Below are positions 1 through 53,654 of a stretch of 53,654 nt of DNA, one piece after another. The stretch comes from Bacteroidota bacterium (GTDB lineage Bacteria > Bacteroidota > Bacteroidia > UKL13-3). The stretch lies in the NCBI GenBank assembly GCA_947459075.1, contig CANHBJ010000002.1, positions 1-53,654 of the forward strand. Direction: 5' to 3'. The position numbers were made by a program, and so were the translations under genes. The notes under the pieces were generated by a model. That model made no database searches. It was not told the DNA's origin and saw nothing but the letters and a program-made list of their open reading frames with translations. Every line of letters starts with the position of its first letter. Position 1 is the first letter of the stretch.

Positions 1-111
1 CACGCTGTGCCAAGTAAGACAGTTTATACCAATTCTTCACCTGCAAGTGGAGTTCAAAATAGAGATATAGAATATGCGGAAGAAGTTTGGAACTTTTTTA
101 AAGGAATTTAA
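1..111 (+). CDS. 3' end of an unidentified CDS (partial, continues upstream of the window)
   Basis: Frame +1 is open from the window edge to TAA at 109-111 (...DIEYAEEVWNFFKGI*). No start lies in the window. 36 aa is too short to assign a function. Confidence 0.4.
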   Translation, partial: HAVPSKTVYTNSSPASGVQNRDIEYAEEVWNFFKGI

Positions 112-117
112 TAAAAA

Positions 118-255
118 CAGCACACAACAGCGGTTTGGCAAAATGGCGGGTTCAGTGCAAAATTGAACATTTGGTTTTCAAATGAACATTAGTGCTAAAT
201 TGAAAGTAAGTGCTTCTAAATCCGCCACTTCGCCAAGCTGCAAAACGTTAGCGGT
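118..255 (+). repeat. attC-like imperfect palindromic repeat, copy A
   Basis: Left arm GGTTTGGCAAAATGGCGGGTTCAGTGC (132-158) and right arm CCGCCACTTCGCCAAGCTGCAAAACGTTAGCGGT (222-255) are imperfectly complementary to each other. By hand alignment they are ~82-85% identical to the arms of the copy at 1402-1500. The 63-nt centre is not conserved. The repeat starts 7 nt after the upstream stop codon. Confidence 0.7.
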
Positions 256-309
256 CATTGCGACACCCAAACCGACAAAAGATAACAAAACCTCAAGACT
301 ATTTGAAAA

Positions 310-1386
310 ATGAAAAAAATAATATTACTAACGCCAATATTTACTTTCCTGACAATTCTACTTTTGGGGACTGCCTGCAACAGCCCAGTTAAAAAAGACT
401 TACCAAAAGAAAAGGAACTTCCAACTGTTTTTAAAAGCTTGGGGAATTGCAATGTTTCACGTTTTATGAAGGACAAATCAGGTAACCTTTGGTTCGGAAC
501 AACAGATAATGGACTTTATAAGTATGATGGAAAATCGTTTAACCAATTTACAATAAACGATGGACTGGATTGTAATAAAATTTATTGCATCTTGGAAGAT
601 AAAGATGGTAAAATTTGGGTGGGAACTGAAGTGGGACTTTGTCTTTACAATGGAAAGACATTTTCCAAAATCCAGATTCCTTTACCCAAAAATCTGCCTC
701 CAAATAAGAACCCCTACTATCAAACCCATTGGGTGTACAATATGTTACAAGCAAAAGATGGAAAACTATGGTTTGTAACGATTGATGGTGTCTTTATTTA
801 CGATGGCAAATCCTTTACACATTTTCCAATGAATGAAGCCCCCAATGGCTTTTTGACCAGTAACGATAGGGTGGAACGCATATTAGAAGATAATAAAGGA
901 AATATTTGGTTAGGTAGTCGAACCAATGAAGGTGTTTTTCGTTACGATGGAAAATCTGTAACCAACCTCAAACCTATGGATTTGTTTCAAGACGGACCAA
1001 AACCAAAAGCCCATAATTGGGGTTGGCCTCAATTGCAAGACAAAAACGGAAATATTTGGTTCAGTAATTGGGGTGGGGCCTATCGGTTTGATGGAAATAC
1101 ATTTACAAGTTTTACAACAAAAGATGGTTTGCCAAGCGAAGTCACCCGAATTATAGAAGACAAAAAGGGAAATCTTTGGTTTGGTGCTATTGATGGTCTT
1201 AGACGTTACGATGGTAAAACTTTCACCTTTTTTAAAGATGGGCTAATCAATCCTTGGATTTGGGAAATTTTGGAAGATAAAAACGGTAATATTTGGGTGG
1301 GGACTAGAGAAAGTGGTTTATACTTTTTCGATGGAAAAACATTTATTAATTACACAGAATATGAGCATAAGCTTGGAACAGAATAA
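310..1386 (+). CDS. Secreted lipoprotein, 7-bladed beta-propeller built of two-component-regulator-propeller (Reg_prop)-like repeats
   Basis: Lipoprotein signal MKKIILLTPIFTFLTILLLGTAC. Seven repeats of G(N/K)(L/I)W(F/V/L)G..xGlxxYDGKxF, for example GNLWFGTTDNGLYKYDGKSF and GNIWVGTRESGLYFFDGKTF. No kinase or output domain. Confidence 0.8.
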   Translation: MKKIILLTPIFTFLTILLLGTACNSPVKKDLPKEKELPTVFKSLGNCNVSRFMKDKSGNLWFGTTDNGLYKYDGKSFNQFTINDGLDCNKIYCILEDKDGKIWVGTEVGLCLYNGKTFSKIQIPLPKNLPPNKNPYYQTHWVYNMLQAKDGKLWFVTIDGVFIYDGKSFTHFPMNEAPNGFLTSNDRVERILEDNKGNIWLGSRTNEGVFRYDGKSVTNLKPMDLFQDGPKPKAHNWGWPQLQDKNGNIWFSNWGGAYRFDGNTFTSFTTKDGLPSEVTRIIEDKKGNLWFGAIDGLRRYDGKTFTFFKDGLINPWIWEILEDKNGNIWVGTRESGLYFFDGKTFINYTEYEHKLGTE

Positions 1387-1401
1387 CAGAAAAAGCAACG
1401 A

Positions 1402-1500
1402 ACCGCTAACACGGGTTTGGCAAAAGTGGCGTTTCAGTGCTCTGCTGACATATTTGGGGTGAATATCGCCACCTTCGCCAAGCCCGAAAACGTTAGCAGT
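1402..1500 (+). repeat. attC-like imperfect palindromic repeat, copy B
   Basis: ACCGCTAACACGGGTTTGGCAAAAGTGGCGTTTCAGTGC (1402-1440) pairs with CGCCACCTTCGCCAAGCCCGAAAACGTTAGCAGT (1467-1500). The centre is 26 nt. Orientation is the same as copy A. The repeat starts 16 nt after the stop of the propeller gene. Confidence 0.7.
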
Positions 1501-1541
1501 AATGGTAATAAACATTTCGTTTCATTTTATATATTTGTGTT

Positions 1542-1832
1542 ATGACAAGTCTATCTGACATTAAAGAAATACTGAAAAGCCATAAAGTGCAACTTTCTTC
1601 AAAGTATGGATTGAATAATATTGCCATTTTTGGCAGCTATGGTCGTGGACAGCAGACTGCTAACAGTGACGTAGATATTCTTGTAGACTTTAAACAGCCA
1701 ATAGGAGTTGAATTTATCGACTTAGCTGACGAACTCGAAAGAATTCTTAAAATTAAGGTCGACTTAGTTTCAAAAAATGGAGTTAAACCGGACTATCTTA
1801 AATTAATAGAAACCGAACTGAATTATGTCTAA
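1542..1832 (+). CDS. mntA: MNT-family nucleotidyltransferase, type VII antitoxin (MntA-like)
   Basis: GSYGRGQQTANSDVDILVDF matches the GSxxRG...DxD minimal nucleotidyltransferase motif. The protein is 96 aa. Its stop overlaps the start of a DUF86/HEPN reading frame (ATGTCTAA). Confidence 0.85.
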   Translation: MTSLSDIKEILKSHKVQLSSKYGLNNIAIFGSYGRGQQTANSDVDILVDFKQPIGVEFIDLADELERILKIKVDLVSKNGVKPDYLKLIETELNYV

Positions 1833-2166
1833 ACGAGATCCTAAGCTACTTCTGTCAGACATACTCAATTCTGTAGAAAAAATAAAATCCTATACCGAGA
1901 GTCACACATTCGATACATTTATTTAAGACTCAAAAACCCTTGACGCAGTTATTCGGAATTTTGAAATAATTGGCGAGGCAGCCAATAGACTTCCAAAAGA
2001 TTTTAAAGACTCACACGAAAATATTAATTGGTTCAGAATTCGTGGATTCAGGAACCGAATTGTTCATGATTACATGGGTATTGACTTTCAAATTGTATGG
2101 ACAATCATCGATAAGGATCTTGACCAGCTTGCAAGTGACATCACAGCAATTGTTGAGACACTCTGA
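1825..2166 (+). pseudogene. hepT: HepT (DUF86/HEPN) toxin gene interrupted by an in-frame TAA at 1924-1926
   Basis: My own translation from ATG 1825 gives MSKRDPKLLLSDILNSVEKIKSYTESHTFDTFI*DSKTLDAVIRNFEIIGEAANRLPKDF...FRIRGFRNRIVHDYMGIDFQIVWTII...ETL*. The whole reading is a single frame. The HEPN RX4H motif (RNRIVH) is intact downstream of the stop. The 6-frame track misses this gene because both pieces are short or lack a start. Confidence 0.75.
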
Positions 2167-2167
2167 T

Positions 2168-2309
2168 ACCACTAACTATAACTTCTGCCTTGCATCATTG
2201 TCGTTAACCTAAATAAATTTCAGCATTTCATTTCGCATTTATATTTATCTTAGCAACACAATTTAACGTTACATTAGACAACAGCGCCAAGCACCAAAAA
2301 GTTAATCGC
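2168..2309 (+). repeat. attC-like repeat, copy C (degenerate)
   Basis: Begins ACCACTAAC (2168-2176), 2 nt after the hepT stop (compare ACCGCTAAC of copy B). Ends CAGCGCCAAGCACCAAAAAGTTAATCGC (2282-2309), which resembles the right arms CTTCGCCAAGC..AAAACGTTAGC of A and B. A second right-arm-like piece, CTTAGCAACACAATTTAACGTTACA, lies at 2249-2273. Internal complementarity is weaker than in A and B. Confidence 0.45.
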
Positions 2310-2327
2310 ATTATAAATAGTTATCAC

Positions 2328-2545
2328 ATGAAAGTAAAATCAATATTTGTAAGCGTTCCAAAACCAGCACCGTCTTTAACAAGTTGATCAAATTGTAAAA
2401 CTTGCCCTTGAAAACAGTGAAGTAAGATAACAACAAAGTGCAGACCACAGTTGGATGTATTACGATAGTTTTGAAGACCTTGACGGACACCAATGGGAAA
2501 TCATGTATACAAATACCAATCAAATCAAATCAAATCAAATACAAT
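2328..2545 (+). pseudogene. Remnant of a VOC (glyoxalase/bleomycin-resistance fold) family gene
   Basis: An N-terminal-like piece MKVKSIFVSVP starts at ATG 2328. A C-terminal piece in another frame reads VDQIVKLALENSEVR*QQSADHSWMYYDSFEDLDGHQWEIMY, matching the typical ..F.DLDGH.WE.. VOC C-terminus. The locus carries a frameshift, an in-frame TAA and roughly half the expected length. Confidence 0.55.
2521..2540. repeat. (CAAAT)4 pentanucleotide microsatellite
   Basis: Four perfect CAAAT units at 2521-2540, preceded by an imperfect CCAAT unit. The repeat ends 15 nt upstream of ATG 2555. Confidence 0.9.
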
Positions 2546-2554
2546 AATAAAATA

Positions 2555-2968
2555 ATGACACAAGATAAGATAACAGTTGGAGCTACAGTTGTAGGAGACA
2601 AGCAAAAGGTTTGGAACTATTACACTCAACCTGAACACATCACAAAATGGAATTTTGCCGACCCAAGCTGGCATTGTCCTAAAGCAACAAATGATTTAAT
2701 AATTGGTGGACGATATGTAGCAAGAATGGAAGCTAAAGACGGAAGTTTTGGTTTTGACTTTGAAGCTGTTTATACAGACATCCGCCAAGGTGAAGGTTTT
2801 ACCTATGAATTTGGCGGACGACAGGCAACTGTAGAGCTTAAAGAAACAAACGGACAAACAGAAGTAGCCATAACTTTTGACCCAGAAACAGAAAATCCAA
2901 TTGAATTGCAAAGAAACGGCTGGCAAGCAATCTTAGATAATTTTAAAAAATACACAGAGTCAAACTGA
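2555..2968 (+). CDS. SRPBCC / AHSA1 (activator of Hsp90 ATPase homolog-like) domain protein
   Basis: MTQDKITVGATVVGDKQKVWNYYTQPEHITKWNF...DGSFGFDFEAVYTDI...GWQAILDNFKKY is typical of small SRPBCC/AHSA1 proteins. I chose the internal ATG at 2555 because the upstream part of the track ORF reads through the VOC remnant. Confidence 0.75.
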   Translation: MTQDKITVGATVVGDKQKVWNYYTQPEHITKWNFADPSWHCPKATNDLIIGGRYVARMEAKDGSFGFDFEAVYTDIRQGEGFTYEFGGRQATVELKETNGQTEVAITFDPETENPIELQRNGWQAILDNFKKYTESN

Positions 2969-3043
2969 TAGACGTTAGAAAGTTGGCACTTAAATAATTT
3001 TAATACCAAAGATTAGAAAACTTTATTAACAAGAAAAATAAAG

Positions 3044-3081
3044 ACAAAAAAAATCCTGTTGGTATTGCACCAACAGGATTT
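3044..3081. terminator. Hairpin terminator between convergent genes
   Basis: Stem CCTGTTGG (3055-3062) / CCAACAGG (3070-3077) with a 7-nt loop. An A-run lies upstream, which is the U-run for the minus-strand DUF1569 transcript. Confidence 0.6.
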
Positions 3082-3114
3082 CAAGTTTTATATCACCACA
3101 AAAGCAAATAGTAT

Positions 3115-3573
3115 TTAAACACCAAATTGGTTTAAATGGTGATTCAGGTGTTTGTACATCATGTTGTTCCATTCGGTTTTATTTAACACCCCAAACGAAT
3201 GCGATTCTTTCCCTTCAAATGCAGATTCACCCATTTGCTGCACTTGATTGATGTAATTAATTAAGCGCATTTTTTCTTTTTCAAAATCACGTTCGTTGGT
3301 AATTAAAAATTGTGGTGAGGTAGGACCGCCTTGTTTATAAGGCTCCTCTCCTACAACCTTCCCTTTTATAAAAGTCCTAAGTACAAAACGCAATAAAAAA
3401 TTGGGCTTAGCATGTTTGTTATCAAAAATCATTTCGTAAGTAATGCAACAGTGCGCCAACATTTGGCTCACATTCATTTTGCCCCATAGTGCTGGTGTAT
3501 TTATGTTAAGCCTTTTTATTCTGCTTACCATATCTGCACAAACAGGTGCACTAAAAATATTGGGTAATGCCAT
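3115..3573 (-). CDS. DUF1569 (DinB-superfamily-like) protein
   Basis: 152 aa. WGKMNVSQMLAHCCITYEM...HSFGVLNKTEWNNMMYKHLNHHLNQFG resembles DUF1569 proteins common in Bacteroidota. Confidence 0.6.
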   Translation of the reverse strand: MALPNIFSAPVCADMVSRIKRLNINTPALWGKMNVSQMLAHCCITYEMIFDNKHAKPNFLLRFVLRTFIKGKVVGEEPYKQGGPTSPQFLITNERDFEKEKMRLINYINQVQQMGESAFEGKESHSFGVLNKTEWNNMMYKHLNHHLNQFGV

Positions 3574-3580
3574 GCTTAGT

Positions 3581-4462
3581 TTATGCTAAAGATGAAACCA
3601 TGGCTTCTTTATGAATTTTATTAACTAACCCTTGTAATACTTTACCAGGCCCACACTCAATAAACTCGCTGGCACCATCGCTTACCATGGCTTGTACACT
3701 TTGTGTCCATTTTACAGGTGCAGTTAATTGTGCAATTAAATTCGCTTTAATAGCAGCCACATCACGCACAGCACTAGCCGTTACATTTTGGTATACAGCA
3801 CAAATAGGTTCGCTAAAATGTGTTGCATGAATGGCAGCTTCCAATTCAACCCTGGCAGGTTCCATTAATGGAGAGTGAAATGCACCACCTACAGGTAAAA
3901 CCAATGCACGTTTTGCTCCTGCAGCTTTTAATAATTCGCAAGCAATGCTAACACCTTCTATACTTCCAGAAATAACCAATTGGCCCGGGCAATTGTAGTT
4001 AGCAGCAACCACTACTTCATCAGTAATGCTTGCGCAAATTTCTTCTACTTTGGCATCATCCAAACCCAACACAGCGGCCATGGTACTTGGTTTAATTTCG
4101 CAAGCTTTTTGCATCGCTAATGCACGTTTGTAAACCAATGTTAAACCATCTTCAAAACTTAATGTTTTATTGGCTACTAGGGCACTAAATTCACCCAGCG
4201 AATGTCCTGCAACCATATCAGGTGTAAAGGCATCTCCTGCAACCAACGCTTTAATAACCGAGTGTAAAAAAATAGCAGGTTGCGTTACACGTGTTTGTTT
4301 TAATTCTTCATCGGTTCCGCTAAACATAATATCTGTAATGCGGAAGCCTAAAATATCATTGGCTTTTTCAAACAAGGCTTTTGCTTGCTCATTGTTATCG
4401 TATAAATCTTTACCCATGCCCACAAACTGCGAACCTTGTCCAGGAAATAAATATGCTTTCAT
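3581..4462 (-). CDS. fabD: Malonyl-CoA:ACP transacylase
   Basis: MKAYLFPGQGSQFVGMG start, active-site GHSLGEFSAL, and a 293-aa length typical of FabD. Confidence 0.95.
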   Translation of the reverse strand: MKAYLFPGQGSQFVGMGKDLYDNNEQAKALFEKANDILGFRITDIMFSGTDEELKQTRVTQPAIFLHSVIKALVAGDAFTPDMVAGHSLGEFSALVANKTLSFEDGLTLVYKRALAMQKACEIKPSTMAAVLGLDDAKVEEICASITDEVVVAANYNCPGQLVISGSIEGVSIACELLKAAGAKRALVLPVGGAFHSPLMEPARVELEAAIHATHFSEPICAVYQNVTASAVRDVAAIKANLIAQLTAPVKWTQSVQAMVSDGASEFIECGPGKVLQGLVNKIHKEAMVSSLA

Positions 4463-4503
4463 AAAATTGAATTAATTAGTGCTGCAATTAATAAAAGAAT
4501 TGG

Positions 4504-4538
4504 CAAAAAAATAACCTGAGTTGTTCACCTCAGGTTAT
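4504..4538 (-). terminator. Rho-independent terminator of the lipoprotein gene
   Basis: Stem ATAACCTGAG (4511-4520) / CTCAGGTTAT (4529-4538). The A7 run at 4504-4510 gives a U-run on the minus strand. Confidence 0.7.
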
Positions 4539-4563
4539 TGATAATTACAAAAAATATATACTT

Positions 4564-5184
4564 TTAGTTAAATGCTTTAAGTGCTGTTAATGCTTTTGTT
4601 AAATCTATAATGCTAACCGTATGTTTACGTTTACCAATCCAAATATTACAATCTTTAGGTTGTTGGGTTAAACTTTTCTTTTCAAAACTTAATACAACAT
4701 CTGTGGTAATGGCATAATCTATATAGGCAACCTCACCAATAGCTGGCTTTAATGCATTGTAATCATTTTTTAAAGTTGGCCAAACCGACAAGAAAGCCAC
4801 AGCATTAGCGGCTGGTATATGAGTGAAAAATACATTTAAATCACCCATCTGACGAATGAAATCATTACCACGTACACGGCTGTATAAATCAGATACATCA
4901 AAATGATATAAACTGTCTTGTATATAAAATGATTTAGCCACTTTATGTGAACCTAAAACCAAATATTTTTCATTATTTGTTTTGTAGGCAATAAACTCAA
5001 CCTGCGCTTTGTTTGTGCTTTCAAAACCACGAAGCAACAATTTACTTTTTGAAGTGGCCGACTTACCTGCTTCATGCTTTTCTATTACATTTTTTAGATA
5101 GTAATCATACACATTAGTTGTACTCGAGCAAGCGCTAAGTAAAGCGGCTATGGCTATTATTCCAAACTTTGAAATTGCTTTCAT
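4564..5184 (-). CDS. Hypothetical lipoprotein
   Basis: Lipobox signal MKAISKFGIIAIAALLSAC. No family recognised. Confidence 0.7.
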   Translation of the reverse strand: MKAISKFGIIAIAALLSACSSTTNVYDYYLKNVIEKHEAGKSATSKSKLLLRGFESTNKAQVEFIAYKTNNEKYLVLGSHKVAKSFYIQDSLYHFDVSDLYSRVRGNDFIRQMGDLNVFFTHIPAANAVAFLSVWPTLKNDYNALKPAIGEVAYIDYAITTDVVLSFEKKSLTQQPKDCNIWIGKRKHTVSIIDLTKALTALKAFN

Positions 5185-5271
5185 TTAGGTTTATAATTTA
5201 GTTAAAAATCAAATATACGTGTTTTACACTCAAGTACAAGAATGCATAAAAAATAGATTACTGTTATTTGG

Positions 5272-5694
5272 CTATTCACCATAGTATTCCACAAACTGAC
5301 GTTCGGTTTCATACAACTTAATACAGTGCAATTTGCCATCTGTAATATGAGGTGCTAATTGTTCCCATATGGCTACCACCATGTTTTCTATAGAAGCCAT
5401 TTGACCTGTCATAAAATCTACATCATGATTGATATTACGGTGATCAACTTTATCAACTACATAGGTATTGATGATATCGCGTAGCTTTTTAAGATCCATT
5501 ACCATACCCGTATCTGGATTGGCAATACCTTTAATGGTTACATACATATCAAAATTATGCCCATGGTAATATTTGTTGGCACACTTGCCAAAAAAAGCCT
5601 CATTTTCAGCTTCAGACCAATTGGGATTATACAGCTTGTGCGCTGCATTAAAATGCACTTTACGAGTGATATAAACTGTTTTACTTTTTTGCAT
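5272..5694 (-). CDS. queD: 6-carboxy-5,6,7,8-tetrahydropterin synthase (PTPS family)
   Basis: VHFNAAHKL..., CANKYYHGHNF (C...HGH zinc/catalytic motif); 140 aa. Confidence 0.9.
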   Translation of the reverse strand: MQKSKTVYITRKVHFNAAHKLYNPNWSEAENEAFFGKCANKYYHGHNFDMYVTIKGIANPDTGMVMDLKKLRDIINTYVVDKVDHRNINHDVDFMTGQMASIENMVVAIWEQLAPHITDGKLHCIKLYETERQFVEYYGE

Positions 5695-5792
5695 GGTGCC
5701 TTAAAGAGGAGCAAATATACAAACCACTATTAATGATTGAAAAACATTTAAGTTAAAACTGCGAAATACTTAGGTTTTAGGTGTATTATCTT

Positions 5793-5800
5793 TATTTTTG
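5793..5800 (+). promoter_or_regulatory. Candidate Bacteroidota -7 box (TAnnTTTG)
   Basis: TATTTTTG lies 20 nt upstream of the hldD ATG. There is no well-spaced TTTG -33 element, so this is a motif match only. Confidence 0.25.
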
Positions 5801-5820
5801 AGCAAAATACGTATAAATTT

Positions 5821-6786
5821 ATGATAATTATAACGGGAGCGGAAGGGTTTATTGGCAGTTGTTTAGTTGCCGCCTTAAACCATGCTGGATATAACGATTT
5901 AGTTTTAGTTGACGATTTTGGAATGCCCATCAGGGAAGATAATTTAACTGGTAAAACATACACTACAAAAGTAAATCGTGCAGATTTGGGTGCATGGATT
6001 GATGAAAACCATAGTTTAATTCAGTTTATTTTTCATATTGGGGCACGCACAGACACTACCGAAACCAATAATGCCATTTTAAAGGAGCTTAATTTAGATT
6101 ATTCCAAAATGTTGTGGGAAAAATGCGTAGCGTTTGGCTTACCAATTGTTTATGCTTCGTCAGCTGCTACTTATGGTGATGGTGAACATGGCTATGATGA
6201 CGATGAATCCAAATTGGATTTATTGCAACCACTTAATTTATACGGACACTCAAAAAACGACTTTGATAAATGGGCTATTGCACAAGATAAAAAACCATAC
6301 TTCTGGACTGGACTTAAGTTTTTTAATGTGTACGGACCTAATGAATACCATAAAGGAAGAATGGCAAGCGTGGTGCTGCATGCCTTTAATCAAATACATC
6401 AAACAGGAGAAGTAAAATTATTTAAATCGCATAACCCCAACTACCCGGATGGCGGACAGTTACGCGACTTCATATACGTAAAAGATGTTACTGATGTTTG
6501 TTTGTTTCTAATGACCCACAGAAAACATAGTGGTATCTATAATTTAGGCAGTGGCAAGGCACGCACATTTAATAATTTAGTTGAGGCTATTTTTTCAGCT
6601 CTAAATAAAACACCAAACATCTCCTTTATAGATACGCCAATTGATATTAGAGATAAATACCAATATTTTACGGAAGCCAATATGGCCAAACTAAAATCTA
6701 TTGGATATACCACAAATTTCACCAGTATAGAAGAAGGTGTTACTGATTACGTGAAAAACTATTTGATTCCTAACACAAGGATTTAA
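5821..6786 (+). CDS. hldD: ADP-L-glycero-D-manno-heptose 6-epimerase
   Basis: MIIITGAEGFIGS Rossmann motif, YGHSKNDFDK (YxxxK), and overall HldD/RfaD-like sequence; 321 aa. Confidence 0.85.
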   Translation: MIIITGAEGFIGSCLVAALNHAGYNDLVLVDDFGMPIREDNLTGKTYTTKVNRADLGAWIDENHSLIQFIFHIGARTDTTETNNAILKELNLDYSKMLWEKCVAFGLPIVYASSAATYGDGEHGYDDDESKLDLLQPLNLYGHSKNDFDKWAIAQDKKPYFWTGLKFFNVYGPNEYHKGRMASVVLHAFNQIHQTGEVKLFKSHNPNYPDGGQLRDFIYVKDVTDVCLFLMTHRKHSGIYNLGSGKARTFNNLVEAIFSALNKTPNISFIDTPIDIRDKYQYFTEANMAKLKSIGYTTNFTSIEEGVTDYVKNYLIPNTRI

Positions 6787-6792
6787 ACCCTA

Positions 6793-9700
6793 TTGAAAAA
6801 AGGCATACGTTTATATTGGTTTTTATTTATTGCAGGCTGCTTAGCTCTTGTTGGGCTTGGCGTATATGAGCAGCTACAAATCAAAAATGTAGATAATCAA
6901 ATACAACAAGGTTACGAGAAAACACAGCGTATTATACGTGCAAAAGAACTTGGTTTTGTTGAGCTTATTCAAAACGAGTTGGTTATGGACTCGTCTAACC
7001 TACAACGTAATTGGAGTAGCTTAAACAAGCTTTTAAAAAAAGAGCAGTGTAATTTGTTTATTACACAAAACGATACCCTAAAGTATTGGAGTGATAATGA
7101 AATAAATATTAAACAAGTTAAGTTTAAAGATAATAGTTACCACAACTTTATAAAAGCACCCAATGGTTGGTATTTGGTTTATAAACAAAATAGAGGAACA
7201 TATACATACGTTTTTACCTATTTAGTAAAACATAACTTTGCATACAAAAACCAATACCTACAAAATAAATTTAGCGATGCGCTTAGTTTTTTAGAAGACG
7301 CCATTGTTATTAAAACAAAAATAAACGAAAAGTACACTGATATTTTTTCTATTGATGGTAAGTACTTGTTTTCGATACAAATATTTGCCGTAAGAGAATC
7401 AACTAGCACTTGGTTATTTATAACCATGTTGATATTACTGCTGTATTGCATTTCTCTTATTCATGTATTGGTGAGGTACTATATACGTATTTACCCGCTT
7501 TTAACTAGTGTGGTATTTTTTGGTGTATTTATATGGATACGTTCGGCAAGTACTTTATATAACATACCACATTTTATATACGACATCAAATTATTTAATG
7601 CGGGTATTTATGCTTCTTCTGTTTGGTTCCCTTCACTAGGAGATTTATTGGTTGACTCTGGAATTATTTTATGGTATTTTATATTACTTGAGAATAGAAA
7701 AAATCACAATAGGATTAAACATGCTAAAGGTACTATTTGGCCAATTATTGGTTATGGCATTTTATGTGTGTTTGCCTCAGATGCAGTATATAGTGCCATT
7801 AAAAGTTTAACCATCGACTCTCAAATATCGTTTGATATTACCCAAATATACTCCATAAATATATTTACTTATTTTGCTATTACCGTTTGCATATTGCAAT
7901 TATTGGTGGTGTATTTTATTAGCAGAAATTTTACGCGAGCCATCAAAAAACATGAAGGAAAGCGAATTTGGATTTGGTTAATTGTAGTTTGCATTGCACT
8001 GTTATATTTAGTAATAGCCAATAAATTTTTTGAACATGATATTTTCAGATATTGGTCAGTACTCACATTGGCATCAGTATTTATTGTATTTAAATTATTT
8101 ACGCCTAAACTTAATCGTTTTCAGCAATACTTTATTGTAATTGTTATTATATCTAGTTACAGTGCATTAAGCATATGGCATTGGCATAATGTGCGCGAGC
8201 GCGATAACAGAAAACTATTTGCAGTAAAACAAATATCCCAAAACGATATCACCAACGACTATTTCTTGCGTGGTATTGATAGAAAGATAAAACGAGACAA
8301 TTACATCAAAATATATTTCGAGAGTCCGTTTATTATTAAATCACAATTTGAAAAACGCATTCGTCAATTATACTTTACTGGATACTTAAGTAAATTTGAT
8401 GTACAGTTACTAGATTATGACTCATCTGGAAATCACTTTAAAGAACGTAATGAATTAAGTTACTATCAAGCCAATAAACTTTACAATCAACAACGTTTAG
8501 AATCTTTTGCAGAATCGTTTAGGTACATGCAAAACAGTGGCGATATAAAAGGCTATATTGGTAAATTTATTATAAGGGATGGCAAAAAAAGAATTGGGTA
8601 TTTATTTGTTATTCTTAAACCCAAATTAATACAAAACGAAAATAGGTTTGACGAAATTTTAGTTGAAGGTAACACTGCAAACAGAACAAAAAATAACGAA
8701 TATTCTTACGCGGTTTATAAAGATAAAAAACTAGTTTATCAAAGTGGAGATTACGCTTACAGCATCATCAACACATGGGGCGAAACCGATAATAAATTTA
8801 AATTTTTTGATGAAAACAATTATAGTCACTTATTATTTACAGATGCACAACCATTAACCGTAGTGGTAAGTAAACCTGCTAATAACTTAAGCCAAGTTAT
8901 TGGTTTGTTCTCGTTTATTTTTACCTGTTGTACAGTGGTATTAATTATGGTACTGGTGCTGTTTATTTTCTTAAATGCACAAGCGCTAAAACGCTCTTCG
9001 CTTACCAATAACAACATTATTTCTTGGCTTAGAAATAGTTTACTCAAATTAATGATGATGGATGCCAATCAAATTATTTTGATTAGAACACGCATTCAAA
9101 CATCTATTATCTTCATCGTTTTCACTACACTCATATTCAGTTCCTATTTTACCATACGCTTTACAATTGATAAGTATAACATGCGTCAAACCGACCGTTT
9201 GATGAAGAAGTTACGGAACATTGTTATCAATATTGAAAACGAACGTATAACCAATTTAAAAGGAAGAATTATAGAAGGCGAAACCGAAGCTTTTATCAAT
9301 CAAATTGCAGACTTTTACGATACTGACATTTCTTTGTATGATACCAAAGGCGAGGTAATAGCTTCCAGTATAAGTAAACTGTATGATGAGCAAATTGTAG
9401 GTCCTAAAATGCATCCACATGCTTATTTCCACCTGAATCATTTGCGCGAATCACAATATAGCCAAAATGAAAAAATTGGCGACTTAGTATTTCAAGCAGC
9501 TTATGCTCCTGTATTTAATTCCCGTAGCGAAGTAGTAGGTTATTTGCAACTACCTTATTTTAGTAAACAAATTGATTTATTAAGCGAAATCTCATCGGTA
9601 GTTATTGGATTTATTAATTTATACGTTTTGCTATTTATTATAATCGTAGTGATAGCATATTGGGTTTCAAGGAACATATCCTATCCGCTTACATTAATTC

Positions 9701-10521
9701 AGCAACGATTATCTAGTACTACTTTAGGGCATAGTAACGAGCCTATTTTATGGCAGCGTGATGATGAAATAGGTGAATTGGTTAAACAATACAACCGAAT
9801 GATTACAGAGCTAGATGCAAGTGCGCGTAAGCTAGCCGAAACAGAACGACAAGGTGCTTGGCGAGATATTGCAAGACAAATTGCACATGAAATTAAAAAC
9901 CCACTAACACCAATGAAACTAAGCGTACAGCACTTACAGCGAGCGTATGCTAACAATGATAATAACATCGGAGATAAAATTACTCGTACCTCGAACTTAT
10001 TAATCGCTCAAATTGATGTGCTTTCTGAATTAGCCAATGAGTTTTCATCATACGCAAAGATGCCTGCTCCCACATATGAAAACATTAAGCTAAAAGATAC
10101 TTTATCGCAACTGGTTGATTTATACTCACAGGGTAATGAGCATAAAATAAGTTTACATTGTGCCGAAAACCTAACCATATCTTTTGATGCAGGATATTTT
10201 AATCGTACCATATCAAATTTATTAAAAAACGCAATACAGGCAATGCCTGAACATGAAATTGGTGAAATACAAATTGATGTGATAAACCACAATGAAAACA
10301 TTAAAATTTTCGTTAAGGATAATGCATCTGGTATGACAGAAGAACAAGCTAAAAATGTTTTCACACCTTATTATAGCACTAAAATTAGTGGCATGGGGCT
10401 TGGTTTGCCTATTGTAAAAAATATGATAGAAAGCGGTGGTGGTAGTATCTCATTTAAAACACAATTGGAAGTGGGTACTGAATTTTGTATTACTTTACCA
10501 AAACAACAACATGTGGCATGA
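6793..10521 (+). CDS. Large multi-pass sensor histidine kinase (1242 aa)
   Basis: TTG start. Many TM segments interleaved with two long extracytoplasmic regions. C-terminal H-box RQIAHEIKNPLTPM, N-box NLLKNAIQAM and G-boxes DNASGM / GMGLGLPIV. No receiver domain and no adjacent response regulator. Confidence 0.9.
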   Translation: MKKGIRLYWFLFIAGCLALVGLGVYEQLQIKNVDNQIQQGYEKTQRIIRAKELGFVELIQNELVMDSSNLQRNWSSLNKLLKKEQCNLFITQNDTLKYWSDNEINIKQVKFKDNSYHNFIKAPNGWYLVYKQNRGTYTYVFTYLVKHNFAYKNQYLQNKFSDALSFLEDAIVIKTKINEKYTDIFSIDGKYLFSIQIFAVRESTSTWLFITMLILLLYCISLIHVLVRYYIRIYPLLTSVVFFGVFIWIRSASTLYNIPHFIYDIKLFNAGIYASSVWFPSLGDLLVDSGIILWYFILLENRKNHNRIKHAKGTIWPIIGYGILCVFASDAVYSAIKSLTIDSQISFDITQIYSINIFTYFAITVCILQLLVVYFISRNFTRAIKKHEGKRIWIWLIVVCIALLYLVIANKFFEHDIFRYWSVLTLASVFIVFKLFTPKLNRFQQYFIVIVIISSYSALSIWHWHNVRERDNRKLFAVKQISQNDITNDYFLRGIDRKIKRDNYIKIYFESPFIIKSQFEKRIRQLYFTGYLSKFDVQLLDYDSSGNHFKERNELSYYQANKLYNQQRLESFAESFRYMQNSGDIKGYIGKFIIRDGKKRIGYLFVILKPKLIQNENRFDEILVEGNTANRTKNNEYSYAVYKDKKLVYQSGDYAYSIINTWGETDNKFKFFDENNYSHLLFTDAQPLTVVVSKPANNLSQVIGLFSFIFTCCTVVLIMVLVLFIFLNAQALKRSSLTNNNIISWLRNSLLKLMMMDANQIILIRTRIQTSIIFIVFTTLIFSSYFTIRFTIDKYNMRQTDRLMKKLRNIVINIENERITNLKGRIIEGETEAFINQIADFYDTDISLYDTKGEVIASSISKLYDEQIVGPKMHPHAYFHLNHLRESQYSQNEKIGDLVFQAAYAPVFNSRSEVVGYLQLPYFSKQIDLLSEISSVVIGFINLYVLLFIIIVVIAYWVSRNISYPLTLIQQRLSSTTLGHSNEPILWQRDDEIGELVKQYNRMITELDASARKLAETERQGAWRDIARQIAHEIKNPLTPMKLSVQHLQRAYANNDNNIGDKITRTSNLLIAQIDVLSELANEFSSYAKMPAPTYENIKLKDTLSQLVDLYSQGNEHKISLHCAENLTISFDAGYFNRTISNLLKNAIQAMPEHEIGEIQIDVINHNENIKIFVKDNASGMTEEQAKNVFTPYYSTKISGMGLGLPIVKNMIESGGGSISFKTQLEVGTEFCITLPKQQHVA

Positions 10522-13500
10522 TGAAGCTCTTGTGGTTATGGGTAGTATTGGTGCTCACCATATTTGTTAGTAAAGCACAACAAAATGGAAGCTACCGTGT
10601 AAAAACAATTACGGTAAATACAGATAGTTTACTTGTTGACACCCATACTATTGTAAAGAGCAGTGTAATTATATTTACAGATAACAACAACTTATTAAAA
10701 GAGGGTATTGATTATCAAATTAATTATTTTACTGGGTATTTAAAAGTTATTCATGCCTATAAAAACAAACCCCTGGAATTAAGTTACAAAACACCCAATA
10801 TTAATTTAAAACAAGTTTACAGCAACAAATCTAGAAGCCTTCAAATACCCGAAATTAAAGGCAATCGTTATGATTTAGGATACGCCCCTAATGCTAATAA
10901 CAGAATTGACTTGTTTAAAAACGATGGGTTAAAACTGAATGGGTCGATTAGCCGTGGATTAGGTTTTGGCAACAACCAAGATATTGTATTAAATGCTAAT
11001 TTAAATTTACAAATGGCAGGTAAACTAAACAATGATATTGATGTGCTTGCCGCCATAAGTGACGATAATAACCCAATTCAACCTGAAGGAAATACGCAAC
11101 AGCTGCAAGACTTCGACCGCGTGTTTGTGCAATTAACAAAGGATAATACCACATTAACTGTAGGTGATTTTGAAATGATAAGGCCAACAGGTACTTACTT
11201 CATGAACTATTATAAAAAATCAAGAGGTGCACAATTTAACACCATGTTTGATATTGGTAAAAAAGGTAAAATAAATATTGGTGCAGATGGTGCATTAAGC
11301 AGAGGCAGATTCTCACGAAACATCATAAATGGTATTGAAGGAAACCAAGGACCTTATAGATTAAACGGAACAAATGGAGAGTTGTTTATCATAATTATAT
11401 CTGGTACAGAAGCAGTGTATTTAGATGGACAAAAATTAACCCGTGGAGAACAGAATGATTATATAATAGATTACAATACAGGAGAAATTACATTTATGCC
11501 TCGAAGGCCTATTACACAATATAGCCGTATTGTAGTTGAGTTTCAATTTGCTGATAGAAATTATGCTAGAACAGTATTTCATACCCACACTGACTTTGAA
11601 ATGCCAAAGTATAAAATCCGTGTAAACTACTTTACCGAACAAGATAATAAAGATCAACCCTTTTTACAGAGCCTTACCGATAGCAGTAAAAAAATATTGG
11701 CTAATGTTGGAGATAATATTAATGCTGCAATTATTAACAGTGAAGTAAAAGTAAGCTACGATAGTAAAAAAGTTTTATACCGAAAAATAGATACATTAAC
11801 TTATCAAGGGGTATACGTTTATGCACCAACGCAAGGTAACGATAGTGTGTTTTATGAAATGCGTTTTAGTTTGGTAGGACAAGGTTTGGGAAATTACAAA
11901 CAAATTAGTAGCAATGCCAACGGCCGTGTTTATGCTTGGGTTGAACCCATAGGCGGAACTCCGCAAGGAGATTATGAACCCGTTATTAAATTAATTAGCC
12001 CAAAACGCAGGCAAATGCTAACCGTGGGTACAGAATTAACAGCAATAAAAAATACTATTATAAAAATAGAAGCAGCTAATAGTATTAACGATATCAATAC
12101 CTTTTCTAACCAAGGTAAAGGCAACGATGCCGGGTATGGACTTAAAGCATCTATTGAAAATACCTCGAACTTGTCGTCAATTAAAAACAAGAATAAATGG
12201 ACACTAAATAGCAGTGTAAATTATGAGCATGTTAATGAGAATTTTAGGTATGTAGAACGATACCGAAATGTGGAATTTGATAGAACTTGGAATAGGCTAT
12301 TAAGTAATCAAAACAACAATATAGATACAGGGTACGAAGAAAATATAACATCAATTAAAACCGCGTTAAACCACAATAATAATTTCCAAGTTTATTATCA
12401 ATTAGGAAGTTATAACAGACAAAAACAATTTAATGGGTTACAACACCAAGCAGGAACATTTTTACTATTGGGCAAAAGTACTTTTACAGCAGAAACCGAA
12501 TGGTTAAAAACATCAAACAATACATTGGGTTTTGAAACAAGTGATGTAAGAAGGTATAAAGGAGAGGTTACAAGAAAAATATGGAAACTTACCAGCGGTT
12601 TAAATGTAGAAACTGAACAAAGTTATTTTAGGCGAAACAGCGATACATTGCTTGGTGGTAGTTATGGATATCAGCAATATGGTGCATTTATACGCAATAC
12701 AGACTCAACCAAAGTTCGCTACCATTTGGTTTACAACAAGCGCATAGATTTATTACCAAGAAATACTGAAATGGCGCAATCAACTGTTGGTCATAACTTT
12801 AATACAGGTGCAGATATCAGGCAAAAAAATGGGAATAGGTTATCTGGTAGCTTTACTTACCGCGAGTTTTTAATTAGCGATACCAATATTACTAAACTAA
12901 AACCAGAGCGTACCTTATTAGCAAGAATAGAATATGATTATGCTTTTTTAAGGCGGGTATTTGTAGCTAATACCTATTATCAAATTGGTTCGGGTCAAGA
13001 ATTAAGACGAGATTTTCAGTATGTAGAAGTATTGGTTGGACAAGGTATTTATGTTTGGAAAGATTTTAATGATGATGGTGCACAACAGCTTAACGAGTTT
13101 GTTTTAGCAGGCATTACCGATAAGCCCATGGCCAATTACATCCGTGTTTTTTTACCCACCAATTCATACATCAGCACCAACGCCAACCAGTTTAACCAAA
13201 CATTAAATATAAATCCTGCAGCGGTATGGAATGGCAAAAAAGATTTCAGAAAATTGGTGAGTAAATTGAGTAATCAATCGGCTTTAAAAATTGATAGAAA
13301 AACAACACAGATTAATACCCGAGATTTTTTGAATCCGTTTTTATTAAATGTGAATGATACCTCTTTAATATCGTTAAACGCTATATTTAGAAACACCTTA
13401 TTTATTAATCGAAGTAATCCCACTTTTGGAGCCGAAATAACATATTCAAACCAAAGAAGTAAAACGTTTTTAACAAATGGATTTGAAGCAAGAAACCGCA

Positions 13501-14021
13501 CCGAACAAGGCATTAATTTTCGTTGGAATGTGAACTCATCATGGAGTATTAATAATTCAATAAATACTGGGGTACGTATTTATACTAGTGATTTTTTTAG
13601 CGACAATAACTTTAACTACACATTTATAGAGTTTAAACCTCGCTTAAGTTATCAATTAAATACACGTTTAAGGCTTACAGCATTGTTCAGTTATTTTGAA
13701 GGAAATAATTTAGATGAATTGGGGAATCAAAATAGCAATAACCGTGAAATAGGTGCAGAGTTTAGGTACAGTTTAGTAAAACAAGGTGTAATTAATGCGA
13801 AACTTAGCTCTTATCAAATTAATTTTAATGGCGATGCCCAAAGTCAGTTAGGTTATGATATGTTACAAGGATTAGCAGTTGGACAAAATGCCGTATGGAA
13901 TATTAATTACCAACAACGCCTGGGCAGTAACTTACAAATTACCATTAACTATGATGGCAGATCCGCTGAAGCACAACGAACACTTCATATTGGCAGAATG
14001 GAGGCGAGATACTTATTTTAA
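10518..14021 (+). CDS. Predicted outer-membrane beta-barrel protein (1167 aa), family unknown
   Basis: ATG at 10518 overlaps the kinase stop (ATGA). Signal peptide MMKLLWLWVVLVLTIFVSKAQQ. Long N/Y/G/S/T-rich segments with an alternating pattern. The C-terminus ...RMEARYLF ends in Phe. Confidence 0.7.
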   Translation: MMKLLWLWVVLVLTIFVSKAQQNGSYRVKTITVNTDSLLVDTHTIVKSSVIIFTDNNNLLKEGIDYQINYFTGYLKVIHAYKNKPLELSYKTPNINLKQVYSNKSRSLQIPEIKGNRYDLGYAPNANNRIDLFKNDGLKLNGSISRGLGFGNNQDIVLNANLNLQMAGKLNNDIDVLAAISDDNNPIQPEGNTQQLQDFDRVFVQLTKDNTTLTVGDFEMIRPTGTYFMNYYKKSRGAQFNTMFDIGKKGKINIGADGALSRGRFSRNIINGIEGNQGPYRLNGTNGELFIIIISGTEAVYLDGQKLTRGEQNDYIIDYNTGEITFMPRRPITQYSRIVVEFQFADRNYARTVFHTHTDFEMPKYKIRVNYFTEQDNKDQPFLQSLTDSSKKILANVGDNINAAIINSEVKVSYDSKKVLYRKIDTLTYQGVYVYAPTQGNDSVFYEMRFSLVGQGLGNYKQISSNANGRVYAWVEPIGGTPQGDYEPVIKLISPKRRQMLTVGTELTAIKNTIIKIEAANSINDINTFSNQGKGNDAGYGLKASIENTSNLSSIKNKNKWTLNSSVNYEHVNENFRYVERYRNVEFDRTWNRLLSNQNNNIDTGYEENITSIKTALNHNNNFQVYYQLGSYNRQKQFNGLQHQAGTFLLLGKSTFTAETEWLKTSNNTLGFETSDVRRYKGEVTRKIWKLTSGLNVETEQSYFRRNSDTLLGGSYGYQQYGAFIRNTDSTKVRYHLVYNKRIDLLPRNTEMAQSTVGHNFNTGADIRQKNGNRLSGSFTYREFLISDTNITKLKPERTLLARIEYDYAFLRRVFVANTYYQIGSGQELRRDFQYVEVLVGQGIYVWKDFNDDGAQQLNEFVLAGITDKPMANYIRVFLPTNSYISTNANQFNQTLNINPAAVWNGKKDFRKLVSKLSNQSALKIDRKTTQINTRDFLNPFLLNVNDTSLISLNAIFRNTLFINRSNPTFGAEITYSNQRSKTFLTNGFEARNRTEQGINFRWNVNSSWSINNSINTGVRIYTSDFFSDNNFNYTFIEFKPRLSYQLNTRLRLTALFSYFEGNNLDELGNQNSNNREIGAEFRYSLVKQGVINAKLSSYQINFNGDAQSQLGYDMLQGLAVGQNAVWNINYQQRLGSNLQITINYDGRSAEAQRTLHIGRMEARYLF

Positions 14022-14054
14022 AAAACAAGCAACACATTTCAATCTACACAAATA

Positions 14055-14090
14055 AAAACGCCTTCATTCTATTTAGAATGAAGGCGTTTT
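14055..14090. terminator. Bidirectional rho-independent terminator
   Basis: AAAACGCCTTCATTCT / AGAATGAAGGCGTTTT forms a perfect 16-bp stem flanked by A- and T-runs, between convergent genes. Confidence 0.85.
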
Positions 14091-14112
14091 AGTAACGATT
14101 AACTTTAGAATA

Positions 14113-15501
14113 TTATAAGTGAATACACTCGCCATATGCCTGTGCTGCGGCTTCCATAATAGCTTCACTCATTGTTGGATGCGGATGTACCGATTTAATA
14201 ATTTCCATTCCAGTAGTTTCTAGCTTACGCGCAACTACAACCTCAGCAATTAATTCGGTAACGTTAGCACCTACCATATGGGCTCCTAAAAACTCGCCAT
14301 ATTTAGCATCAAATATTACTTTCACAAAACCTTCTTTAACTCCTGCAGCACTTGCTTTACCACTAGCAGAGAACGGGAATTTACCTACTTTAATTTGGTA
14401 ACCTGCTTCTTTCGCTGCTTTTTCTGTATATCCAACTGAAGCAACTTCAGGTGAGCAGTAAGTACAACCTGGTATGTTATTATAGTTTAAAGCTTCAGGA
14501 TGATGACCTGCAATTTTCTCTACACATATAATTCCTTCTGCACTTGCTACGTGGGCCAAAGCAGGACCTTTTACTATATCACCAATGGCATAAACTCCTT
14601 TAATGTTGGTTGCATAAAAATCATCAACCAATACTTTTCCTTTATCATGTTTAACACCAACAGTTTCTAAACCTAAGTTTTCTAGGTTAGTTTGAATACC
14701 TACAGCCGATAAAACAACATCAGCCTCCAATTCAATTACACCTGTTTTGGTTTTAACTTTTACTTTACAACCAGCACCACTTGTATCAACAGATTCAACA
14801 GCAGAATCAGTCATAATTTCTATGCCCGATTTCTTGAAAGATTTAGCAACTTCTTTTGATACTTCTTCGTCTTCAATAGGAAGAATAGTAGGTAAAAACT
14901 CAACAATGGTAACTTTGGTTCCCATCACATTATAGAAGTATGCAAACTCACAACCAATAGCACCACTGCCCATTACAATCATAGATTTAGGTTGTTTATC
15001 CATAACCATGGCATCGCGATAACCTAATATCTTTTTATTGTCTACTTTTACATTAGGTAACTCGCGGCTACGCGCACCTGTTGCTAAAATAATTGATTTG
15101 GCTTCATATGTTTTTTTCGCACCAGCAGCATCGGTCACTTCTACTTTTCCCGCAGAAGCCAATTTGCCAGAACCCATAAGCACATCAATTTTATTTTTCT
15201 TCATCAAAAAGGCAATACCTTTACTCATGCCATCAGCAACTCCACGGCTGCGTTTAACAACCGCATCAAAATCGTGAGCTGCATCTTTAACACTTATACC
15301 GTAATCATTTGCATGTTTAATGTACTCAAATACTTGAGCCGATTTTAATAAAGCTTTTGTTGGAATACAACCCCAGTTTAAGCAAATACCGCCTAAACTT
15401 TCGCGTTCAACAATAGCTGTTTTTAATCCTAATTGGCTAGCACGGATGGCAGCAACATAACCACCAGGTCCGCTACCTATAACTATTAAATCGTAATTCA
15501 T
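14113..15501 (-). CDS. lpdA: Dihydrolipoyl dehydrogenase
   Basis: GSGPGGYVAAIRA FAD motif, redox-active CLNWGCIPTK, and C-terminal HPHPTMSE; 462 aa. Confidence 0.95.
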   Translation of the reverse strand: MNYDLIVIGSGPGGYVAAIRASQLGLKTAIVERESLGGICLNWGCIPTKALLKSAQVFEYIKHANDYGISVKDAAHDFDAVVKRSRGVADGMSKGIAFLMKKNKIDVLMGSGKLASAGKVEVTDAAGAKKTYEAKSIILATGARSRELPNVKVDNKKILGYRDAMVMDKQPKSMIVMGSGAIGCEFAYFYNVMGTKVTIVEFLPTILPIEDEEVSKEVAKSFKKSGIEIMTDSAVESVDTSGAGCKVKVKTKTGVIELEADVVLSAVGIQTNLENLGLETVGVKHDKGKVLVDDFYATNIKGVYAIGDIVKGPALAHVASAEGIICVEKIAGHHPEALNYNNIPGCTYCSPEVASVGYTEKAAKEAGYQIKVGKFPFSASGKASAAGVKEGFVKVIFDAKYGEFLGAHMVGANVTELIAEVVVARKLETTGMEIIKSVHPHPTMSEAIMEAAAQAYGECIHL

Positions 15502-15614
15502 TGCTTTCTTAATTTGGTTGCAAAATAAATGTTTATTTTTAATTAGGTATGATTTTTTGGCCTTACCACTTCAGTAGCACTAAACAAGCTATTAAAAACA
15601 GATGATTATCCTTG

Positions 15615-17828
15615 TTAAACCAATGCTTTAACAAGCTTATTATCACCTACAATCCATAAGGTATCATTCAATTCAAACTTCATACTAGAATCTGGATTCA
15701 ATATACGCTCTCCATTCCGTTCTATACCTACAATCATTCCATTAATACATTTTCTAAAATTTGATTCCCGTATGGTTTTACCTAGATAAATAAAACCCGG
15801 ATGAACAGTGAGTTGGGTTAAGGTAACATCACCTTCAGCTTGATCAAACACTTGTGCACTGTTGGCCGTTTCGATGGTATTTTTAAAATTAAAAATTTGC
15901 TCATCAGTTCCAATTACCGTTATTTTATCAAAGGGATAGAGTTTGTCTTCTTTGTTTGGCATCATAATTTTTCTGGCACCACGTTCAATCATGGCTAAAT
16001 TAATCCCAAATTTTTCTCTAAGCATGAGTTCCTCAAGAGGTATTCCAACTAATGTACTATCTATATCAATATCAAAGTTAGCCATGTGGGCATCCCATGG
16101 AAGTAAATGCCCAAAAGGCGATTTAACATGCATGGTTTCTCTTAGGTATAAATTATCTATAAACCTTTTCTCAATTTTATTAGAGAAGGCTGTTAAACGT
16201 CTCCTGAAAAGTACAGTTACTATTACTACAACCAAAACACCAATTGTAAGCGCTGTGAAAGTTGAAAAAAGCTGGTCGAGTAAAAAACCTATTAAAAAAA
16301 CACCCAAAGCCACACGGGCAATTTCCATTCCAATTATTGGCCCACGGTTGTATCTGTTTAACCATAGTTCGGTATATGATTGGCGATTAATTTTGCGCAC
16401 AGAAAGCATATATAAAAAAGGTCCTAGAGCACTTATTGCAACAAATGTTGTAAAAACAGTTCCCCATTTACCCCAAACGGTAAAAAAGGGATCAATAAAA
16501 TTTGTAACCACTAAAATAATGGCTAAACAAATTACCCCATTAAATATAATAACTTGAAAAAATTGATTTAATACTTTTTTCCAATCACTTTCAGCATTAA
16601 TATGCTGCGCTCCAGTCGAATATTCATTTATCACTTGAAGCCATTTTGTTGGTAACACCCTATTTAAAAAATCATTTAAAGGCTCAGCAAATCTGATCAT
16701 ATATGGAGTGGTAAATGTTGTAATTACCGATACACCAACAGCAATTGGATATAGAAAATCACTGGTTACTCCCAAAGTAAGTCCAAGAGTGGCTATGATA
16801 AAACTAAACTCGCCAATTTGTGATAAGCTTGTACCTGCTTGTACACTTTGTTTTAATGGAACACCACTTATTAAAGATCCACTCGTAACAAAAAATGTTT
16901 TACCTAACATAACAATAAAAGTAAGTAATATAACAGGGCCTATGTATGTTATTAATATACCCGGATTAATAAGCATACCAACTGACACAAAAAATACAGC
17001 GCCAAATAAATCTTTAACTGATTTAACCACATGTTCTATACGTTCGGCTTGCGTTGTTTCAGCTAAAATACTACCCATAATAAAGGCGCCCAAGGCTGCG
17101 CTAAAACCAACATTAGCAGCAAACAAAACCATTCCTAAACACAATGCAATTGAAATAATTAATAAGGTTTCATCGCTTATGTGTTTACTTAATTTTTTAA
17201 GCAAACTTGGTAACAAGTATATGCCCATTAAAAACCACAACACTAAGAAAAAACCTAGCTTTAACACAGAAGCCAACATTTCACCACCCTGAAACTTTTG
17301 ACTTACTGCTAATGTAGATAGGAGCACCATCAATAAAACTGCAGCTAGATCTTCAATTACTAAAATACCTATTACTGTACCAGTAAACTTCTTTGCTTTT
17401 AATCCTAGTTCATCAAATGCTCTAAAAATAATAGTGGTTGATGATATAGCAATTATTCCGCCTAAGAAAATACTATCCATTTTACCCCAACCTAAAAATT
17501 GCCCTGCAAAATATCCCGTAATGAGCATAGCTGTTACCTCAAACAAACCTGTTATTGCTGCAGTACTCCCAACTTTTACCAACTTTTTAAAACTAAACTC
17601 TAACCCTAAGCTAAAGAGCAGGAAAATAACACCAATTTCTGCCCATATTTTAATGCTGTCCACTTCGGTTACAGTTGGAAATAAAGAAAAATTGGGACTA
17701 ACCAACAATCCCGCAATGATATATCCCAAAACTACTGGCTGGTTTAGCTTTTTAAAAATAAGCGAAACAACACCTGCAGAGAAAAGTATAAGCGCTAAAT
17801 CTGTTATTAGATGAGGGACATGTGCCAT
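15615..17828 (-). CDS. CPA2-family cation:proton antiporter with C-terminal RCK_C/TrkA-C domains
   Basis: N-terminal Kef-type Na/H-exchanger region with ~12 TM (LNQPVVLGYIIAGLLVSP), then a TM block and two soluble TrkA-C-like repeats (...ITVIGTDEQI..., ...LWIVGDNKLV). Confidence 0.85.
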   Translation of the reverse strand: MAHVPHLITDLALILFSAGVVSLIFKKLNQPVVLGYIIAGLLVSPNFSLFPTVTEVDSIKIWAEIGVIFLLFSLGLEFSFKKLVKVGSTAAITGLFEVTAMLITGYFAGQFLGWGKMDSIFLGGIIAISSTTIIFRAFDELGLKAKKFTGTVIGILVIEDLAAVLLMVLLSTLAVSQKFQGGEMLASVLKLGFFLVLWFLMGIYLLPSLLKKLSKHISDETLLIISIALCLGMVLFAANVGFSAALGAFIMGSILAETTQAERIEHVVKSVKDLFGAVFFVSVGMLINPGILITYIGPVILLTFIVMLGKTFFVTSGSLISGVPLKQSVQAGTSLSQIGEFSFIIATLGLTLGVTSDFLYPIAVGVSVITTFTTPYMIRFAEPLNDFLNRVLPTKWLQVINEYSTGAQHINAESDWKKVLNQFFQVIIFNGVICLAIILVVTNFIDPFFTVWGKWGTVFTTFVAISALGPFLYMLSVRKINRQSYTELWLNRYNRGPIIGMEIARVALGVFLIGFLLDQLFSTFTALTIGVLVVVIVTVLFRRRLTAFSNKIEKRFIDNLYLRETMHVKSPFGHLLPWDAHMANFDIDIDSTLVGIPLEELMLREKFGINLAMIERGARKIMMPNKEDKLYPFDKITVIGTDEQIFNFKNTIETANSAQVFDQAEGDVTLTQLTVHPGFIYLGKTIRESNFRKCINGMIVGIERNGERILNPDSSMKFELNDTLWIVGDNKLVKALV

Positions 17829-17946
17829 AGGTATACAATGATATTGTTGCCAAAATACTAATTAAGCCATGATATACAAAGTGATGTACTTGTTATGACA
17901 ATTATTTAACACCGATAATGCCTATATAATTTATCGCGTAAATGTT

Positions 17947-17954
17947 TACTTTTG
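17947..17954 (+). promoter_or_regulatory. Candidate Bacteroidota -7 box (TAnnTTTG)
   Basis: TACTTTTG lies 22 nt upstream of the ppiase ATG. No canonical -33 TTTG at the expected spacing. Confidence 0.25.
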
Positions 17955-17975
17955 CACACCTAAATGTAACAAGTA

Positions 17976-18413
17976 ATGACTAAAACAGCTGAAATACACA
18001 CCGCTAAAGGTGTAATGAAAATTGAATTTTTTGAAAACGATGCACCGAATACCGTTGCCAACTTTACAAAGTTAGCCAAAAGTGGTTTTTACAATGGCCT
18101 GACATTTCATAGGGTGTTGCCAGATTTTGTAATACAAGGCGGTTGCCCAAATGGAATTGGTAATGGTGGACCTGGATATAAGATTGATTGTGAATTAACA
18201 GGAGAAAACCAATACCATGATAGAGGTGTTTTGTCAATGGCACATGCAGGACGTAACACAGGAGGCTCGCAATTTTTTATTTGCCACAGTCGCACAAATA
18301 CTGCTCACCTTGATAGAAACCATACTTGCTTTGGTAAAGTGGTTGAAGGGTTAGAAGTAATCGATGCCATTCGTCAAGGTGATATAATGGAAAAAGTAAT
18401 TATCAACGAATAA
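17976..18413 (+). CDS. Cyclophilin-type peptidyl-prolyl cis-trans isomerase
   Basis: [20 protein letters not shown] and [12 protein letters not shown] cyclophilin signatures. Confidence 0.9.
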
Positions 18414-18452
18414 TGAATTGCTGCATACGCAGCTTACATACCAACATTTTAT

Positions 18453-19724
18453 ATGTTACAACTATCGGTATTAAGAGAAAACACCCAAGAGGTTAAGGAA
18501 CGCTTAAATAAACGCAACCCTGCATTTTTAAATGTGGTTGATGAAGTACTTGTGCTTGATGAAAAAACACGTGCCGCTAAACAAGAAATGGAAAACAACC
18601 AAGCTGAGGCAAATAAAATTGCCAAGCAAGTTGGTGAACTGATGAAAAATGGAAAACGTGAAGAAGCCGAAGAGGTAAAAAAACAATCATCAAGTTTAAA
18701 AGAACAAGCCAAACAATTAGAGGAAATAGTAAAGCAACTTGAGGAAAATTTATTTGCCAAATTAGTTACCATTCCAAACACACCAAATGCAATTGTACCA
18801 GAAGGTAAAACACCTGAAGAAAACGTTACTGTTTTTCAAAATGGCGAAATACCAACACTTGCTGAAGGTGCAATACCACATTGGGATTTAATTACAAAAT
18901 ACGATTTAATTGATTTTGAATTAGGCACAAAAATAACAGGAGCTGGGTTTCCAGTTTACCGTGGTAAAGGTGCTCGTATGCAACGTGGTTTGGTAAATTT
19001 CTTTTTAGACGAAGCCATGAAAGCAGGTTATGAAGAAATTGTACCTCCATATTTGGTAAATGCGGAAAGTGGTTTTGGAACAGGACAGTTACCCGATAAA
19101 GAAGGCCAAATGTACCATGCACAAGTTGATGATTTATATTTGATACCAACAGCAGAAGTACCAGTTACTAACTTATACCGTGATGTAATTTTAAAAGAAG
19201 AACAATTGCCAATTAAAAATGTGGCCTATTCTCCTTGTTTTAGAAGAGAAGCTGGAAGTTGGGGTGCACACGTGCGTGGATTAAACCGTTTACATCAATT
19301 TGAAAAAGTAGAAATTGTACAAATTGCTACACCTGAGCAATCGTATGCAATTTTAGATGAAATGGTAAAACACGTACAAGGTTTGTTAGAGAAACTTGAA
19401 TTACCATACCGTATACTTCGTTTATGTGGTGGCGATATGGGCTTTACATCAGCACTAACCTATGATTTTGAAACATACAGCGCAGCACAACAACGTTGGT
19501 TAGAAGTAAGCTCTACTTCAAACTTCGAAAGTTTTCAGGCCAATCGTTTAAAATGCCGTTACAAAACCAAAGATGGTAAAAATCAATTGGTACATACTTT
19601 AAATGGAAGTGCATTGGCATTACCACGTATTTTAGCCACCATTTTAGAAAACAACCAAACACCTGAAGGTATTAAAATACCAAAAGCATTAGTGCCTTAT
19701 GTTGGGTTTGATGTGATTAATTAA
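18453..19724 (+). CDS. serS: Seryl-tRNA synthetase
   Basis: N-terminal coiled-coil arm followed by a class II core (FRREAGS..., GSALALPR); 423 aa. Confidence 0.95.
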   Translation: MLQLSVLRENTQEVKERLNKRNPAFLNVVDEVLVLDEKTRAAKQEMENNQAEANKIAKQVGELMKNGKREEAEEVKKQSSSLKEQAKQLEEIVKQLEENLFAKLVTIPNTPNAIVPEGKTPEENVTVFQNGEIPTLAEGAIPHWDLITKYDLIDFELGTKITGAGFPVYRGKGARMQRGLVNFFLDEAMKAGYEEIVPPYLVNAESGFGTGQLPDKEGQMYHAQVDDLYLIPTAEVPVTNLYRDVILKEEQLPIKNVAYSPCFRREAGSWGAHVRGLNRLHQFEKVEIVQIATPEQSYAILDEMVKHVQGLLEKLELPYRILRLCGGDMGFTSALTYDFETYSAAQQRWLEVSSTSNFESFQANRLKCRYKTKDGKNQLVHTLNGSALALPRILATILENNQTPEGIKIPKALVPYVGFDVIN

Positions 19725-19748
19725 AAATCTTAATTGAATAAATAATAT

Positions 19749-19775
19749 AAGCCACACTTTTAGTGTGGCTTTTTA
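19749..19775 (+). terminator. Rho-independent terminator after serS
   Basis: GCCACAC (19751-19757) / GTGTGGC (19763-19769) followed by a T5 run. Confidence 0.75.
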
Positions 19776-19844
19776 TTTTGATAATTTGTTGTTTTATACA
19801 AAAAGAAGTAAAACGTTTGAACTTAAGTAAGTATACTTGAATAA

Positions 19845-20417
19845 ATGCTTAATGATAGAGAGTTAATTGAAGCTATATTAGGTGGTGACGAAGCCGCTTT
19901 TAAAACGCTTTATAACATGTACACAAGCATGGTATATAACACTGCTTTAAGTATTTTGCAACAACAATCAGAAGCAGAAGATATTACCCAAGATGTATTT
20001 ATAGAAATACATAAATCAATTGGAAAATTTAGACAAGAATCGACCTTAAAAACCTGGATATATAGAATAACCATAACCAAATGTTACGATTATTTAAAGA
20101 GACAAAAAACTAAAAAAAGGTTTGCCCAACTTACCTCACTATTTAATAATGAAAATAAGTTGGTATATGATAAACCGCATTTCGAACACCCAGGTGTTGC
20201 ACTTGAAAACAAAGAACATGCAAGTGTGTTATTTTTGGCTATAAGTAAGCTTCCTATTAAACAACAAACTGCATTTACTTTAAGTAAAATTGAACAATTA
20301 TCTTATCAAGAAATTGCAGAAATAATGAATACCACAATATCTAGTGTAGAATCGCTCCTTTTTAGGGCAACTAGAAATTTAAGAATCACGTTATCTGAAT
20401 ATTATAAAAATAAATAA
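19845..20417 (+). CDS. ECF-type RNA polymerase sigma-70 factor
   Basis: Region 2 DITQDVFIEIHKSIGKFRQESTLKTWIYRITITKCYDYL. Region 4 LSYQEIAEIMNTTISSVESLLFRATRNL. Confidence 0.9.
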   Translation: MLNDRELIEAILGGDEAAFKTLYNMYTSMVYNTALSILQQQSEAEDITQDVFIEIHKSIGKFRQESTLKTWIYRITITKCYDYLKRQKTKKRFAQLTSLFNNENKLVYDKPHFEHPGVALENKEHASVLFLAISKLPIKQQTAFTLSKIEQLSYQEIAEIMNTTISSVESLLFRATRNLRITLSEYYKNK

Positions 20418-20461
20418 ACAGTTAACGCAAGTTTTGATGCTGTTATACTTCTAAATAACAG

Positions 20462-20776
20462 ATGACTAATTCAAATAATAAAATAATTGACGATACTGTA
20501 AATAGCATACACAGTATTCAACGAGCGGAAGCATCTCCCTTTTTGTTCAATAAGATTATTAATCGTATTAAAACGGGAACACCAGAGCCAATTTATTATA
20601 CGGGAGCATGGTTTTTGCGAATTGCTGTTACAGGAGTAGTTATTATTTCACTAAATGCCATAACCATTTGGACTGTAACTAAACAACCCCAAAAACAAAT
20701 AAATGAACAATTCGAATTACATAAGATAGCACAAGAATATTTCGGCAACGAGCATGTTTCAAGTTACTTTTATTAA
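20462..20776 (+). CDS. Small single-pass membrane protein, putative anti-sigma factor
   Basis: 104 aa with one TM (WFLRIAVTGVVIISLNAITIWTV), immediately downstream of the ECF sigma gene. The role is assigned by position only. Confidence 0.5.
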   Translation: MTNSNNKIIDDTVNSIHSIQRAEASPFLFNKIINRIKTGTPEPIYYTGAWFLRIAVTGVVIISLNAITIWTVTKQPQKQINEQFELHKIAQEYFGNEHVSSYFY

Positions 20777-20785
20777 TTTATAATC

Positions 20786-21331
20786 ATGAGAATAAACAAA
20801 ACTAAACTGTTGCTTACTTTGGTTATTTTATTAACCATACTTAATGTAAGCACAATTGCTAGTATTTGGAGATTTATCGACTTCAGCACGTTATCTATGA
20901 TAACAACACATGCACCAATCGGTGGTCCGAAAGATTTTATCATTAGCAAACTTGATTTAAACGAAGAACAACAAAAAGTTTTTGAAGAACTTCGTCAGGA
21001 ACATTTTCAAGAAATGAAAAATTTACAGGATAATATCCGTATAGAAAAAGATGCCATGTACGACTTGTTAAAAAGTGACCAACCAGATACAACTGCATCA
21101 TACCAACACATTGCTCGAATAATGCAAAATGAAGAGAAACTTGAGCACATCACGTTTAATCATTTTAGAAAAGTGAGGGCAATTTGCACTGCTGAGCAAC
21201 AACAACATTTTGATGTAATTATTGATGAAGTAATGCGAATGCTAATGAGACCACCACGTCCACATGCACCTGGTGCAATGCATCAAAATAAAAATAACCA
21301 AGCCAAAGATGAACATTACCCCTTACCATAA
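20786..21331 (+). CDS. Spy/CpxP/ZraP-like periplasmic protein (LTxxQ-type helical repeats)
   Basis: N-terminal signal/anchor, LNEEQQKVFEELRQEHFQEMKNL and CTAEQQQHFDVIIDEV repeats, and a Pro/His-rich tail. Confidence 0.65.
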   Translation: MRINKTKLLLTLVILLTILNVSTIASIWRFIDFSTLSMITTHAPIGGPKDFIISKLDLNEEQQKVFEELRQEHFQEMKNLQDNIRIEKDAMYDLLKSDQPDTTASYQHIARIMQNEEKLEHITFNHFRKVRAICTAEQQQHFDVIIDEVMRMLMRPPRPHAPGAMHQNKNNQAKDEHYPLP

Positions 21332-21345
21332 ACAACTTAACTGAA

Positions 21346-21594
21346 ATGAAGTTATTAAAGAATATCGCACTAAGCGATACAGGATTTGTATTTAATCCAG
21401 GCAATGGAGATTCTTTTTCGGTAAACCCAATTGGATTGAGCATCCTAAAAGATTTACAAGAAGGCAAATCGGAAGATGCTATTAGAAACAGGGTAGTTGA
21501 AGATTACCAAACGGATAAAGAAACCATTGAAAAAGATTTATATGATTTTTTGAAAATGATTGAACAATTTAACCTCACCGATTACCATGAGTAA
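21346..21594 (+). CDS. PqqD-like small protein (RiPP-recognition-element / peptide-chaperone fold)
   Basis: 82 aa. ...GDSFSVNPIGLSILKDLQEGKSEDAIRNRVVEDYQTDKETIEKDLYDFLKMIEQ is typical of PqqD-family winged-helix proteins. Confidence 0.65.
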   Translation: MKLLKNIALSDTGFVFNPGNGDSFSVNPIGLSILKDLQEGKSEDAIRNRVVEDYQTDKETIEKDLYDFLKMIEQFNLTDYHE

Positions 21595-22633
21595 ACGGAA
21601 GATTACTATTGCTGTTTCAGGTTTAAATAACATTGACAGTCCTGGTCCCGGCATACCAGTTATTCGTGCACTCAAAGACAGCGAACTATTTGAAATTCGA
21701 ATTATTGGTTTATCATACGACACAATGGAACCGGGAATTTATATGCATGATTTGGTAGATAAAACATACCAAATACCGCTACCATCAGCCGGTCAACAAA
21801 GTTTAATTACTCGTTTAACATACATACATCAGCAAGAAAAAATTGATGTATTAATTCCCAACTTTGATGCGGAATTGTTTAACTTCATAAAACTTCAAGA
21901 CATGCTAAAAAAAATGGGTATAGATACATTTTTGCCCACACTAGAGCAGTTTGAAGAAAGACAGAAATGGGCTTTAAATACTTTTGGAGAAAAGTATGGC
22001 ATTAAGGTGCCAAAAAGTAAACAAATTAATAGTACAGCCGAAATACATGCATTAACACATGAATTCGGCTATCCATTAGTAGTTAAAGGCAAATTTTATG
22101 ATGCAACAGTTGCCTATTCACCAGATCAAGCCATGGCAGCATTTAACAAAATAAGCAGCAAGTGGGGATTACCTATAATAATACAACAATATACACCAGG
22201 AATAGAGGTAAACCTTACTGGAATTGGCGATGGAAAAGGAAATTTAATTGGTGCTGTGCCAATGCGCAAAACATATATAACAGATAAGGGCAAAGCATGG
22301 GCTGGTATAGCTTTAGAAGACGAAACCCTTATGAATATTGCTCGCAACATGTTAAAAGGAAATAAATGGAGAGGTGGTTTTGAATTGGAAATGATAAAAA
22401 CTGATAAGCGAGAATATTATTTGATTGAGATTAATCCGAGATTTCCAGCATGGGTTTATTTGGCAGTTGGTGCAGGGCAAAACCATCCCGAAGCACTTGT
22501 TAGGCTTGCGCTTGGCGAAGATGTAAAGCCTTATGAAAGCTATGAATCTGGTAAAATGTTTATCCGATATTCATACGATAAAATTGTTGACCTGAAAGAA
22601 TTTGAAACCATTTCTACCCTAGGTGAATTATAA
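21587..22633 (+). CDS. ATP-grasp carboxylate-amine ligase (pre-ATP-grasp + ATP-grasp)
   Basis: I chose the ATG at 21587, which overlaps the PqqD-like gene by 8 nt. YPLVVKGKFYDA, IIQQYTPGIE and YYLIEINPRFPAW (the E-x-N Mg/ATP motif). No signal peptide. Confidence 0.8.
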   Translation: MSKRKITIAVSGLNNIDSPGPGIPVIRALKDSELFEIRIIGLSYDTMEPGIYMHDLVDKTYQIPLPSAGQQSLITRLTYIHQQEKIDVLIPNFDAELFNFIKLQDMLKKMGIDTFLPTLEQFEERQKWALNTFGEKYGIKVPKSKQINSTAEIHALTHEFGYPLVVKGKFYDATVAYSPDQAMAAFNKISSKWGLPIIIQQYTPGIEVNLTGIGDGKGNLIGAVPMRKTYITDKGKAWAGIALEDETLMNIARNMLKGNKWRGGFELEMIKTDKREYYLIEINPRFPAWVYLAVGAGQNHPEALVRLALGEDVKPYESYESGKMFIRYSYDKIVDLKEFETISTLGEL

Positions 22634-22651
22634 CGAATTAGAAAAAAACAG

Positions 22652-24028
22652 ATGAAAAAGCAAATTTACGAACGCCCCTTAATACAAAGAATCAATACTG
22701 GAATGATGAATAAATTCGGTACCAAAACAGAATATGCACCTGTAAGTCATATTGATGGTTTGGCAGTAAAAGATTTGATAAATGAATACGGATCTCCCCT
22801 ATTTGTTCTAAGTGAGGAAACCATAAGAAACACATATAGAGATGCTGTTCGTGCATTTAAAACTAGATATCCCAAAGTGCAATTCGCATGGAGTTATAAA
22901 ACCAATTACATCAATGCGGTATGCAATATATTCCATCAAGAAGGATCATGGGCAGAAGTTGTTTCTGGGTTTGAATACCAAAAAGCAATTAACAACGGAG
23001 TACCTGGACCAAAAATTATTTTTAACGGACCTGACAAAAGTGATGATGATTTAAGACTTGCAATAACTAATAACTCACCTATCCACATTGATCATCTTGA
23101 TGAACTTTATCGTTTAACTGAGTTAGCCGAAGAAATGAATAAACGACCTAATGTTGCTATTCGCGTAAATATGGATACGGGTATTTATCCAATGTGGGAT
23201 CGTTTTGGATTTAACTACGAAAACGGACAAGCATGGGATGCAATCAATAAAATAATTTTAGGCAATAGACTTGAGTTAATTGGTGTTCATTGTCACATCG
23301 GTACTTTCATGTTATCGCCTCAAGCATATGCTACAGCAGCTTATAAGTTATCTGATTTGGCATTGGGAATAAAAAAGAAATTCGGCAAAACAATTCAATA
23401 CATCGATATGGGTGGAGGTTTTGCATCTAAAAATACGTTGAAGGGTTCATTTCTTCCGGGTGCCGACACCACTCCTACCATAGATCAATTTGCAGAATCT
23501 ATTACCACAGCACTACTAAATGCAGGATTTACCGAAAGTGACTTACCACTTCTAATTTTAGAAACAGGTAGGGCACTAATTGATGAGGCAGGTTATTTAT
23601 TGGGAAGCGTGCTAGCGAACAAACGCTTAAGCGATGGAAGAAGAGCTACCATTATGGATTTTGGTGTAAATATTTTGTTCACCTCTTTTTGGTACGATCA
23701 TAAAATTAGCCCTGCGCAAGAATTTAGTTCTTATACAGAAGACACAGTAATGTATGGCCCATTATGTATGAATATTGATGTAGTAAGAAGTCATATTACC
23801 TTGCCACCATTAAGAAAAGAAGACCATGTAGTTGTACATACAGTTGGTGCATATAACATGACACAATGGATGCAGTTTATTGCTATGCGTCCAGCTGTAG
23901 TAATCATTGGTACTGATGGAAAATCGCATTTAATTCGCAGTAAAGAAACGATAGAAAATATAGAATCGAATGAAGTTATGCCAGATTTTTTAAGAAAGCA
24001 TGAACTAGCATCTGGTATTTTAAAATAA
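22652..24028 (+). CDS. Fold-type III PLP-dependent decarboxylase (Orn/DAP/Arg decarboxylase family)
   Basis: SPLFVLSEETIR..., FAWSYKTN (Schiff-base Lys context), IDMGGGFAS (phosphate loop), YGPLCMNIDVV (Cys-x-x-x-D region) and VGAYNMTQ. Confidence 0.8.
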   Translation: MKKQIYERPLIQRINTGMMNKFGTKTEYAPVSHIDGLAVKDLINEYGSPLFVLSEETIRNTYRDAVRAFKTRYPKVQFAWSYKTNYINAVCNIFHQEGSWAEVVSGFEYQKAINNGVPGPKIIFNGPDKSDDDLRLAITNNSPIHIDHLDELYRLTELAEEMNKRPNVAIRVNMDTGIYPMWDRFGFNYENGQAWDAINKIILGNRLELIGVHCHIGTFMLSPQAYATAAYKLSDLALGIKKKFGKTIQYIDMGGGFASKNTLKGSFLPGADTTPTIDQFAESITTALLNAGFTESDLPLLILETGRALIDEAGYLLGSVLANKRLSDGRRATIMDFGVNILFTSFWYDHKISPAQEFSSYTEDTVMYGPLCMNIDVVRSHITLPPLRKEDHVVVHTVGAYNMTQWMQFIAMRPAVVIIGTDGKSHLIRSKETIENIESNEVMPDFLRKHELASGILK

Positions 24029-24034
24029 CTACTA

Positions 24035-26224
24035 TTGAAAAGCCATATTCAATTATTCGGAAAAGGATATATAAATAGTTATTCTCAATTGTTTTTCGCA
24101 GATAGTAAAACATTTGCGTGGTTACTATTGCTATCTTCTTTTGTTAATCCCATTATGGGAATTAGCGGGGCCATAGCAACCATTTCTGGTTTGGTTTTTT
24201 CGTATTGGATTGGATTAAATAGGACACACATTGGCCATGGAGTATATAGTTATAATGCGTTAATGATTGGCCTCGTTTTAGGGTCGCAATATCAAATAAC
24301 ATCATCATATTTGCTGCTGTTATTGGTTGCTGCAATTCTTAGTGTAATTATTACAGTTTGGTTCAATACAGTTTTGGCCAAATACCAATTACCATCGTTA
24401 AGTTTATCTTTTCTATTTAGCCTTTGGTTAATAACTATTGGGCTTCGTACATATAATAACATCACACTTAGCGAAAGTAGTATATACAGATACAACGATT
24501 TGTATTTATTAGGTGGCGATCAATTATTAAACTTCATGAATAAGTTGGAGGAAAATCAACTTCCTGAAGTGGTTGATGTATATTTAAAATCACTCTCAGC
24601 AGTATTCTTCCAATACAATATCATTGCAGGCTTCCTAATTTTAATTGGATTAATCATTTGGTCGAGAATTGCATTTATACTTTCCATTATTGGATTTAGT
24701 ATAGGATACCTATTTTATTTTGGCTTATCAGGAGAATTCTCTCAACTTTACTACAGTTATATTGGGTTTAACTTTATTCTTACTGCAATAGCATTAGGAG
24801 GTTATTATCTCATACCTTCACGTGCTTCAATTATGTTAGCTATTATATCAATGCCCATTATAGGCGTTTTGATCAGTGGTTTAAATGGTATTCTAATTGT
24901 ATATCAACTTCCATTATTTTCGTTACCATTTGTTATCACAGTATTAATTGTTTTGATGTTATTAAGTCAAAGGACTTACCTGCACAGATTAATTCCTGTT
25001 ACCTATCAACATTTTTCGCCCGAAAAAAACAAGTACAACTATTCCAATAATGTCACACGATTCAAAAATAGTAAATGGGTTAATATTCAACTACCATTTT
25101 TCGGAGAGTGGTTTGTTTCGCAGGGGTATAATGGCAAAATAACACATAAAGAAAATTGGAGTGATGCATTAGATTTTGTTGTAGTGGATGAAACTAAGCA
25201 TACTTTTAAGTCACTTGGTACATCTGTTACAGACTTTTACTGTTATAACTTACCAATACTTGCACCAGCAGATGGATTTGTGGTAGAAATTGCTGATGGT
25301 ATAGAAGACAACAAGATTGGTGATGTTGATTTGATAGAAAACTGGGGAAATAGTATTGTAATTAAACATGCAGATGGCTTATATAGTAAACTATCACACC
25401 TAAAAGCGAATTCTATTCTAGTACAATTAAACGATTATGTAAGGGCAGGACAAATGTTGGCAAGCTGTGGTAGCTCTGGCAGATCGCCAGAACCACATTT
25501 GCATTTCCAGATGCAAACAACTCCTTTTATAGGATCAGCAACTTTAAGATATCAAATAAACCATTTTATAAGCAGGGTAAACGAAAAATACCAATTTCAC
25601 GAAAACGAAATACCAGAAGAAGGGGCCCAAATTCATCAACCTATAAAAACTCCATTATTAAGTAAAGCTTTACATTTTACACCTGGTCAAATAATTACAT
25701 TTGAAACCATACTGAACGCAGGAAATAAAATTAGTATAAATTGGGAATGCATGGTTGATGCATGGAATAAAACCTATTTGTATTGCCAACAAACAAAAGC
25801 ATACGCCTATTTTGTAAATGATGGTACAACATTTTATTTTACCAGTTACCACGGATCAAAAAAATCGTATTTATTTGATTTTTATCTGGCAGCTTACAAA
25901 ATTCTCTTGGGCTATTATCCTGATTTAACAATAAAAGATAGTATTGATATTGGATTATTTAATCACCCTATTTCATTGTGGTTTCAAGATATTATTGCTC
26001 CATTTTATCTTTTTAAAAAGGTAAGTTATCAGGTGAATTTTAAACAAATAGACGATATGATTGCACCTACATACATAGTTATGGAGAGTAAAATTGAAGC
26101 ATACAACTTTAACTCAAAAACAAAAGAGCGCAATTATAAATTAGTAATACAAGATGGCAAACTGATGCAAATTGTTATTAACCCAAACCAAAAATCAGCT
26201 CAAACAATAACATGTACAAACTAA
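24035..26224 (+). CDS. Fusion protein: urea-transporter-like membrane domain + M23 (LytM) peptidase domain + ~220-aa C-terminal domain of unknown function
   Basis: TTG start. The N-terminal ~320 aa are polytopic, with the UT-like signature YINSYSQLFFADSKTFAWLLLLSSFVNPIMGISGAIATISG. The M23 core is GNSIVIKHADGLYSKLSHLKANSILVQLNDYVRAGQMLASCGSSGRSPEPHLHFQM. Confidence 0.65.
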   Translation: MKSHIQLFGKGYINSYSQLFFADSKTFAWLLLLSSFVNPIMGISGAIATISGLVFSYWIGLNRTHIGHGVYSYNALMIGLVLGSQYQITSSYLLLLLVAAILSVIITVWFNTVLAKYQLPSLSLSFLFSLWLITIGLRTYNNITLSESSIYRYNDLYLLGGDQLLNFMNKLEENQLPEVVDVYLKSLSAVFFQYNIIAGFLILIGLIIWSRIAFILSIIGFSIGYLFYFGLSGEFSQLYYSYIGFNFILTAIALGGYYLIPSRASIMLAIISMPIIGVLISGLNGILIVYQLPLFSLPFVITVLIVLMLLSQRTYLHRLIPVTYQHFSPEKNKYNYSNNVTRFKNSKWVNIQLPFFGEWFVSQGYNGKITHKENWSDALDFVVVDETKHTFKSLGTSVTDFYCYNLPILAPADGFVVEIADGIEDNKIGDVDLIENWGNSIVIKHADGLYSKLSHLKANSILVQLNDYVRAGQMLASCGSSGRSPEPHLHFQMQTTPFIGSATLRYQINHFISRVNEKYQFHENEIPEEGAQIHQPIKTPLLSKALHFTPGQIITFETILNAGNKISINWECMVDAWNKTYLYCQQTKAYAYFVNDGTTFYFTSYHGSKKSYLFDFYLAAYKILLGYYPDLTIKDSIDIGLFNHPISLWFQDIIAPFYLFKKVSYQVNFKQIDDMIAPTYIVMESKIEAYNFNSKTKERNYKLVIQDGKLMQIVINPNQKSAQTITCTN

Positions 26225-27372
26225 CCTCACTTTTTGTACTTTGTTTTGTATTTGTTTGTGCCAACTCACAAGTGTATTATAATTCAGGTGTAGATAAATT
26301 AATTAAAGAAGAATACAATAAAGGAAATTGGAAAAATGTAATTCAAATTACTGACAGTATTCACAAAATAGGCATTGGATACCATGAGGCCTTTGAAATG
26401 GCTGCAGATGCCGCATATATTTTAAATAAACCATTTAAACAACATGCATACTTACAATATGCATTAAACGATTTTCCAACGGATAGTGCGGTCTTATTGA
26501 AATTAGCTTATTGTTTCTGGGCAACACAACAATATTCTCATGGTAATAAAGCACAATACAAACTATTAAAAGGCGGGCAATTAAGTGAACAAAATAAAGT
26601 TAAAAATAATGTTGTAAATTTTGATTTTGGAAGTAAAATTAGCAACAATACGAACCTATATAATAATTTAAATTATGTTTCAATTGGTACAACTTTCCCT
26701 ATAAAGTATTTGCTTACTTACCATGGGATAACTTATCTAAGTCAAAATAGTTTTTATGGAGATATAGCTCAAATACAATATTACCTGAATACATCATTAG
26801 CACTAAAAAAAGGATGGAAAATTATTGGAATAATGCATTTAGCAGAATATAATCTTACTAACTATCCTTCAGATTTAATTGGCAATCAAATATTATCAGG
26901 CGAACAATACGTTTTGGGTTTAGGAACAAGTAAACTTTATAAAAATTGTTTGTTTGGAATCGATGTCATAAAATCTAATTTAAACTATATGGATCAACTC
27001 CAAATAGTTTCGGGAATAACATACTACCCATTAAATAACACCAAGCTTATACTTAATATAGATGCAAATTACCTTACCGAAAAATCACACATCATTACAT
27101 CTTATAACCTTAATTACTCACCAATTAATTCATTAAATATAATTGTGAGCTATTTACAAGCCAATACACGTAACTTTACAGAACAGAATGCATTTTTACT
27201 TCATAACTCTTTTGATATTACCCGAAATAAATACGCATTATCCGTAACAAAACATATTTCAAAAACCATACGTATTTCAGGAATATTTCAATTGGAAAAT
27301 AAAATAGAAACAATAAGTAACACCAATTATCAATACAAAATATTAGGTTTAGGTGTAAAAAATATTTTTTAA
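26212..27372 (+). CDS. Predicted outer-membrane beta-barrel protein with N-terminal helical region
   Basis: Overlaps the preceding gene by 13 nt. Signal peptide MYKLTSLFVLCFVFVCANSQ. The C-terminal two-thirds consists of alternating-pattern strands ending ...LGLGVKNIF (terminal Phe). Confidence 0.6.
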   Translation: MYKLTSLFVLCFVFVCANSQVYYNSGVDKLIKEEYNKGNWKNVIQITDSIHKIGIGYHEAFEMAADAAYILNKPFKQHAYLQYALNDFPTDSAVLLKLAYCFWATQQYSHGNKAQYKLLKGGQLSEQNKVKNNVVNFDFGSKISNNTNLYNNLNYVSIGTTFPIKYLLTYHGITYLSQNSFYGDIAQIQYYLNTSLALKKGWKIIGIMHLAEYNLTNYPSDLIGNQILSGEQYVLGLGTSKLYKNCLFGIDVIKSNLNYMDQLQIVSGITYYPLNNTKLILNIDANYLTEKSHIITSYNLNYSPINSLNIIVSYLQANTRNFTEQNAFLLHNSFDITRNKYALSVTKHISKTIRISGIFQLENKIETISNTNYQYKILGLGVKNIF

Positions 27373-27381
27373 TAAACATAT

Positions 27382-27987
27382 ATGAAAATTTTAATTTTAA
27401 CATTTTTAATGCTTGGCATAAATCCAATATTTGCTCAAGAAACAACACTACAAACAGCATTCGAAAAAAGTTATATTTCAGAAAAAATCGGAAATTTTAA
27501 TGAAGCTAGCAAAGCATTAATGCAGGTATACAATGAAAAGTCATATGAATTAAATTTACGTTTGGGTTATTTAAAATATATGGCTGGTGCATATAATGAT
27601 GCCATTATTTTTTATAAAAAAGCAATACAATTAATGCCATATGCTATTGAACCGCGATTAGGTTATGTATACCCAGCTGCAGCTCTAAATAAATGGGATG
27701 ATGTGATATTACAATATCAGGCTATACTAAAAATTGACCCTAAAAATAGTACCGTTAATTATAAATTAGGTGTTATTTACTACAACCGAAAAAAATATGC
27801 ACAAGCAAATAGTTTATTTGAAAAGGTAGTAAATCTTTATCCGTTTGATTATGATGGAATATTGATGTATGCATGGACTAATTACCGCATGGGCAAATTA
27901 CCTCAAGCAAAACTATTATTTAAAAAGGTATTGTTAATTTCTCCTAATGATAAATCAGCATTAGAAGGATTAGCCCTCATAAAATAA
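27382..27987 (+). CDS. Secreted TPR-repeat protein
   Basis: Signal peptide MKILILTFLMLGINPIFAQ. TPR-like repeats (AIIFYKKAIQLMPYAIEP, YQAILKIDPKNSTVNYKLGVIYYNRKKYAQANSLFEKVVNLYP). Confidence 0.75.
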   Translation: MKILILTFLMLGINPIFAQETTLQTAFEKSYISEKIGNFNEASKALMQVYNEKSYELNLRLGYLKYMAGAYNDAIIFYKKAIQLMPYAIEPRLGYVYPAAALNKWDDVILQYQAILKIDPKNSTVNYKLGVIYYNRKKYAQANSLFEKVVNLYPFDYDGILMYAWTNYRMGKLPQAKLLFKKVLLISPNDKSALEGLALIK

Positions 27988-28215
27988 AAAACACAGGATA
28001 AATAATTGAATAAATACTTTACTTTATATTTTACATCTTATTAGAGATAAGATATCTATTATTTATTTATCAAATCAATAATATCAATATGCTAATAACA
28101 GTAGTTATCATTTAACAATTAATAATACTGTATAACAAATTTAGCTTTTCTATATTGGTAGCTAAAAATACCATACATTTTTAGTGCTTTGCACACAATG
28201 TATTACCTTAGCGAT

Positions 28216-28830
28216 ATGTTAGTTGAATTACATCCTCAAAATCCAAATCTGCGTGACCTAAAAAAGGTGATGGACATATTACAAAAAGATGGGGTAATTA
28301 TATTACCTACAGATACCATTTATGCCATGGCTTGCAGATTAGATAGCAAAAAGGCAATTGAACGTATGGCACGTATATCAGGTAAAAAACCTGAAAAGGT
28401 TAACTTCTCCCTCATTTGCTCTGATTTGTCAAACATATCTGATTATACCGCTGTTATTGACAGAGCTGTGTTTCGTTTGCTTAAAAATAATTTACCTGGA
28501 CCATTTACATTTATTTTAAAAGCAAATAATAATGTAACCAAATACTTTAGCGGTACTAAAAAAACAATTGGTATACGTGTGCCTGATAATGCCATTGCAC
28601 AAACTATTATAAAAGAATTAGGCATTCCATTAGTAGTAACAACAATTCATCATGATGATGAAATTTTAGAATACATGACAAACCCTGAAGAAATTCATGA
28701 AAAGTTTGATCACATAGTTGATTGTGTTATTGATGGTGGTGCTGGAGGTAATATCCCATCAACCATTGTTGATTGCAGTGAAGATGAGGTTCATATAATT
28801 CGACAAGGTAAAGGCCAATTAAATTCGTAA
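28216..28830 (+). CDS. L-threonylcarbamoyladenylate synthase family protein (YciO/YrdC/Sua5 fold)
   Basis: MLVELHPQNPN..KDGVIILPTDTIYAMACR..., IGIRVPDN and STIVDCSEDEVHIIRQGKG. The internal ATG at 28216 is preferred by analogy with family N-termini. Confidence 0.8.
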   Translation: MLVELHPQNPNLRDLKKVMDILQKDGVIILPTDTIYAMACRLDSKKAIERMARISGKKPEKVNFSLICSDLSNISDYTAVIDRAVFRLLKNNLPGPFTFILKANNNVTKYFSGTKKTIGIRVPDNAIAQTIIKELGIPLVVTTIHHDDEILEYMTNPEEIHEKFDHIVDCVIDGGAGGNIPSTIVDCSEDEVHIIRQGKGQLNS

Positions 28831-28838
28831 AACTATTG

Positions 28839-29702
28839 ATGAGTAATAGAAATATAGCTGTTATTTGTAATCCCCAATCGGGAAAAGGCAAACCATTAAA
28901 GCTTTTACCTTCTTTAGAAAATTTCATTAAACAGCATGGTTTAAATTATCAGTCATTTACCAATAACCTACCTCAAAATTTAAATAATTTCACAGATTTA
29001 ATCATCATGGGTGGTGATGGTACAATTAACTATACCATCAATCATTTTAAAAACATCAATATACCTATTGGCATTATTAGTTGTGGTACAGGTAATGATA
29101 TTGCTACATTACTTATTGGTAAGCAAGCAATACAACAACAGTTTGAAACGGCATTATTTGCAACTCCAAAAAATATTGATGCGGGAATCTGTAATCAAAA
29201 ACTTTTTATAAACGGAGTTGGTATTGGGTTTGATGGTTGGGTAGTAAAACGATTATTGGCCAAAAAAATATTGCGTGGTAAAGCTGCATATTATAGCACC
29301 GTTATCAGTTTGTTACTGTTCTATAAAGAAACTAAAGTAAAAATCATTACAGATGAAGAATACCATGAAGTAAATTTATTCATGCTAAGTGCCGCTAATG
29401 GCAAAACATACGGGGGCGGATTTAAAGTAGCACCATTAGCAGAAGTAAATGATGGCTTACTTGAAATAATCATAATTAATAAGTTACCACTTTTACAACG
29501 TTTAAAGTATTTGCCCATAATTGAAAACGGTAAGCATTTAGATAAACCCTTATCATTTTTAAAATACAAAACGTGTAAAAAAATTTCTTTAAACTCACCG
29601 CAAAAACTAAAAGCACATTTAGATGGCGAGTACATGGAATCGAATAGTTTTGATATAGAAATATTACCTCAATTTTTAAGCATAAGAACAACAATTGGGT
29701 AA
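28839..29702 (+). CDS. Diacylglycerol-kinase-family lipid kinase (YegS/BmrU-like)
   Basis: IIMGGDGTINYTIN and GIISCGTGNDIA motifs; 287 aa. Confidence 0.8.
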   Translation: MSNRNIAVICNPQSGKGKPLKLLPSLENFIKQHGLNYQSFTNNLPQNLNNFTDLIIMGGDGTINYTINHFKNINIPIGIISCGTGNDIATLLIGKQAIQQQFETALFATPKNIDAGICNQKLFINGVGIGFDGWVVKRLLAKKILRGKAAYYSTVISLLLFYKETKVKIITDEEYHEVNLFMLSAANGKTYGGGFKVAPLAEVNDGLLEIIIINKLPLLQRLKYLPIIENGKHLDKPLSFLKYKTCKKISLNSPQKLKAHLDGEYMESNSFDIEILPQFLSIRTTIG

Positions 29703-29736
29703 TTTAAACCCACTATAATTTTTACATTTGTAATTT

Positions 29737-30765
29737 ATGAATCCAATTTTAGTTGAAGTATACAGAGGTGGTTTATTAGAGAGCTTTCACCGTGGTGTGA
29801 TATGTATTGTTAACCAACAAAATGAAATCATATTTAGCGTTGGCGATACGGAGCAAATTTGTTACCCAAGAAGTGCCATGAAACTGCTACAGGTAATTCC
29901 ACTTATTATTAATGGTGGTACAGAAAAATTTAATTTTACATTAGAAGAAATTGCTGTAATGTGTGGCTCTCACAATGCAGAAAGCGAACACTTAAGTGTA
30001 GTAAATAGCATCTTACAAAAAATTGGATTAAAACCAAATAACTTAAATTGTGGACCACAATATCCAAGTAGTAAAAAAGATGCCAATGCATTAATAAAAG
30101 CCGATGTTAAGCCACATCACATACACAACAATTGCAGCGGTAAACATGCTGGCATGTTAGCTACATGTGTACTGATGAATTGGCCAATTGAAGATTACAT
30201 CAACCCAAACCACCCACTACAAAAAGCCATTAAACAAATTTGTGCCTTAATGTATGAATACCCCGAACAACAAATGATTACTGCCTTAGATGGTTGCAGT
30301 GCACCAATTTTTAGTGTGCCAATAAAAAATCAAGCTATTGCTTATAAAAATTTAGTGAGCAACAACCATTTACCTCATGCCGTAAAAGCAGCTTGTGAAG
30401 TTGTAGTAAAAGCAGTTAGTAATTACCCTTTTATGGTTGCAGGAAGCAAAAGATATTGTACAGATATGATGCAGATTACTGCTCCTAAAATCATAGGTAA
30501 AACTGGTGCTGAAGGTGTTTTTTGCATGACATTTACCGAGCAACAAATAGGCGTTTGTATTAAAATTGATGACGGTAAAATGTTACCGCAATACAATGTT
30601 GCACAAGCATTGATAAATGCTAGCGGAATATTTAGCACTAAAGATTTGGAACCATTACAACACCATTTACAATCTCCTATTACCAACTTTAACAAACTTA
30701 CCACTGGAGCAATTAAAGTAAGTGAAACATTATTGAAGCAATTAGCAACTTTAAAAATTGTATAA
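29737..30765 (+). CDS. Asparaginase (L-asparaginase II, Rhizobium-type family)
   Basis: MNPILVEVYRGGLLESFHRG..., PRSAMKLLQ, NNCSGKHAGML and GAEGVFC are typical of the family. Confidence 0.75.
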   Translation: MNPILVEVYRGGLLESFHRGVICIVNQQNEIIFSVGDTEQICYPRSAMKLLQVIPLIINGGTEKFNFTLEEIAVMCGSHNAESEHLSVVNSILQKIGLKPNNLNCGPQYPSSKKDANALIKADVKPHHIHNNCSGKHAGMLATCVLMNWPIEDYINPNHPLQKAIKQICALMYEYPEQQMITALDGCSAPIFSVPIKNQAIAYKNLVSNNHLPHAVKAACEVVVKAVSNYPFMVAGSKRYCTDMMQITAPKIIGKTGAEGVFCMTFTEQQIGVCIKIDDGKMLPQYNVAQALINASGIFSTKDLEPLQHHLQSPITNFNKLTTGAIKVSETLLKQLATLKIV

Positions 30766-30766
30766 C

Positions 30767-30803
30767 AAAAAAGCCGCTCTCGATAACTTGAAAGCGGCTT
30801 TTT
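30767..30803. terminator. Bidirectional terminator between asparaginase and lepB
   Basis: AAAAGCCGCT (30769-30778) / AGCGGCTTTT (30793-30802). Confidence 0.7.
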
Positions 30804-30821
30804 AATATCAAATCGAAACGA

Positions 30822-32069
30822 TTAATTAATCCCTCTAAAAATTCTATTCCAACGTATTTTCTTAAAAAAATTGGTTTCATTAGGGTCTAAGCTCATCCAA
30901 GTAAACAATGCCTTACCCACAATATGGTCTTCGGGTACAAACCCCCAAAAGCGAGAATCGGCAGAATTATGGCGGTTATCACCCATCATAAAATAATAGT
31001 TTTGCTTAAAAGTATAAGTAGTAATTTCATTACCTTCTAGATATACTTTATTGTCTTTCATTTCAAGTGTTGGATTGTTTTCATAAACCTTAATAGCACG
31101 TTCATAAATAAAATAAGATACGGTATCAAGTTTAATTACATCACCTGATTTAGGAATGTAAATAGTACCAAAATTATCTACGTTCCAACCCCAATTTTCT
31201 TTAAACGGAAAGATATATGCAGCACCAGCACCTTTGGCTTGTAAGGTATTCTCTACTTTTTTCACCCAACTTTGTTGCAACAAATCTTCTTTGGCATTTT
31301 TAGTTAACAACAATTCAAAATCTCCTTGATCGCTTACACGTCCTCCCTCGGTAATATCATTACGTTTAGCAACCTTTTCATCAAACGAACCATCAGTTTG
31401 AACATAATATTTGAACTGCATTTTAGGCGGATTTTCCACTGCTACTCCATTAATAAATACCTGCTGATTAATTACAGCTAAGCTATCACCTGCAATACCT
31501 AAACAACGTTTAATGTAATTTTCTTTTTTATCTAATGGTCGTCCATCTTCTGCAGGATAGTTAAATACCACTACGTCATTATTTTTAATTTTTTGAAAAC
31601 CTGGTAAACGCATATAAGGCATATTTGGCCATTCGATGTATGAATTACCACCGACTAAAGGCAGGGTATTGTGAGCAAATGGAAAACTAACAGGGGTAAT
31701 AGGTGCACGAGCCCCGTAGTTTACCTTACTTACAAATAAAAAATCGCCAACCAATAACGATTTTTCCATTGATGAAGTAGGTATGGTATATGCTTCTATA
31801 AAAAACGTACGAATTAAAGTAGCTGCAACAACTGCAAATGCAATCGCATCAATCCACTCGCGTGATTTGGTTTTACGTTTAAAACGATTAACAAAAATAT
31901 AGTAGCCAATTATAGCTGCTTGTATCAATATAAAAAATAGGATGTTGGTAACAAAAGATGAGCCCGCTACAAAGCTCATAATAATAAAGAAGAACAAGTT
32001 GATGCCGCTCATTAGCCAAAAGCTATATTGTTCGCGCTTATTAAGCATGGCAAAAAATTTATTGTACAT
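30822..32069 (-). CDS. lepB: Signal peptidase I
   Basis: SSMEKSLLVGDFLFV (catalytic Ser box), KRCLGIAGD (Lys box) and GDNRHNSADSRFWGFV. Confidence 0.9.
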   Translation of the reverse strand: MYNKFFAMLNKREQYSFWLMSGINLFFFIIMSFVAGSSFVTNILFFILIQAAIIGYYIFVNRFKRKTKSREWIDAIAFAVVAATLIRTFFIEAYTIPTSSMEKSLLVGDFLFVSKVNYGARAPITPVSFPFAHNTLPLVGGNSYIEWPNMPYMRLPGFQKIKNNDVVVFNYPAEDGRPLDKKENYIKRCLGIAGDSLAVINQQVFINGVAVENPPKMQFKYYVQTDGSFDEKVAKRNDITEGGRVSDQGDFELLLTKNAKEDLLQQSWVKKVENTLQAKGAGAAYIFPFKENWGWNVDNFGTIYIPKSGDVIKLDTVSYFIYERAIKVYENNPTLEMKDNKVYLEGNEITTYTFKQNYYFMMGDNRHNSADSRFWGFVPEDHIVGKALFTWMSLDPNETNFFKKIRWNRIFRGIN

Positions 32070-32183
32070 GTTTTGTTAGTTAGTTTATTGTGATGATTGT
32101 TTTACTTGTTATAATAAAACGAGCAAACCTTCATTCTCTGTTTATATTTTGTTAAACGGATAAAATTAATTACGGAAGGTCAA

Positions 32184-32927
32184 TTAAAGATTTAAAATAT
32201 CTTCCATAGTATAAATACCTTTTTTACCTATTAACCACTCTGCTGCTAGCACTGCACCTTTTGCAAAACCATATCGTGATTTAGCAACATGGCGAATTTC
32301 TATGCCATCAATTACAGATTCGTATTTTACAAAATGATCGCCTGTAACATCAGCAACACGTTTTGATTCAATAAGTAACTCGTTAGGTTTTAAACTTTGC
32401 GAAGGCGTGTTTTCATTATAAATTAATCGGCCTTTATAGCTGTCTTTAAGTTTACTTTCTGCCAATATTTGATTAACCAAAGTTAAAGCCGTACCGCTTG
32501 GATGGTCTTTTTTCTCGGTATGATGAATTTCCTCAATCATTACATCATAATCTTCTTGTTCGGCCATCATTTTAGCTAATAATTTATTTAACTTAAAGAA
32601 GATATTTACACCAACACTAAAGTTGGTGCTGTGAACCATGCTTTGTTCTTCAGATAAACAACGGCTTTTAATCGTGTCAAACTGATCATACCAACCAGTG
32701 GTACCAATAACTAAGGGAACCTTTGCTTCAAAACATTTATTGATGTTTTCTACTGCAGCATCTGGCATACTAAAGTCTATTGCAACATCTACATTCTGCA
32801 AGCTAATAGGCATAAAATCGAAGGAGTTTTCCAAACTAACTTTGTACACAATTTCGTGACCTTTAGCAAGTGCAATTTTTTCAACTGCTTTACCCATTTT
32901 GCCATAACCTAATAATGCAATTTTCAT
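32184..32927 (-). CDS. dapB: 4-hydroxy-tetrahydrodipicolinate reductase
   Basis: MKIALLGYGKMGKAV and EEIHHTEKKDHPSGTA signatures. Confidence 0.9.
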   Translation of the reverse strand: MKIALLGYGKMGKAVEKIALAKGHEIVYKVSLENSFDFMPISLQNVDVAIDFSMPDAAVENINKCFEAKVPLVIGTTGWYDQFDTIKSRCLSEEQSMVHSTNFSVGVNIFFKLNKLLAKMMAEQEDYDVMIEEIHHTEKKDHPSGTALTLVNQILAESKLKDSYKGRLIYNENTPSQSLKPNELLIESKRVADVTGDHFVKYESVIDGIEIRHVAKSRYGFAKGAVLAAEWLIGKKGIYTMEDILNL

Positions 32928-33021
32928 CTGATAATGTTTTTATTGAGTTGTAGTTGGTTGTGAGGATTAATGTTAACGCGGATTAAAATTCGTAGTAAAA
33001 ATACACATTCTTCTCGTTTTT

Positions 33022-33663
33022 TTAAAACTTAAACGTAAATAAAAATTGAGAACTTGGTATTGAACCCACAAATTGATAGGTGGGTTGTATATTTAATGAC
33101 AAATCATCTGTTATTTTAAAATCAAAAAAATGAGCATCAACAGCAGCATCAACAAGCTGTAAAATGTATACAGCACCTATACCTATATATGATAAATCAC
33201 GGTTGTAGCGGTATGAATCACGAAAATTTTGCAAGGTTGGGGTTTGAAACTGATTGTAAAATCCATCCACATTATAGCCTGTTGTTATACGCTCGGAATA
33301 TGCCGCTTTAAAGTTGTTGTATTGTTTGGTATAAAAAATAACGCTATAAACTAAAGCACCTCCCGCGGCATAAACTAATGGTATTTTCCAATACTTTTTA
33401 TTGTATGCTTGTCCAGCACCTGGTATAAAAACAGATAATAGGGTTGCCTTTTTAGGTGAGTGTTTTACAAAAGTAGAGGTGTCTTTTTTAGAAGCTTTAT
33501 TATTCTTGATATTTTTGTATGCGGTATCGTTACTGTAGCCAAAAGGTGTTGATGTTAAACTATCATTGATGGGACCTTGAGCTAAAACTTTTGTGCTTAC
33601 ACACAAAGTCAAAACCATTATAACACCTAAAATGTACTTACTATTCATTTTTAACAATGGCAA
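33022..33663 (-). CDS. DUF5683-like membrane protein
   Basis: Signal peptide, SVFIPGAGQAYNKKYWKIPLVY motif, and the conserved position between parB and dapB in Bacteroidota. Confidence 0.65.
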   Translation of the reverse strand: MPLLKMNSKYILGVIMVLTLCVSTKVLAQGPINDSLTSTPFGYSNDTAYKNIKNNKASKKDTSTFVKHSPKKATLLSVFIPGAGQAYNKKYWKIPLVYAAGGALVYSVIFYTKQYNNFKAAYSERITTGYNVDGFYNQFQTPTLQNFRDSYRYNRDLSYIGIGAVYILQLVDAAVDAHFFDFKITDDLSLNIQPTYQFVGSIPSSQFLFTFKF

Positions 33664-33912
33664 ATGTAAACAAATTAGGGTGGATTTTTAAATGTACCTT
33701 AAGGTACTAATTGAGAGAAATATTAACCACCACTGGATTTGATTTGGTTATAAACCAAAGTGTGCACAAAAGATCTGAATGGTAAAGTGGCTTTCATGCA
33801 ATAGAAGTAAGTTTTAAAAGGGGCTAATGAATTTATTTGTGAACTGTATGTGATAGTATTTAAGTAACCTTAGGCAAAATAATTTCGCCATTAATGCGCA
33901 GTATATCAGGGA

Positions 33913-33952
33913 TAAAAAAAAACGCCAAATGTGCAAGACGTTTGGCGTTTTT
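33913..33952 (-). terminator. Rho-independent terminator of the parAB operon
   Basis: ACGCCAAA (33922-33929) / TTTGGCGT (33941-33948), flanked by an A-run of ~9 (U-run on the minus strand) and a T5 run. Confidence 0.8.
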
Positions 33953-33972
33953 AAATATAAAATTCATGTCAA

Positions 33973-34878
33973 TTAATTTTCATCTAATTGCATCAAGTCT
34001 AAAATTCTTTGTAATTCTGCTTGCGAACGGAATGGGATTTTAATATTTCCACGTCCTTTATCATCAGCTTTAATGCTAATTTTGGTATTAAATCTATCAC
34101 TTAAACTTTTTTGATACTCCACCAATGTTTCCGATTTATTAGGTCTAGCCGGAGTTTTATTGGCTTTTGTATCATTAGGCTTAGTATTTTCTTCACGTAC
34201 CAGGTTTTCTACACTACGCACACTTAACTCATTGGCCAACATTTGCTCTAACATCCACTCCTGTTTCTTAGGATCGTCAACGTTAATAATAGCACGCGCG
34301 TGGCCCATACTAATTTTGCCTTCTTTAAGAGCTAGCTGAACAGAATCGGGTAACTTTAATAAACGTAAGTAATTAGTAACCGTGCTTCTGTTTTTACCAA
34401 CCCTATCTCCTACTTCATCTTGTTTTAAACTACATTCTTCCATTAAACGCTTGTAGCTTAATCCAATTTCAATTGGGTTTAACTCTTCTCGTTGAATATT
34501 TTCAATCAATGCCATTTCTAGCATTTCTTGGTCGTTTGCTACACGTATATATGCAGGAATTCTTGATAATCCTGCTAAAATACTTGCACGTGTTCTGCGT
34601 TCACCAGAAATAATTTGGTAGCTATCGTAACCCATTTTACGAACTGTAATGGGTTGTATAACACCATGTATTTTAATCGACTCTGCTAATTCTGCTAAAG
34701 CCACTTCTTCAAACTCTGTTCGAGGTTGGAAAGGGTTTGCTTGTATTTGGCTTATTGATATTTCGCTGATTGAATTAGCGGGTCTTGCTTCTGTTGCTGT
34801 ATTGGTAATATCCGTGCTAGCATCAGAAAGTAATGCGCTTAATCCACGGCCTAGTCCACTTTTTTTAGGTTGACTCAT
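33973..34878 (-). CDS. parB: ParB/Spo0J chromosome partitioning protein
   Basis: GLGRGLSALL and ISGERRTRAS (GERRxRA box), plus an HTH region. Confidence 0.95.
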   Translation of the reverse strand: MSQPKKSGLGRGLSALLSDASTDITNTATEARPANSISEISISQIQANPFQPRTEFEEVALAELAESIKIHGVIQPITVRKMGYDSYQIISGERRTRASILAGLSRIPAYIRVANDQEMLEMALIENIQREELNPIEIGLSYKRLMEECSLKQDEVGDRVGKNRSTVTNYLRLLKLPDSVQLALKEGKISMGHARAIINVDDPKKQEWMLEQMLANELSVRSVENLVREENTKPNDTKANKTPARPNKSETLVEYQKSLSDRFNTKISIKADDKGRGNIKIPFRSQAELQRILDLMQLDEN

Positions 34879-34914
34879 AAATTAATGTTGTTTATATTTT
34901 TTGTGATTAAACAA

Positions 34915-35718
34915 TTAATTGAGTGTGCTAGACTCAAACATGTTCATTTTAGTTAAACCATTTTTTTGCAACAACTCTTTAGCTAAGTTTAAGTAGTTGA
35001 TTGTACCCTTACATTCGGCATCATAGGCAATTACTGGTTTGCCAAAACTAGGCGCCTCACTTAAACGGGTGTTTCGCTGTATAATGGTATCAAATACCAT
35101 TTGTTGGAAGTGCATTTTCACTTCTTCAACAACTTGGTTACTTAAGCGTAAGCGCATATCATACATGGTTAATAATAAACCTTCTATTTGCAAATCGGGA
35201 TTAATGCTGCTTTGAACAATTTTTATCGTGTTTAATAATTTACCCAAACCTTCCAAGGCAAAATACTCGCACTGCACTGGAATAATTACACTATCACTTG
35301 CTGTAAGAGAATTGGTGGTGATTAAACCTAATGATGGTGAGCAATCAATAATAATAAAATCGTAATCCTTTTTAATAGGATCTAATGCGTGACGCAACAC
35401 ACGCTCACGATTAGGAACATTAATCAATTCAATTTCGGCACCCACTAAGTCAATATTAGAAGGAAGTAAATCTAAAAAGTCAACTTCAGTTTTTATGATG
35501 GCTTCTCTGGCTGATACATCGTTAATCATCACCTCGTACAAACCCAGCTCCACATTTTTTGGATCGAAACCTAAGTGAGATGTAGTGTTAGCTTGAGGAT
35601 CCGCATCAACCACTAATATTTTGTATTCTAATACGGCTAAACTTGCTGCCAAGTTAACGGCAGTTGTAGTTTTACCTACACCACCTTTTTGATTTACTAC
35701 TGATATTATTTTTCCCAT
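34915..35718 (-). CDS. parA: ParA/Soj chromosome partitioning ATPase
   Basis: Deviant Walker A NQKGGVGKTTT; IIIDCSPSLG. Confidence 0.95.
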   Translation of the reverse strand: MGKIISVVNQKGGVGKTTTAVNLAASLAVLEYKILVVDADPQANTTSHLGFDPKNVELGLYEVMINDVSAREAIIKTEVDFLDLLPSNIDLVGAEIELINVPNRERVLRHALDPIKKDYDFIIIDCSPSLGLITTNSLTASDSVIIPVQCEYFALEGLGKLLNTIKIVQSSINPDLQIEGLLLTMYDMRLRLSNQVVEEVKMHFQQMVFDTIIQRNTRLSEAPSFGKPVIAYDAECKGTINYLNLAKELLQKNGLTKMNMFESSTLN

Positions 35719-35744
35719 GATTATGATTGTCGTTTGTTAATTTA

Positions 35745-36431
35745 TTAAATGGTTATAATGCTGCCTACAGCTGGAATAATTAATGTTTTTTCGTGCTTTT
35801 CGAAATAGTTTATTGCCTTTTCGTGATCAACTTTTATAAGATTAAATGTATCAAAATGCATAGCTACTACTTTTTCGCAACCCAACATATCGGCAGCTCG
35901 GTTAGCATCAACATATCCCATGGTAAAATTATCACCAATTGGCAAAACGGCTAAATTAATGCGATACTGCTCACCTATATAACTCATATCACTATGCAAT
36001 CCTGTATCACCCGCGTAATAAATGGCTTCGTTGTTCGCTTCATTTGATAGCACAAATCCAGCAGCTGTTCCGCCATAACTACCGTCAGGCAATGAACTTG
36101 AATGTGCAGCATATACCATTTGCACAGTTCCAAAATCAAAAGTCCATTTACCACCAATATTCATTGGGTGAGTATTGGTAATGCCTTGCTTATTTAACCA
36201 TGCATGAATTTCCCAGTTTGCCACTACGGTTGCACCTGTTTGTTTAGCCAAATCAACCAAATCTGCTGTATGATCTTCATGCCCATGCGATACCATAATG
36301 TAATCAGCTTTAAGTTCTGAAAACACTATTTTAGCAGCCAATTCATTTCCCCGAATAAATGGATCGAATATGATAAGCTTACCGCTCATCTCTATCTGGA
36401 AACATGAATGACCTAAGTATGTTAACTGCAT
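35745..36431 (-). CDS. Metal-dependent hydrolase, metallo-beta-lactamase fold (UPF0173 family)
   Basis: MQLTYLGHSCFQIE... and SHGHEDHTAD (HxHxDH). Confidence 0.85.
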   Translation of the reverse strand: MQLTYLGHSCFQIEMSGKLIIFDPFIRGNELAAKIVFSELKADYIMVSHGHEDHTADLVDLAKQTGATVVANWEIHAWLNKQGITNTHPMNIGGKWTFDFGTVQMVYAAHSSSLPDGSYGGTAAGFVLSNEANNEAIYYAGDTGLHSDMSYIGEQYRINLAVLPIGDNFTMGYVDANRAADMLGCEKVVAMHFDTFNLIKVDHEKAINYFEKHEKTLIIPAVGSIITI

Positions 36432-36501
36432 ATTTTATTCTAACCTGATGTATCAAATAAAATGTTTCACGACATCAACATATATACAACCTTACTTTAT
36501 T

Positions 36502-36523
36502 GTATCCACATGGGTGTGGATAT
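36502..36523. promoter_or_regulatory. Inverted pair of DnaA-box-like 9-mers forming a perfect palindrome
   Basis: GTATCCACA (36502-36510) tggg TGTGGATAT (36515-36523). Each is 8/9 to TTATCCACA. The pair is followed by a T6 run. Confidence 0.35.
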
Positions 36524-36810
36524 TTTTTATACACTATATACCAATTACTTATATTATTTCCTGTGCGTGAAACAACCCATATTTTTTCCCTATTATCAAC
36601 ATAAAAAACAAAATTTCACGGCTTTTTTTGGAACAGAAATTCTTGCCGCGCTCATCATTCCAAATTTTATTCCATTATTTAGTTTTGTAATTAAACTTTC
36701 AAATAATTAGTAACAGTTATATTATGCCATGAATAATAGCCACTTAGGCTATAAAATACAATTACACATATTTCTACTAATTTCACACCCACAAAAAACC
36801 AATTAAATAA

Positions 36811-37806
36811 TTGAAAGCACTGCACTTAATAGCACAATTCTTATCTAATAAATCAACACTTTGGCTATGCTTAGTTACAACAATTTTATTTGTAACCGTA
36901 ACAAGTGTTCGCTTTAACCGAAACAACACAATAGTTAAAAGACCACTTAATGATGCAAGATATTTTATCGCTTATGTAGAGTATTTTAGAGGCGAAACAC
37001 CTACTGATGTAATTAGACCAGCCTCTAATTGGCGAATGCTTGTGCCGTGTATTGCAGCTAGTTTACCTTTTGAGCCGCATACTGCCATCAACATTGTAAA
37101 CCAAATACTACTGCTTCTTAGTATGTTTATGTTATACTACAGCATGTTGTATTTAAAAATTAGTAAAGGGTATGTTTGGTTAGGAATGATGTTGTTTACT
37201 GTATCTTTTCCTGCTTTTTATTACACCACCATTGGTTATGTTGATGCAGGTGTCATGTTTTTTGTAAGCACTTGTATTTATGCAACACTTAAACAATCTT
37301 GGTGGTTATTTATGGGTTCATTTATTTTGGGCTTTTTGGCAAAAGAAAGTATTGTAGTGGTATTACCATTTACTGTAACTTATCTTTTCATGCAAGGCAA
37401 AAGGAAATATGCATTTGTATTGGGTTTAATTTTAATTGCCACATATTTAGCCGAGAGTTATTTAGTAAGGCAATACGCTTACCTTACACCAGGAGAAAAA
37501 AACAATATGTTTTGGGTTATTAACCTAGATAACATAAGCCTTAATTTAAATCGTATAAACTCCCTATTAGCACCAATTTTAACTTTGGGTTTTGTTGGAT
37601 TAATATACTTATTCAGCATTAAATCTTCGATCAAAACTAACAAATCATTAAGTTGGGCCTCCCTAATATTATTAGCAACCACATTTGCCATGTATATTTT
37701 TGCATTTATCACAACTTATGCCGATGGCCGACCATTTTGGTTAGCATACTTCGCCTTGATAATGGTAAGTATGGTTGGGTTACAAAACAAAGTGAAAAAA
37801 ACTTAA
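36811..37806 (+). CDS. Polytopic integral membrane protein, function unknown
   Basis: TTG start directly after an in-frame stop. About 9 predicted TM helices. No motif recognised. Confidence 0.6.
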   Translation: MKALHLIAQFLSNKSTLWLCLVTTILFVTVTSVRFNRNNTIVKRPLNDARYFIAYVEYFRGETPTDVIRPASNWRMLVPCIAASLPFEPHTAINIVNQILLLLSMFMLYYSMLYLKISKGYVWLGMMLFTVSFPAFYYTTIGYVDAGVMFFVSTCIYATLKQSWWLFMGSFILGFLAKESIVVVLPFTVTYLFMQGKRKYAFVLGLILIATYLAESYLVRQYAYLTPGEKNNMFWVINLDNISLNLNRINSLLAPILTLGFVGLIYLFSIKSSIKTNKSLSWASLILLATTFAMYIFAFITTYADGRPFWLAYFALIMVSMVGLQNKVKKT

Positions 37807-38999
37807 CCTTTCTTTCTGCGCGCAACCTCTCTGCTAATCAATGTTAGCTCTCTTCCTGCCTGACCTTTCACTGATGTGTTTTCTGCTGCACGCCTAAACA
37901 AATACGGCATTACTGCTTTAACTGGACCATATGGCAAATATTTAGCCACATTATATCCTGCACTTGATAAGTTAAAACTAATGTGATCACTCATGCCGAA
38001 TAACTGCGAAAAATAAATCCGTTGGTCGTTATTGGCCAAACTTTTTTGTGACATTAATTCAGTTAACAACATACTGCTTTGTTCGTTATGCGATCCTGCA
38101 CAAACACTTATCCTATCTATATGTTCAATGCAAAAGATTAGCGCATTGTTATAGTCGTTATCAGTACTTAACTTATCAGGTTGTATTGGGCTTGGATAGC
38201 CCATTTTAGATGCACGCGCTCTTTCTTTTTCCATATAAGCTCCGCGTACCAATTTTAAACCTAAGTAATAGTTATGCTTAACTGCATCATCAAAACTATC
38301 TTTTACAAAAGCTAATCTATCGTGGCGGTATAATTGAATGGTATTGTATACAATACATTTTTCTTTATTAAATTCATGCATCATATCGTTTGCTAAATCA
38401 TCAATAGCAGGTTGAATCCAAGATTCCTCCGCATCAATAAAAACTCGCACATTTTTTAAATGTGCCATTTTGCAAATTTGATGAATACGATTTCTTACAT
38501 GCCCCCACTGAGTTTCTTCATTCATTGTTAAGATTTCTTTGGCCGACACTTTTGCCAATAAATCAAACCTAGCCAAGCCAGTAACTTTAAAAACACAAAA
38601 TGGTATTTTAGGATTGTTTTGGGCTTTGTTAATGGTTTCTAGCGTCTCGGTAACAGTGGCATTAAAACTTTCCTCTTTTTCTTCTCCTTCTACACTGTAA
38701 TCTAAAATAGTACCTACACCATAACCATATAGTTGGTCGATGGTTTTGTTACAATCATCCATGCTTTCTCCACCACAAAACTGTTTAAAAACAGTGCTTT
38801 TAATTAACCCTTTTATGGGTAAACCTATACTAAATGCTCCATTTACCATTGGTGGACCCATCTTTACTAACCAATTATATCCAATGGCTTTAAACAACAA
38901 GAATGATTGTGTTAATTCGTTGTTACTTTTAGACTTAAAAGCAATTTCAGTATTATCGAAACTTAAGGCTAAAGGCTTATTTTGTATATTGGTTTGCAC
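37803..38999 (-). CDS. Proline dehydrogenase family protein
   Basis: GVGTILDYSVEGEE..., VRVFIDAEESWIQ, LVRGAYMEKE and YLPYGPV are typical of monofunctional PutA-like proline dehydrogenases. Confidence 0.85.
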   Translation of the reverse strand: MQTNIQNKPLALSFDNTEIAFKSKSNNELTQSFLLFKAIGYNWLVKMGPPMVNGAFSIGLPIKGLIKSTVFKQFCGGESMDDCNKTIDQLYGYGVGTILDYSVEGEEKEESFNATVTETLETINKAQNNPKIPFCVFKVTGLARFDLLAKVSAKEILTMNEETQWGHVRNRIHQICKMAHLKNVRVFIDAEESWIQPAIDDLANDMMHEFNKEKCIVYNTIQLYRHDRLAFVKDSFDDAVKHNYYLGLKLVRGAYMEKERARASKMGYPSPIQPDKLSTDNDYNNALIFCIEHIDRISVCAGSHNEQSSMLLTELMSQKSLANNDQRIYFSQLFGMSDHISFNLSSAGYNVAKYLPYGPVKAVMPYLFRRAAENTSVKGQAGRELTLISREVARRKKG

Positions 39000-39111
39000 A
39001 GTTTTTATTACTTAATTATTAATTTAACCGAAAATACCACAAATTTGTTTGCGCAAAAATAATCGCACTTAGCTATTTTTTGCCATAAACCAATTATTAA
39101 TTTTTACCCGC

Positions 39112-40170
39112 TTGAAAGAGTACAACCTAAAGGATTATAGTATTTACATAGGCCCTGAAGTATTTGATTTACTGTTAGAACAGTTAATTGAACGCTCTTA
39201 CTCGCAGGTATTTGTGCTAGTTGACGAAAATACTGAAAAGCACTGTTTACCCATTTTAACCAAAACTCTTTTTGACGTTAAAGTAATAAAAATAGCCAGC
39301 GGTGAAGAACATAAAACCGTTAATAACTTACAACTTATTTGGGATGAACTGATAAAAAATCAAGCCGATAAACAAACAGCTTTAATTAATTTAGGTGGAG
39401 GTGTTATTGGTGATCTGGGTGGTTTTGCGGCAGCAACTTTTAAACGTGGAATTGATTTTATAAATGTTCCAACAACACTTTTAGCCATGGTTGATAGTAG
39501 CATAGGTGGAAAGTTAGGAGTAGATTACTTGGGCATTAAAAATGCTGTTGGTATTATAAAAAACCCGAGTTCGGTATTTGTAAGTGCAGATTTTTTGTCC
39601 ACATTACCCAAAAGAGAATTACTAAATGGTTTTGCCGAAATTATTAAACATGGCCTAGTAGCCATGGAAGAATATTGGGAAAAAGTAATCTGGGTAAAAA
39701 ATATTGATGCAGAAAGCATGAGCCAACTCATTCAGGGCTCTATTAAAGTTAAAACTCAAATTGTTAAAAAAGACCCTATTGAGGATGGCTTACGTAAAGT
39801 GCTAAACTTCGGACATACTATTGGTCATGCTATAGAGTCTTACTCTTTAATACACGATAAGAATCCACTAAAGCATGGCGAAGCAATTGCCATTGGTATG
39901 ATTTGCGAGGCGTTTTTATCAAAAGAACATAATGGTTTAAGCGGTAGAGAATTGAGATTAATTAGTGAAGTGATTTTACAGCACTTCCCTAAATATTCGT
40001 TGCGCAATATTTTATCTCCTGAATTAATTAAGTATATGCGCCAAGACAAAAAGAACAGTAACCAAAATATCAACTTTAGCTTACTAAAACGGATTGGCAA
40101 AGCAGGTTTCGATTACACTTGTACTGATGCTCAAATAGCACTTGCGTTAAACTATTACGATGGGTTATGA
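39112..40170 (+). CDS. aroB: 3-dehydroquinate synthase
   Basis: TTG start. NLGGGVIGDLGGFAAATFKRGI and NFGHTIGHAIE. Confidence 0.9.
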   Translation: MKEYNLKDYSIYIGPEVFDLLLEQLIERSYSQVFVLVDENTEKHCLPILTKTLFDVKVIKIASGEEHKTVNNLQLIWDELIKNQADKQTALINLGGGVIGDLGGFAAATFKRGIDFINVPTTLLAMVDSSIGGKLGVDYLGIKNAVGIIKNPSSVFVSADFLSTLPKRELLNGFAEIIKHGLVAMEEYWEKVIWVKNIDAESMSQLIQGSIKVKTQIVKKDPIEDGLRKVLNFGHTIGHAIESYSLIHDKNPLKHGEAIAIGMICEAFLSKEHNGLSGRELRLISEVILQHFPKYSLRNILSPELIKYMRQDKKNSNQNINFSLLKRIGKAGFDYTCTDAQIALALNYYDGL

Positions 40171-41405
40171 GCAACCTTCGGATAAAACATCCAACCAAAC
40201 AATTAATAGGTAACATCACATTACCTGCATCAAAAAGCATTTGCAACCGTGTAATGGTTTTAAATAAAGTGCTTTCCTCTAATACCGTTATTCAAAATAT
40301 TTCTACTGCCGATGATTGTGTGATTATGCAACATGCATTACAACAAACACAAGGTTCAGTTGATGTAAAAAATGCAGGAACTTGCATGCGATTTCTTACG
40401 GCATACTATGCCACTACACCAAATATAGATGTAATTTTACAAGGCAGTGAACGCATGCATAACAGGCCCATTGGGGCTTTGGTTAATGCATTAATTCAAC
40501 TAGGTGCCGATATTGATTACATCGATAAAGATGGATTTCCGCCCCTTCGAATAAAAGGCAAAAATCTTCATGGTGGTATTGTTTCTGTTGATGCATCAAC
40601 AAGTAGTCAGTTTGTGAGTGCATTGATGCTAGTAGCTCCAAATTTTAAAAATGGTTTATCCATTCAATTAGGTAAACACACCGTGTCAAAACCATATATT
40701 AATTTAACATCCGATTTATTGAAACAATTTGGAGTTGATGTTACGATACAAGAAGATGTGGTGATAAAACCATATCAGAACCAAACTGCTCCCGATACTT
40801 TTTTTATTGAACCCGATTGGAGTGCTGCTGCTTTTTGGTATCAGTTTTTGGCGTTGGCAAAAGAAGGCGATATCACCCTTAATAAACTTACATCCAACAG
40901 TGCCCAAGGCGATGCGATTATTGCCAATTACATGGAACGTTTTGGCATCAGTACGCAATATAACTCACAAGGTGCGCTGCTTACCAAAAACAATAACTAT
41001 TTAGAAAACGCATGTTACGATATGTTAAATTACCCAGATATGGTGCCTGCAATGGCCGTGTTGATGTGTGCATTAAACATACCTTGCACGTTTATAAACG
41101 TTGCACACTTAGAAGCAAAAGAGAGTAAACGCTTAACTGCATTATGCACCGAATTGGGTAAATGTGGTTTTGATATCACCCAAAATGGCAGCGAGCTACA
41201 CATTAATAAAATTGTTAAAGAAAACTTAATAAAACCAACATCGTTTAATACGTATCAAGATCACCGCATGGCAATGGCTTTGGCTCCGTTGGCTTTGTTA
41301 TTTGATGACGTATTGATTAACGATATTGAAGTGGTAGCAAAATCGTACCCACATTTTTGGGATGATATGCGTAAGGTTGGTTTTGAAATTACCACTGAAT
41401 CGTAA
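40167..41405 (+). CDS. aroA: 3-phosphoshikimate 1-carboxyvinyltransferase (EPSP synthase)
   Basis: ATGA overlap with aroB. LPASKSICNR, GTCMRFL and DHRMAMAL. Confidence 0.9.
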   Translation: MSNLRIKHPTKQLIGNITLPASKSICNRVMVLNKVLSSNTVIQNISTADDCVIMQHALQQTQGSVDVKNAGTCMRFLTAYYATTPNIDVILQGSERMHNRPIGALVNALIQLGADIDYIDKDGFPPLRIKGKNLHGGIVSVDASTSSQFVSALMLVAPNFKNGLSIQLGKHTVSKPYINLTSDLLKQFGVDVTIQEDVVIKPYQNQTAPDTFFIEPDWSAAAFWYQFLALAKEGDITLNKLTSNSAQGDAIIANYMERFGISTQYNSQGALLTKNNNYLENACYDMLNYPDMVPAMAVLMCALNIPCTFINVAHLEAKESKRLTALCTELGKCGFDITQNGSELHINKIVKENLIKPTSFNTYQDHRMAMALAPLALLFDDVLINDIEVVAKSYPHFWDDMRKVGFEITTES

Positions 41406-41460
41406 GCAATATCACTTAACCTATATATAAAAATAAACTTCATAATTTATAAAAATTAAC

Positions 41461-42537
41461 ATGGCAGGAAATACATACGGACAACTTTTTCGCATCACTA
41501 CTTTTGGTGAAAGTCATGGACCTGCTTTGGGTGTTGTTATTGATGGCTGTCCAGGTAATTTAAGTATTGATTTAGATTTTATACAGGCCGAATTAAATAA
41601 ACGCAAACCAGGACAAAGCGAAATTACCACTTCAAGAAATGAAGACGAATCGTTTGAAATTTTATCGGGGATATTTGAAGGAAAAACTACTGGAGCACCT
41701 ATTTGCATGATGGTGCGCAACAACGATCAACGCAGCCAAGATTACTCGCATTTAAAAGATGTGTTTCGTCCATCTCATGCCGACTATACCTATCAAACCA
41801 AATATGGTATACGCGATTACCGAGGCGGAGGAAGATCATCGGCCCGCGAAACCGTAGCACGTGTTTTAGCAGGTGCAGTTGCTAAATTATTTTTAGCAGA
41901 AAAAGGCATCTTTATCCACGCCTATGTTAGTCAGGTTGGGACTGTTAAATTACAAACCACTCCAGAGCAAATAGATGTTTCAAACATTGAAAAAAGTATG
42001 GTGCGTTGCCCGGATGAAAACACATCAAACCAAATGATTGAATTGATTACCGAAACTGGAAAAAGAGGCGACAGTGTTGGTGGTGCAATTTCATGTATAA
42101 TCAAAAATGCTCCTGCAGGATTGGGCGAACCAATATTTGATAAACTACATGCCGAATTAGGTAAAGCCATGTTAAGCATAAATGCTTGTAAAGGATTTGA
42201 AATTGGAAGTGGTTTTGATGCAGCACAAGCGTTTGGTAGTGCACATAATGATGAATTTTATGTAACTGAAACTGGAATACATACTCGCACCAATAACAGT
42301 GGTGGGGTGCAAGGCGGTATAAGTAATGGAGAACCTATATTTTTTAAATGCGCATTTAAACCTGTGGCCACTATAAGAAGTGAGCAACAAACAATATCAA
42401 ACCAAGGAGAAGAAGTTACATTGTTAGCAAGCGGAAGGCACGACCCTTGTGTAGTTCCAAGAGCTGTGCCCATAATAGAAGCTATGTCTGCATTGGTTCT
42501 GGCCGATTTTGTACTTAGAAATAATGCCATTAATTGA
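41461..42537 (+). CDS. aroC: Chorismate synthase
   Basis: [26 protein letters not shown] and SGRHDPCV. Confidence 0.95.
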
Positions 42538-42709
42538 TAAGTAAAAATTATAACTAATTCTAACCATATTTAATTCGCATCAAGCTACTGTATACCAACA
42601 CCTAAAATGTAAAAGTTTAGTAAGTTGATAAGTGCCATACCACTATTTTCTAATATTTTAGCCCTATCTTGCAACTTGAATTACACCAAAAGTTGATCAA
42701 ACTATTCAA

Positions 42710-44554
42710 ATGAAAAAAATTTTATTAGCTAGCATCCTTTCATTCGCACTTATAAATACACAAGCTCAAGAGATTATTCCTTGTGCAACTGACCAAGTTC
42801 ATTACCAAATGAAACAAGCCAATCCATTATTGGCTATGGAAGAAGAAAGAGGAAACCAAGAAGCAAGCAAAATTGCCAATGCTTTATTAACCAATAAAAA
42901 CTTTGCTAAACAAGGTAATGTAAAATATATACCAGTTGTATTTCATGTTATACATAACGGTGGTTCAGAGAATATCACCCAAGCACAAATCATGGATCAA
43001 ATGCGTATTTTAAATGAAGATTTTCGCAAAAAAGCAGGAACTAATGGAGATAAAAGTACCAACCCTAATGCAACTGATATGGAGTTTGAATTTAGGTTGG
43101 CACAAGTTGACCCTAATGGCATTCGACATGATGGCATCAACCGCATACAAAGCACTGCCACTGAGAATGCAAGTGATAACGTAAAAGCATTAAGCAGGTG
43201 GAATAGTACTAAATACTTGAATATTTGGGTTGTAAAAAGTATCAGCCTCGGAGGATCAAGCGGAGGAACTGTTTTAGGTTACGCACAATTTCCTTTTTAT
43301 ATGAATTTTGCTCCTAACAATGATGGTATTGTAATTCGTGCTGATTATGTGGGAAGTATACAATCGGGTAACACAAGCCATATGGGCCGTACTTTAACAC
43401 ACGAAGTTGGACATTGGGTGGGCTTGTATCATCCTTTTCAAGATGGTTGCACAGGCCAAACAGCATCAAATTGTTCATCAGCAGGTGATCGTGTTTGTGA
43501 TACACCTCCTGTATCTGAGGCTAATTATGGTTCTGTATGTGATGCAACTTTAAACTCATGTAAAGGTGATAATCCTGATTTACCAGATATGATTAATAAT
43601 TATATGGATTATTTAGATGGTAAATGTGCCAATACATATACACTCGGACAGAAGGCAAGAGCTATTGCTGAAATGAATTTATACAGAAGTGCTATTTATT
43701 CAAATAATAACCTAGCTGCGGCAGGAATATTACCAGATGGTAGTTATGCATCAGTAGCACAATCTAACATTAAAGCACCATATAGCTATGGATTTGAAGA
43801 CGCAAATATTACCGCGGCAGGATGGCGTATACAAAACCTACAAAACGGAGCAAATGGATGGAAAATAGATAACATTGGTTATAATGGCACAAAAAGTATT
43901 GCATTTCGTAATTTTAATTATTTAGCTGTTACACATACTCGAGATGAATTTAACTCACCATTAATAGATATTTCTACATTAGCTAATCCGGTATTAAAAG
44001 TTCGTTTAGCAAATGCCAGAAAAAGTTCTGGTGATGTTTTAGAAATTGGTATTAGTGGTGATTTTGGAAGAACTGAAACAAAAATATATTCGGCAACACC
44101 ATCATTAAGCATGGCAACAACAGAGCTAATTCCAACCGAAACATCGCAATGGACTACATTAACTTTTGACTTGACACCATATCGAAGCATGACGAATGCA
44201 CGCATACGTTTTGAGTTAAGAAATTTAAGGGGTAACAACACCTTTATTGATGATTTTTCAATCACTTCATCAACAGGATTATTGGATAATTTAAAACAAG
44301 AAATGGCATTTAATGTATACCCTAACCCGATGGAAGGTTCTGCTTATGCCCAGTTTGAGTTGAAACAAACACAACACATTGAAATTAATATTTGTGATGT
44401 AACAGGGCGCAAAGTAAGCAACCTGCAACAAGGCGAAATGCAAGCTGGCATGCATAGCTTGGCCATAAACCGTAGTGATTTAAAAGCAGGTATTTACCTG
44501 ATAAATGTTACTACTCAAAACGGAACATTTGCGCACAAACTTGTTGTAAACTAA
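42710..44554 (+). CDS. M43 (pappalysin/cytophagalysin-like) zinc metalloprotease with T9SS C-terminal sorting domain
   Basis: Signal peptide, HEVGHWVGLYH zinc motif, and a C-terminal ~80 aa (NVYPNPMEG...GIYLINVTTQNGTFAHKLVVN) typical of type-A T9SS CTDs. Confidence 0.85.
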   Translation: MKKILLASILSFALINTQAQEIIPCATDQVHYQMKQANPLLAMEEERGNQEASKIANALLTNKNFAKQGNVKYIPVVFHVIHNGGSENITQAQIMDQMRILNEDFRKKAGTNGDKSTNPNATDMEFEFRLAQVDPNGIRHDGINRIQSTATENASDNVKALSRWNSTKYLNIWVVKSISLGGSSGGTVLGYAQFPFYMNFAPNNDGIVIRADYVGSIQSGNTSHMGRTLTHEVGHWVGLYHPFQDGCTGQTASNCSSAGDRVCDTPPVSEANYGSVCDATLNSCKGDNPDLPDMINNYMDYLDGKCANTYTLGQKARAIAEMNLYRSAIYSNNNLAAAGILPDGSYASVAQSNIKAPYSYGFEDANITAAGWRIQNLQNGANGWKIDNIGYNGTKSIAFRNFNYLAVTHTRDEFNSPLIDISTLANPVLKVRLANARKSSGDVLEIGISGDFGRTETKIYSATPSLSMATTELIPTETSQWTTLTFDLTPYRSMTNARIRFELRNLRGNNTFIDDFSITSSTGLLDNLKQEMAFNVYPNPMEGSAYAQFELKQTQHIEINICDVTGRKVSNLQQGEMQAGMHSLAINRSDLKAGIYLINVTTQNGTFAHKLVVN

Positions 44555-44577
44555 AAAAAATTGTAACGTGCGTACCG

Positions 44578-44607
44578 AAACAGTGAGCGTTAACTCACTG
44601 TTTTTTT
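44578..44607 (+). terminator. Rho-independent terminator
   Basis: CAGTGAG (44581-44587) / CTCACTG (44594-44600) followed by a T7 run. Confidence 0.8.
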
Positions 44608-44636
44608 GTTTTTATATAAGTTAGTAATATTGCCGT

Positions 44637-47207
44637 ATGACAAAGAACCTTGTGATAGTTGAGTCGCCTGCAAAGGCAAAAACCATAGAGAAATTTTTAG
44701 GTAAAGACTTTACCGTAAAAAGCTGTTATGGCCATATACGTGATTTGGCGAAAGGTGACGAAGCCATCAGAATTGATAAGAATTTCGAACCTCAATATGA
44801 AGTACCTGCAGAGAAAAAAGCTGTAGTAAGTGAATTAAAAAAACTAGCCGCACAAAGTGATATGGTTTGGTTAGCATCCGATGAGGACCGTGAGGGTGAA
44901 GCCATTTCTTGGCATTTAAGCGAGGTGCTAAAATTAACACCAGAAAACACCAAGCGCATAGTTTTTCATGAAATTACTAAGCCTGCTATTTTACGTGCAA
45001 TAGAAAACCCTCGTGGAATAGATTATAACCTAGTAAATGCACAACAAGCAAGAAGGGTATTAGATAGGTTAGTAGGTTTTGAATTATCGCCAGTACTATG
45101 GAAAAAAATTAAAGGTAACTTAAGTGCCGGTCGGGTACAATCAGTTGCCGTGAGGTTAATTGTTGAACGTGAAAGAGAAATTAACAACTTTAGCCACTCA
45201 TCTGCCTTTAAAATTGTAGCACATTTTAATGTAGGTGGCAAACAAATGGATGCCGAATTATCAAAACGTTTTGATAAAGAAGCAGATGCAATGGCCTTCT
45301 TACAAAAATGTATTAATGCCGATTTTACGATAAATAATTTAGATGTTAAACCCGCAGAAAAATCACCTGCTCCTCCATTTACCACATCAACACTACAACA
45401 AGAAGCAAGTAGGAAACTAGGATATGGTGTAAGTACCACCATGAGTATTGCTCAAAAACTATATGAACATGGATTGATTACTTATATGCGTACTGACAGT
45501 GTAAACTTAAGTGAACTAGCAATAGGAGCAGCCAAAGATTATATTACCAAAAACTTTGGTGCACAATACAGCAATCCTAAACGTTACACCACTAAAAACG
45601 ATAGTGCACAAGAAGCTCACGAGGCCATACGTCCAACCTATTTTGAAAATATAGATATTGATGGTACCCCTCAAGAAAAAAGACTTTACGATTTAATTTA
45701 TAAACGTGCTATCGCCTCGCAAATGAGCAAAGCGCAAATAGAACGTACCATTGCACAAATAGGTGTAAGTACTTTACCCGATACCTTAACTGCAACAGGA
45801 GAAGTATTGAAGTTTGATGGTTTCTTAAAAGTATATTTAGAAAGTACGGATGATGAATCCGAAAATGAAAACAGCAAAATGCTGCCTCCTTTAAAAGTAG
45901 GCGAAAAACTTACTTTAATTAACATGGATGCTGCAGAGAAATTTACTCGTCCTGCCCCACGTTACACAGAGGCCAGCTTGGTAAAAAAATTAGAAGAGTT
46001 AGGTATTGGTCGACCATCAACCTACGCACCAACAATTAGTACCATACAAAAACGAGGTTATGTGGTAAAAGAAGACCGTGATGGGAAAGAGCGTAACTTT
46101 ACTAATTTAACTTTAGAAAAAGGTGAAATTAAACGTGAAGTTAAATCAGAGAAATACGGAAGCGAAAAAGCAAAACTTTTTCCTAGTGATATTGGCATGA
46201 TAGTAACCGACTTTTTATCAAAACACTTTGATAAAATTATGGATTATAACTTTACAGCAAACGTAGAAAAAGAGTTTGATGAGATTGCTCGTGGCCAAAT
46301 ACAATGGAATAAGATGATTGCGGATTTCTATAAACCGTTTCATGAAGAGGTAGAAAAAACAACTGAAACAGCAGAGCGACAAAGTGGAGAACGTACCCTT
46401 GGTGTTGATCCATTAACGGGTAAAAACATATACGCTAAAGTGGGTAAATTTGGACCTTATGTTCAATTAGGCGAGGCCACTGAAGAGGAAAAACCACAAT
46501 ATGGTAAGTTGCTTCAAAGTCAGCGCATCGATTCAATAACATTAGAAGAAGCTTTAGAATTATTTAAATTACCCCGTACACTTGGCGAATATCTAGGCAA
46601 AGAAGTATCTGTTAATGTAGGCCGTTATGGGCCATATGTTAAGTGGGGAGATGATTTTATATCATTGCCCAAAGGCGAAGAATTAATGGAAGTTGATTTA
46701 ACTCGTGTTGCCGAAGTAATTAACGCCAAACAAACAGCAGATGCTCCAGTTGGTACATTTAAAAACAAACCTATTACAAAAGGCAAGGGTCGCTTTGGTC
46801 CATTTATAAAATGGAACGATTTGTACATAAACGTGCCTCGCAATTATAATTTTGATGAACTTACCCAACCACAAATGGATGAGTTGATTGGTAAGAAAAT
46901 AGACAAAGAAGCCAACCGTTTTATACAACAATGGGATGATGAAAAGATTGCCCTTGAAAACGGCAGATGGGGGCCTTTTATTCGCTTTGGTAAAAAGATG
47001 ATTAAGATAGCACGCAAGAAAGATGGCGAAAAATATACTGCCGATGACCTTGCAAGCATTACTTTAGATGAAGTAAAAAAACTTATTGAAATAGAAGAAC
47101 CAGACGCATTTGCAAAAAAGGCACCTAAAAAGGCGGCTGCTAAAAAAACAGCTGCAAAGAAAACAACGGCAAAAAAAACAACTGCTAAAAAAACGGCAAA
47201 AAAATAG
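44637..47207 (+). CDS. topA: DNA topoisomerase I with Lys/Ala/Thr-rich C-terminal tail
   Basis: Toprim LVIVESPAKAKTIEKFLG, active-site region LITYMRTDS, repeated GRFGPF/GRYGPY C-terminal modules, and the tail KKAPKKAAAKKTAAKKTTAKKTTAKKTAKK. Confidence 0.95.
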   Translation: MTKNLVIVESPAKAKTIEKFLGKDFTVKSCYGHIRDLAKGDEAIRIDKNFEPQYEVPAEKKAVVSELKKLAAQSDMVWLASDEDREGEAISWHLSEVLKLTPENTKRIVFHEITKPAILRAIENPRGIDYNLVNAQQARRVLDRLVGFELSPVLWKKIKGNLSAGRVQSVAVRLIVEREREINNFSHSSAFKIVAHFNVGGKQMDAELSKRFDKEADAMAFLQKCINADFTINNLDVKPAEKSPAPPFTTSTLQQEASRKLGYGVSTTMSIAQKLYEHGLITYMRTDSVNLSELAIGAAKDYITKNFGAQYSNPKRYTTKNDSAQEAHEAIRPTYFENIDIDGTPQEKRLYDLIYKRAIASQMSKAQIERTIAQIGVSTLPDTLTATGEVLKFDGFLKVYLESTDDESENENSKMLPPLKVGEKLTLINMDAAEKFTRPAPRYTEASLVKKLEELGIGRPSTYAPTISTIQKRGYVVKEDRDGKERNFTNLTLEKGEIKREVKSEKYGSEKAKLFPSDIGMIVTDFLSKHFDKIMDYNFTANVEKEFDEIARGQIQWNKMIADFYKPFHEEVEKTTETAERQSGERTLGVDPLTGKNIYAKVGKFGPYVQLGEATEEEKPQYGKLLQSQRIDSITLEEALELFKLPRTLGEYLGKEVSVNVGRYGPYVKWGDDFISLPKGEELMEVDLTRVAEVINAKQTADAPVGTFKNKPITKGKGRFGPFIKWNDLYINVPRNYNFDELTQPQMDELIGKKIDKEANRFIQQWDDEKIALENGRWGPFIRFGKKMIKIARKKDGEKYTADDLASITLDEVKKLIEIEEPDAFAKKAPKKAAAKKTAAKKTTAKKTTAKKTAKK

Positions 47208-47223
47208 CTACACCAAATAAAGC

Positions 47224-48171
47224 ATGATAAACGAAAGGGAAATTCATTCGTTAGTTGCTTTGCTTGATGATGATGACCAGGAGGTACTTAACCATGTGGA
47301 AAGTAAACTTCTATCATTAGGCAAAGATGCTATTCCAATTTTGGAAAGCGAGTGGAATAAACTGCAAAATACAACCCAACAAAATAGGCTTTTACAAGTA
47401 GTACATCGTATACAATATTACGAACTGTTAAAGGAATTTGCTGATTGGTTCAGCTCATCGGAACAAGATCTGCTAACGGGTATTTACTTGATTGCACGTT
47501 ACCAGTATCCTAATTTAAATGAACAAGATATTATTAACCATATAGATAAAATTCGATTAGATATATGGCTTGATATGCACCATGATTTAAGTCCGTATGA
47601 AAAAGTACGTATTATAAACAGTGTTTTATACAACGAATTAGGATTTAAAGGCAACATAGACAACTACCACGCGCCTGAAAATTCTTTTATAAATATAGTG
47701 CTTGAAACACGAAAAGGTAACCCCATTATGATGGCGGTTATTTATATTTTGTTAGGACAAAGGCTACACTTGCCTATTTTTGGAGTAAACTTACCACAAC
47801 ATTTTGTTTGCGCATATAAAGAAGAGAACAAACAACTGCTACTTAACGATCCTTTTAATTTAAAAACACAGCACGATTACCGTGAAGGACGTGTATTGTT
47901 TTATATCAATGCCTTTAACAATGGTGCAGTATTTAGTAAGGCTAACCTCGAACAGTTCATACGCCAAATAAAAATCGAACCACAACCCGATTATTTTGAA
48001 GCATGCGGTAATTTGTCTATTATTAAAAGAATATTGCGTAACCTGGTTGTTGCCTACGAAAAACAAAAAGATTCCGACAAGGCAAATGAAGTGAAAGATA
48101 TACTCTTGGCTATTGGCGAAACTTACTTTAGTTATAACGAAGAAGCACCGCCAGAGGAGGAGGAAGACTAA
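47224..48171 (+). CDS. Transglutaminase-like / SirB1 (UPF0162) family protein
   Basis: YHAPENSFINIVLETRKGNPIMMAVIYILLGQRLHLPIFGVNLPQHFV matches the conserved core of the SirB1/YchA family. A TPR-like C-terminus follows. Confidence 0.75.
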   Translation: MINEREIHSLVALLDDDDQEVLNHVESKLLSLGKDAIPILESEWNKLQNTTQQNRLLQVVHRIQYYELLKEFADWFSSSEQDLLTGIYLIARYQYPNLNEQDIINHIDKIRLDIWLDMHHDLSPYEKVRIINSVLYNELGFKGNIDNYHAPENSFINIVLETRKGNPIMMAVIYILLGQRLHLPIFGVNLPQHFVCAYKEENKQLLLNDPFNLKTQHDYREGRVLFYINAFNNGAVFSKANLEQFIRQIKIEPQPDYFEACGNLSIIKRILRNLVVAYEKQKDSDKANEVKDILLAIGETYFSYNEEAPPEEEED

Positions 48172-48400
48172 AACAGTTAACTACGTATTATCTGATAAAG
48201 TCATCCTAAATTTTATTCTATTAGAATATCTTTATTTCGTTATACATCAATTGAATTTAATCACTTCGATATACATTTAATCTTAATCGAAACTCAATTC
48301 TTGCTAAGGTTTACGGTTTACGCCTTGTTAATTTAGCTACTCAACTTAATCTTCCCAACATTAAACTCTTTTTCGTACTTTCGCGCCCTCAAATTTGTAA

Positions 48401-50023
<1,623 letters not shown>

Positions 50024-50026
50024 AAA

Positions 50027-50052
50027 ACGCCCCGATTTTCGGGGCGTTTTTT
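50027..50052. terminator. Bidirectional rho-independent terminator
   Basis: ACGCCCCGA / TCGGGGCGT forms a 9-bp GC-rich stem flanked by A- and T-runs, between convergent genes. Confidence 0.85.
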
Positions 50053-52663
50053 ATGGATGTATTACTTCAATTTTTTTAACAATAGTCCGCTGATTTATTT
50101 TTACTTTTACTAGATAAATACCCTGTTTCCAAGTTTTGGTTTCGCAATGGTGCAAAGTGTTTTCCGCTATGACCTCTAGTATTTTTGTACCCAATAAATC
50201 ATATACAACAATAGTTGATGGTTGCGGGGTTTCTACAATGAGTTTTTGATTTGCCGGATTAGGAAAGATAGATGTATTGGAATTGACATCAAAAGTATTT
50301 AATCCAACAGGAGGTACTGTTTGAAACCAACGAGGCGCAGACCACGAACCAATAAGTGTGTCTATACGGCCTCTAACACGCCACCAATATTTGGTGTTTA
50401 TTTGTTGACCTGTGAAAAACACACTCCTCGCTGAAGTATTTCCACTTGCAACTACTGTATTAAATTGTTCATCAGTTGATACTTGTGCATCGTAACTTGA
50501 AGCGTTTGCAGCAGAGCCCCAGCTTAAAGTAAGCTGTGTGATCGGAACGTTTAATTGGCCATTCGCAGGCGATATCAAAATTGGAGTTCCGATAACAGGC
50601 CTATTAACAGTTGTAAAAGCGCTATATGAAGACCAAAGGCTGGTATCGCGTGAGTGAAATGCACGTGCACGCCAATAATATTTTGTGGAAAACCCGCATA
50701 ATGCGGAATCACCGGCTTGTTCTTTTCCTATCAAAGTTTTGGTAAGTGGTTCACCTGTTAATGTATCATTTATTAGCTGATATTGAAAGCCAAAATCACT
50801 CACAGAACCTTGAATACTCCAACTTAAGTAAGGACGAATAGAAACAGCCGTTGCATTATTAACTGGAGTTAGTAACTGCATTTGTGTGGTGGTTGAAAAA
50901 TTAAATGGACTGGTCCACTTAGAAGTATCGATCCTATTAATGCATCTGACACGCCAATAATATGTTTTCTCAAAAAGTCTATCGGTTGGAAAGTTTAAAT
51001 TTACATACTGTGGTGTAAAATCATCAGGTACATGAGAATCAATTCCTTGGGCTAATTCAGGCGAGTTAAATTGTGTGGTGGTATCTAGTTGCCACTGCAC
51101 CTGCTCCGAGCCTTTAATGCCTGTAATTAAGGCACCAGTACTTGTACCAATTCCTATCATACCATTTGGTGGAAAATAAAGTAAAGGCAATGATTTGGTT
51201 TTAAAGACTCGAGCTAAAGAACGCTCAGCAGTATCAGTTCCCATAATCTGGTAGGCACGCCACACAAATGTACCACCATACCCAACTGATGTATCTAAAT
51301 AATAATAAAAAGTTCCATCATATTTTAACGAATCGCTGCTTATAAAAAACCTTGTTGGATTAGCACTAAATACCGAGCCTGAATCAATTTCAATTACAAC
51401 TTTATCTGCCCAAGTATCTTTGCGCACATAAAAACGCAACCTCACATCTTGATTAACGGCATTATTACTTGGCTGACCTATGTTACTTATTTGCCCTGTA
51501 TAAGTTTTGAACCAAGTGTTACTCCATGCTGTTGTATCTAAGGCATGCATGTGGCGCAAGCGTGTGTAATACTTCGTATTTAGCTTTAAATTATTGGGGT
51601 ATACAATTGAGGTGTTAGTAGTTAAGGTATCTAATAGCAGTAGGGTTAAAGCCGAATCGGCATAAAGTTGCAATTGACTGGTTGCACCTGTACGTAATGC
51701 CCAACTCATATTAGGTTTTAATATAGCTGAACCAGATGTATTACTTGGCGATGTAACTGCACCAGCACCATATACCAATGCATTGCGCACTGCCGACCAT
51801 GCTGAAACATGATTACCAAACTTTGCTCTAATTCTAAAATAGTAGCGCCTATCAAACAATAAATTATACTGTGTATCTTGTATGTTTACTGGAGCCAACA
51901 ATTTTGTTTGTAATCTCATCGATGAAAAATCTGCTGCGGTGTCCCACTGCAACTCAACCATAGCCAAGCTGGTAGTTGGCCAAGTTAAAATATTCCTAGG
52001 GTATATATTAGCCGATATGTTATTAAGCGTAGGTTGTGTGTAAAAAGTATAGTTAGTTACATCCGACCAATCAAGTGTATCACCATCTGTATTGATGGCA
52101 GTGCATGTCCAATAAAATTTGCGTCCAAACTGAAACAAAGGCGTATCTATAAAATAGGATTCGGGTTGTATTTTGAAGGTGTAAAGTGGCGTGTTAAACG
52201 TGGGCGATGTATCCACTTTAAATAAGTATGTAGCCTGTTTAGTTGAGGTTACTGGATATGCATTAAGCGATCTTAGCGCACCCGTGGTGTTTGTTGCGGG
52301 ACTATTATTAACCATTTTAATAGCAGCTATAAAGTTATACGTGTCAGACCAAGCAGATGTATCGCCTGATTTATAAGCACGAGCACGCCAATATACTTTT
52401 AAGCCTTTACGGCACGAAGGGGAATACGCACTGTTTGTAGCCGAATGAACTGTTGCCAAATACAAGCTAGAGAATGTTGTTACAGAATCGAACTGAAATT
52501 GATAACCTGTTGCTTGAGATAAGGTATTTACTAAAACAGTAACTTCAAAAGCTTTTAACTGCACACCAGATGTTGGCGACAACAAATATGGCTGTGGTAA
52601 AAAAGCCCAACTATAATTTAAAGCGTATATAAAACAGAAAACAGTGAATACCAATTTTTTCAT
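50051..52663 (-). CDS. T9SS-sorted surface protein made of ~8-9 tandem Fn3/Ig-like modules
   Basis: Start chosen at MKKLVFTVFCFIYALNYSWA (52663). Repeated module ends such as YYWRARAF..DTSLWSS, YYWRVRCI..DTSKWTS and YWWRVRGR..IGSWSA. The C-terminal NTSIFPNPANQKL...GIYLVKVKINQRTIVKKIEVIHP is a T9SS type-A sorting domain. Confidence 0.8.
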   Translation of the reverse strand: MKKLVFTVFCFIYALNYSWAFLPQPYLLSPTSGVQLKAFEVTVLVNTLSQATGYQFQFDSVTTFSSLYLATVHSATNSAYSPSCRKGLKVYWRARAYKSGDTSAWSDTYNFIAAIKMVNNSPATNTTGALRSLNAYPVTSTKQATYLFKVDTSPTFNTPLYTFKIQPESYFIDTPLFQFGRKFYWTCTAINTDGDTLDWSDVTNYTFYTQPTLNNISANIYPRNILTWPTTSLAMVELQWDTAADFSSMRLQTKLLAPVNIQDTQYNLLFDRRYYFRIRAKFGNHVSAWSAVRNALVYGAGAVTSPSNTSGSAILKPNMSWALRTGATSQLQLYADSALTLLLLDTLTTNTSIVYPNNLKLNTKYYTRLRHMHALDTTAWSNTWFKTYTGQISNIGQPSNNAVNQDVRLRFYVRKDTWADKVVIEIDSGSVFSANPTRFFISSDSLKYDGTFYYYLDTSVGYGGTFVWRAYQIMGTDTAERSLARVFKTKSLPLLYFPPNGMIGIGTSTGALITGIKGSEQVQWQLDTTTQFNSPELAQGIDSHVPDDFTPQYVNLNFPTDRLFEKTYYWRVRCINRIDTSKWTSPFNFSTTTQMQLLTPVNNATAVSIRPYLSWSIQGSVSDFGFQYQLINDTLTGEPLTKTLIGKEQAGDSALCGFSTKYYWRARAFHSRDTSLWSSYSAFTTVNRPVIGTPILISPANGQLNVPITQLTLSWGSAANASSYDAQVSTDEQFNTVVASGNTSARSVFFTGQQINTKYWWRVRGRIDTLIGSWSAPRWFQTVPPVGLNTFDVNSNTSIFPNPANQKLIVETPQPSTIVVYDLLGTKILEVIAENTLHHCETKTWKQGIYLVKVKINQRTIVKKIEVIHP

Positions 52664-52743
52664 GATATTCGAAAATACCGAAAGTTTTAAGAGTTTATGA
52701 TAAAGCATAACAAAGTATTTTTGCTAATTCTAAACGTTTGTTA

Positions 52744-53654
52744 TTATACTACCACACTGCCAAACTCAAACTGCATATCATTTAGTTTGCGGTAAAGGCT
52801 ATTGTTAGCCATTAACTGCTCGTGTGAGCCTTCTTCGGTAACTGTGCCTTTATCTATTACCACAATTTTATGTGCGTTACGAATAGTACTTAATCGGTGC
52901 GCAATCACAAAACTGGTGCGGTTTTTCATTAAGTTATCTAAGGCCTCTTGTACCAATTGTTCGCTCTCACTATCTAATGATGAAGTGGCTTCATCCAAAA
53001 TAAGAATAGCCGGGTTTTTTAAAATAGCACGTGCAATGGCAATGCGCTGTCGTTGTCCACCACTTAATTTAATACCACGCTCTCCTACTATGGTTTCATA
53101 ACCTTCAGGAAACTTACAGATAAAATCGTGTGCATTGGCTTTACGAGCAGCATCTGCAATTTCTTCTGCAGTAGCGCCTAATTTACCGTAAGCAATATTT
53201 TCGGCAATGGTGCCGCCAAATAATACAACATCTTGAGGCACAAAAGCCATTTGCTTACGCAATTGTGTTAACGGAAAGCTGATACCATCTTTATCATCAA
53301 ACAAAATGCTACCCGATGTTGGTTCGTAAAACTTTAACAATAAACTGGCTATGGTACTTTTACCTGCACCACTCGGACCAACCAAAGCAATTTGCTCGCC
53401 ATTTTTAGCCGTAAGCGTAATGTCTTTTAATACGCTTACATCATTACGGCTTGGGTAACTAAATGCAACTTGTTTAAACGACACATTCCCGTTTAACACA
53501 TATTGCGAATCAATGGCAATTTGAGTAAGCTCTACAGGTTCGCCTTCTGCACGCAATATTTCACGCACGCTTTGTGTTGCTCCTAAAGTTTTTTGCAACT
53601 GACTAAACATATCAGCAAAGCCTGCAAAAGTGCCACCCACAAACATACTGAAGA
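52744..53654 (-). CDS. ABC transporter ATP-binding/permease protein (MsbA-like exporter), C-terminal NBD; 5' end outside the window
   Basis: Walker A GPSGAGKST, signature LSGGQRQR and Walker B ILILDEATSSLD. The reading frame stays open to the window edge. Confidence 0.9.
   Translation of the reverse strand, partial: FSMFVGGTFAGFADMFSQLQKTLGATQSVREILRAEGEPVELTQIAIDSQYVLNGNVSFKQVAFSYPSRNDVSVLKDITLTAKNGEQIALVGPSGAGKSTIASLLLKFYEPTSGSILFDDKDGISFPLTQLRKQMAFVPQDVVLFGGTIAENIAYGKLGATAEEIADAARKANAHDFICKFPEGYETIVGERGIKLSGGQRQRIAIARAILKNPAILILDEATSSLDSESEQLVQEALDNLMKNRTSFVIAHRLSTIRNAHKIVVIDKGTVTEEGSHEQLMANNSLYRKLNDMQFEFGSVVV

Follow-up and report, generated by a model that had tools for sequence, protein, structure and literature searches.

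The first 2313 nt of the window (the whole 53,654-nt stretch of DNA that was analysed) are likely to be the distal portion of a small array on the chromosome, in which three mobile cassettes each end in an attC-like site and move by an integron-like mechanism. The cassettes carry genes for an esterase-like lipoprotein, a propeller lipoprotein and the pair mntA-hepT. A sequence-only reading had taken the window's 5' end for the distal part of such an array, with repeats bounding co-oriented cassettes that carry the propeller (Reg_prop) lipoprotein and MntA/HepT, and both points were supported. The array looks integrase-less and distal, and it is probably an inactive set of three cassettes beside fabD. 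The term integron fits how it works but not its membership in the strict sense.

Hairpins, cassettes and 3' flank of the window

Scanning with a covariance model (R1) of 78 elements, all from other genomes, identified three co-oriented plus-strand hairpins as the only family members in the 53.6-kb window; the next-best match had E > 1. The features at this end of the window are:

1..111, + strand: 3' end of the cassette-1 ORF, encoding a 328-aa secreted lipoprotein, weakly esterase-like (Pfam Abhydrolase_2)
118-259, + strand: hairpin A (R1 132.1 bits, E 1e-29); left box CAAC ending at 128, spacer A 129, left stem 130-150, variable centre 151-221, right stem 222-241, spacer AAAAC 242-246, right box GTTAGCG 247-253, putative crossover 247|248
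310..1386, + strand: cassette-2 gene, lipoprotein with two-component-regulator propeller repeats (Pfam Reg_prop E 8e-35)
1400-1504, + strand: hairpin B, short-centre variant (R1 82.7 bits, E 1e-17; about 91 nt from TAAC to GTTA); box CGCTAAC 1404-1410, spacer A 1411, left stem 1412-1431, right stem 1467-1486, spacer AAAAC 1487-1491, box GTTAGCA 1492-1498, putative crossover 1492|1493
1542..1832, + strand: cassette-3 gene 1, MntA-type nucleotidyltransferase antitoxin (Pfam NTP_transf_2, Polbeta; PADLOC PDC-S09 E 5e-26)
1825..2166, + strand: cassette-3 gene 2, HepT toxin gene, with an 8-nt overlap with mntA
2172-2313, + strand: hairpin C, decayed terminal site (R1 22.7 bits, full-length alignment); box TAAC 2179-2182, left stem about 2186-2203, right stem 2277-2293, spacer CCAAAAA 2294-2300, box GTTAATC 2301-2307, putative crossover 2301|2302
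about 2338-2553, + strand: glyoxalase/VOC gene remnant with several stops, in the fixed flank 2314..2968
2555-2968, + strand: intact AHSA1/SRPBCC gene (Pfam AHSA1 E 5e-18)

As had been read from the sequence, the three copies share one orientation and each follows a plus-strand stop codon. The distances are 1-15 nt: hairpin A starts 6 nt past TAA 109-111, hairpin B 15 nt past TAA 1384-1386 of the cassette-2 gene, which sits between A and B, and hairpin C 1 nt past the hepT TGA 2164-2166. The window has three ORF units and three plus-strand sites, as a cassette array does. The conserved arms of A and B (79 % identity over 33 nt on the left, 84 % over 31 nt on the right) and their centres of unequal length were likewise confirmed. 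Searches with a 24-nt right arm and an 18-nt left arm gave no further matches in the 53.6 kb, the chance expectation being 0 and 0.22. The outer boxes are CACAAC/GTTAGCG in A, CGCTAAC/GTTAGCA in B and TATAAC/GTTAATC in C, so that the CTAAC left box originally described for the repeats holds for B; A has CAAC, and in C the model places TAAC at 2179-2182, not CTAAC at 2172-2176. An element of Flavobacteriales UBA6693 (L048) shares 96 % identity with hairpin A.

Shared mismatches had been expected to make one strand fold better than the other. When both strands of hairpin B were folded as DNA, the bottom (minus) strand was favoured (-25.9 vs -19.8 kcal/mol for the top strand; z -5.4 vs -2.4), and the three inner-stem mismatch positions are real. 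No bulges were present in the predicted folds of hairpins A and B. As RNA, the mRNA-sense strand of the hairpins folds with -41 to -42 kcal/mol (z -2.8 to -3.6). Rfam, which has no attC model, gave 0 matches in the window at gathering thresholds.

Hairpin C is a degenerate family member. Its R1 match has an E-value of 0.0024 when the window is the search space and of 0.00027 for 6 kb, it was missed by nhmmer, and its fold is not better than those of shuffles (z +1.2 to +1.4); it is the same in all contigs carrying this array end. The last cassette is decaying together with hairpin C. The hepT gene of the window is inactivated by an in-frame TAA (1924-1926), and with CAA restored, as in L005, its product matches Pfam HepT-like with E 7e-30. 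Stop codons in hepT are also found in L004, L006 and L139. Whole cassette 1 is present in eight metagenome contigs (L127-L134), and no contig was retrieved when the propeller protein was looked up by exact match.

The flank after the last hairpin has an identical order in every contig, and no hairpin was found in 2314-6000 with the covariance model. The flank 2314..2968, in which the translation ends ...FEDLDGHQWEIMY, represents either old cassettes without their sites or chromosomal flank. Among the AHSA1-carrying contigs there was no alternative or empty site, the 3' end being the same in all; an 'empty site' TTTATTAAG|TTAATCGC is hypothetical.

The hairpin family and the boundaries of exchange

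An exact-pattern scan of species-representative genomes found the family at 120 or more loci, in at least 120 species, nearly all of them Bacteroidota, with a length sharply peaked at 126 nt (TAAC..GTTA median 126 nt, range 109-133). The ends, TAAC...GTTA, are near-invariant, and the AAC and GTT triplets are invariant or more than 97 % conserved in 78 to 81 diverse copies. The match to RYYYAAC is mostly 5/7 (50 of 77 copies; 7/7 in 6 copies), as is the match to GTTRRRY (45 of 78 copies; 7/7 in 11), which agrees with the earlier suggestion of a divergent attC class. An asymmetric internal loop sets a 1-nt spacer (A in 76/78 copies) against one of 5 nt (AAAAC or GAAAC), and the hairpin centre is variable.

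The structure is conserved, as the attC-like reading of the repeats implied. Paired cells made up 85.8 % in the 81 diverse copies, compared with 29-37 % when the partners were slid by 1-3 columns. All 20 L-stem pairs covary in these copies, with changes on both sides; the covariation score was 0.52 vs 0.13 in shuffles and was reached by 0/500 shuffles. Three stem positions have fixed mismatches or wobbles (4/5, 11 and 14), and at position 14 A stands opposite C in 74/81 copies, which corresponds to G.T on the bottom strand. The bottom strand was predicted to be more stable in 62 of the 78 copies (means -20.2 vs -17.9; p 1e-8). In AAC/GTT triplets, pairing arms with spacer, length and bottom-strand preference the family sites are like attC sites; bulged extrahelical bases, a further attC feature that sets strand choice and contacts the I2 helix, are absent from the family stems, both arms being equal in length.

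No locus has copies on both strands, and as many as 10 copies occur in 8 kb. The 145 intervals (median 1014 nt) usually contain one gene, the longest ORF is co-oriented in 127 of them, and stop codons lie 12-24 nt upstream of the site. The array of Flavobacterium sp. 83 (L140), in which the ORFs are antisense to the hairpins, is an exception.

An all-against-all comparison of 120 species-level loci revealed almost no shared cassettes; these loci are too divergent, so the junction mapping rests on population variants of the window locus, several of which are short metagenome assemblies and possibly chimeric. Five different hairpins and one non-hairpin site precede cassette 1, and its left boundary is G|TTGTGTGC each time. 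After hairpin A five different sequences follow (window, L127, L130, L131, L132), and the divergence starts at the right box. In front of the mntA-hepT pair stands hairpin B or one of two others (X, Y), with at least two other upstream genes; its homology starts at AAAC|GTTAG in the variant contigs, and in L004, L005 and L006, which have X/Y in place of hairpin B, homology with the window resumes at 1488, AAAC|GTTAGCAGTAATGG. By this comparison, junctions lie at or within ~4 nt of the right-box G|TT in seven or more contexts of the locus, and long metagenome contigs break at hairpin sites. Some breaks coincide with the left end (R'') of a hairpin (L004 vs L005; L128/L133/L134 vs window; L034 vs L105), which the integron model predicts only if near-identical sites follow different cassettes.

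Recombinase, attI-like site and alternative explanations

Tyrosine recombinase homologues are located at the array 5' end in 17/17 loci, and no other tyrosine recombinase was found in about 1 Mb of array-bearing loci. Four of five loci picked via the protein alone had hairpins directly downstream, and the 10-kb flanks upstream of the recombinases had none. The recombinase is linked to the hairpin class by position. A conserved three-box site, ...ATATA-N-A|GTTA, lies 95-105 nt past the stop codon of co-oriented recombinases; cassette 1 begins there, making the site a candidate for an attI-like primary site. The window contains no site of this kind. Flavo-1 RNA adjoins the recombinase in L140/L141; it was rejected as a part of the system, since it is not a consistent neighbour.

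The array-linked recombinases match TIGR02249 with 158-214 bits (cutoff 265) in two stretches, skipping profile positions ~180-237. Aligned to VchIntIA (2a3v), they lack about 42 residues, chain residues 201/244 being joined at query residues 235/237; with XerA/XerC-like structures (5hxy, 4a8e) the alignment runs end to end in a single stretch, and the Pfam PF00589 match is uninterrupted. The enzyme belongs to the Xer/IntI clade and lacks the IntI-specific I2 insertion. Messier and Roy reportedly placed the IntI-specific additional domain near patch III in 2001, and IntegronFinder uses this domain as intI_Cterm. The I2 insertion is held to be essential for integron function (PMC9668308, PMC8138268). 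The IntI-specific domain that defines integrons strictly is found neither in the window, which has no recombinase, nor in the array-linked enzymes; without the insertion in the recombinase and without bulges in the sites, the system is integron-like, not a canonical integron.

No recombinase homologue was found in the 53.6-kb window, with its three R1 sites, or in the upstream 6 kb of L129, a related contig, so activity of the array at this locus is only putative. IntegronFinder defines a CALIN by two or more attC sites, called with its covariance model, and no intI within 4 kb. An integrase had been expected upstream of the window: related loci that have a recombinase do have it upstream, whereas L129, with none within 6 kb, suggests that there may be no integrase upstream of this array at all.

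We propose that the bottom strand folds into an outer R duplex (TAAC/GTTA), a 5 x 1 nt loop, an L stem of 20 bp in which the G.T and mismatch positions are fixed, and a variable tip, and that the folded site, like the CTX-phage hairpin, would mimic a Xer-type site in duplex form. A tyrosine recombinase would cut at G|TT of the right-hand box, and exchange of the strand with another hairpin or the attI-like site would lead to integron-style excision and insertion of cassettes. A recombinase gene elsewhere may mobilise the cassettes of the window in trans; alternatively, they may now be frozen. An I2-less recombinase fits hairpins without bulged extrahelical bases. The site family, its structure and covariation, its polarity, the right-box boundaries and the linkage to recombinase and attI-like site were observed; single-strand folding in vivo, the acting enzyme and the strand used are inferred.

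R1 also matches the veb1 attC of a class 1 integron (41 bits, E 1e-8) and gave no match on the aadB, arr-2 and cmlA5 sites, the consensus attC sites of that integron. The left end of the veb1 cassette is G|TTAGCGGTAATTT, both at attI1 and behind a truncated Bacteroidota-type recombinase, and IntI1 recombines the veb1 attC about 50 times less well than the aadB attC (PMC3518468). A family-type hairpin is carried by tet(X) on a Riemerella plasmid; on the Klebsiella plasmid L148 no hairpin was found after blaVEB-3.

It is improbable that the array is an ordinary integron remnant (CALIN), with standard attC sites served by a canonical IntI elsewhere and the Xer-like neighbours as unrelated passengers. 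This would account for the general attC layout, for a family member, the veb1 attC, in class 1 integrons recombined by IntI1, and for the lack of a recombinase nearby in the window or L129; such clusters were common in a 2016 survey, 95 % of them without an intI pseudogene nearby (PMC4889954). It is at odds with the recombinase at the array 5' end in all 17 loci and four of the five blind picks, with a dedicated attI-like site ending at the same GTTA junction and with the absence of other tyrosine recombinases from about 1 Mb of such loci, as well as with the about 50 times poorer use of the veb1 attC than of a consensus site by IntI1 and the near lack of Bacteroidetes integrons in IntI-domain surveys (PMC9024848). 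Still less probable is double-stranded recombination of the Xer/dif type (cf. pdif modules of Acinetobacter plasmids), the palindromy serving protein binding or transcription termination. The alignment of the recombinases with XerA/XerC-like structures (4a8e, 5hxy), the absent I2 insertion and the stems without bulged bases would suit it, but the covariation of 20 base pairs across about 100 nt argues for arm pairing within one strand, and the fixed A.C/G.T positions, which favour one strand in 62/78 copies, would have no role in duplex DNA. Moreover, the veb1 attC functions in the single-strand IntI1 pathway, and all array sites are direct, not alternating in orientation as the sites of pdif modules do.

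REP/BIME-like or MITE-like palindromes, or large terminator hairpins, with no mobility role are hardly credible as an explanation, even though the hairpins lie just past stop codons and the mRNA-sense RNA folds well. Copies are absent from the other 51 kb of the window and from the 10-kb flanks upstream of recombinases, locus polarity is never mixed, there are no target-site duplications or flanking direct repeats, no T-run past the hairpin and no Rfam family match, and gene content switches exactly at the right-hand box. REPs and MITEs occur as many dispersed copies in both orientations, MITEs with target-site duplications and REPs with an associated RAYT transposase. Polarity, spacing, non-dispersal and boundary behaviour led us to reject CRISPR, REP, MITE and plain-terminator readings. 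The sequence-only reading had named scattered or mixed-orientation copies, and identical gene content in relatives, as observations that would speak against an array; no copies were scattered or mixed, and the content of relatives differs, with the boundary at the repeats.

Beyond the window, we consider it evenly balanced whether Bacteroidota have their own counterpart of the integron, with an I2-less recombinase, a three-box GTTA site and ~126-nt bulge-less hairpins, on chromosomes and plasmids, either a survivor from before I2 or an independent invention, and the native source of the veb1, perhaps also tet(X), cassettes later found in Proteobacterial elements. The data suggest a very common Bacteroidota cassette platform that integron surveys filtered out by definition: those requiring the IntI domain accept only recombinases with it, and on this basis find hardly any integrons in Bacteroidetes (PMC9024848, PMC4889954). 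If the I2-less recombinase moves the hairpins, the system would be a natural test of strand choice and one-strand exchange without I2 helix or extrahelical bases, would bear on the proposed Xer-like origin of integrons (PMC4792948), and would explain concretely where the veb1 attC, atypical and poor in recombination, comes from and how Bacteroidota genes (blaVEB, possibly tet(X)) reach clinical plasmids.

Comparison with known systems

A literature search for an integron-like system of Flavobacteria, Pedobacter or other Bacteroidota with a domain-less recombinase found no description; its coverage was incomplete, and novelty is not thereby proven. The arrays resemble integron arrays and CALINs (Cury et al. 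2016, PMC4889954) in having co-oriented ORFs, each followed by an imperfect palindrome that is conserved in structure over sequence. They also share with integrons the invariant AAC...GTT, an unpaired central spacer, a variable tip and a size within 57-141 nt, the better folding of the bottom strand, the cassette boundary at G|TT, toxin-antitoxin and defence cargo, a recombinase and primary site at the array 5' end, and group II introns antisense in the arrays. Unlike integrons, the recombinase here lacks the IntI-specific insertion (I2 helix), and its gene often runs in the direction of the cassettes and has the primary site past its stop codon; the stems have fixed mismatches and wobbles, not bulged extrahelical bases, and a 1 x 5 nt spacer; and the hosts are Bacteroidota, where integrons are reported to be nearly absent.

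The repeats of Vibrio cholerae are about 123-126 nt long and highly similar within the array, with long L stems, and its sedentary chromosomal integrons hold many cassettes of unknown function and toxin-antitoxin pairs. The present arrays are alike in their long, near-alike sites, long L stems and types of cargo, whereas the Vibrio repeats have bulged extrahelical bases, 5 x 5 spacers and VchIntIA with the I2 helix (PDB 2a3v). In the 'inverted' integrons of Treponema and other Spirochaetes the integrase is co-oriented with the cassettes, as is the recombinase in L036/L024-type loci; their integrases, however, are said to carry the IntI additional domain.

In CTX-phage type integration (IMEX), XerCD, which has no I2-like domain, recombines a single-stranded hairpin whose fold mimics duplex DNA (PMC4792948, Escudero et al. 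2016). Absence of extrahelical bases and a Xer-type recombinase without an I2-like domain are common to both systems, but the phage borrows the host XerCD, integrates its whole genome at dif, and has neither cassette arrays nor a dedicated recombinase gene. The veb1 attC (133 bp; Aubert et al. 2012, PMC3518468) shares the layout TAAC-A-stem...stem-CAAACC-GTTAGG; it differs in belonging to a Proteobacterial class 1 integron in which it is moved poorly by IntI1, in being GC-richer (0.57), and in the one extrahelical G described by its authors (PMC3518468).

Palindromes of the window and the hairpin family

The 5′ end of the window was found to carry the following features.

1-111, plus strand: last 111 nt (3′ end) of an ORF, cassette 1 (sequence reading of 1-3000)
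118-259, plus strand: palindrome A, between the cassette-1 ORF and the Reg_prop gene (sequence reading)
310-1386, plus strand: Reg_prop lipoprotein gene (Pfam Reg_prop)
1400-1504, plus strand: palindrome B, between the Reg_prop gene and mntA (sequence reading)
1542-1832, plus strand: mntA, overlapping hepT
1825-2166, plus strand: hepT, with an in-frame TAA at 1924-1926
2172-2313, plus strand: palindrome C, 3′ of hepT (sequence reading)
3′ of palindrome C, plus strand: decayed glyoxalase-type gene (sequence reading)
3′ of the glyoxalase remnant, plus strand: AHSA1/SRPBCC gene (sequence reading)
beyond the AHSA1/SRPBCC gene: convergent housekeeping genes DUF1569 and fabD

The sequence-only reading had described this region as an integron-like cassette array with three attC-like palindromes, noting conserved arms in A and B and a strand that folds better than the other. 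Both observations were confirmed: identity between the arms of A and those of B is 79-84 %, and as DNA the minus strand of the palindromes is predicted to fold better than the plus strand (palindrome B, −25.9 kcal/mol, z −5.4, vs −19.8 kcal/mol, z −2.4). The fold of palindrome C was not better than that of shuffled sequence. The arm motifs of A and B do not occur again in the 53.6 kb of the window, and an Rfam search of the window gave no match. Where the glyoxalase-gene remnant ends, directly before the AHSA1 start, a short pentanucleotide repeat (AATCA/CAAAT, approximately five copies) is present at 2519-2545.

The conserved hairpin ends gave an exact pattern, AACAGCA...GCRAAACGTTAG, which matched in at least 120 species-representative genomes. 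Among the matches listed, the hosts are almost all Bacteroidota (the taxa being Flavobacterium, Pedobacter, Kaistella, Chryseobacterium, Cytophagales, Chitinophagales, Saprospiraceae, Bacteroidales and Ignavibacteriales) and the lengths have a sharp peak at 126 nt. Matches in other phyla, which had different lengths and no stem, were set aside as chance.

After dereplication at 88 % identity, 81 copies were aligned. In this alignment TAAC and GTTA are near-invariant at the hairpin ends, and the spacers are 1 nt on the left and 5 nt on the right. Both-sided changes occur at 20 of the 20 pairs of the 20-bp stem; 85.8 % of cells are paired vs 29-37 % with the partners slid by 1-3 columns, and the covariation score is 0.52 vs 0.13 in shuffles, none of 500 shuffles reaching 0.52. 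At stem position 14, 74 of the 81 copies have A opposite C, equivalent to G.T on the bottom strand. Three stem positions are fixed as non-Watson-Crick, so that the bottom strand is usually the stabler one, in 62 of 78 copies by predicted folding (p 1e-8). The hairpin arms are equal in length, and bulged extrahelical bases are thus absent.

The covariance model R1 was trained on 78 elements, none of them a window copy. It matched A, B and C at full length on the plus strand, with scores of 132, 83 and 23 bits (E 0.0024 for C), and apart from these nothing in the window had an E below 1.

Cassette boundaries and exchange

Contigs encoding exactly the MntA of the window were collected. Three long ones all end at or near hairpins. 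In three short ones the genes and the hairpin ahead of mntA-hepT differ from those of the window, the hairpin being X in L004 and L005 and Y in L006, and the match to the window sets in again at AAAC|GTTAGCAGTAATGG. A metagenome scan with window 71-94 gave eight contigs carrying the cassette of which window 1-111 is the end. At its left end this cassette abuts five different hairpins and one AT-rich non-hairpin site, and in every contig its homology sets in with the right-hand box GTT, the junction being G|TTGTGTGC, or G|TTATGTGC in L130. On the 3′ side of hairpin A, five different sequences were found, diverging within a few bases of G|TT. Gene content at this locus thus differs between relatives, with the boundary at the right-hand box; the sequence-only reading had named identical gene content in all relatives, with no boundary at the repeats, as a refutation.

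In the metagenome contig L129, which ends inside hairpin A, cassette 1 abuts the housekeeping genes acyl-CoA dehydrogenase, cysC and cysD, and no recombinase is present within 6 kb upstream of the array. If L129 represents the same genome, the array would consist of just three cassettes between acyl-CoA dehydrogenase/cysC/cysD and fabD, with no integrase. From mntA-hepT through hairpin C and the glyoxalase remnant to AHSA1, all contigs share one 3′ end, and hepT gathers stop codons across them, which fits an old distal cassette. The hepT codon at window 1924-1926 is TAA and that of L005 is CAA; stop codons are also found in L004, L006 and L139, the last having additional ones, and mntA is intact. 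To judge from its sequence, the hepT toxin gene in the distal cassette is decaying.

Some homology breaks lie instead at the left hairpin end, in L004 vs L005 and in L128, L133 and L134, and this is still a point against a simple reading. Near-identical sites behind different cassettes, such as those within L042, could account for these breaks.

In the arrays of other genomes the hairpins have a single polarity within every locus, with at most 10 copies per 8 kb (nhmmer, R1); opposite-strand matches are low-scoring echoes of the same palindrome. In 145 inter-site intervals (median 1014 nt) stop codons lie 12-24 nt 5′ of the site, and in 127 of them the longest ORF is co-oriented with the sites. 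An exception to co-orientation is L140 (Flavobacterium sp. 83), where eight hairpins at 11.0-20.0 kb have the same orientation as the recombinase and the small cassette ORFs (64-124 aa) are on the strand opposite to the hairpins; this array is interrupted by three copies of a DDE_Tnp_1 insertion sequence. The sequence-only reading is supported: the window feature works as an integron cassette array does, and we are confident that the hairpins are cassette-bounding recombination sites.

Group II introns (Rfam RF02001, RF01999, RF00029; ltrA) are found inside arrays, antisense to the cassettes (L142, 14.9-17.0 kb and 18.9-20.9 kb; L057, 3340-3417; L147, 15792-17108), an arrangement reminiscent of the group IIC-attC introns of integrons. 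In L143 (11175-13469) the one cassette, lying between the recombinase and the single hairpin, codes for an anti-phage pair of the PARIS type, AriA/AriB (PADLOC E 2e-38 and 5e-9), so defence systems travel as cassettes in these arrays; defence systems have been reported as cassettes of Vibrio integrons. Long metagenome contigs (L001, L002, L003, L129) terminate at or inside hairpins, and most contigs carrying the recombinase are just 1-5 kb long. Such arrays are a systematic breakpoint in short-read assembly, and MAGs probably under-represent them.

The recombinase and its attI-like site

No recombinase is encoded in the 53.6 kb of the window. Of 17 array-bearing loci, all 17 have a tyrosine recombinase upstream of the array. 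Its gene is divergent in some loci, at 60-900 nt from the first hairpin, and co-oriented in others; in the sequence-only reading, too, any integrase would lie upstream. In a test free of ascertainment bias, five homologues were picked by protein search with the DNA unseen. Directly 3′ of the recombinase, co-oriented hairpins numbered eight in L140, four in L142 (Pedobacter arcticus) and one each in L143 (Sphingobacteriaceae metagenome contig) and L145 (GCA_964529175.1), and there were none in L144 (Bacteroidota MAG); no hairpin was present within 10 kb upstream in any of the five.

A conserved site lies approximately 100 nt (95-105 nt) past the stop of co-oriented recombinase genes (L140, L142, L143, L144, L145, L036, L042, L063 and L095; in L148 at 5700-5780). 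It consists of a locus-specific 12-14-nt box repeated three times (direct, inverted, direct) and ends in the conserved ...ATATA-N-A|GTTA(G/T), where the first cassette begins. From species to species the boxes covary, and strong folding is predicted for the inverted repeat (z −3.2 to −6.5). This layout is the one expected for a primary attI-type site, and the site appears attI-like.

The integron-integrase family TIGR02249 is the first or second match of the recombinases and XerA-type NF040815 the other, the TIGR02249 matches being always below the cutoff and always split in two stretches. Relative to VchIntIA (2a3v), approximately 42 residues are missing, exactly at the IntI-specific insertion (I2), and archaeal XerA aligns in one piece. 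In the literature the insertion counts as the defining and essential feature of IntI (PMC9668308, PMC8138268), and recombinases without the IntI domain near attC sites are regarded as non-IntI (PMC4889954).

Divergent-type recombinase genes start with ATG-NNN-ACA-A8-G in five of five species (L071, L032, L045, L066, L054; ATG-ACA-A8-G in L066). The conserved 300-320-aa frame can be read on past the A8 run only after a shift to −1; the 0 frame reaches a stop 5-8 codons further on. As one of the five assemblies is Illumina/MEGAHIT, nanopore homopolymer errors alone do not account for the frame break, which resembles programmed −1 frameshifting or transcriptional slippage controlling recombinase expression. 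The first hairpin beside the divergent recombinase (L071, L032, L045, L066) has a conserved left flank, CTACCGAAGGTTTAGT(T/G)CAACAGCA, and CAAC in place of TAAC, with stem sequences that vary by species. This hairpin may be the primary site in the divergent arrangement. In L140 (9841-9915) and L141 (1512-1586) the recombinase gene has a Flavo-1 RNA motif (Rfam RF01705, 54 bits) approximately 85 nt upstream, on the other strand; no such motif was seen beside the other recombinases checked.

Resistance genes on plasmids and relation to integrons

The hairpin family extends to plasmids. On the Chryseobacterium plasmid NZ_CP041688 the recombinase is followed by five hairpins. On the Riemerella anatipestifer plasmid NZ_CP072192.1 (L146 1112-2430), with IS4351 upstream of tet(X) and catB adjacent, a full-length family hairpin (98 bits) starts 13 nt past the tet(X) stop, which places tet(X) in cassette configuration. 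On Klebsiella and Aeromonas plasmids, IncC and others, blaVEB-3 is preceded at a distance of 110 nt by a recombinase homologue truncated at its 5′ end (L148 5088-6709, K. michiganensis NZ_CP084417.1). The spacer between them has an attI-like layout ending in ...GGGA|GTTAGCGGTAATTTAACC, and blaVEB-3 follows directly, with the same G|TTAGCGGTAATTT junction as in the class 1 integron. In the class 1 integron with blaVEB-1, R1 matches the veb1 attC (41 bits, E 1e-8; 133 bp, L149 4405-4547, K. pneumoniae IncC plasmid NZ_CP031802.1) and none of the adjacent consensus attC sites. The left end of the veb1 cassette at attI1 is G|TTAGCGGTAATTTAACC, as behind the truncated Bacteroidota-type recombinase. 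These junctions suggest that blaVEB originated in a Bacteroidota-type hairpin array.

The veb1 attC, which has a larger spacer, a single extrahelical base and inner boxes off consensus, is recombined by IntI1 approximately 50 times less well than the aadB attC (Aubert et al., PMC3518468). The family model therefore matches at least one attC that works, if poorly, and the veb1 evidence indicates a crossover position common to both platforms.

From their anatomy, the hairpins most likely take part in an integron-type cycle on the folded bottom strand, with crossover at G|TT, in which an enzyme without the I2 helix would act on hairpins without extrahelical bases. We infer both the acting enzyme and the strand used, and are moderately confident that the I2-less recombinase is the enzyme of these hairpins. 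For Bacteroidetes, reviews and surveys give only In0 elements and one complete integron, in Salinibacter (PMC9024848), and a literature search of incomplete coverage found no description of a Bacteroidota platform with such hairpins and recombinase.

The array is not a canonical integron, since the window has no integrase and the family differs in both partners: IntI has the IntI-specific insertion, whereas the array-linked recombinases are without it, and integron attC sites have extrahelical bases, whereas these hairpins have none. XerCD, also without I2, recombine the CTX-phage hairpin, which has no extrahelical bases and mimics duplex DNA (Escudero et al., PMC4792948), and by analogy the Bacteroidota arrays look like a similar chemistry put to integron-like use.

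Follow-up and report, generated by a model that had tools for sequence, protein, structure and literature searches.

Decarboxylases of the FigC clade act on amino acids that are attached to larger scaffolds (PMC7857480). In the FigA/FigC (FslA/FslC) rhizoferrin pathway, and likewise with SbnH and AcsE, an amino acid is first ligated by its side chain and is then, in its tethered state, decarboxylated by a PLP enzyme of the alanine-racemase fold; the butirosin proteins BtrI, BtrJ and BtrK combine a small partner with an ATP-grasp ligase and with a decarboxylase of that same fold, which also works on a tethered amino acid (PMC7857480). RRE-dependent RiPP pathways, such as those for lasso peptides and PQQ, couple a discrete PqqD/RRE protein to a modifying enzyme. 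Urea transporters have an established topology in which both termini are cytoplasmic, and their narrow pore carries small neutral solutes and would not let charged amines or peptides through.

In this paper we describe a locus in which relatives of these proteins are encoded together. The window, that is, the whole stretch of DNA that was analysed, is 53,654 nt long and belongs to a Bacteroidota bacterium (contig CANHBJ010000002.1). The genes of the locus and its borders are the following.

19749..19771, plus strand: intrinsic-terminator-like hairpin (10-bp stem, T tract) at the end of the upstream serS gene
19845..20417, plus strand: g1, ECF-type sigma-70 factor (Sigma70_r2, r4_2, TIGR02937)
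20462..20776, plus strand: g2, small single-pass membrane protein with one TM segment, without family match
20786..21331, plus strand: g3, Spy/CpxP/ZraP-like LTXXQ protein with an N-terminal hydrophobic segment (Metal_resist, LTXXQ)
21346..21594, plus strand: g4, PqqD-family (RRE-type) peptide-binding protein of 82 aa (PqqD 3.9e-10)
21587..22633, plus strand: g5, ATP-grasp ligase of 348 aa (ATPgrasp_Ter, PRK12767-like)
22652..24028, plus strand: g6, alanine-racemase-fold PLP decarboxylase of the FigC/DAPDC/BtrK group (match to FigC 7kh2)
24035..26224, plus strand: g7, urea-transporter (UT)/M23 fusion with a TTG start (UT + Peptidase_M23)
26212..27372, plus strand: g8, protein with a signal peptide, a TPR-like helical N-domain and a probable outer-membrane beta-barrel
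27382..27987, plus strand: g9, secreted TPR protein of 201 aa (TPR_2 4e-18, others)
27988..28188, no strand: AT-rich intergenic gap that closes the block (201 nt, 19% G+C)

An earlier, sequence-only reading of this DNA had described nine plus-strand genes preceded by a terminator and followed by an AT-rich gap of about 200 bp, and all three statements hold. The spacings that it gave agree exactly with the ORF list (44, 9, 14, -8, 18, 6, -13 and 9 nt from g1 to g9, the negative value at g4/g5 being an overlap of 8 nt), and the same nine genes were called independently on a contig of 99% identity. For g5 the start used is the ATG at 21587, the longest ORF beginning at a TTG at 21560. The hairpin between serS and g1 has 5 G-C pairs in its 10-bp stem and is followed by TTTATTTT, and no comparable plus-strand terminator lies inside the nine-gene block. 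No Rfam family and no tRNA was found within the window, and a sigma-70 promoter scan gave 47 sites against 50 expected, with the qualification that Bacteroidota promoters differ from the consensus applied. The earlier domain calls (ECF sigma, Spy-like, PqqD, ATP-grasp, PLP decarboxylase, UT plus M23, TPR) were all confirmed.

The conserved unit, however, consists of six genes and not of nine. The genes g4-g9, encoding the PqqD, ATP-grasp, decarboxylase, UT/M23, TPR+barrel and TPR proteins, form a collinear series in 80 loci from genomes and 80 from metagenomes, and only these six travel together in the 160 related loci, so that a unit of nine genes is not supported. The genome loci belong to Bacteroidota orders, Ignavibacteria, Kapaibacteria and Chlorobiota, and the metagenome loci include contigs of 63-74% G+C. 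Among the 80 genome loci the PqqD gene was found in 73 and the decarboxylase gene in 76. Spacing is tight and the overlaps are kept (median overlap of 13 nt at both g7/g8 and g8/g9), and no conserved gene follows g9 in related loci. Since the enzyme genes co-occur so far beyond this genome, the objection that they might not form a unit elsewhere does not apply. In the literature and the family libraries searched, no paper and no curated family describes the combination, in agreement with the earlier reading, which knew of no described pathway with these genes, and none of the cassette proteins reaches a function-specific family cut-off. A known anti-phage defence system was considered and rejected, none of seven proteins having a match among the PADLOC models.

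The three upstream genes are not part of this core. The sigma factor g1 (TIGR02937 102.3 bits, cut-off 42.9; both Sigma70_r2 and r4_2 present) is a lineage-specific regulator, one of several that are interchangeable, and no more than about 6 related loci have a sigma gene in front of the cassette. The triad of sigma factor, small TM protein and Spy-like protein is upstream in only about 6 of the 63 loci with enough flank, other loci having AraC-type (23), LytTR (10) or hybrid-kinase (5) regulators; the stress regulation put forward by the earlier reading is therefore lineage-specific wiring. In this lineage g1-g3 are probably co-transcribed with g4-g9 and probably control them, presumably through the sigma factor. 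The protein g2, which the earlier reading called anti-sigma-like, is possibly an anti-sigma factor, judging only by its position and its single TM segment; its sequence is not conserved and matches no family, with no hit in Pfam, NCBIfam or PADLOC, none by tblastn in any related locus, and an unrelated 88-aa ORF in its place in one of them (L012). The Spy-like g3 scores 45.6 bits for Metal_resist and 32.9 bits for LTXXQ, and about 5 loci have a homologue of it ahead of the cassette.

The first protein of the cassette, g4, matches PF05402 (PqqD) at 40.3 bits (cut-off 23.4), and in NCBIfam it comes closest to the lasso-peptide PqqD chaperone, without reaching the cut-off of that model. Its N-terminal sheet region is highly conserved. 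Its C-terminus is variable, and the idea of a carrier like LysW, whose acidic C-terminus would be conserved, was rejected for that reason; nor did the alignment show a conserved residue for attachment. A phosphopantetheinyl carrier of the BtrI/J/K type was also rejected as the tether, g4 matching PqqD and no carrier-protein family. A PqqD-type domain is one feature of RiPP clusters. The clustering of 18-79 aa ORFs across loci gave only alternative frames of conserved genes, and in a search of 15-90 aa ORFs with flanks of 2.5-3 kb at about 160 loci the recurrent clusters were all shadow frames. As no precursor gene lies in or beside these loci, the term RiPP, with which the earlier reading linked PqqD domains, cannot be asserted.

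The ligase g5 matches ATPgrasp_Ter and PRK12767-like models, in every case under the equivalog cut-off, and retains 61-73% identity across Bacteroidota orders and Ignavibacteria. Among solved proteins, its closest kin by profile are carbamoyl-phosphate synthetase, 2PN1, biotin carboxylase domains and PurD, and cyanophycin synthetase is a weak match. It is thus closer to domains of the carbamoyl-phosphate-synthetase/biotin-carboxylase type than to known peptide ligases, an observation that counts against the pathway proposed below. A graspetide pathway (MdnB/MdnC-type) was rejected, there being no core-repeat precursor and no graspetide ligase among the nearest solved relatives. Two natural fusions, one of PqqD with ATP-grasp (P0339) and one of ATP-grasp with decarboxylase (P0280, 42% identity to each of g5 and g6), tie the three cytoplasmic proteins together.

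The best solved match of g6 is FigC (7kh2, 1.3e-53), followed by DAPDC and BtrK (about 7e-27 for BtrK), and these profile matches support its placement in the wider FigC/DAPDC/BtrK group, at that level and no finer. It is not the housekeeping LysA, a point in favour of the earlier reading: it scores 211.2 bits for TIGR01048, where the cut-off is 297.9, and carries an extra conserved tail at its N-terminus. Assignment as an FslC/FigC N-citrylornithine decarboxylase was rejected as well (NF041039, 224.4 bits against a cut-off of 500), and no NIS synthetase occurs in any locus. The tail is located as follows.

22667..22720, plus strand: conserved N-terminal tail motif of g6, YERPLIQRINTGMMNKFG, residues 6-23, recorded over 149 loci

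A pattern of the form [YF]-E-[RK]-P-x-[ILV]...[NS]-K-[FY]-G, exact or nearly so, can be recognised in nearly all of these loci, down to 48% overall identity, with the first half, YxxPx[ILV], the most constant part. It precedes the part of g6 that aligns to FigC or DAPDC, alignments to solved decarboxylases beginning near residue 32, and it resembles the YxxPxL motif of lasso leaders (PMC10368454).

The kinship of g6 with FigC, its closest solved relative, raises the question of whether the cassette makes a small molecule, polyamine-like or metal-binding, without any ribosomal peptide. An acid and an amino acid would be joined and decarboxylated by the FigA/FigC logic, the product would leave via g7-g9, and the PqqD protein would be an assembly adaptor only, for which the conserved YxxPx[ILV] tail of g6 could be the target. 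The lack of a nearby precursor gene agrees with this, as do the 'Metal_resist' family of g3 and a weak HMA-like domain (20.5 bits, below cut-off) in the commonest upstream regulator. In the example read (MTSNSC), however, that domain lacks its usual CxxC, the cassette is not accompanied by an NIS synthetase, a TonB-dependent receptor or uptake genes, and a pathway without a peptide offers no easy place for an active peptidase domain; we regard this explanation as quite unlikely.

The peptidase domain is part of g7, in which three segments can be told apart.

24071..24961, plus strand: residues 13-309, urea-transporter-fold membrane domain (UT 4e-52)
25082..25534, plus strand: residues ~350-500, M23 (LytM) zinc-peptidase domain (Peptidase_M23 2.8e-15, 57 bits)
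25535..26224, plus strand: residues 501-729, conserved beta-rich C-terminal domain, confidently modelled

The membrane domain scores 177.7 bits for PF03253, its AlphaFold model has a pLDDT of 88.8, and Foldseek gives TM-scores (target-normalised) of 0.76-0.88 to the urea-transporter structures listed. Residues 10-319 align to residues 59-361 of UT-A2, and both LPxxTxPF pore motifs are retained, as LPSLSLSF and LPLFSLPF with Ser for Thr; P120 and F126 are invariant, and S123, S296, P298 and F299 are invariant or at least 90% conserved. The score for the Yut model TIGR03441 is 107.9 bits against a cut-off of 274.6, and no urease or urea-metabolism genes lie near the cassette. H371, D380, H455, H488 and H490 of the M23 domain do not vary across 56 homologues, its HxH and SHL segments can be aligned with lysostaphin, zoocin and DipM, and Foldseek matches LytM domains; the first His-Asp pair is 8 residues apart, where the usual distance is 3. 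The C-terminal domain has about 27 invariant columns. It is unmatched among the 50 Foldseek matches listed for g7, which are all UT or M23-containing except for one poor phage match, and a profile search of the PDB gave E values of at least 0.16 and Pfam nothing below E = 0.015.

The M23 domain comes after the last transmembrane helix and a K/R-rich linker. Because the UT helix bundle that it follows is even-numbered and the linker is positive, homology to urea transporters predicts that the domain probably faces the cytoplasm, and cutting of the cell wall is accordingly unlikely. The cleavage or decoration of the peptidoglycan sacculus is thus not the natural reading of this protein. The same point weighs on the idea of a peptidoglycan or envelope-remodelling module, in which g5 would add a residue to the stem peptide of a cell-wall precursor, as the enterococcal D-aspartate ligase does, g6 would decarboxylate the tethered diamino or dicarboxylic residue, M23 would trim stem peptides, and the TPR and barrel proteins would link the wall to the outer membrane. 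Characterised M23 domains are almost exclusively directed at peptidoglycan peptides, the catalytic residues of g7 are intact, g6 is related to DAPDC, and an envelope-stress-type sigma/Spy pair is among the regulators. The cassette also lies directly downstream of PBP2 and RodA genes in 7 Bacteroidales-type loci, but this adjacency is limited to one lineage; no Mur, Fem or flippase genes are associated with the cassette, and remodelling leaves no role for the PqqD adaptor or for the retained urea-pore motifs. We judge such a module to be unlikely.

The last two proteins would act in the outer envelope. The low-confidence model of g8 (pLDDT 51) has helices at 26-120, followed by 11 or more long strands, so that the support from it is at the level of class: of the 50 Foldseek matches listed, nearly all, the best-ranked included, belong to beta-barrel membrane proteins, though they score weakly, and g8 is probably an outer-membrane barrel, with nothing finer to be drawn from Foldseek. 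The earlier description of a barrel ending in Phe is sound as regards the C-terminal F (...GVKNIF) and the signal peptide, whereas the barrel itself comes from a poor model. Only 10 close homologues of g8 were found, and the family in the same position in 54 loci matches it by hhalign (probability 99.9%, E = 4e-36), with signal peptides and C-terminal aromatic signatures throughout and a final F in 28 of the 54. In the high-G+C lineages a barrel-like gene sits upstream; homology of this TPR/beta protein to g8 is not established, the hhalign probability being 61% and covering the TPR part only. The g9 protein, like g8, has a signal peptide; it is about 45-55% identical in most Bacteroidota loci and 26-39% in the most distant ones, and its homologues have signal-peptide-like N-termini.

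The TPR plus barrel architecture of g8/g9 would also fit the secretion of a poly-amide or other polymer, as in synthase-dependent exopolysaccharide systems, with an exit like that of AlgK/AlgE, PgaA or BcsC and with the ATP-grasp enzyme as polymerase. BcsC is among the weak Foldseek matches of g8, and ATP-grasp enzymes are known to build cyanophycin, whose synthetase g5 weakly resembles, and poly-glutamate tails. We nevertheless find this highly improbable: no glycosyltransferase, polymerase or synthase is encoded in any locus, the sole inner-membrane component is a narrow urea-type pore, the decarboxylase has no obvious place, and the g8 barrel model is too poor for channel sizing.

Our preferred reading, which we hold tentatively, is an adaptor-guided pathway of ligation and decarboxylation, in which the M23 domain sets the product free for exit via the channel and the outer-membrane pair. 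The analysis shows which genes make up the set and how they are conserved, the two fusions, the intact catalytic residues and the folds; from these we infer the order of the reactions, the nature of scaffold and product, the place of M23 in the cytoplasm, export by g7-g9 and dependence on the sigma factor. The PqqD-type adaptor g4 would hold a peptide segment for g5, which would attach the side chain of an amino acid to a larger scaffold, at a carboxylate or an amine, and g6 would strip the alpha-carboxyl from the tethered amino acid to give an amine. On the cytoplasmic face, beneath the urea-transporter-type pore, the M23 domain of g7 would free the finished small amide or amine unit, which the pore would pass to the periplasm, where g9, as a secreted TPR protein, and g8, with its TPR part and barrel, would handle it at the outer membrane. 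Against the proposed pathway it counts that a urea-type pore is unsuited to a charged amine or peptide and that about 160 loci offer no candidate precursor, besides the profile relatives of g5 and the poor model of the g8 barrel.

An alternative, to which we assign a low probability, is that the PqqD protein presents no substrate peptide and docks on the leader-like tail of g6, giving a ligase-decarboxylase complex under a trimeric urea-channel/M23 platform, a hitherto unrecognised, phylum-wide machine that would make a small amide or amine and deliver it to the outer envelope. Such docking would show an RRE serving for the first time as an adaptor that recruits an enzyme, and such a platform would hold the first cytoplasmic, channel-fused M23 peptidase.

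The cassette is present in hundreds, and up to thousands, of genomes of Bacteroidota and allied groups from soil, water and gut, and its enzymes are about as conserved as core metabolism. What is new in it is an RRE-type adaptor that is coupled to an ATP-grasp ligase, or fused with it, without a visible precursor peptide, a decarboxylase that comes from a group including tethered-amino-acid enzymes and is wired to the ligase by natural fusions, and a urea-channel fold joined to an apparently active M23 domain that is predicted on the cytoplasmic side. Identification of the product would probably add a metabolite or a modification to what is known of the envelope in a major bacterial phylum, and would widen the known uses of three well-studied protein folds.

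Compared with the FigA/FigC pathway, the cassette has an ATP-grasp ligase and not an NIS synthetase, is without siderophore uptake genes, and adds the PqqD adaptor, the UT/M23 fusion and the TPR/barrel partners. Where the BtrI/BtrJ/BtrK system has an acyl carrier protein, the cassette has a small protein of the PqqD fold, and it lacks any aminoglycoside context. The likeness to RRE-dependent RiPP pathways lies in the translational coupling of a discrete PqqD/RRE protein to a modifying enzyme and, in some cassette lineages, in the fusion of the two, but the cassette has no precursor gene in or near about 160 loci and no lasso cyclase, radical-SAM or YcaO enzyme. With urea transporters (UT/SLC14, Yut, dvUT) g7 shares the fold and both signature pore motifs, and it differs from them in its fusion with an M23 peptidase and with a novel domain of 230 aa. 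By analogy with the PCAT-type bifunctional exporters, a cytoplasmic peptidase on one chain with a membrane conduit would link the release of the product with its export; the families are unrelated, the peptidase being M23 and not C39 and the conduit a UT channel and not an ABC transporter. Finally, in contrast to antibiotic clusters, the cassette is conserved to a degree nearer that of housekeeping genes, its ligase being 61-73% identical across orders.

Nine plus-strand ORFs were recovered from an ORF listing of the window at the positions claimed from the sequence alone, with spacings of exactly 44, 9, 14, -8, 18, 6, -13 and 9 nt. Both claimed boundaries were also confirmed: a strong hairpin with a T tract (19749-19771, just after serS) lies ahead of the first gene, and an AT-rich gap of 201 nt (19% G+C) lies 3' of the last.

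19845-27987, plus strand: nine genes encoding a sigma factor (g1), a small transmembrane protein (g2), a Spy-like protein (g3), a PqqD protein (g4), an ATP-grasp protein (g5), a PLP decarboxylase (g6), a urea-transporter (UT)/M23 fusion (g7), a protein with TPR-like and putative barrel parts (g8) and a TPR protein (g9)
21346-27987, plus strand: g4-g9, the conserved six-gene unit (the cassette); g1-g3 are the triad

The only other plus-strand terminator-like site, at 21642-21659 inside g5, has a weak 5-pair stem and is not comparable to the 19749-19771 hairpin. On a contig 99% identical to this one, the genes called independently are the same nine, in unchanged order and with the same housekeeping flanks. 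The longest g5 ORF begins at TTG 21560, and ATG 21587 is taken as the best start because homologues are 347-351 aa; g7 starts at a TTG. The flanks (1-19724 and 28189-53654) resemble ordinary housekeeping genes, with a Na+/H+ exchanger, a cyclophilin and serS upstream and Sua5/TsaC-like, diacylglycerol-kinase-like, asparaginase II, signal peptidase I and dapB genes downstream. The whole window has no tRNA genes and no Rfam matches, and nothing around the cassette suggests a mobile element.

Pfam and NCBIfam bear out most of the original domain calls, namely the ECF-type sigma, LTXXQ/Metal_resist (Spy-like), PqqD, ATP-grasp, Orn/DAP/Arg-type PLP decarboxylase, UT plus Peptidase_M23, and TPR domains. 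The label "anti-sigma-like" for g2 is supported by its position and one transmembrane segment and not by any family match in these two databases, in which g8 also has none. None of the cassette proteins reached the cut-off of a function-specific NCBIfam model, PADLOC gave no match, and the database names of homologues are generic ("ATP-grasp domain-containing protein", "urea transporter", "peptidase M23").

Related loci came from scanning a single genome of each species with aligned ATP-grasp homologues as query, and at least 585 stretches were confirmed as relatives. The best 80 were compared by tblastn with the nine window proteins and by independent ORF clustering, and a collinear core was seen across many Bacteroidota orders, Ignavibacteria, Kapaibacteria and Chlorobiota, the core genes missing from some loci being lost mostly at contig ends.

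Occurrence of core genes in the best 80 of at least 585 related genome loci
PqqD: 73/80
ATP-grasp: 80/80
Decarboxylase: 76/80
UT/M23: 65/80
Signal-peptide protein of about 450 aa, g8 position: 58/80
TPR protein of about 206 aa: 59/80

The family in the g8 position is homologous to g8 itself (hhalign probability 99.9%, E = 4e-36). Core genes lie close together in the relatives; the median overlap there is 13 nt for g7/g8 and for g8/g9, and the window's own g7/g8 overlap has this length. Scanning metagenomes with distant relatives of the ATP-grasp as seeds added 80 loci, and on those contigs that have 63-74% G+C the PqqD, ATP-grasp, decarboxylase, UT/M23 and TPR genes are still collinear. In the high-G+C loci L086, L090, L092, L101, L116, L120 and L146 (63-74% where listed; L146 57%), the TPR gene is directly 3' of the UT/M23 gene, and a 380-430-aa TPR and beta-rich protein upstream of PqqD is a candidate g8 counterpart; gene order is permuted in these lineages, which seem to have kept the component set. 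The enzyme genes thus co-occur outside this genome, collinear in the 80 genome loci and in the metagenome loci too.

Genes of the triad are rarely found upstream of the cassette (sigma in about 6 loci, Spy-like in about 5). The commonest upstream gene, in L001 and 22 other loci, encodes an AraC-type regulator of about 200 aa, located about -1000 to -380 from the ATP-grasp start, with a weak HMA-like N-domain (20.5 bits, below cut-off); metal binding by this regulator is doubtful because the usual CxxC site is SNSC in L001. A LytTR response regulator is upstream in 10 loci and a hybrid sensor kinase in 5. Different lineages therefore place the cassette under different dedicated regulators, an ECF sigma in the window lineage, and since the regulators vary and the triad is upstream in few loci, the conserved functional unit is six genes (g4-g9), not the nine of the self-contained, stress-regulated module proposed in the sequence-only reading. 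The finding is restated as a widely conserved six-gene cassette, here behind an ECF sigma/Spy-like triad with which, given a g3-g4 gap of only 14 nt, it is likely co-transcribed in this lineage.

In seven Bacteroidales-type loci (L046, L051, L052, L053, L054, L059 and L068), the cassette and AraC-type regulator immediately follow two genes of the cell-elongation machinery, which encode RodA and a PBP2-like transpeptidase and lie 0.7-2.5 kb upstream of the PqqD gene. This adjacency could reflect synteny within the lineage or point to a connection with the cell wall; the latter would suit a cell-wall precursor or remodelling module, a reading which we consider unlikely.

The g4 and g5 genes overlap by 8 nt, and natural fusions connect the trio. 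A full-library search with g5 gave 229 cluster representatives at E <= 1e-30, some of which, such as P0254 and P0269, carry two ATP-grasp units in tandem in about 710 aa. Also among these representatives, as distant g5 relatives, are two fusions: P0339 (477 aa) joins a PqqD domain (residues 14-76, Pfam 3.9e-14, 33% identical to g4) to an ATP-grasp, and P0280 (871 aa) joins an ATP-grasp (42% identity, 1e-96) to a decarboxylase (42% identity, 8e-129). These two fusions are strong evidence that adaptor, ligase and decarboxylase cooperate on consecutive steps. Identity of the g5 ligase across orders is 61-73%, which is unusual for secondary metabolism. In profile searches its nearest solved relatives are carbamoyl-phosphate synthetase, the uncharacterised 2PN1, biotin-carboxylase domains and PurD, and its substrates are not readable from homology. 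The closest solved structure to g6 is FigC (7kh2, 1.3e-53), followed by DAPDC and then BtrK. FigC, SbnH, AcsE, MccE and BtrK form one clade with DAPDC (Li et al., PMC7857480), whose members, except DAPDC and D-ornithine decarboxylase, decarboxylate amino acids that are tethered to a larger scaffold and take no part in making polyamines. The g6 scores fall under both curated cut-offs, FslC and LysA.

Because PqqD-family proteins are peptide-binding adaptors, a precursor gene was sought, and two separate search approaches found no conserved small ORF within the cassette or next to it. A small-molecule or metal-related pathway without a peptide, following FigA/FigC logic, would need no such gene and would fit the FigC-like g6; we regard it as quite improbable. 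Ahead of the region aligning to FigC/DAPDC, g6 carries an N-terminal extension of about 30 aa.

22667-22720, plus strand: g6 N-terminal tail motif YERPLIQRINTGMMNKFG (g6 residues 6-23), outside the catalytic fold

The motif, [YF]-E-[RK]-P-x-[ILV]-x-[RK]-x3-G-x2-[NS]-K-[FY]-G or a close variant, can be recognised in nearly all of 149 loci, down to 48% overall identity. Among distant loci it is the second half that varies most; the YxxPx[ILV] half is kept in the P0280 fusion as well. This first half resembles YxxPxL, a leader motif of lasso-peptide precursors (PMC10368454) to which lasso-peptide RREs bind, and the best NCBIfam match of g4 is a lasso-type PqqD chaperone. As a rough estimate, the chance of the three-position pattern within 25 residues is of the order of 1%, and we treat the likeness as a lead, not a result, by which the g6 tail may be a docking site for g4.

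AlphaFold models g7 with confidence (pLDDT 88.8). By Foldseek, residues ~10-340 match urea transporters (target-normalised TM-score 0.76-0.88) and residues ~350-500 match LytM domains. LPSLSLSF and LPLFSLPF can be aligned to the two UT signature motifs, Ser standing in for the pore Thr; L292, P120 and F126 show no variation, and S123, P293, S296, P298 and F299 are at least 90% conserved. H371, D380, H455, H488 and H490, the zinc ligands and catalytic histidines of M23, are invariant in 56 homologues; the domain is of the active type and no degenerate LytM. Its first His-Asp pair is 8 residues apart versus the usual 3. Urea transporters have both termini in the cytoplasm and a long inter-repeat loop outside, and K and R abound in the g7 segment past the final helix, so the M23 and C-terminal domains are predicted to face the cytoplasm. 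Residues 501-729 (25535-26224) form a well-modelled, conserved, beta-rich domain of 230 aa with about 27 invariant residues, for which profile searches detected no relative in PDB or Pfam and the Foldseek matches listed include none, which makes it a candidate for a new domain family.

In g8, a signal peptide is followed by a helical N-domain of TPR-like type and by at least 11 long strands, and the chain ends in ...GVKNIF; the strands come from a model that is poor (pLDDT 51) because only 10 close homologues were retrieved. The Foldseek matches listed, with weak scores, are almost exclusively beta-barrel membrane proteins, mostly of the bacterial outer membrane; in its positional family the final residue is F in 28 of 54 members, and the 10 N-termini inspected are all signal-peptide-like. 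The secreted TPR protein g9 is about 45-55% identical across most Bacteroidota loci and 26-39% in the most distant, and is more conserved than g7 or g8. A TPR protein and a barrel would be expected of a polymer exporter, a reading that we find very improbable.

The gene set, fusions, folds and catalytic residues observed can be arranged into one pathway, which as a whole we favour only tentatively. The g4 adaptor would position a peptide segment, either a distal substrate or the g6 tail, for g5, which would attach an amino acid to a scaffold by its side chain, and the FigC-like g6 would remove the carboxyl from the tethered amino acid. The M23 domain, predicted to be cytoplasmic, would free the product under the UT-type pore, through which it would reach the periplasm, and g9 and the putative g8 barrel would deal with it at the outer membrane. 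Here we infer the order of reactions, the scaffold, the product, the topology and the export. Three points weigh most against this favoured model: no precursor was found, a urea-type pore is narrow, and the ATP-grasp looks nearer to carboxylase-type enzymes than to peptide ligases.

No described pathway with this gene set was known to the sequence-only reading, and none was found in a literature library of about 8.3 million full texts, which lacks many subscription papers. FigA/FigC, BtrIJK, RRE-dependent RiPP pathways, urea transporters and TPR/barrel exporters each share at most two components with the cassette, which fails at least one defining feature of each of these five systems. We rate the cassette as a new kind of system, with a postulated product, assembled from known folds.

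Follow-up and report, generated by a model that had tools for sequence, protein, structure and literature searches.

The three genes at 21346-24028 on the forward strand encode a PqqD-family protein with the fold of a RiPP recognition element (RRE), an ATP-grasp ligase, and an alanine-racemase-fold PLP decarboxylase. We propose that this trio forms the cytoplasmic catalytic core of a widespread, uncharacterized six-gene system, in which an RRE assembles a ligate-then-decarboxylate pathway whose product would be released at a channel-fused amidase, a new variant of known logic; we favor this combined reading tentatively, at slightly less than an even chance. A small metabolite bearing an amine is the likely product, and its handling at the envelope would be governed by stress or two-component regulation.

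The operon was analyzed within a window of 53,654 nt, the whole stretch of Bacteroidota DNA under study, and comprises six genes (21346-27987), three further conserved genes extending it past the decarboxylase. In order, it encodes the PqqD-like protein, the ATP-grasp ligase, the decarboxylase, a urea-transporter-family (UT) channel fused to an M23 metallopeptidase, a likely outer-membrane protein, and a TPR protein. The intervals are short, namely 15 nt before the PqqD-like gene, 18 nt between the ligase stop and the decarboxylase start at 22652, 6 nt between the decarboxylase and UT-M23 genes, and 9 nt before the TPR gene, with a single 13-nt overlap between the UT-M23 and outer-membrane-like genes. 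The ligase reading frame had been listed from a TTG at 21560; alignment of homologs moves its start to the ATG at 21587, which gives ATGAGTAA and overlaps the stop of the 82-aa PqqD-like gene by 8 nt. Both this overlap and the 18-nt gap given in the preliminary description were found, and the translational coupling that it suggested for the first two genes is supported by related loci, in 61 of 76 of which the two ORFs overlap, the remaining gaps being ≤34 nt. Likewise, the motifs that it listed (EINPRF, SYKTN, GGGF, and PLCMNID) are all intact in the ligase and decarboxylase sequences.

Upstream, at 19845..21331 (+), Pfam and NCBIfam matches mark an ECF sigma factor, a membrane anti-sigma-like protein, and a Spy/CpxP-like periplasmic protein, which end 15 nt before the PqqD-like gene and have the sole strong terminator (19749-19771) on their upstream side. 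They are lineage-specific regulators and probably share a transcript with the operon; they are not kept at other loci, where LytTR, AraC, or sigma-54 regulators are found instead. A dapB gene lies ∼8 kb downstream.

The six-gene order is kept in 80 Bacteroidota loci, which were taken from a set of at least 596 species-genome matches, with ligases and decarboxylases 60-98% identical to the window proteins (63-96% for the ligase). The four-gene core also occurs at seven distant loci in Myxococcota, Rokubacteria, Nitrospinota, and other contigs: in a Myxococcales MAG (L084) and a metagenome contig (L088), and, with a UT-SIR2 or UT-SIR2-GNAT protein, in Rokubacteria and Nitrospinota MAGs (L083, L086, and L085) and two contigs (L082 and L087). 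Moreover, there are natural fusions of PqqD with ATP-grasp (P0329) and of ATP-grasp with decarboxylase (P0270). Synteny across the 80 and the seven distant loci, together with these Rosetta-stone fusions, supports the domain assignments and a coupled ligate-then-decarboxylate step. We found no curated family model and no paper for the six-gene system.

The PqqD-like protein (21346..21594, +; 82 aa) matches Pfam PF05402 at 40.3 bits (gathering score, 23.4) and TbiB1 in a phmmer search (E=3e-6). The top Foldseek matches of its AF2 model (pLDDT 87.9) are TbiB1 (TM 0.85) and TfuB1 (TM 0.75), both of which have been solved with YxxPxL leaders. The model contains strands of at least three residues at 14-17 and 22-25, short bridges near both ends, and three helices, in agreement with the RRE fold taken as a winged helix of three β-strands followed by three helices. 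The model and the Foldseek matches thus concur on the fold that the preliminary description had assumed. The predicted leader-binding triad, N27 (21424-21426), D64 (21535-21537), and F68 (21547-21549) (all +), is invariant among 25 homologs, and its spacing of 37 and 4 residues is that of LppB N33, D70, and F74. In published structures, the Asn fixes a Pro kink, the Asp forms a hydrogen bond with a Tyr hydroxyl, and the Phe divides the pockets, as for these LppB residues (PMC13381572). Further, the Asp of TbiB1 and TfuB1 falls at D64 in the alignment, and the triad recurs at identical spacing in five of six separately encoded distant homologs, the sixth having a Glu at the Asp position.

These features bear on the proposal that the PqqD-like protein is itself a covalent amino-acid carrier, as in butirosin or LysW-type pathways. 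The trio does resemble BtrI/BtrJ/BtrK in the sizes and order of its genes, and BtrK can be recognized as a homolog at 97 bits. However, the small protein has an RRE fold and not that of an ACP, it lacks a phosphopantetheine-type site (no PP-binding match in Pfam or NCBIfam), and its C terminus varies in length and sequence among homologs, unlike the C-terminal Glu of LysW; its conserved residues are those of noncovalent leader binding. We judge a carrier of this type very improbable, and the butirosin model raised in the preliminary description is left without a carrier protein.

The ATP-grasp ligase (21587..22633, +; 348 aa) matches Pfam PF15632 at 33.4 bits, whereas PRK12767-type NCBIfam models match only below their cut-offs and rimK_fam reaches just 18.5 bits. 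It carries the motif E281-I-N-P-R-F286 and an invariant C-terminal tail ending in STLGEL. The nearest folds to its AF2 model (pLDDT 78) are the L-amino-acid ligases RizA and BacD, biotin carboxylases, PurD, PurK, and the orphan 2pn1; the top 50 Foldseek matches include carbamoyl-phosphate synthetase and no graspetide, RimK, or LysX enzyme, although such a ranking of folds cannot assign a substrate type. Because these nearest folds act on free small molecules, no tether is required, which favors a pathway of free metabolites in which the ligase would join two of them, for example, an acid and the distal amine of Orn, Lys, or Dab, and the decarboxylase would then yield an N-acyl-diamine-type metabolite. 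FigA joins an acid to a distal amine by using a different fold. In such a pathway, the UT protein would move the product or the substrate, and the PqqD-like protein would be a structural or assembly subunit only. We regard this alternative as somewhat unlikely, on grounds that emerge from the remaining proteins.

The decarboxylase (22652..24028, +; 458 aa; Pfam PF02784 and PF00278) contains S81-Y-K83-T-N with the PLP lysine, G254-G-G-F257, and P370-L-C372-M-N-I-D376. Alignment identifies K83, H213/H215, the G254-256 loop, E304, R307, and C372 as its catalytic residues, among which H213/H215, E304, and R307 align with H198, E287, and R290 of FigC. Its best solved relative is FigC/FslC (7kh2; 186 bits), followed by Methanocaldococcus jannaschii LysA (146 bits), with the LysA structures together spanning 98-146 bits and the BtrK structures (7ru7 and 2j66) at 97 bits. 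Like FigC, it has the Cys-Met loop; its specificity helix carries T344, W347, and Y348 and no Asp or Arg. The relatives FigC, SbnH, AcsE, MccE, and BtrK act on side-chain-conjugated amino acids (PMC7857480). While FigC, the closest characterized enzyme, uses a free N-acyl-ornithine, in keeping with a pathway of free metabolites, the citrate-binding residues of FigC are absent here.

Several specific assignments were rejected. For LysA, the TIGR01048 score of 211.2 bits lies below the cut-off of 297.9, and R343 of M. jannaschii LysA, the Arg that binds the distal carboxylate, aligns with Thr344. For FslC/FigC, NF041039 scores 224.4 bits against a cut-off of 500, and the citrate-binding R387 and H357 are replaced by Gln405 and Ile375; no NIS synthetase was found near the decarboxylase in the window or the 80 loci. 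At 97 bits, behind the FigC and LysA structures, the enzyme is not a BtrK ortholog. A polyamine enzyme (SpeA, SpeC-type ODC, or NspC/CANSDC) was rejected as well, since SpeA scores 40 bits versus 624 and the helix and Cys-neighbor Asp are absent; NCBIfam gave no NspC match, and no polyamine genes adjoin the decarboxylase in the window, the 80 Bacteroidota loci, or the seven distant loci. These results contradict the view that the decarboxylase is a housekeeping LysA or polyamine enzyme with unrelated neighbors, as the TIGR01048 match and the dapB gene downstream might suggest. Besides the subthreshold score, the loss of the distal-carboxylate Arg, and the Met after the catalytic Cys, strict synteny and fusions bind the decarboxylase to the ligase, and we consider the housekeeping view scarcely credible.

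The most distinctive feature of the decarboxylase is a family-specific N-terminal extension of ∼20-30 aa, delimited in the window protein as residues 1-33 (22652..22750, +), whose conservation matches that of the active site. It bears a leader-like motif, Y6-E-R-P9-L-I11 (22667-22684, +), and an invariant K21 (22712-22714, +). All 71 sequences compared have Glu7, Pro9, Lys21, and Gly23, with Tyr or Phe at position 6 throughout; the consensus Y-E-x-P-[LVI]-[IL] resembles a lasso leader. The pattern Y-x-x-P-x-[IL] persists in the Myxococcota and Rokubacteria-type variants and in fused ones. Two observations count against the tail as RRE ligand: tandem-ligase loci have a shifted motif, YEPMxL, and chance occurrences of YxxPx[LIV] are also seen within folded parts of the UT-M23 protein.

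Covariation links this tail to the RRE at two predicted contacts. RRE position 64 and tail position 6 pair as Asp with Tyr in 62 loci and as Ser, Ala, or Tyr with Phe in six, with no mixed pairs. At the second position, all 11 cases with an aromatic residue at tail position 10 have a non-Pro residue at RRE position 28, and 50 of the 57 nonaromatic cases have Pro. Among 37,556 interprotein column pairs, these two rank seventh and ninth. They reflect few evolutionary events, at least two for D64/Y6 and three for position 10; the six tail-Phe loci all fall within one seven-tip clade, and the tail, taken over all its columns, shows no enrichment of covariation with the RRE (p=0.31). Judged by the motif and these pairs, the ligand of the RRE is probably the N-terminal leader-like tail of the decarboxylase itself and not a separate precursor. 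The preliminary description weighed a peptide-presenting RRE and a tethered amino acid, but not this third arrangement, in which a UT-channel-fused amidase, a TPR protein, and a likely outer-membrane protein also take part. Docking of this kind would also suit simple substrate channeling of free metabolites, whereas tail residues 17-30, which include the invariant K21, are conserved equally to the docking motif, suggesting more than docking.

A search for a precursor peptide gave a consistent result. In the region from -4 to +11 kb of the 80 Bacteroidota loci, no conserved small-ORF family of ≥15 aa was found besides PqqD; no small gene was called in a conserved position at the seven distant loci; and no plausible ORF carrying a YxxP motif lies in the intergenic regions of the window. 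The tiny gaps between the operon genes and the conserved-ORF search thus uphold the preliminary description, which had found no precursor-like ORF in or beside the operon. RiPP precursors normally adjoin their enzymes, and the classic RiPP model loses ground as it was stated there. In a version with the precursor encoded elsewhere, the RRE would present an unlinked YxxPxL peptide to the ATP-grasp ligase for the side-chain attachment of an amino acid, which the decarboxylase would trim, and M23 would serve as leader peptidase. The intact RRE fold and leader-binding triad, the presence of a peptidase domain, and the precedent within the decarboxylase clade of MccE, which acts on a peptide-borne group in microcin C (PMC7857480), all speak for this model. 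Against it stand, in addition to the missing small ORF, (i) the covariation of the RRE with the decarboxylase tail, (ii) an exporter that is a narrow UT-type channel and not an ABC or PCAT transporter, and (iii) the replacement of the peptidase in other phyla by SIR2, which is no leader peptidase. On balance, we judge it unlikely.

The fourth gene (24035..26224, +; Pfam UT 177.7 bits and Peptidase_M23 56.7 bits) encodes a urea-transporter-family inner-membrane channel (residues 13-309) fused to an M23 domain (∼371-495) and a C-terminal domain without an assigned family (500-729). The UT domain is full-length (PF03253 profile positions 5-290 of 292), but it scores 108 against the urea_trans_yut equivalog cut-off of 275, so that urea is not established as its substrate. 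In the M23 domain (PF01551), at least 95% of 62 homologs retain H371, D380, H445, H455, H488, and H490; the zinc-ligand and catalytic pattern (H...D, H, HxH) is present by sequence, with an H-to-D spacing of 9 in place of the usual HxxxD. SIR2 or SIR2 plus GNAT takes the position of M23 on the UT protein in other phyla. Since SIR2 needs NAD and GNAT needs acetyl-CoA, the UT-fused domain is expected to be cytoplasmic, in agreement with a K/R-rich linker after the last UT transmembrane helix. That M23, SIR2, and GNAT domains are typically enzymes of peptide and protein amides counts against a pathway of free metabolites only, whereas the UT pore suits the small solutes of such a pathway, and its narrowness counts against the mechanism that we propose. 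Bacterial UT-M23 fusions were noted without a function in a 2026 survey (PMC12998343).

The fifth gene (26212..27372, +), which overlaps the UT-M23 gene by 13 nt, encodes a secreted protein with a signal peptide and no Pfam or NCBIfam match. From its sequence pattern and C-terminal Phe, it is probably an outer-membrane β-barrel with a TPR-like N terminus; a gene of 430-505 aa occupies this position at 61 loci (22-33% identity), and these homologs give weak TPR matches. The sixth gene (27382..27987, +) encodes a periplasmic TPR protein of 201 aa with a signal peptide, matched by several TPR Pfam families and conserved in 58 loci. In the Myxococcota, Rokubacteria, and Nitrospinota loci, the core has related secreted TPR proteins (214-906 aa) beside it.

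For the RRE-assembled pathway, we infer that the RRE physically binds the tail and that the linkage uses the side chain, and likewise the sequence of steps, the transport direction, and the nature of the product. The PqqD-like protein would be a peptide-binding RRE of the lasso B1 type that accompanies the ligase, translationally coupled to it here and fused with it in some lineages. This RRE would dock on the Y-E-x-P-[LVI]-[IL] motif of the decarboxylase tail, uniting ligase and decarboxylase in one complex. The ligase may then form an amide-linked amino-acid conjugate via the side chain, which would leave the α-amino and α-carboxyl groups free, and the decarboxylase, of the FigC/BtrK clade, would strip the α-carboxylate. 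Finally, the UT-fused cytoplasmic amidase domain (M23 here; SIR2 or SIR2 plus GNAT elsewhere) would cleave or edit the amide at the membrane, and the small product may cross the UT pore toward the periplasmic TPR and outer-membrane proteins.

A bolder variant holds that the tail serves at once as leader and as core, in a RiPP-like factory for small molecules that scaffolds itself. The RRE would bind the Y-E-x-P-x-I motif, and the ATP-grasp ligase would acylate K21, 15 residues downstream, with the side-chain carboxylate of an amino acid. The tethered amino acid could swing into the decarboxylase site, in cis or across the dimer, to lose its α-carboxylate, after which the UT-fused SIR2 or M23 domain, acting as an N-ε-acyl-lysine deacylase or isopeptidase, might free the product at the channel mouth. 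This variant would explain the absence of a precursor gene, the interchange of SIR2 and M23, and the invariance of the tail beyond the docking motif, as well as the two ligase modules of some lineages, as a possible second ligation of the kind performed by BtrJ. However, one fused representative, P0270, has an Arg at the K21 position, and we find the variant distinctly improbable.

The RRE-assembled pathway resembles several known systems in part. With the lasso B1 RREs (TbiB1/TbiA and TfuB1/TfuA, and the related LppB/LppA), it shares the fold, the equally spaced recognition triad of Asn, Asp, and Phe, an RRE that has its own gene and is coupled to an enzyme forming amides at the expense of ATP, a peptidase, and, in its likely RRE ligand, a Y-x-x-P-x-[LI] spacing near the N terminus. 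It differs in that a separate precursor gene is absent and the motif sits on a 458-aa enzyme, in that the partners are an ATP-grasp ligase and a PLP decarboxylase and not a B2 protease and an Asn-synthetase-like cyclase, and in lacking any macrolactam logic. Butirosin biosynthesis likewise sets a small protein beside ATP-grasp ligation and subsequent decarboxylation of a side-chain-tethered amino acid by an alanine-racemase-fold enzyme, but BtrI is a phosphopantetheinylated ACP where this system has an RRE, BtrK is more distant than FigC (97 versus 186 bits), and equivalents of BtrH, BtrG, and BtrO are absent, with a UT-amidase fusion, a TPR protein, and an outer-membrane-like protein instead. 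Francisella rhizoferrin synthesis by FigA/FigC (FslA/FslC) provides the closest characterized and solved decarboxylase, with the same Cys-Met loop and a specificity helix without an acidic residue, and also ligates first and then decarboxylates the conjugate; its NIS synthetase, FigC residues R387 and H357, MFS exporter, and siderophore context nevertheless have no counterpart here. In the LysW/LysX system, an ATP-grasp enzyme loads an amino acid on a small protein, from which a metallopeptidase sets it free once the tethered intermediate has been processed, whereas the present ligase has no RimK or LysX enzyme among its top 50 fold matches, the small protein of the present system has no conserved C-terminal Glu, and any tether would sit on the decarboxylase tail. 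In borosin-type self-scaffolded RiPPs (OphMA), a C-terminal core is methylated and excised. There, too, the enzyme polypeptide itself contains the peptide on which it acts, but the leader-like tail considered here is N-terminal, and its covalent modification is putative.

If our proposal is correct, this would be the first RRE whose ligand is the tail of a pathway enzyme and not a free precursor. RRE biology would then widen from substrate presentation to enzyme assembly or self-scaffolding, which would account for some of the many "orphan" RREs mined without precursors. The UT-M23 fusions, for their part, gain a genomic context, in which different amide-bond enzymes can take one another's place as the UT partner domain, within a system that spans several phyla and at least 596 species genomes.

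Calling of open reading frames (ORFs), Pfam models, and alignment with homologues confirmed the trio of PqqD-like, ATP-grasp, and decarboxylase genes that a preliminary description had placed at 21346-24028. The PqqD ORF (21346-21594; 82 aa) scores 40.3 bits with the Pfam PqqD model, against a gathering score of 23.4. The start of the ATP-grasp ligase, called mechanically at a TTG at 21560, was corrected by alignment with 14 homologues to the ATG at 21587, and the 8-nt overlap of the ligase start with the PqqD stop (ATGAGTAA) stands as originally reported. The alanine-racemase-fold (AR-fold) PLP decarboxylase (22652-24028) begins 18 nt past the ligase, which is the spacing first noted, and all of the motifs quoted at the time are present, namely EINPRF (residues 281-286) in the ligase and SYK83TN, G254GGF, and PLC372MNID in the decarboxylase. 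The conserved unit exceeds this trio: three further genes lie 3' of it, set off successively by a 6-nt gap, a 13-nt overlap, and a 9-nt gap, and they encode a 729-aa UT-M23 protein (full urea-transporter (UT) domain, 177.7 bits; M23 metallopeptidase domain, 56.7 bits; C-terminal 230 aa without a family), a 386-aa secreted protein that matches none either, and a 201-aa secreted TPR protein.

Upstream, and ending 15 nt before PqqD, are genes for an ECF sigma factor, a 104-aa membrane protein, and a Spy/CpxP-like LTXXQ protein (19845-21331). Since the sole strong terminator-like hairpin (10-bp stem; 19749-19771) is located after serS and before these three genes, the nine genes probably form one transcript in the source organism. 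This layout suggests envelope-stress control of the operon in the window lineage. The sigma/anti-sigma/Spy genes are not kept elsewhere among 80 loci, where they are replaced by other regulators, including a LytTR response regulator with a histidine kinase (26 loci), AraC-type regulators (17), and ECF sigma factors (6); sigma-54 regulators are used in some other lineages. Rfam searches of the window and eight loci found no riboswitch, and a tRNA gene search returned none. In the segment at 1387-2437 (1,051 nt) of the window, neither strand has an ORF of at least 100 aa, and neither a tRNA nor an Rfam match passing its gathering threshold was found.

The ligase has 7,355 relatives at ≤1e-5, the best 120 of which are all at least 70% identical, and scanning a single genome for each GTDB species yielded at least 596 loci. 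In the best 80 of these, all Bacteroidota-type MAGs, the order PqqD-ligase-decarboxylase-UT-M23-secreted protein (430-505 aa)-TPR is kept, with identities to the window proteins of 63-96% for the ligase, 60-98% for the decarboxylase, 34-94% for PqqD, and 34-91% for UT-M23; the overlap between PqqD and the ligase is shared by 61 of 76 loci. Insertions into the operon are sporadic; among them are IF-2B-like genes and genes for a cytochrome c, an LRR protein, and a dioxygenase that bears a secretion tail. An IF-2B-family gene (PF01008) lies between the decarboxylase and UT-M23 in two Bacteroidales-type loci (L038, 12461-13369; L080, 12432-13349); this is the ribose-1,5-bisphosphate or MTR-1-P isomerase-like family, and the insertion may hint at a connection with sugar phosphates or methionine salvage. 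Several GTDB MAG records with a Bacteroidota-type operon (L008, L020, L021, L022, L028, L033, and L056) bear unlikely titles, for example Bifidobacterium breve, Bifidobacteriaceae, Chryseobacterium gleum, and Sphingobacterium thalpophilum, which are probably naming artefacts in deposited MAG sets.

An exhaustive search of 1.84 billion representatives recovered 3,056 ligase relatives, among which are many tandem double ATP-grasps (~710 aa) and the natural fusions P0329 (PqqD + ATP-grasp) and P0270 (ATP-grasp + AR-fold decarboxylase). Synteny and the second fusion indicate that the ligase and the decarboxylase act together, and the ORF overlap and the first fusion place the PqqD-like RiPP recognition element (RRE) physically with the ligase. 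The genomic context of seven distant members was then compared. A window-like layout including UT-M23 occurs in a Myxococcales MAG and one other contig; in Rokubacteria and Nitrospinota MAGs, a secreted TPR protein and PqqD accompany a tandem ligase, the decarboxylase, and a UT domain fused to SIR2; and in three further distant loci the TPR protein is large, PqqD is either free or fused, the ligase is joined by a truncated paralogue, and the decarboxylase is found with a UT protein that bears both SIR2 and a GNAT acetyltransferase. These contexts define an invariant core of the RRE, one or more ATP-grasps, the decarboxylase, and a UT protein with a varying amide-bond-enzyme C-terminal domain, accompanied in most loci by a secreted TPR partner.

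The non-Bacteroidota versions carry a second ligase module, which is either tandem-fused (~710 aa; 8001-10139 in both L083 and L085) or a separate paralogue (L082, 4980-5852; L086, 9079-10188; L087, 4229-5110). The paralogue is truncated in L082 (290 aa), where the central ATP-binding region lacks ~60 residues, and in L087 (293 aa); these truncated copies may be non-catalytic partners.

Among solved structures, the best relative of the decarboxylase is the N-citrylornithine decarboxylase FigC/FslC (186 bits), followed by Methanocaldococcus jannaschii LysA (146) and the butirosin enzyme BtrK (97), and the protein falls below the curated cut-offs for both FslC (224 vs 500) and LysA (211 vs 298). 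When its residues were compared by alignment with those described for FigC, H213/H215, E304, and R307 aligned with the PLP-contact residues (PMC7857480), and the catalytic Cys was followed by a Met, as in FigC, and not by an acidic residue. The citrate-binding H357 and R387 of FigC are replaced by Ile375 and Gln405 in the window protein, and its specificity helix carries T344, W347, and Y348, with neither the Asp of ornithine/arginine enzymes nor the Arg of DAP decarboxylase. The sub-cut-off scores and the specificity residues mark the protein as neither LysA nor FslC nor a polyamine decarboxylase, and they contradict a housekeeping LysA or polyamine role; the preliminary description had named a bona fide LysA or carboxynorspermidine decarboxylase as an outcome that would refute its model. 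By sequence, the enzyme belongs with FigC, SbnH, AcsE, MccE, and BtrK, a clade that decarboxylates side-chain-conjugated amino acids.

The model of the PqqD protein (pLDDT 87.9) has the PqqD/RRE fold that had been assigned to it from sequence, and the structures that it matches best are those of two lasso-peptide B1 proteins, TbiB1 (TM 0.85), which is also its top sequence match, and TfuB1 (0.75), both solved with their own leader peptides. Crystallography of RRE-leader complexes has identified three key contacts in LppB: Asn33 holds the Pro kink of the leader, Asp70 hydrogen-bonds the Tyr hydroxyl, and Phe74 separates two pockets (PMC13381572). The window RRE has N27, D64, and F68 at spacings of 37 and 4, identical to those in LppB; this triad is invariant in 25 homologues, and of the six distant homologues that are encoded as separate genes, five have it and one has Glu in place of Asp. 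With this triad, the RRE keeps a predicted YxxP-type binding site. The fold and a variable C-terminus together speak against PqqD being the covalent carrier, and a LysW-like carrier was rejected on account of the C-terminus.

The ligase model (pLDDT 78) has as fold neighbours the L-amino-acid ligases RizA and BacD, biotin carboxylases, PurD, PurK, and an orphan "CPS-like" protein; no specific link was found to RimK/LysX (rimK_fam, 18.5 bits) or, among the structural matches, to graspetide ligases. Its C-terminal tail (22565-22633; residues 327-348), ...D-x-I-V-D-L-K-E-F-E-x-I-S-T-L-G-E-L, is near-invariant in the 80 Bacteroidota loci (E347 in 80/80, G346 in 79/80), yet it is modelled at pLDDT <50. 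As a candidate RRE ligand, this ...GEL tail was ruled out because it is unconserved beyond Bacteroidota and one relative.

Clustering of small ORFs (15-120 aa, from -4 to +11 kb of the ligase) in the 80 loci left PqqD as the sole genuine conserved small gene, the other "families" being out-of-frame shadows of conserved genes. ORFs within the larger ligase-decarboxylase gaps are not conserved, no small gene is called in a conserved position in the seven distant loci, and the intergenic DNA of the window contains no plausible ORF with a YxxP motif. The clustering and the intergenic scan thus agree with the earlier observation of no precursor-like ORF in or beside the operon. A classic RiPP pathway with an unlinked precursor is possible, but against it stand the lack of an adjacent precursor in examined loci from several phyla, a channel of UT type, and a SIR2 in place of a peptidase.

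Compared with LysA and FigC, the decarboxylase carries ~20-30 extra residues at its N-terminus, a tail whose conservation equals that of the active site (consensus K-x-x-[YF]-E-R-P-x-I-x-K-L-N-T-G-x-M-N-K-F-G-T-R-T-E-Y-x-P; E7, P9, K21, and G23 in 71/71 sequences). The spacing of Y-E-x-P-[LVI]-[IL] in this tail matches the lasso leader motif YxxPx[L/V/I/F/A] (PMC10368454, PMC13381572). The motif recurs across all architectures, as YERPVI in the Myxococcales locus L084, YEKPVL in L088, YERPLI, YESPLI, and YQPPLI in the SIR2-GNAT-type loci L086, L087, and L082, respectively, a shifted YEPMxL in the tandem-ligase-type loci L083 and L085, and YVRPSI at an internal position of the P0270 fusion. A phmmer search of PDB chains with the 33-aa tail gave no matches, and similarity to leader peptides is therefore not demonstrable by phmmer.

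A contact between D64 of the RRE and Y6 of the tail was predicted from the LppB contacts ahead of a covariation test on 68 paired RRE/decarboxylase loci. RRE position 64 and tail position 6 are (Asp, Tyr) in 62 loci and (Ser/Ala/Tyr, Phe) in six, with no mixed pairs (n=68). Likewise, RRE position 28, which adjoins N27, is Pro in 50 of 57 loci with a non-aromatic tail position 10 and in 0 of 11 with Phe or Tyr there. Among 37,556 inter-protein column pairs, the two are placed 7th and 9th. As the six Phe loci share a single 7-tip clade, within which an (Asp, Tyr) locus is also nested, the former pair represents only about two coordinated events; the aromatic state at tail position 10 has about three origins, and the tail columns overall show no covariation enrichment with the RRE (p=0.31). 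The decarboxylase tail is the only universally conserved YxxP-type peptide that we identify in the system and covaries with the predicted RRE site, and the RRE probably binds it. Tail position 19 (Met/Pro; 22706-22708) covaries strongly with F286 (next to EINPR), L65, and H300 of the ligase; all of the changes fall on the split-off of a single 15-locus clade, and this covariation was therefore ruled out as contact evidence.

UT-M23 fusions have been mentioned only as an unexplained architecture (PMC12998343). In the M23 domain, H371, D380, H445, H455, H488, and H490 are kept in at least 95% of 62 homologues, and a K/R-rich linker follows the last UT helix. SIR2 requires NAD and GNAT requires acetyl-CoA; these cofactor needs and the linker together argue that the UT-fused domain, including M23 in the window, is cytoplasmic. 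Both UT halves carry the signature L-P-x-x-S-L-[SP]-F (24380-24403 and ~24908-24931; residues 116-123 and 292-299), the canonical urea transporter form being L-P-x-x-T-x-P-F; the site of the Ser-for-Thr replacement is presumably a mid-pore position, and the replacement might alter selectivity.

We propose that the RRE docks the ligase onto the decarboxylase, that the ligase would make a side-chain-linked amino-acid amide, and that the decarboxylase would turn this product into an amine. The cytoplasmic M23, SIR2, or GNAT domain on the UT channel may then cleave or edit the amide, with a small product passing the UT pore towards the TPR protein and the secreted, likely outer-membrane protein of the operon. 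A route through free small molecules, in which the RRE would serve only in assembly, also fits: it agrees with the fold neighbours of the ligase and with FigC, and it overlaps the docking model in all but tethering. In a bolder version of the docking model, the tail itself would serve as the covalent scaffold, its invariant Lys at Y+15 being the acceptor. As SIR2 removes acyl groups from lysine and M23 can have isopeptidase activity, the two would be natural equivalents if this version is true; against it, one fused representative has an Arg at the acceptor position.

The proposed order of ligation first and decarboxylation second resembles that of BtrJ/BtrK in butirosin and FigA/FigC in rhizoferrin biosynthesis, and leader recognition resembles that of lasso B1 systems. 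Unlike these, the operon lacks (i) the ACP of the butirosin pathway, (ii) the NIS synthetase and the citrate-binding residues of the rhizoferrin system, and (iii) the precursor gene of lasso systems. None of the operon proteins has a curated NCBIfam or Pfam model of its own, the six window proteins match no PADLOC defence model, and no description of this system was found in the literature searched. There is a realistic chance that an RRE recognising an enzyme's own tail represents a new principle.
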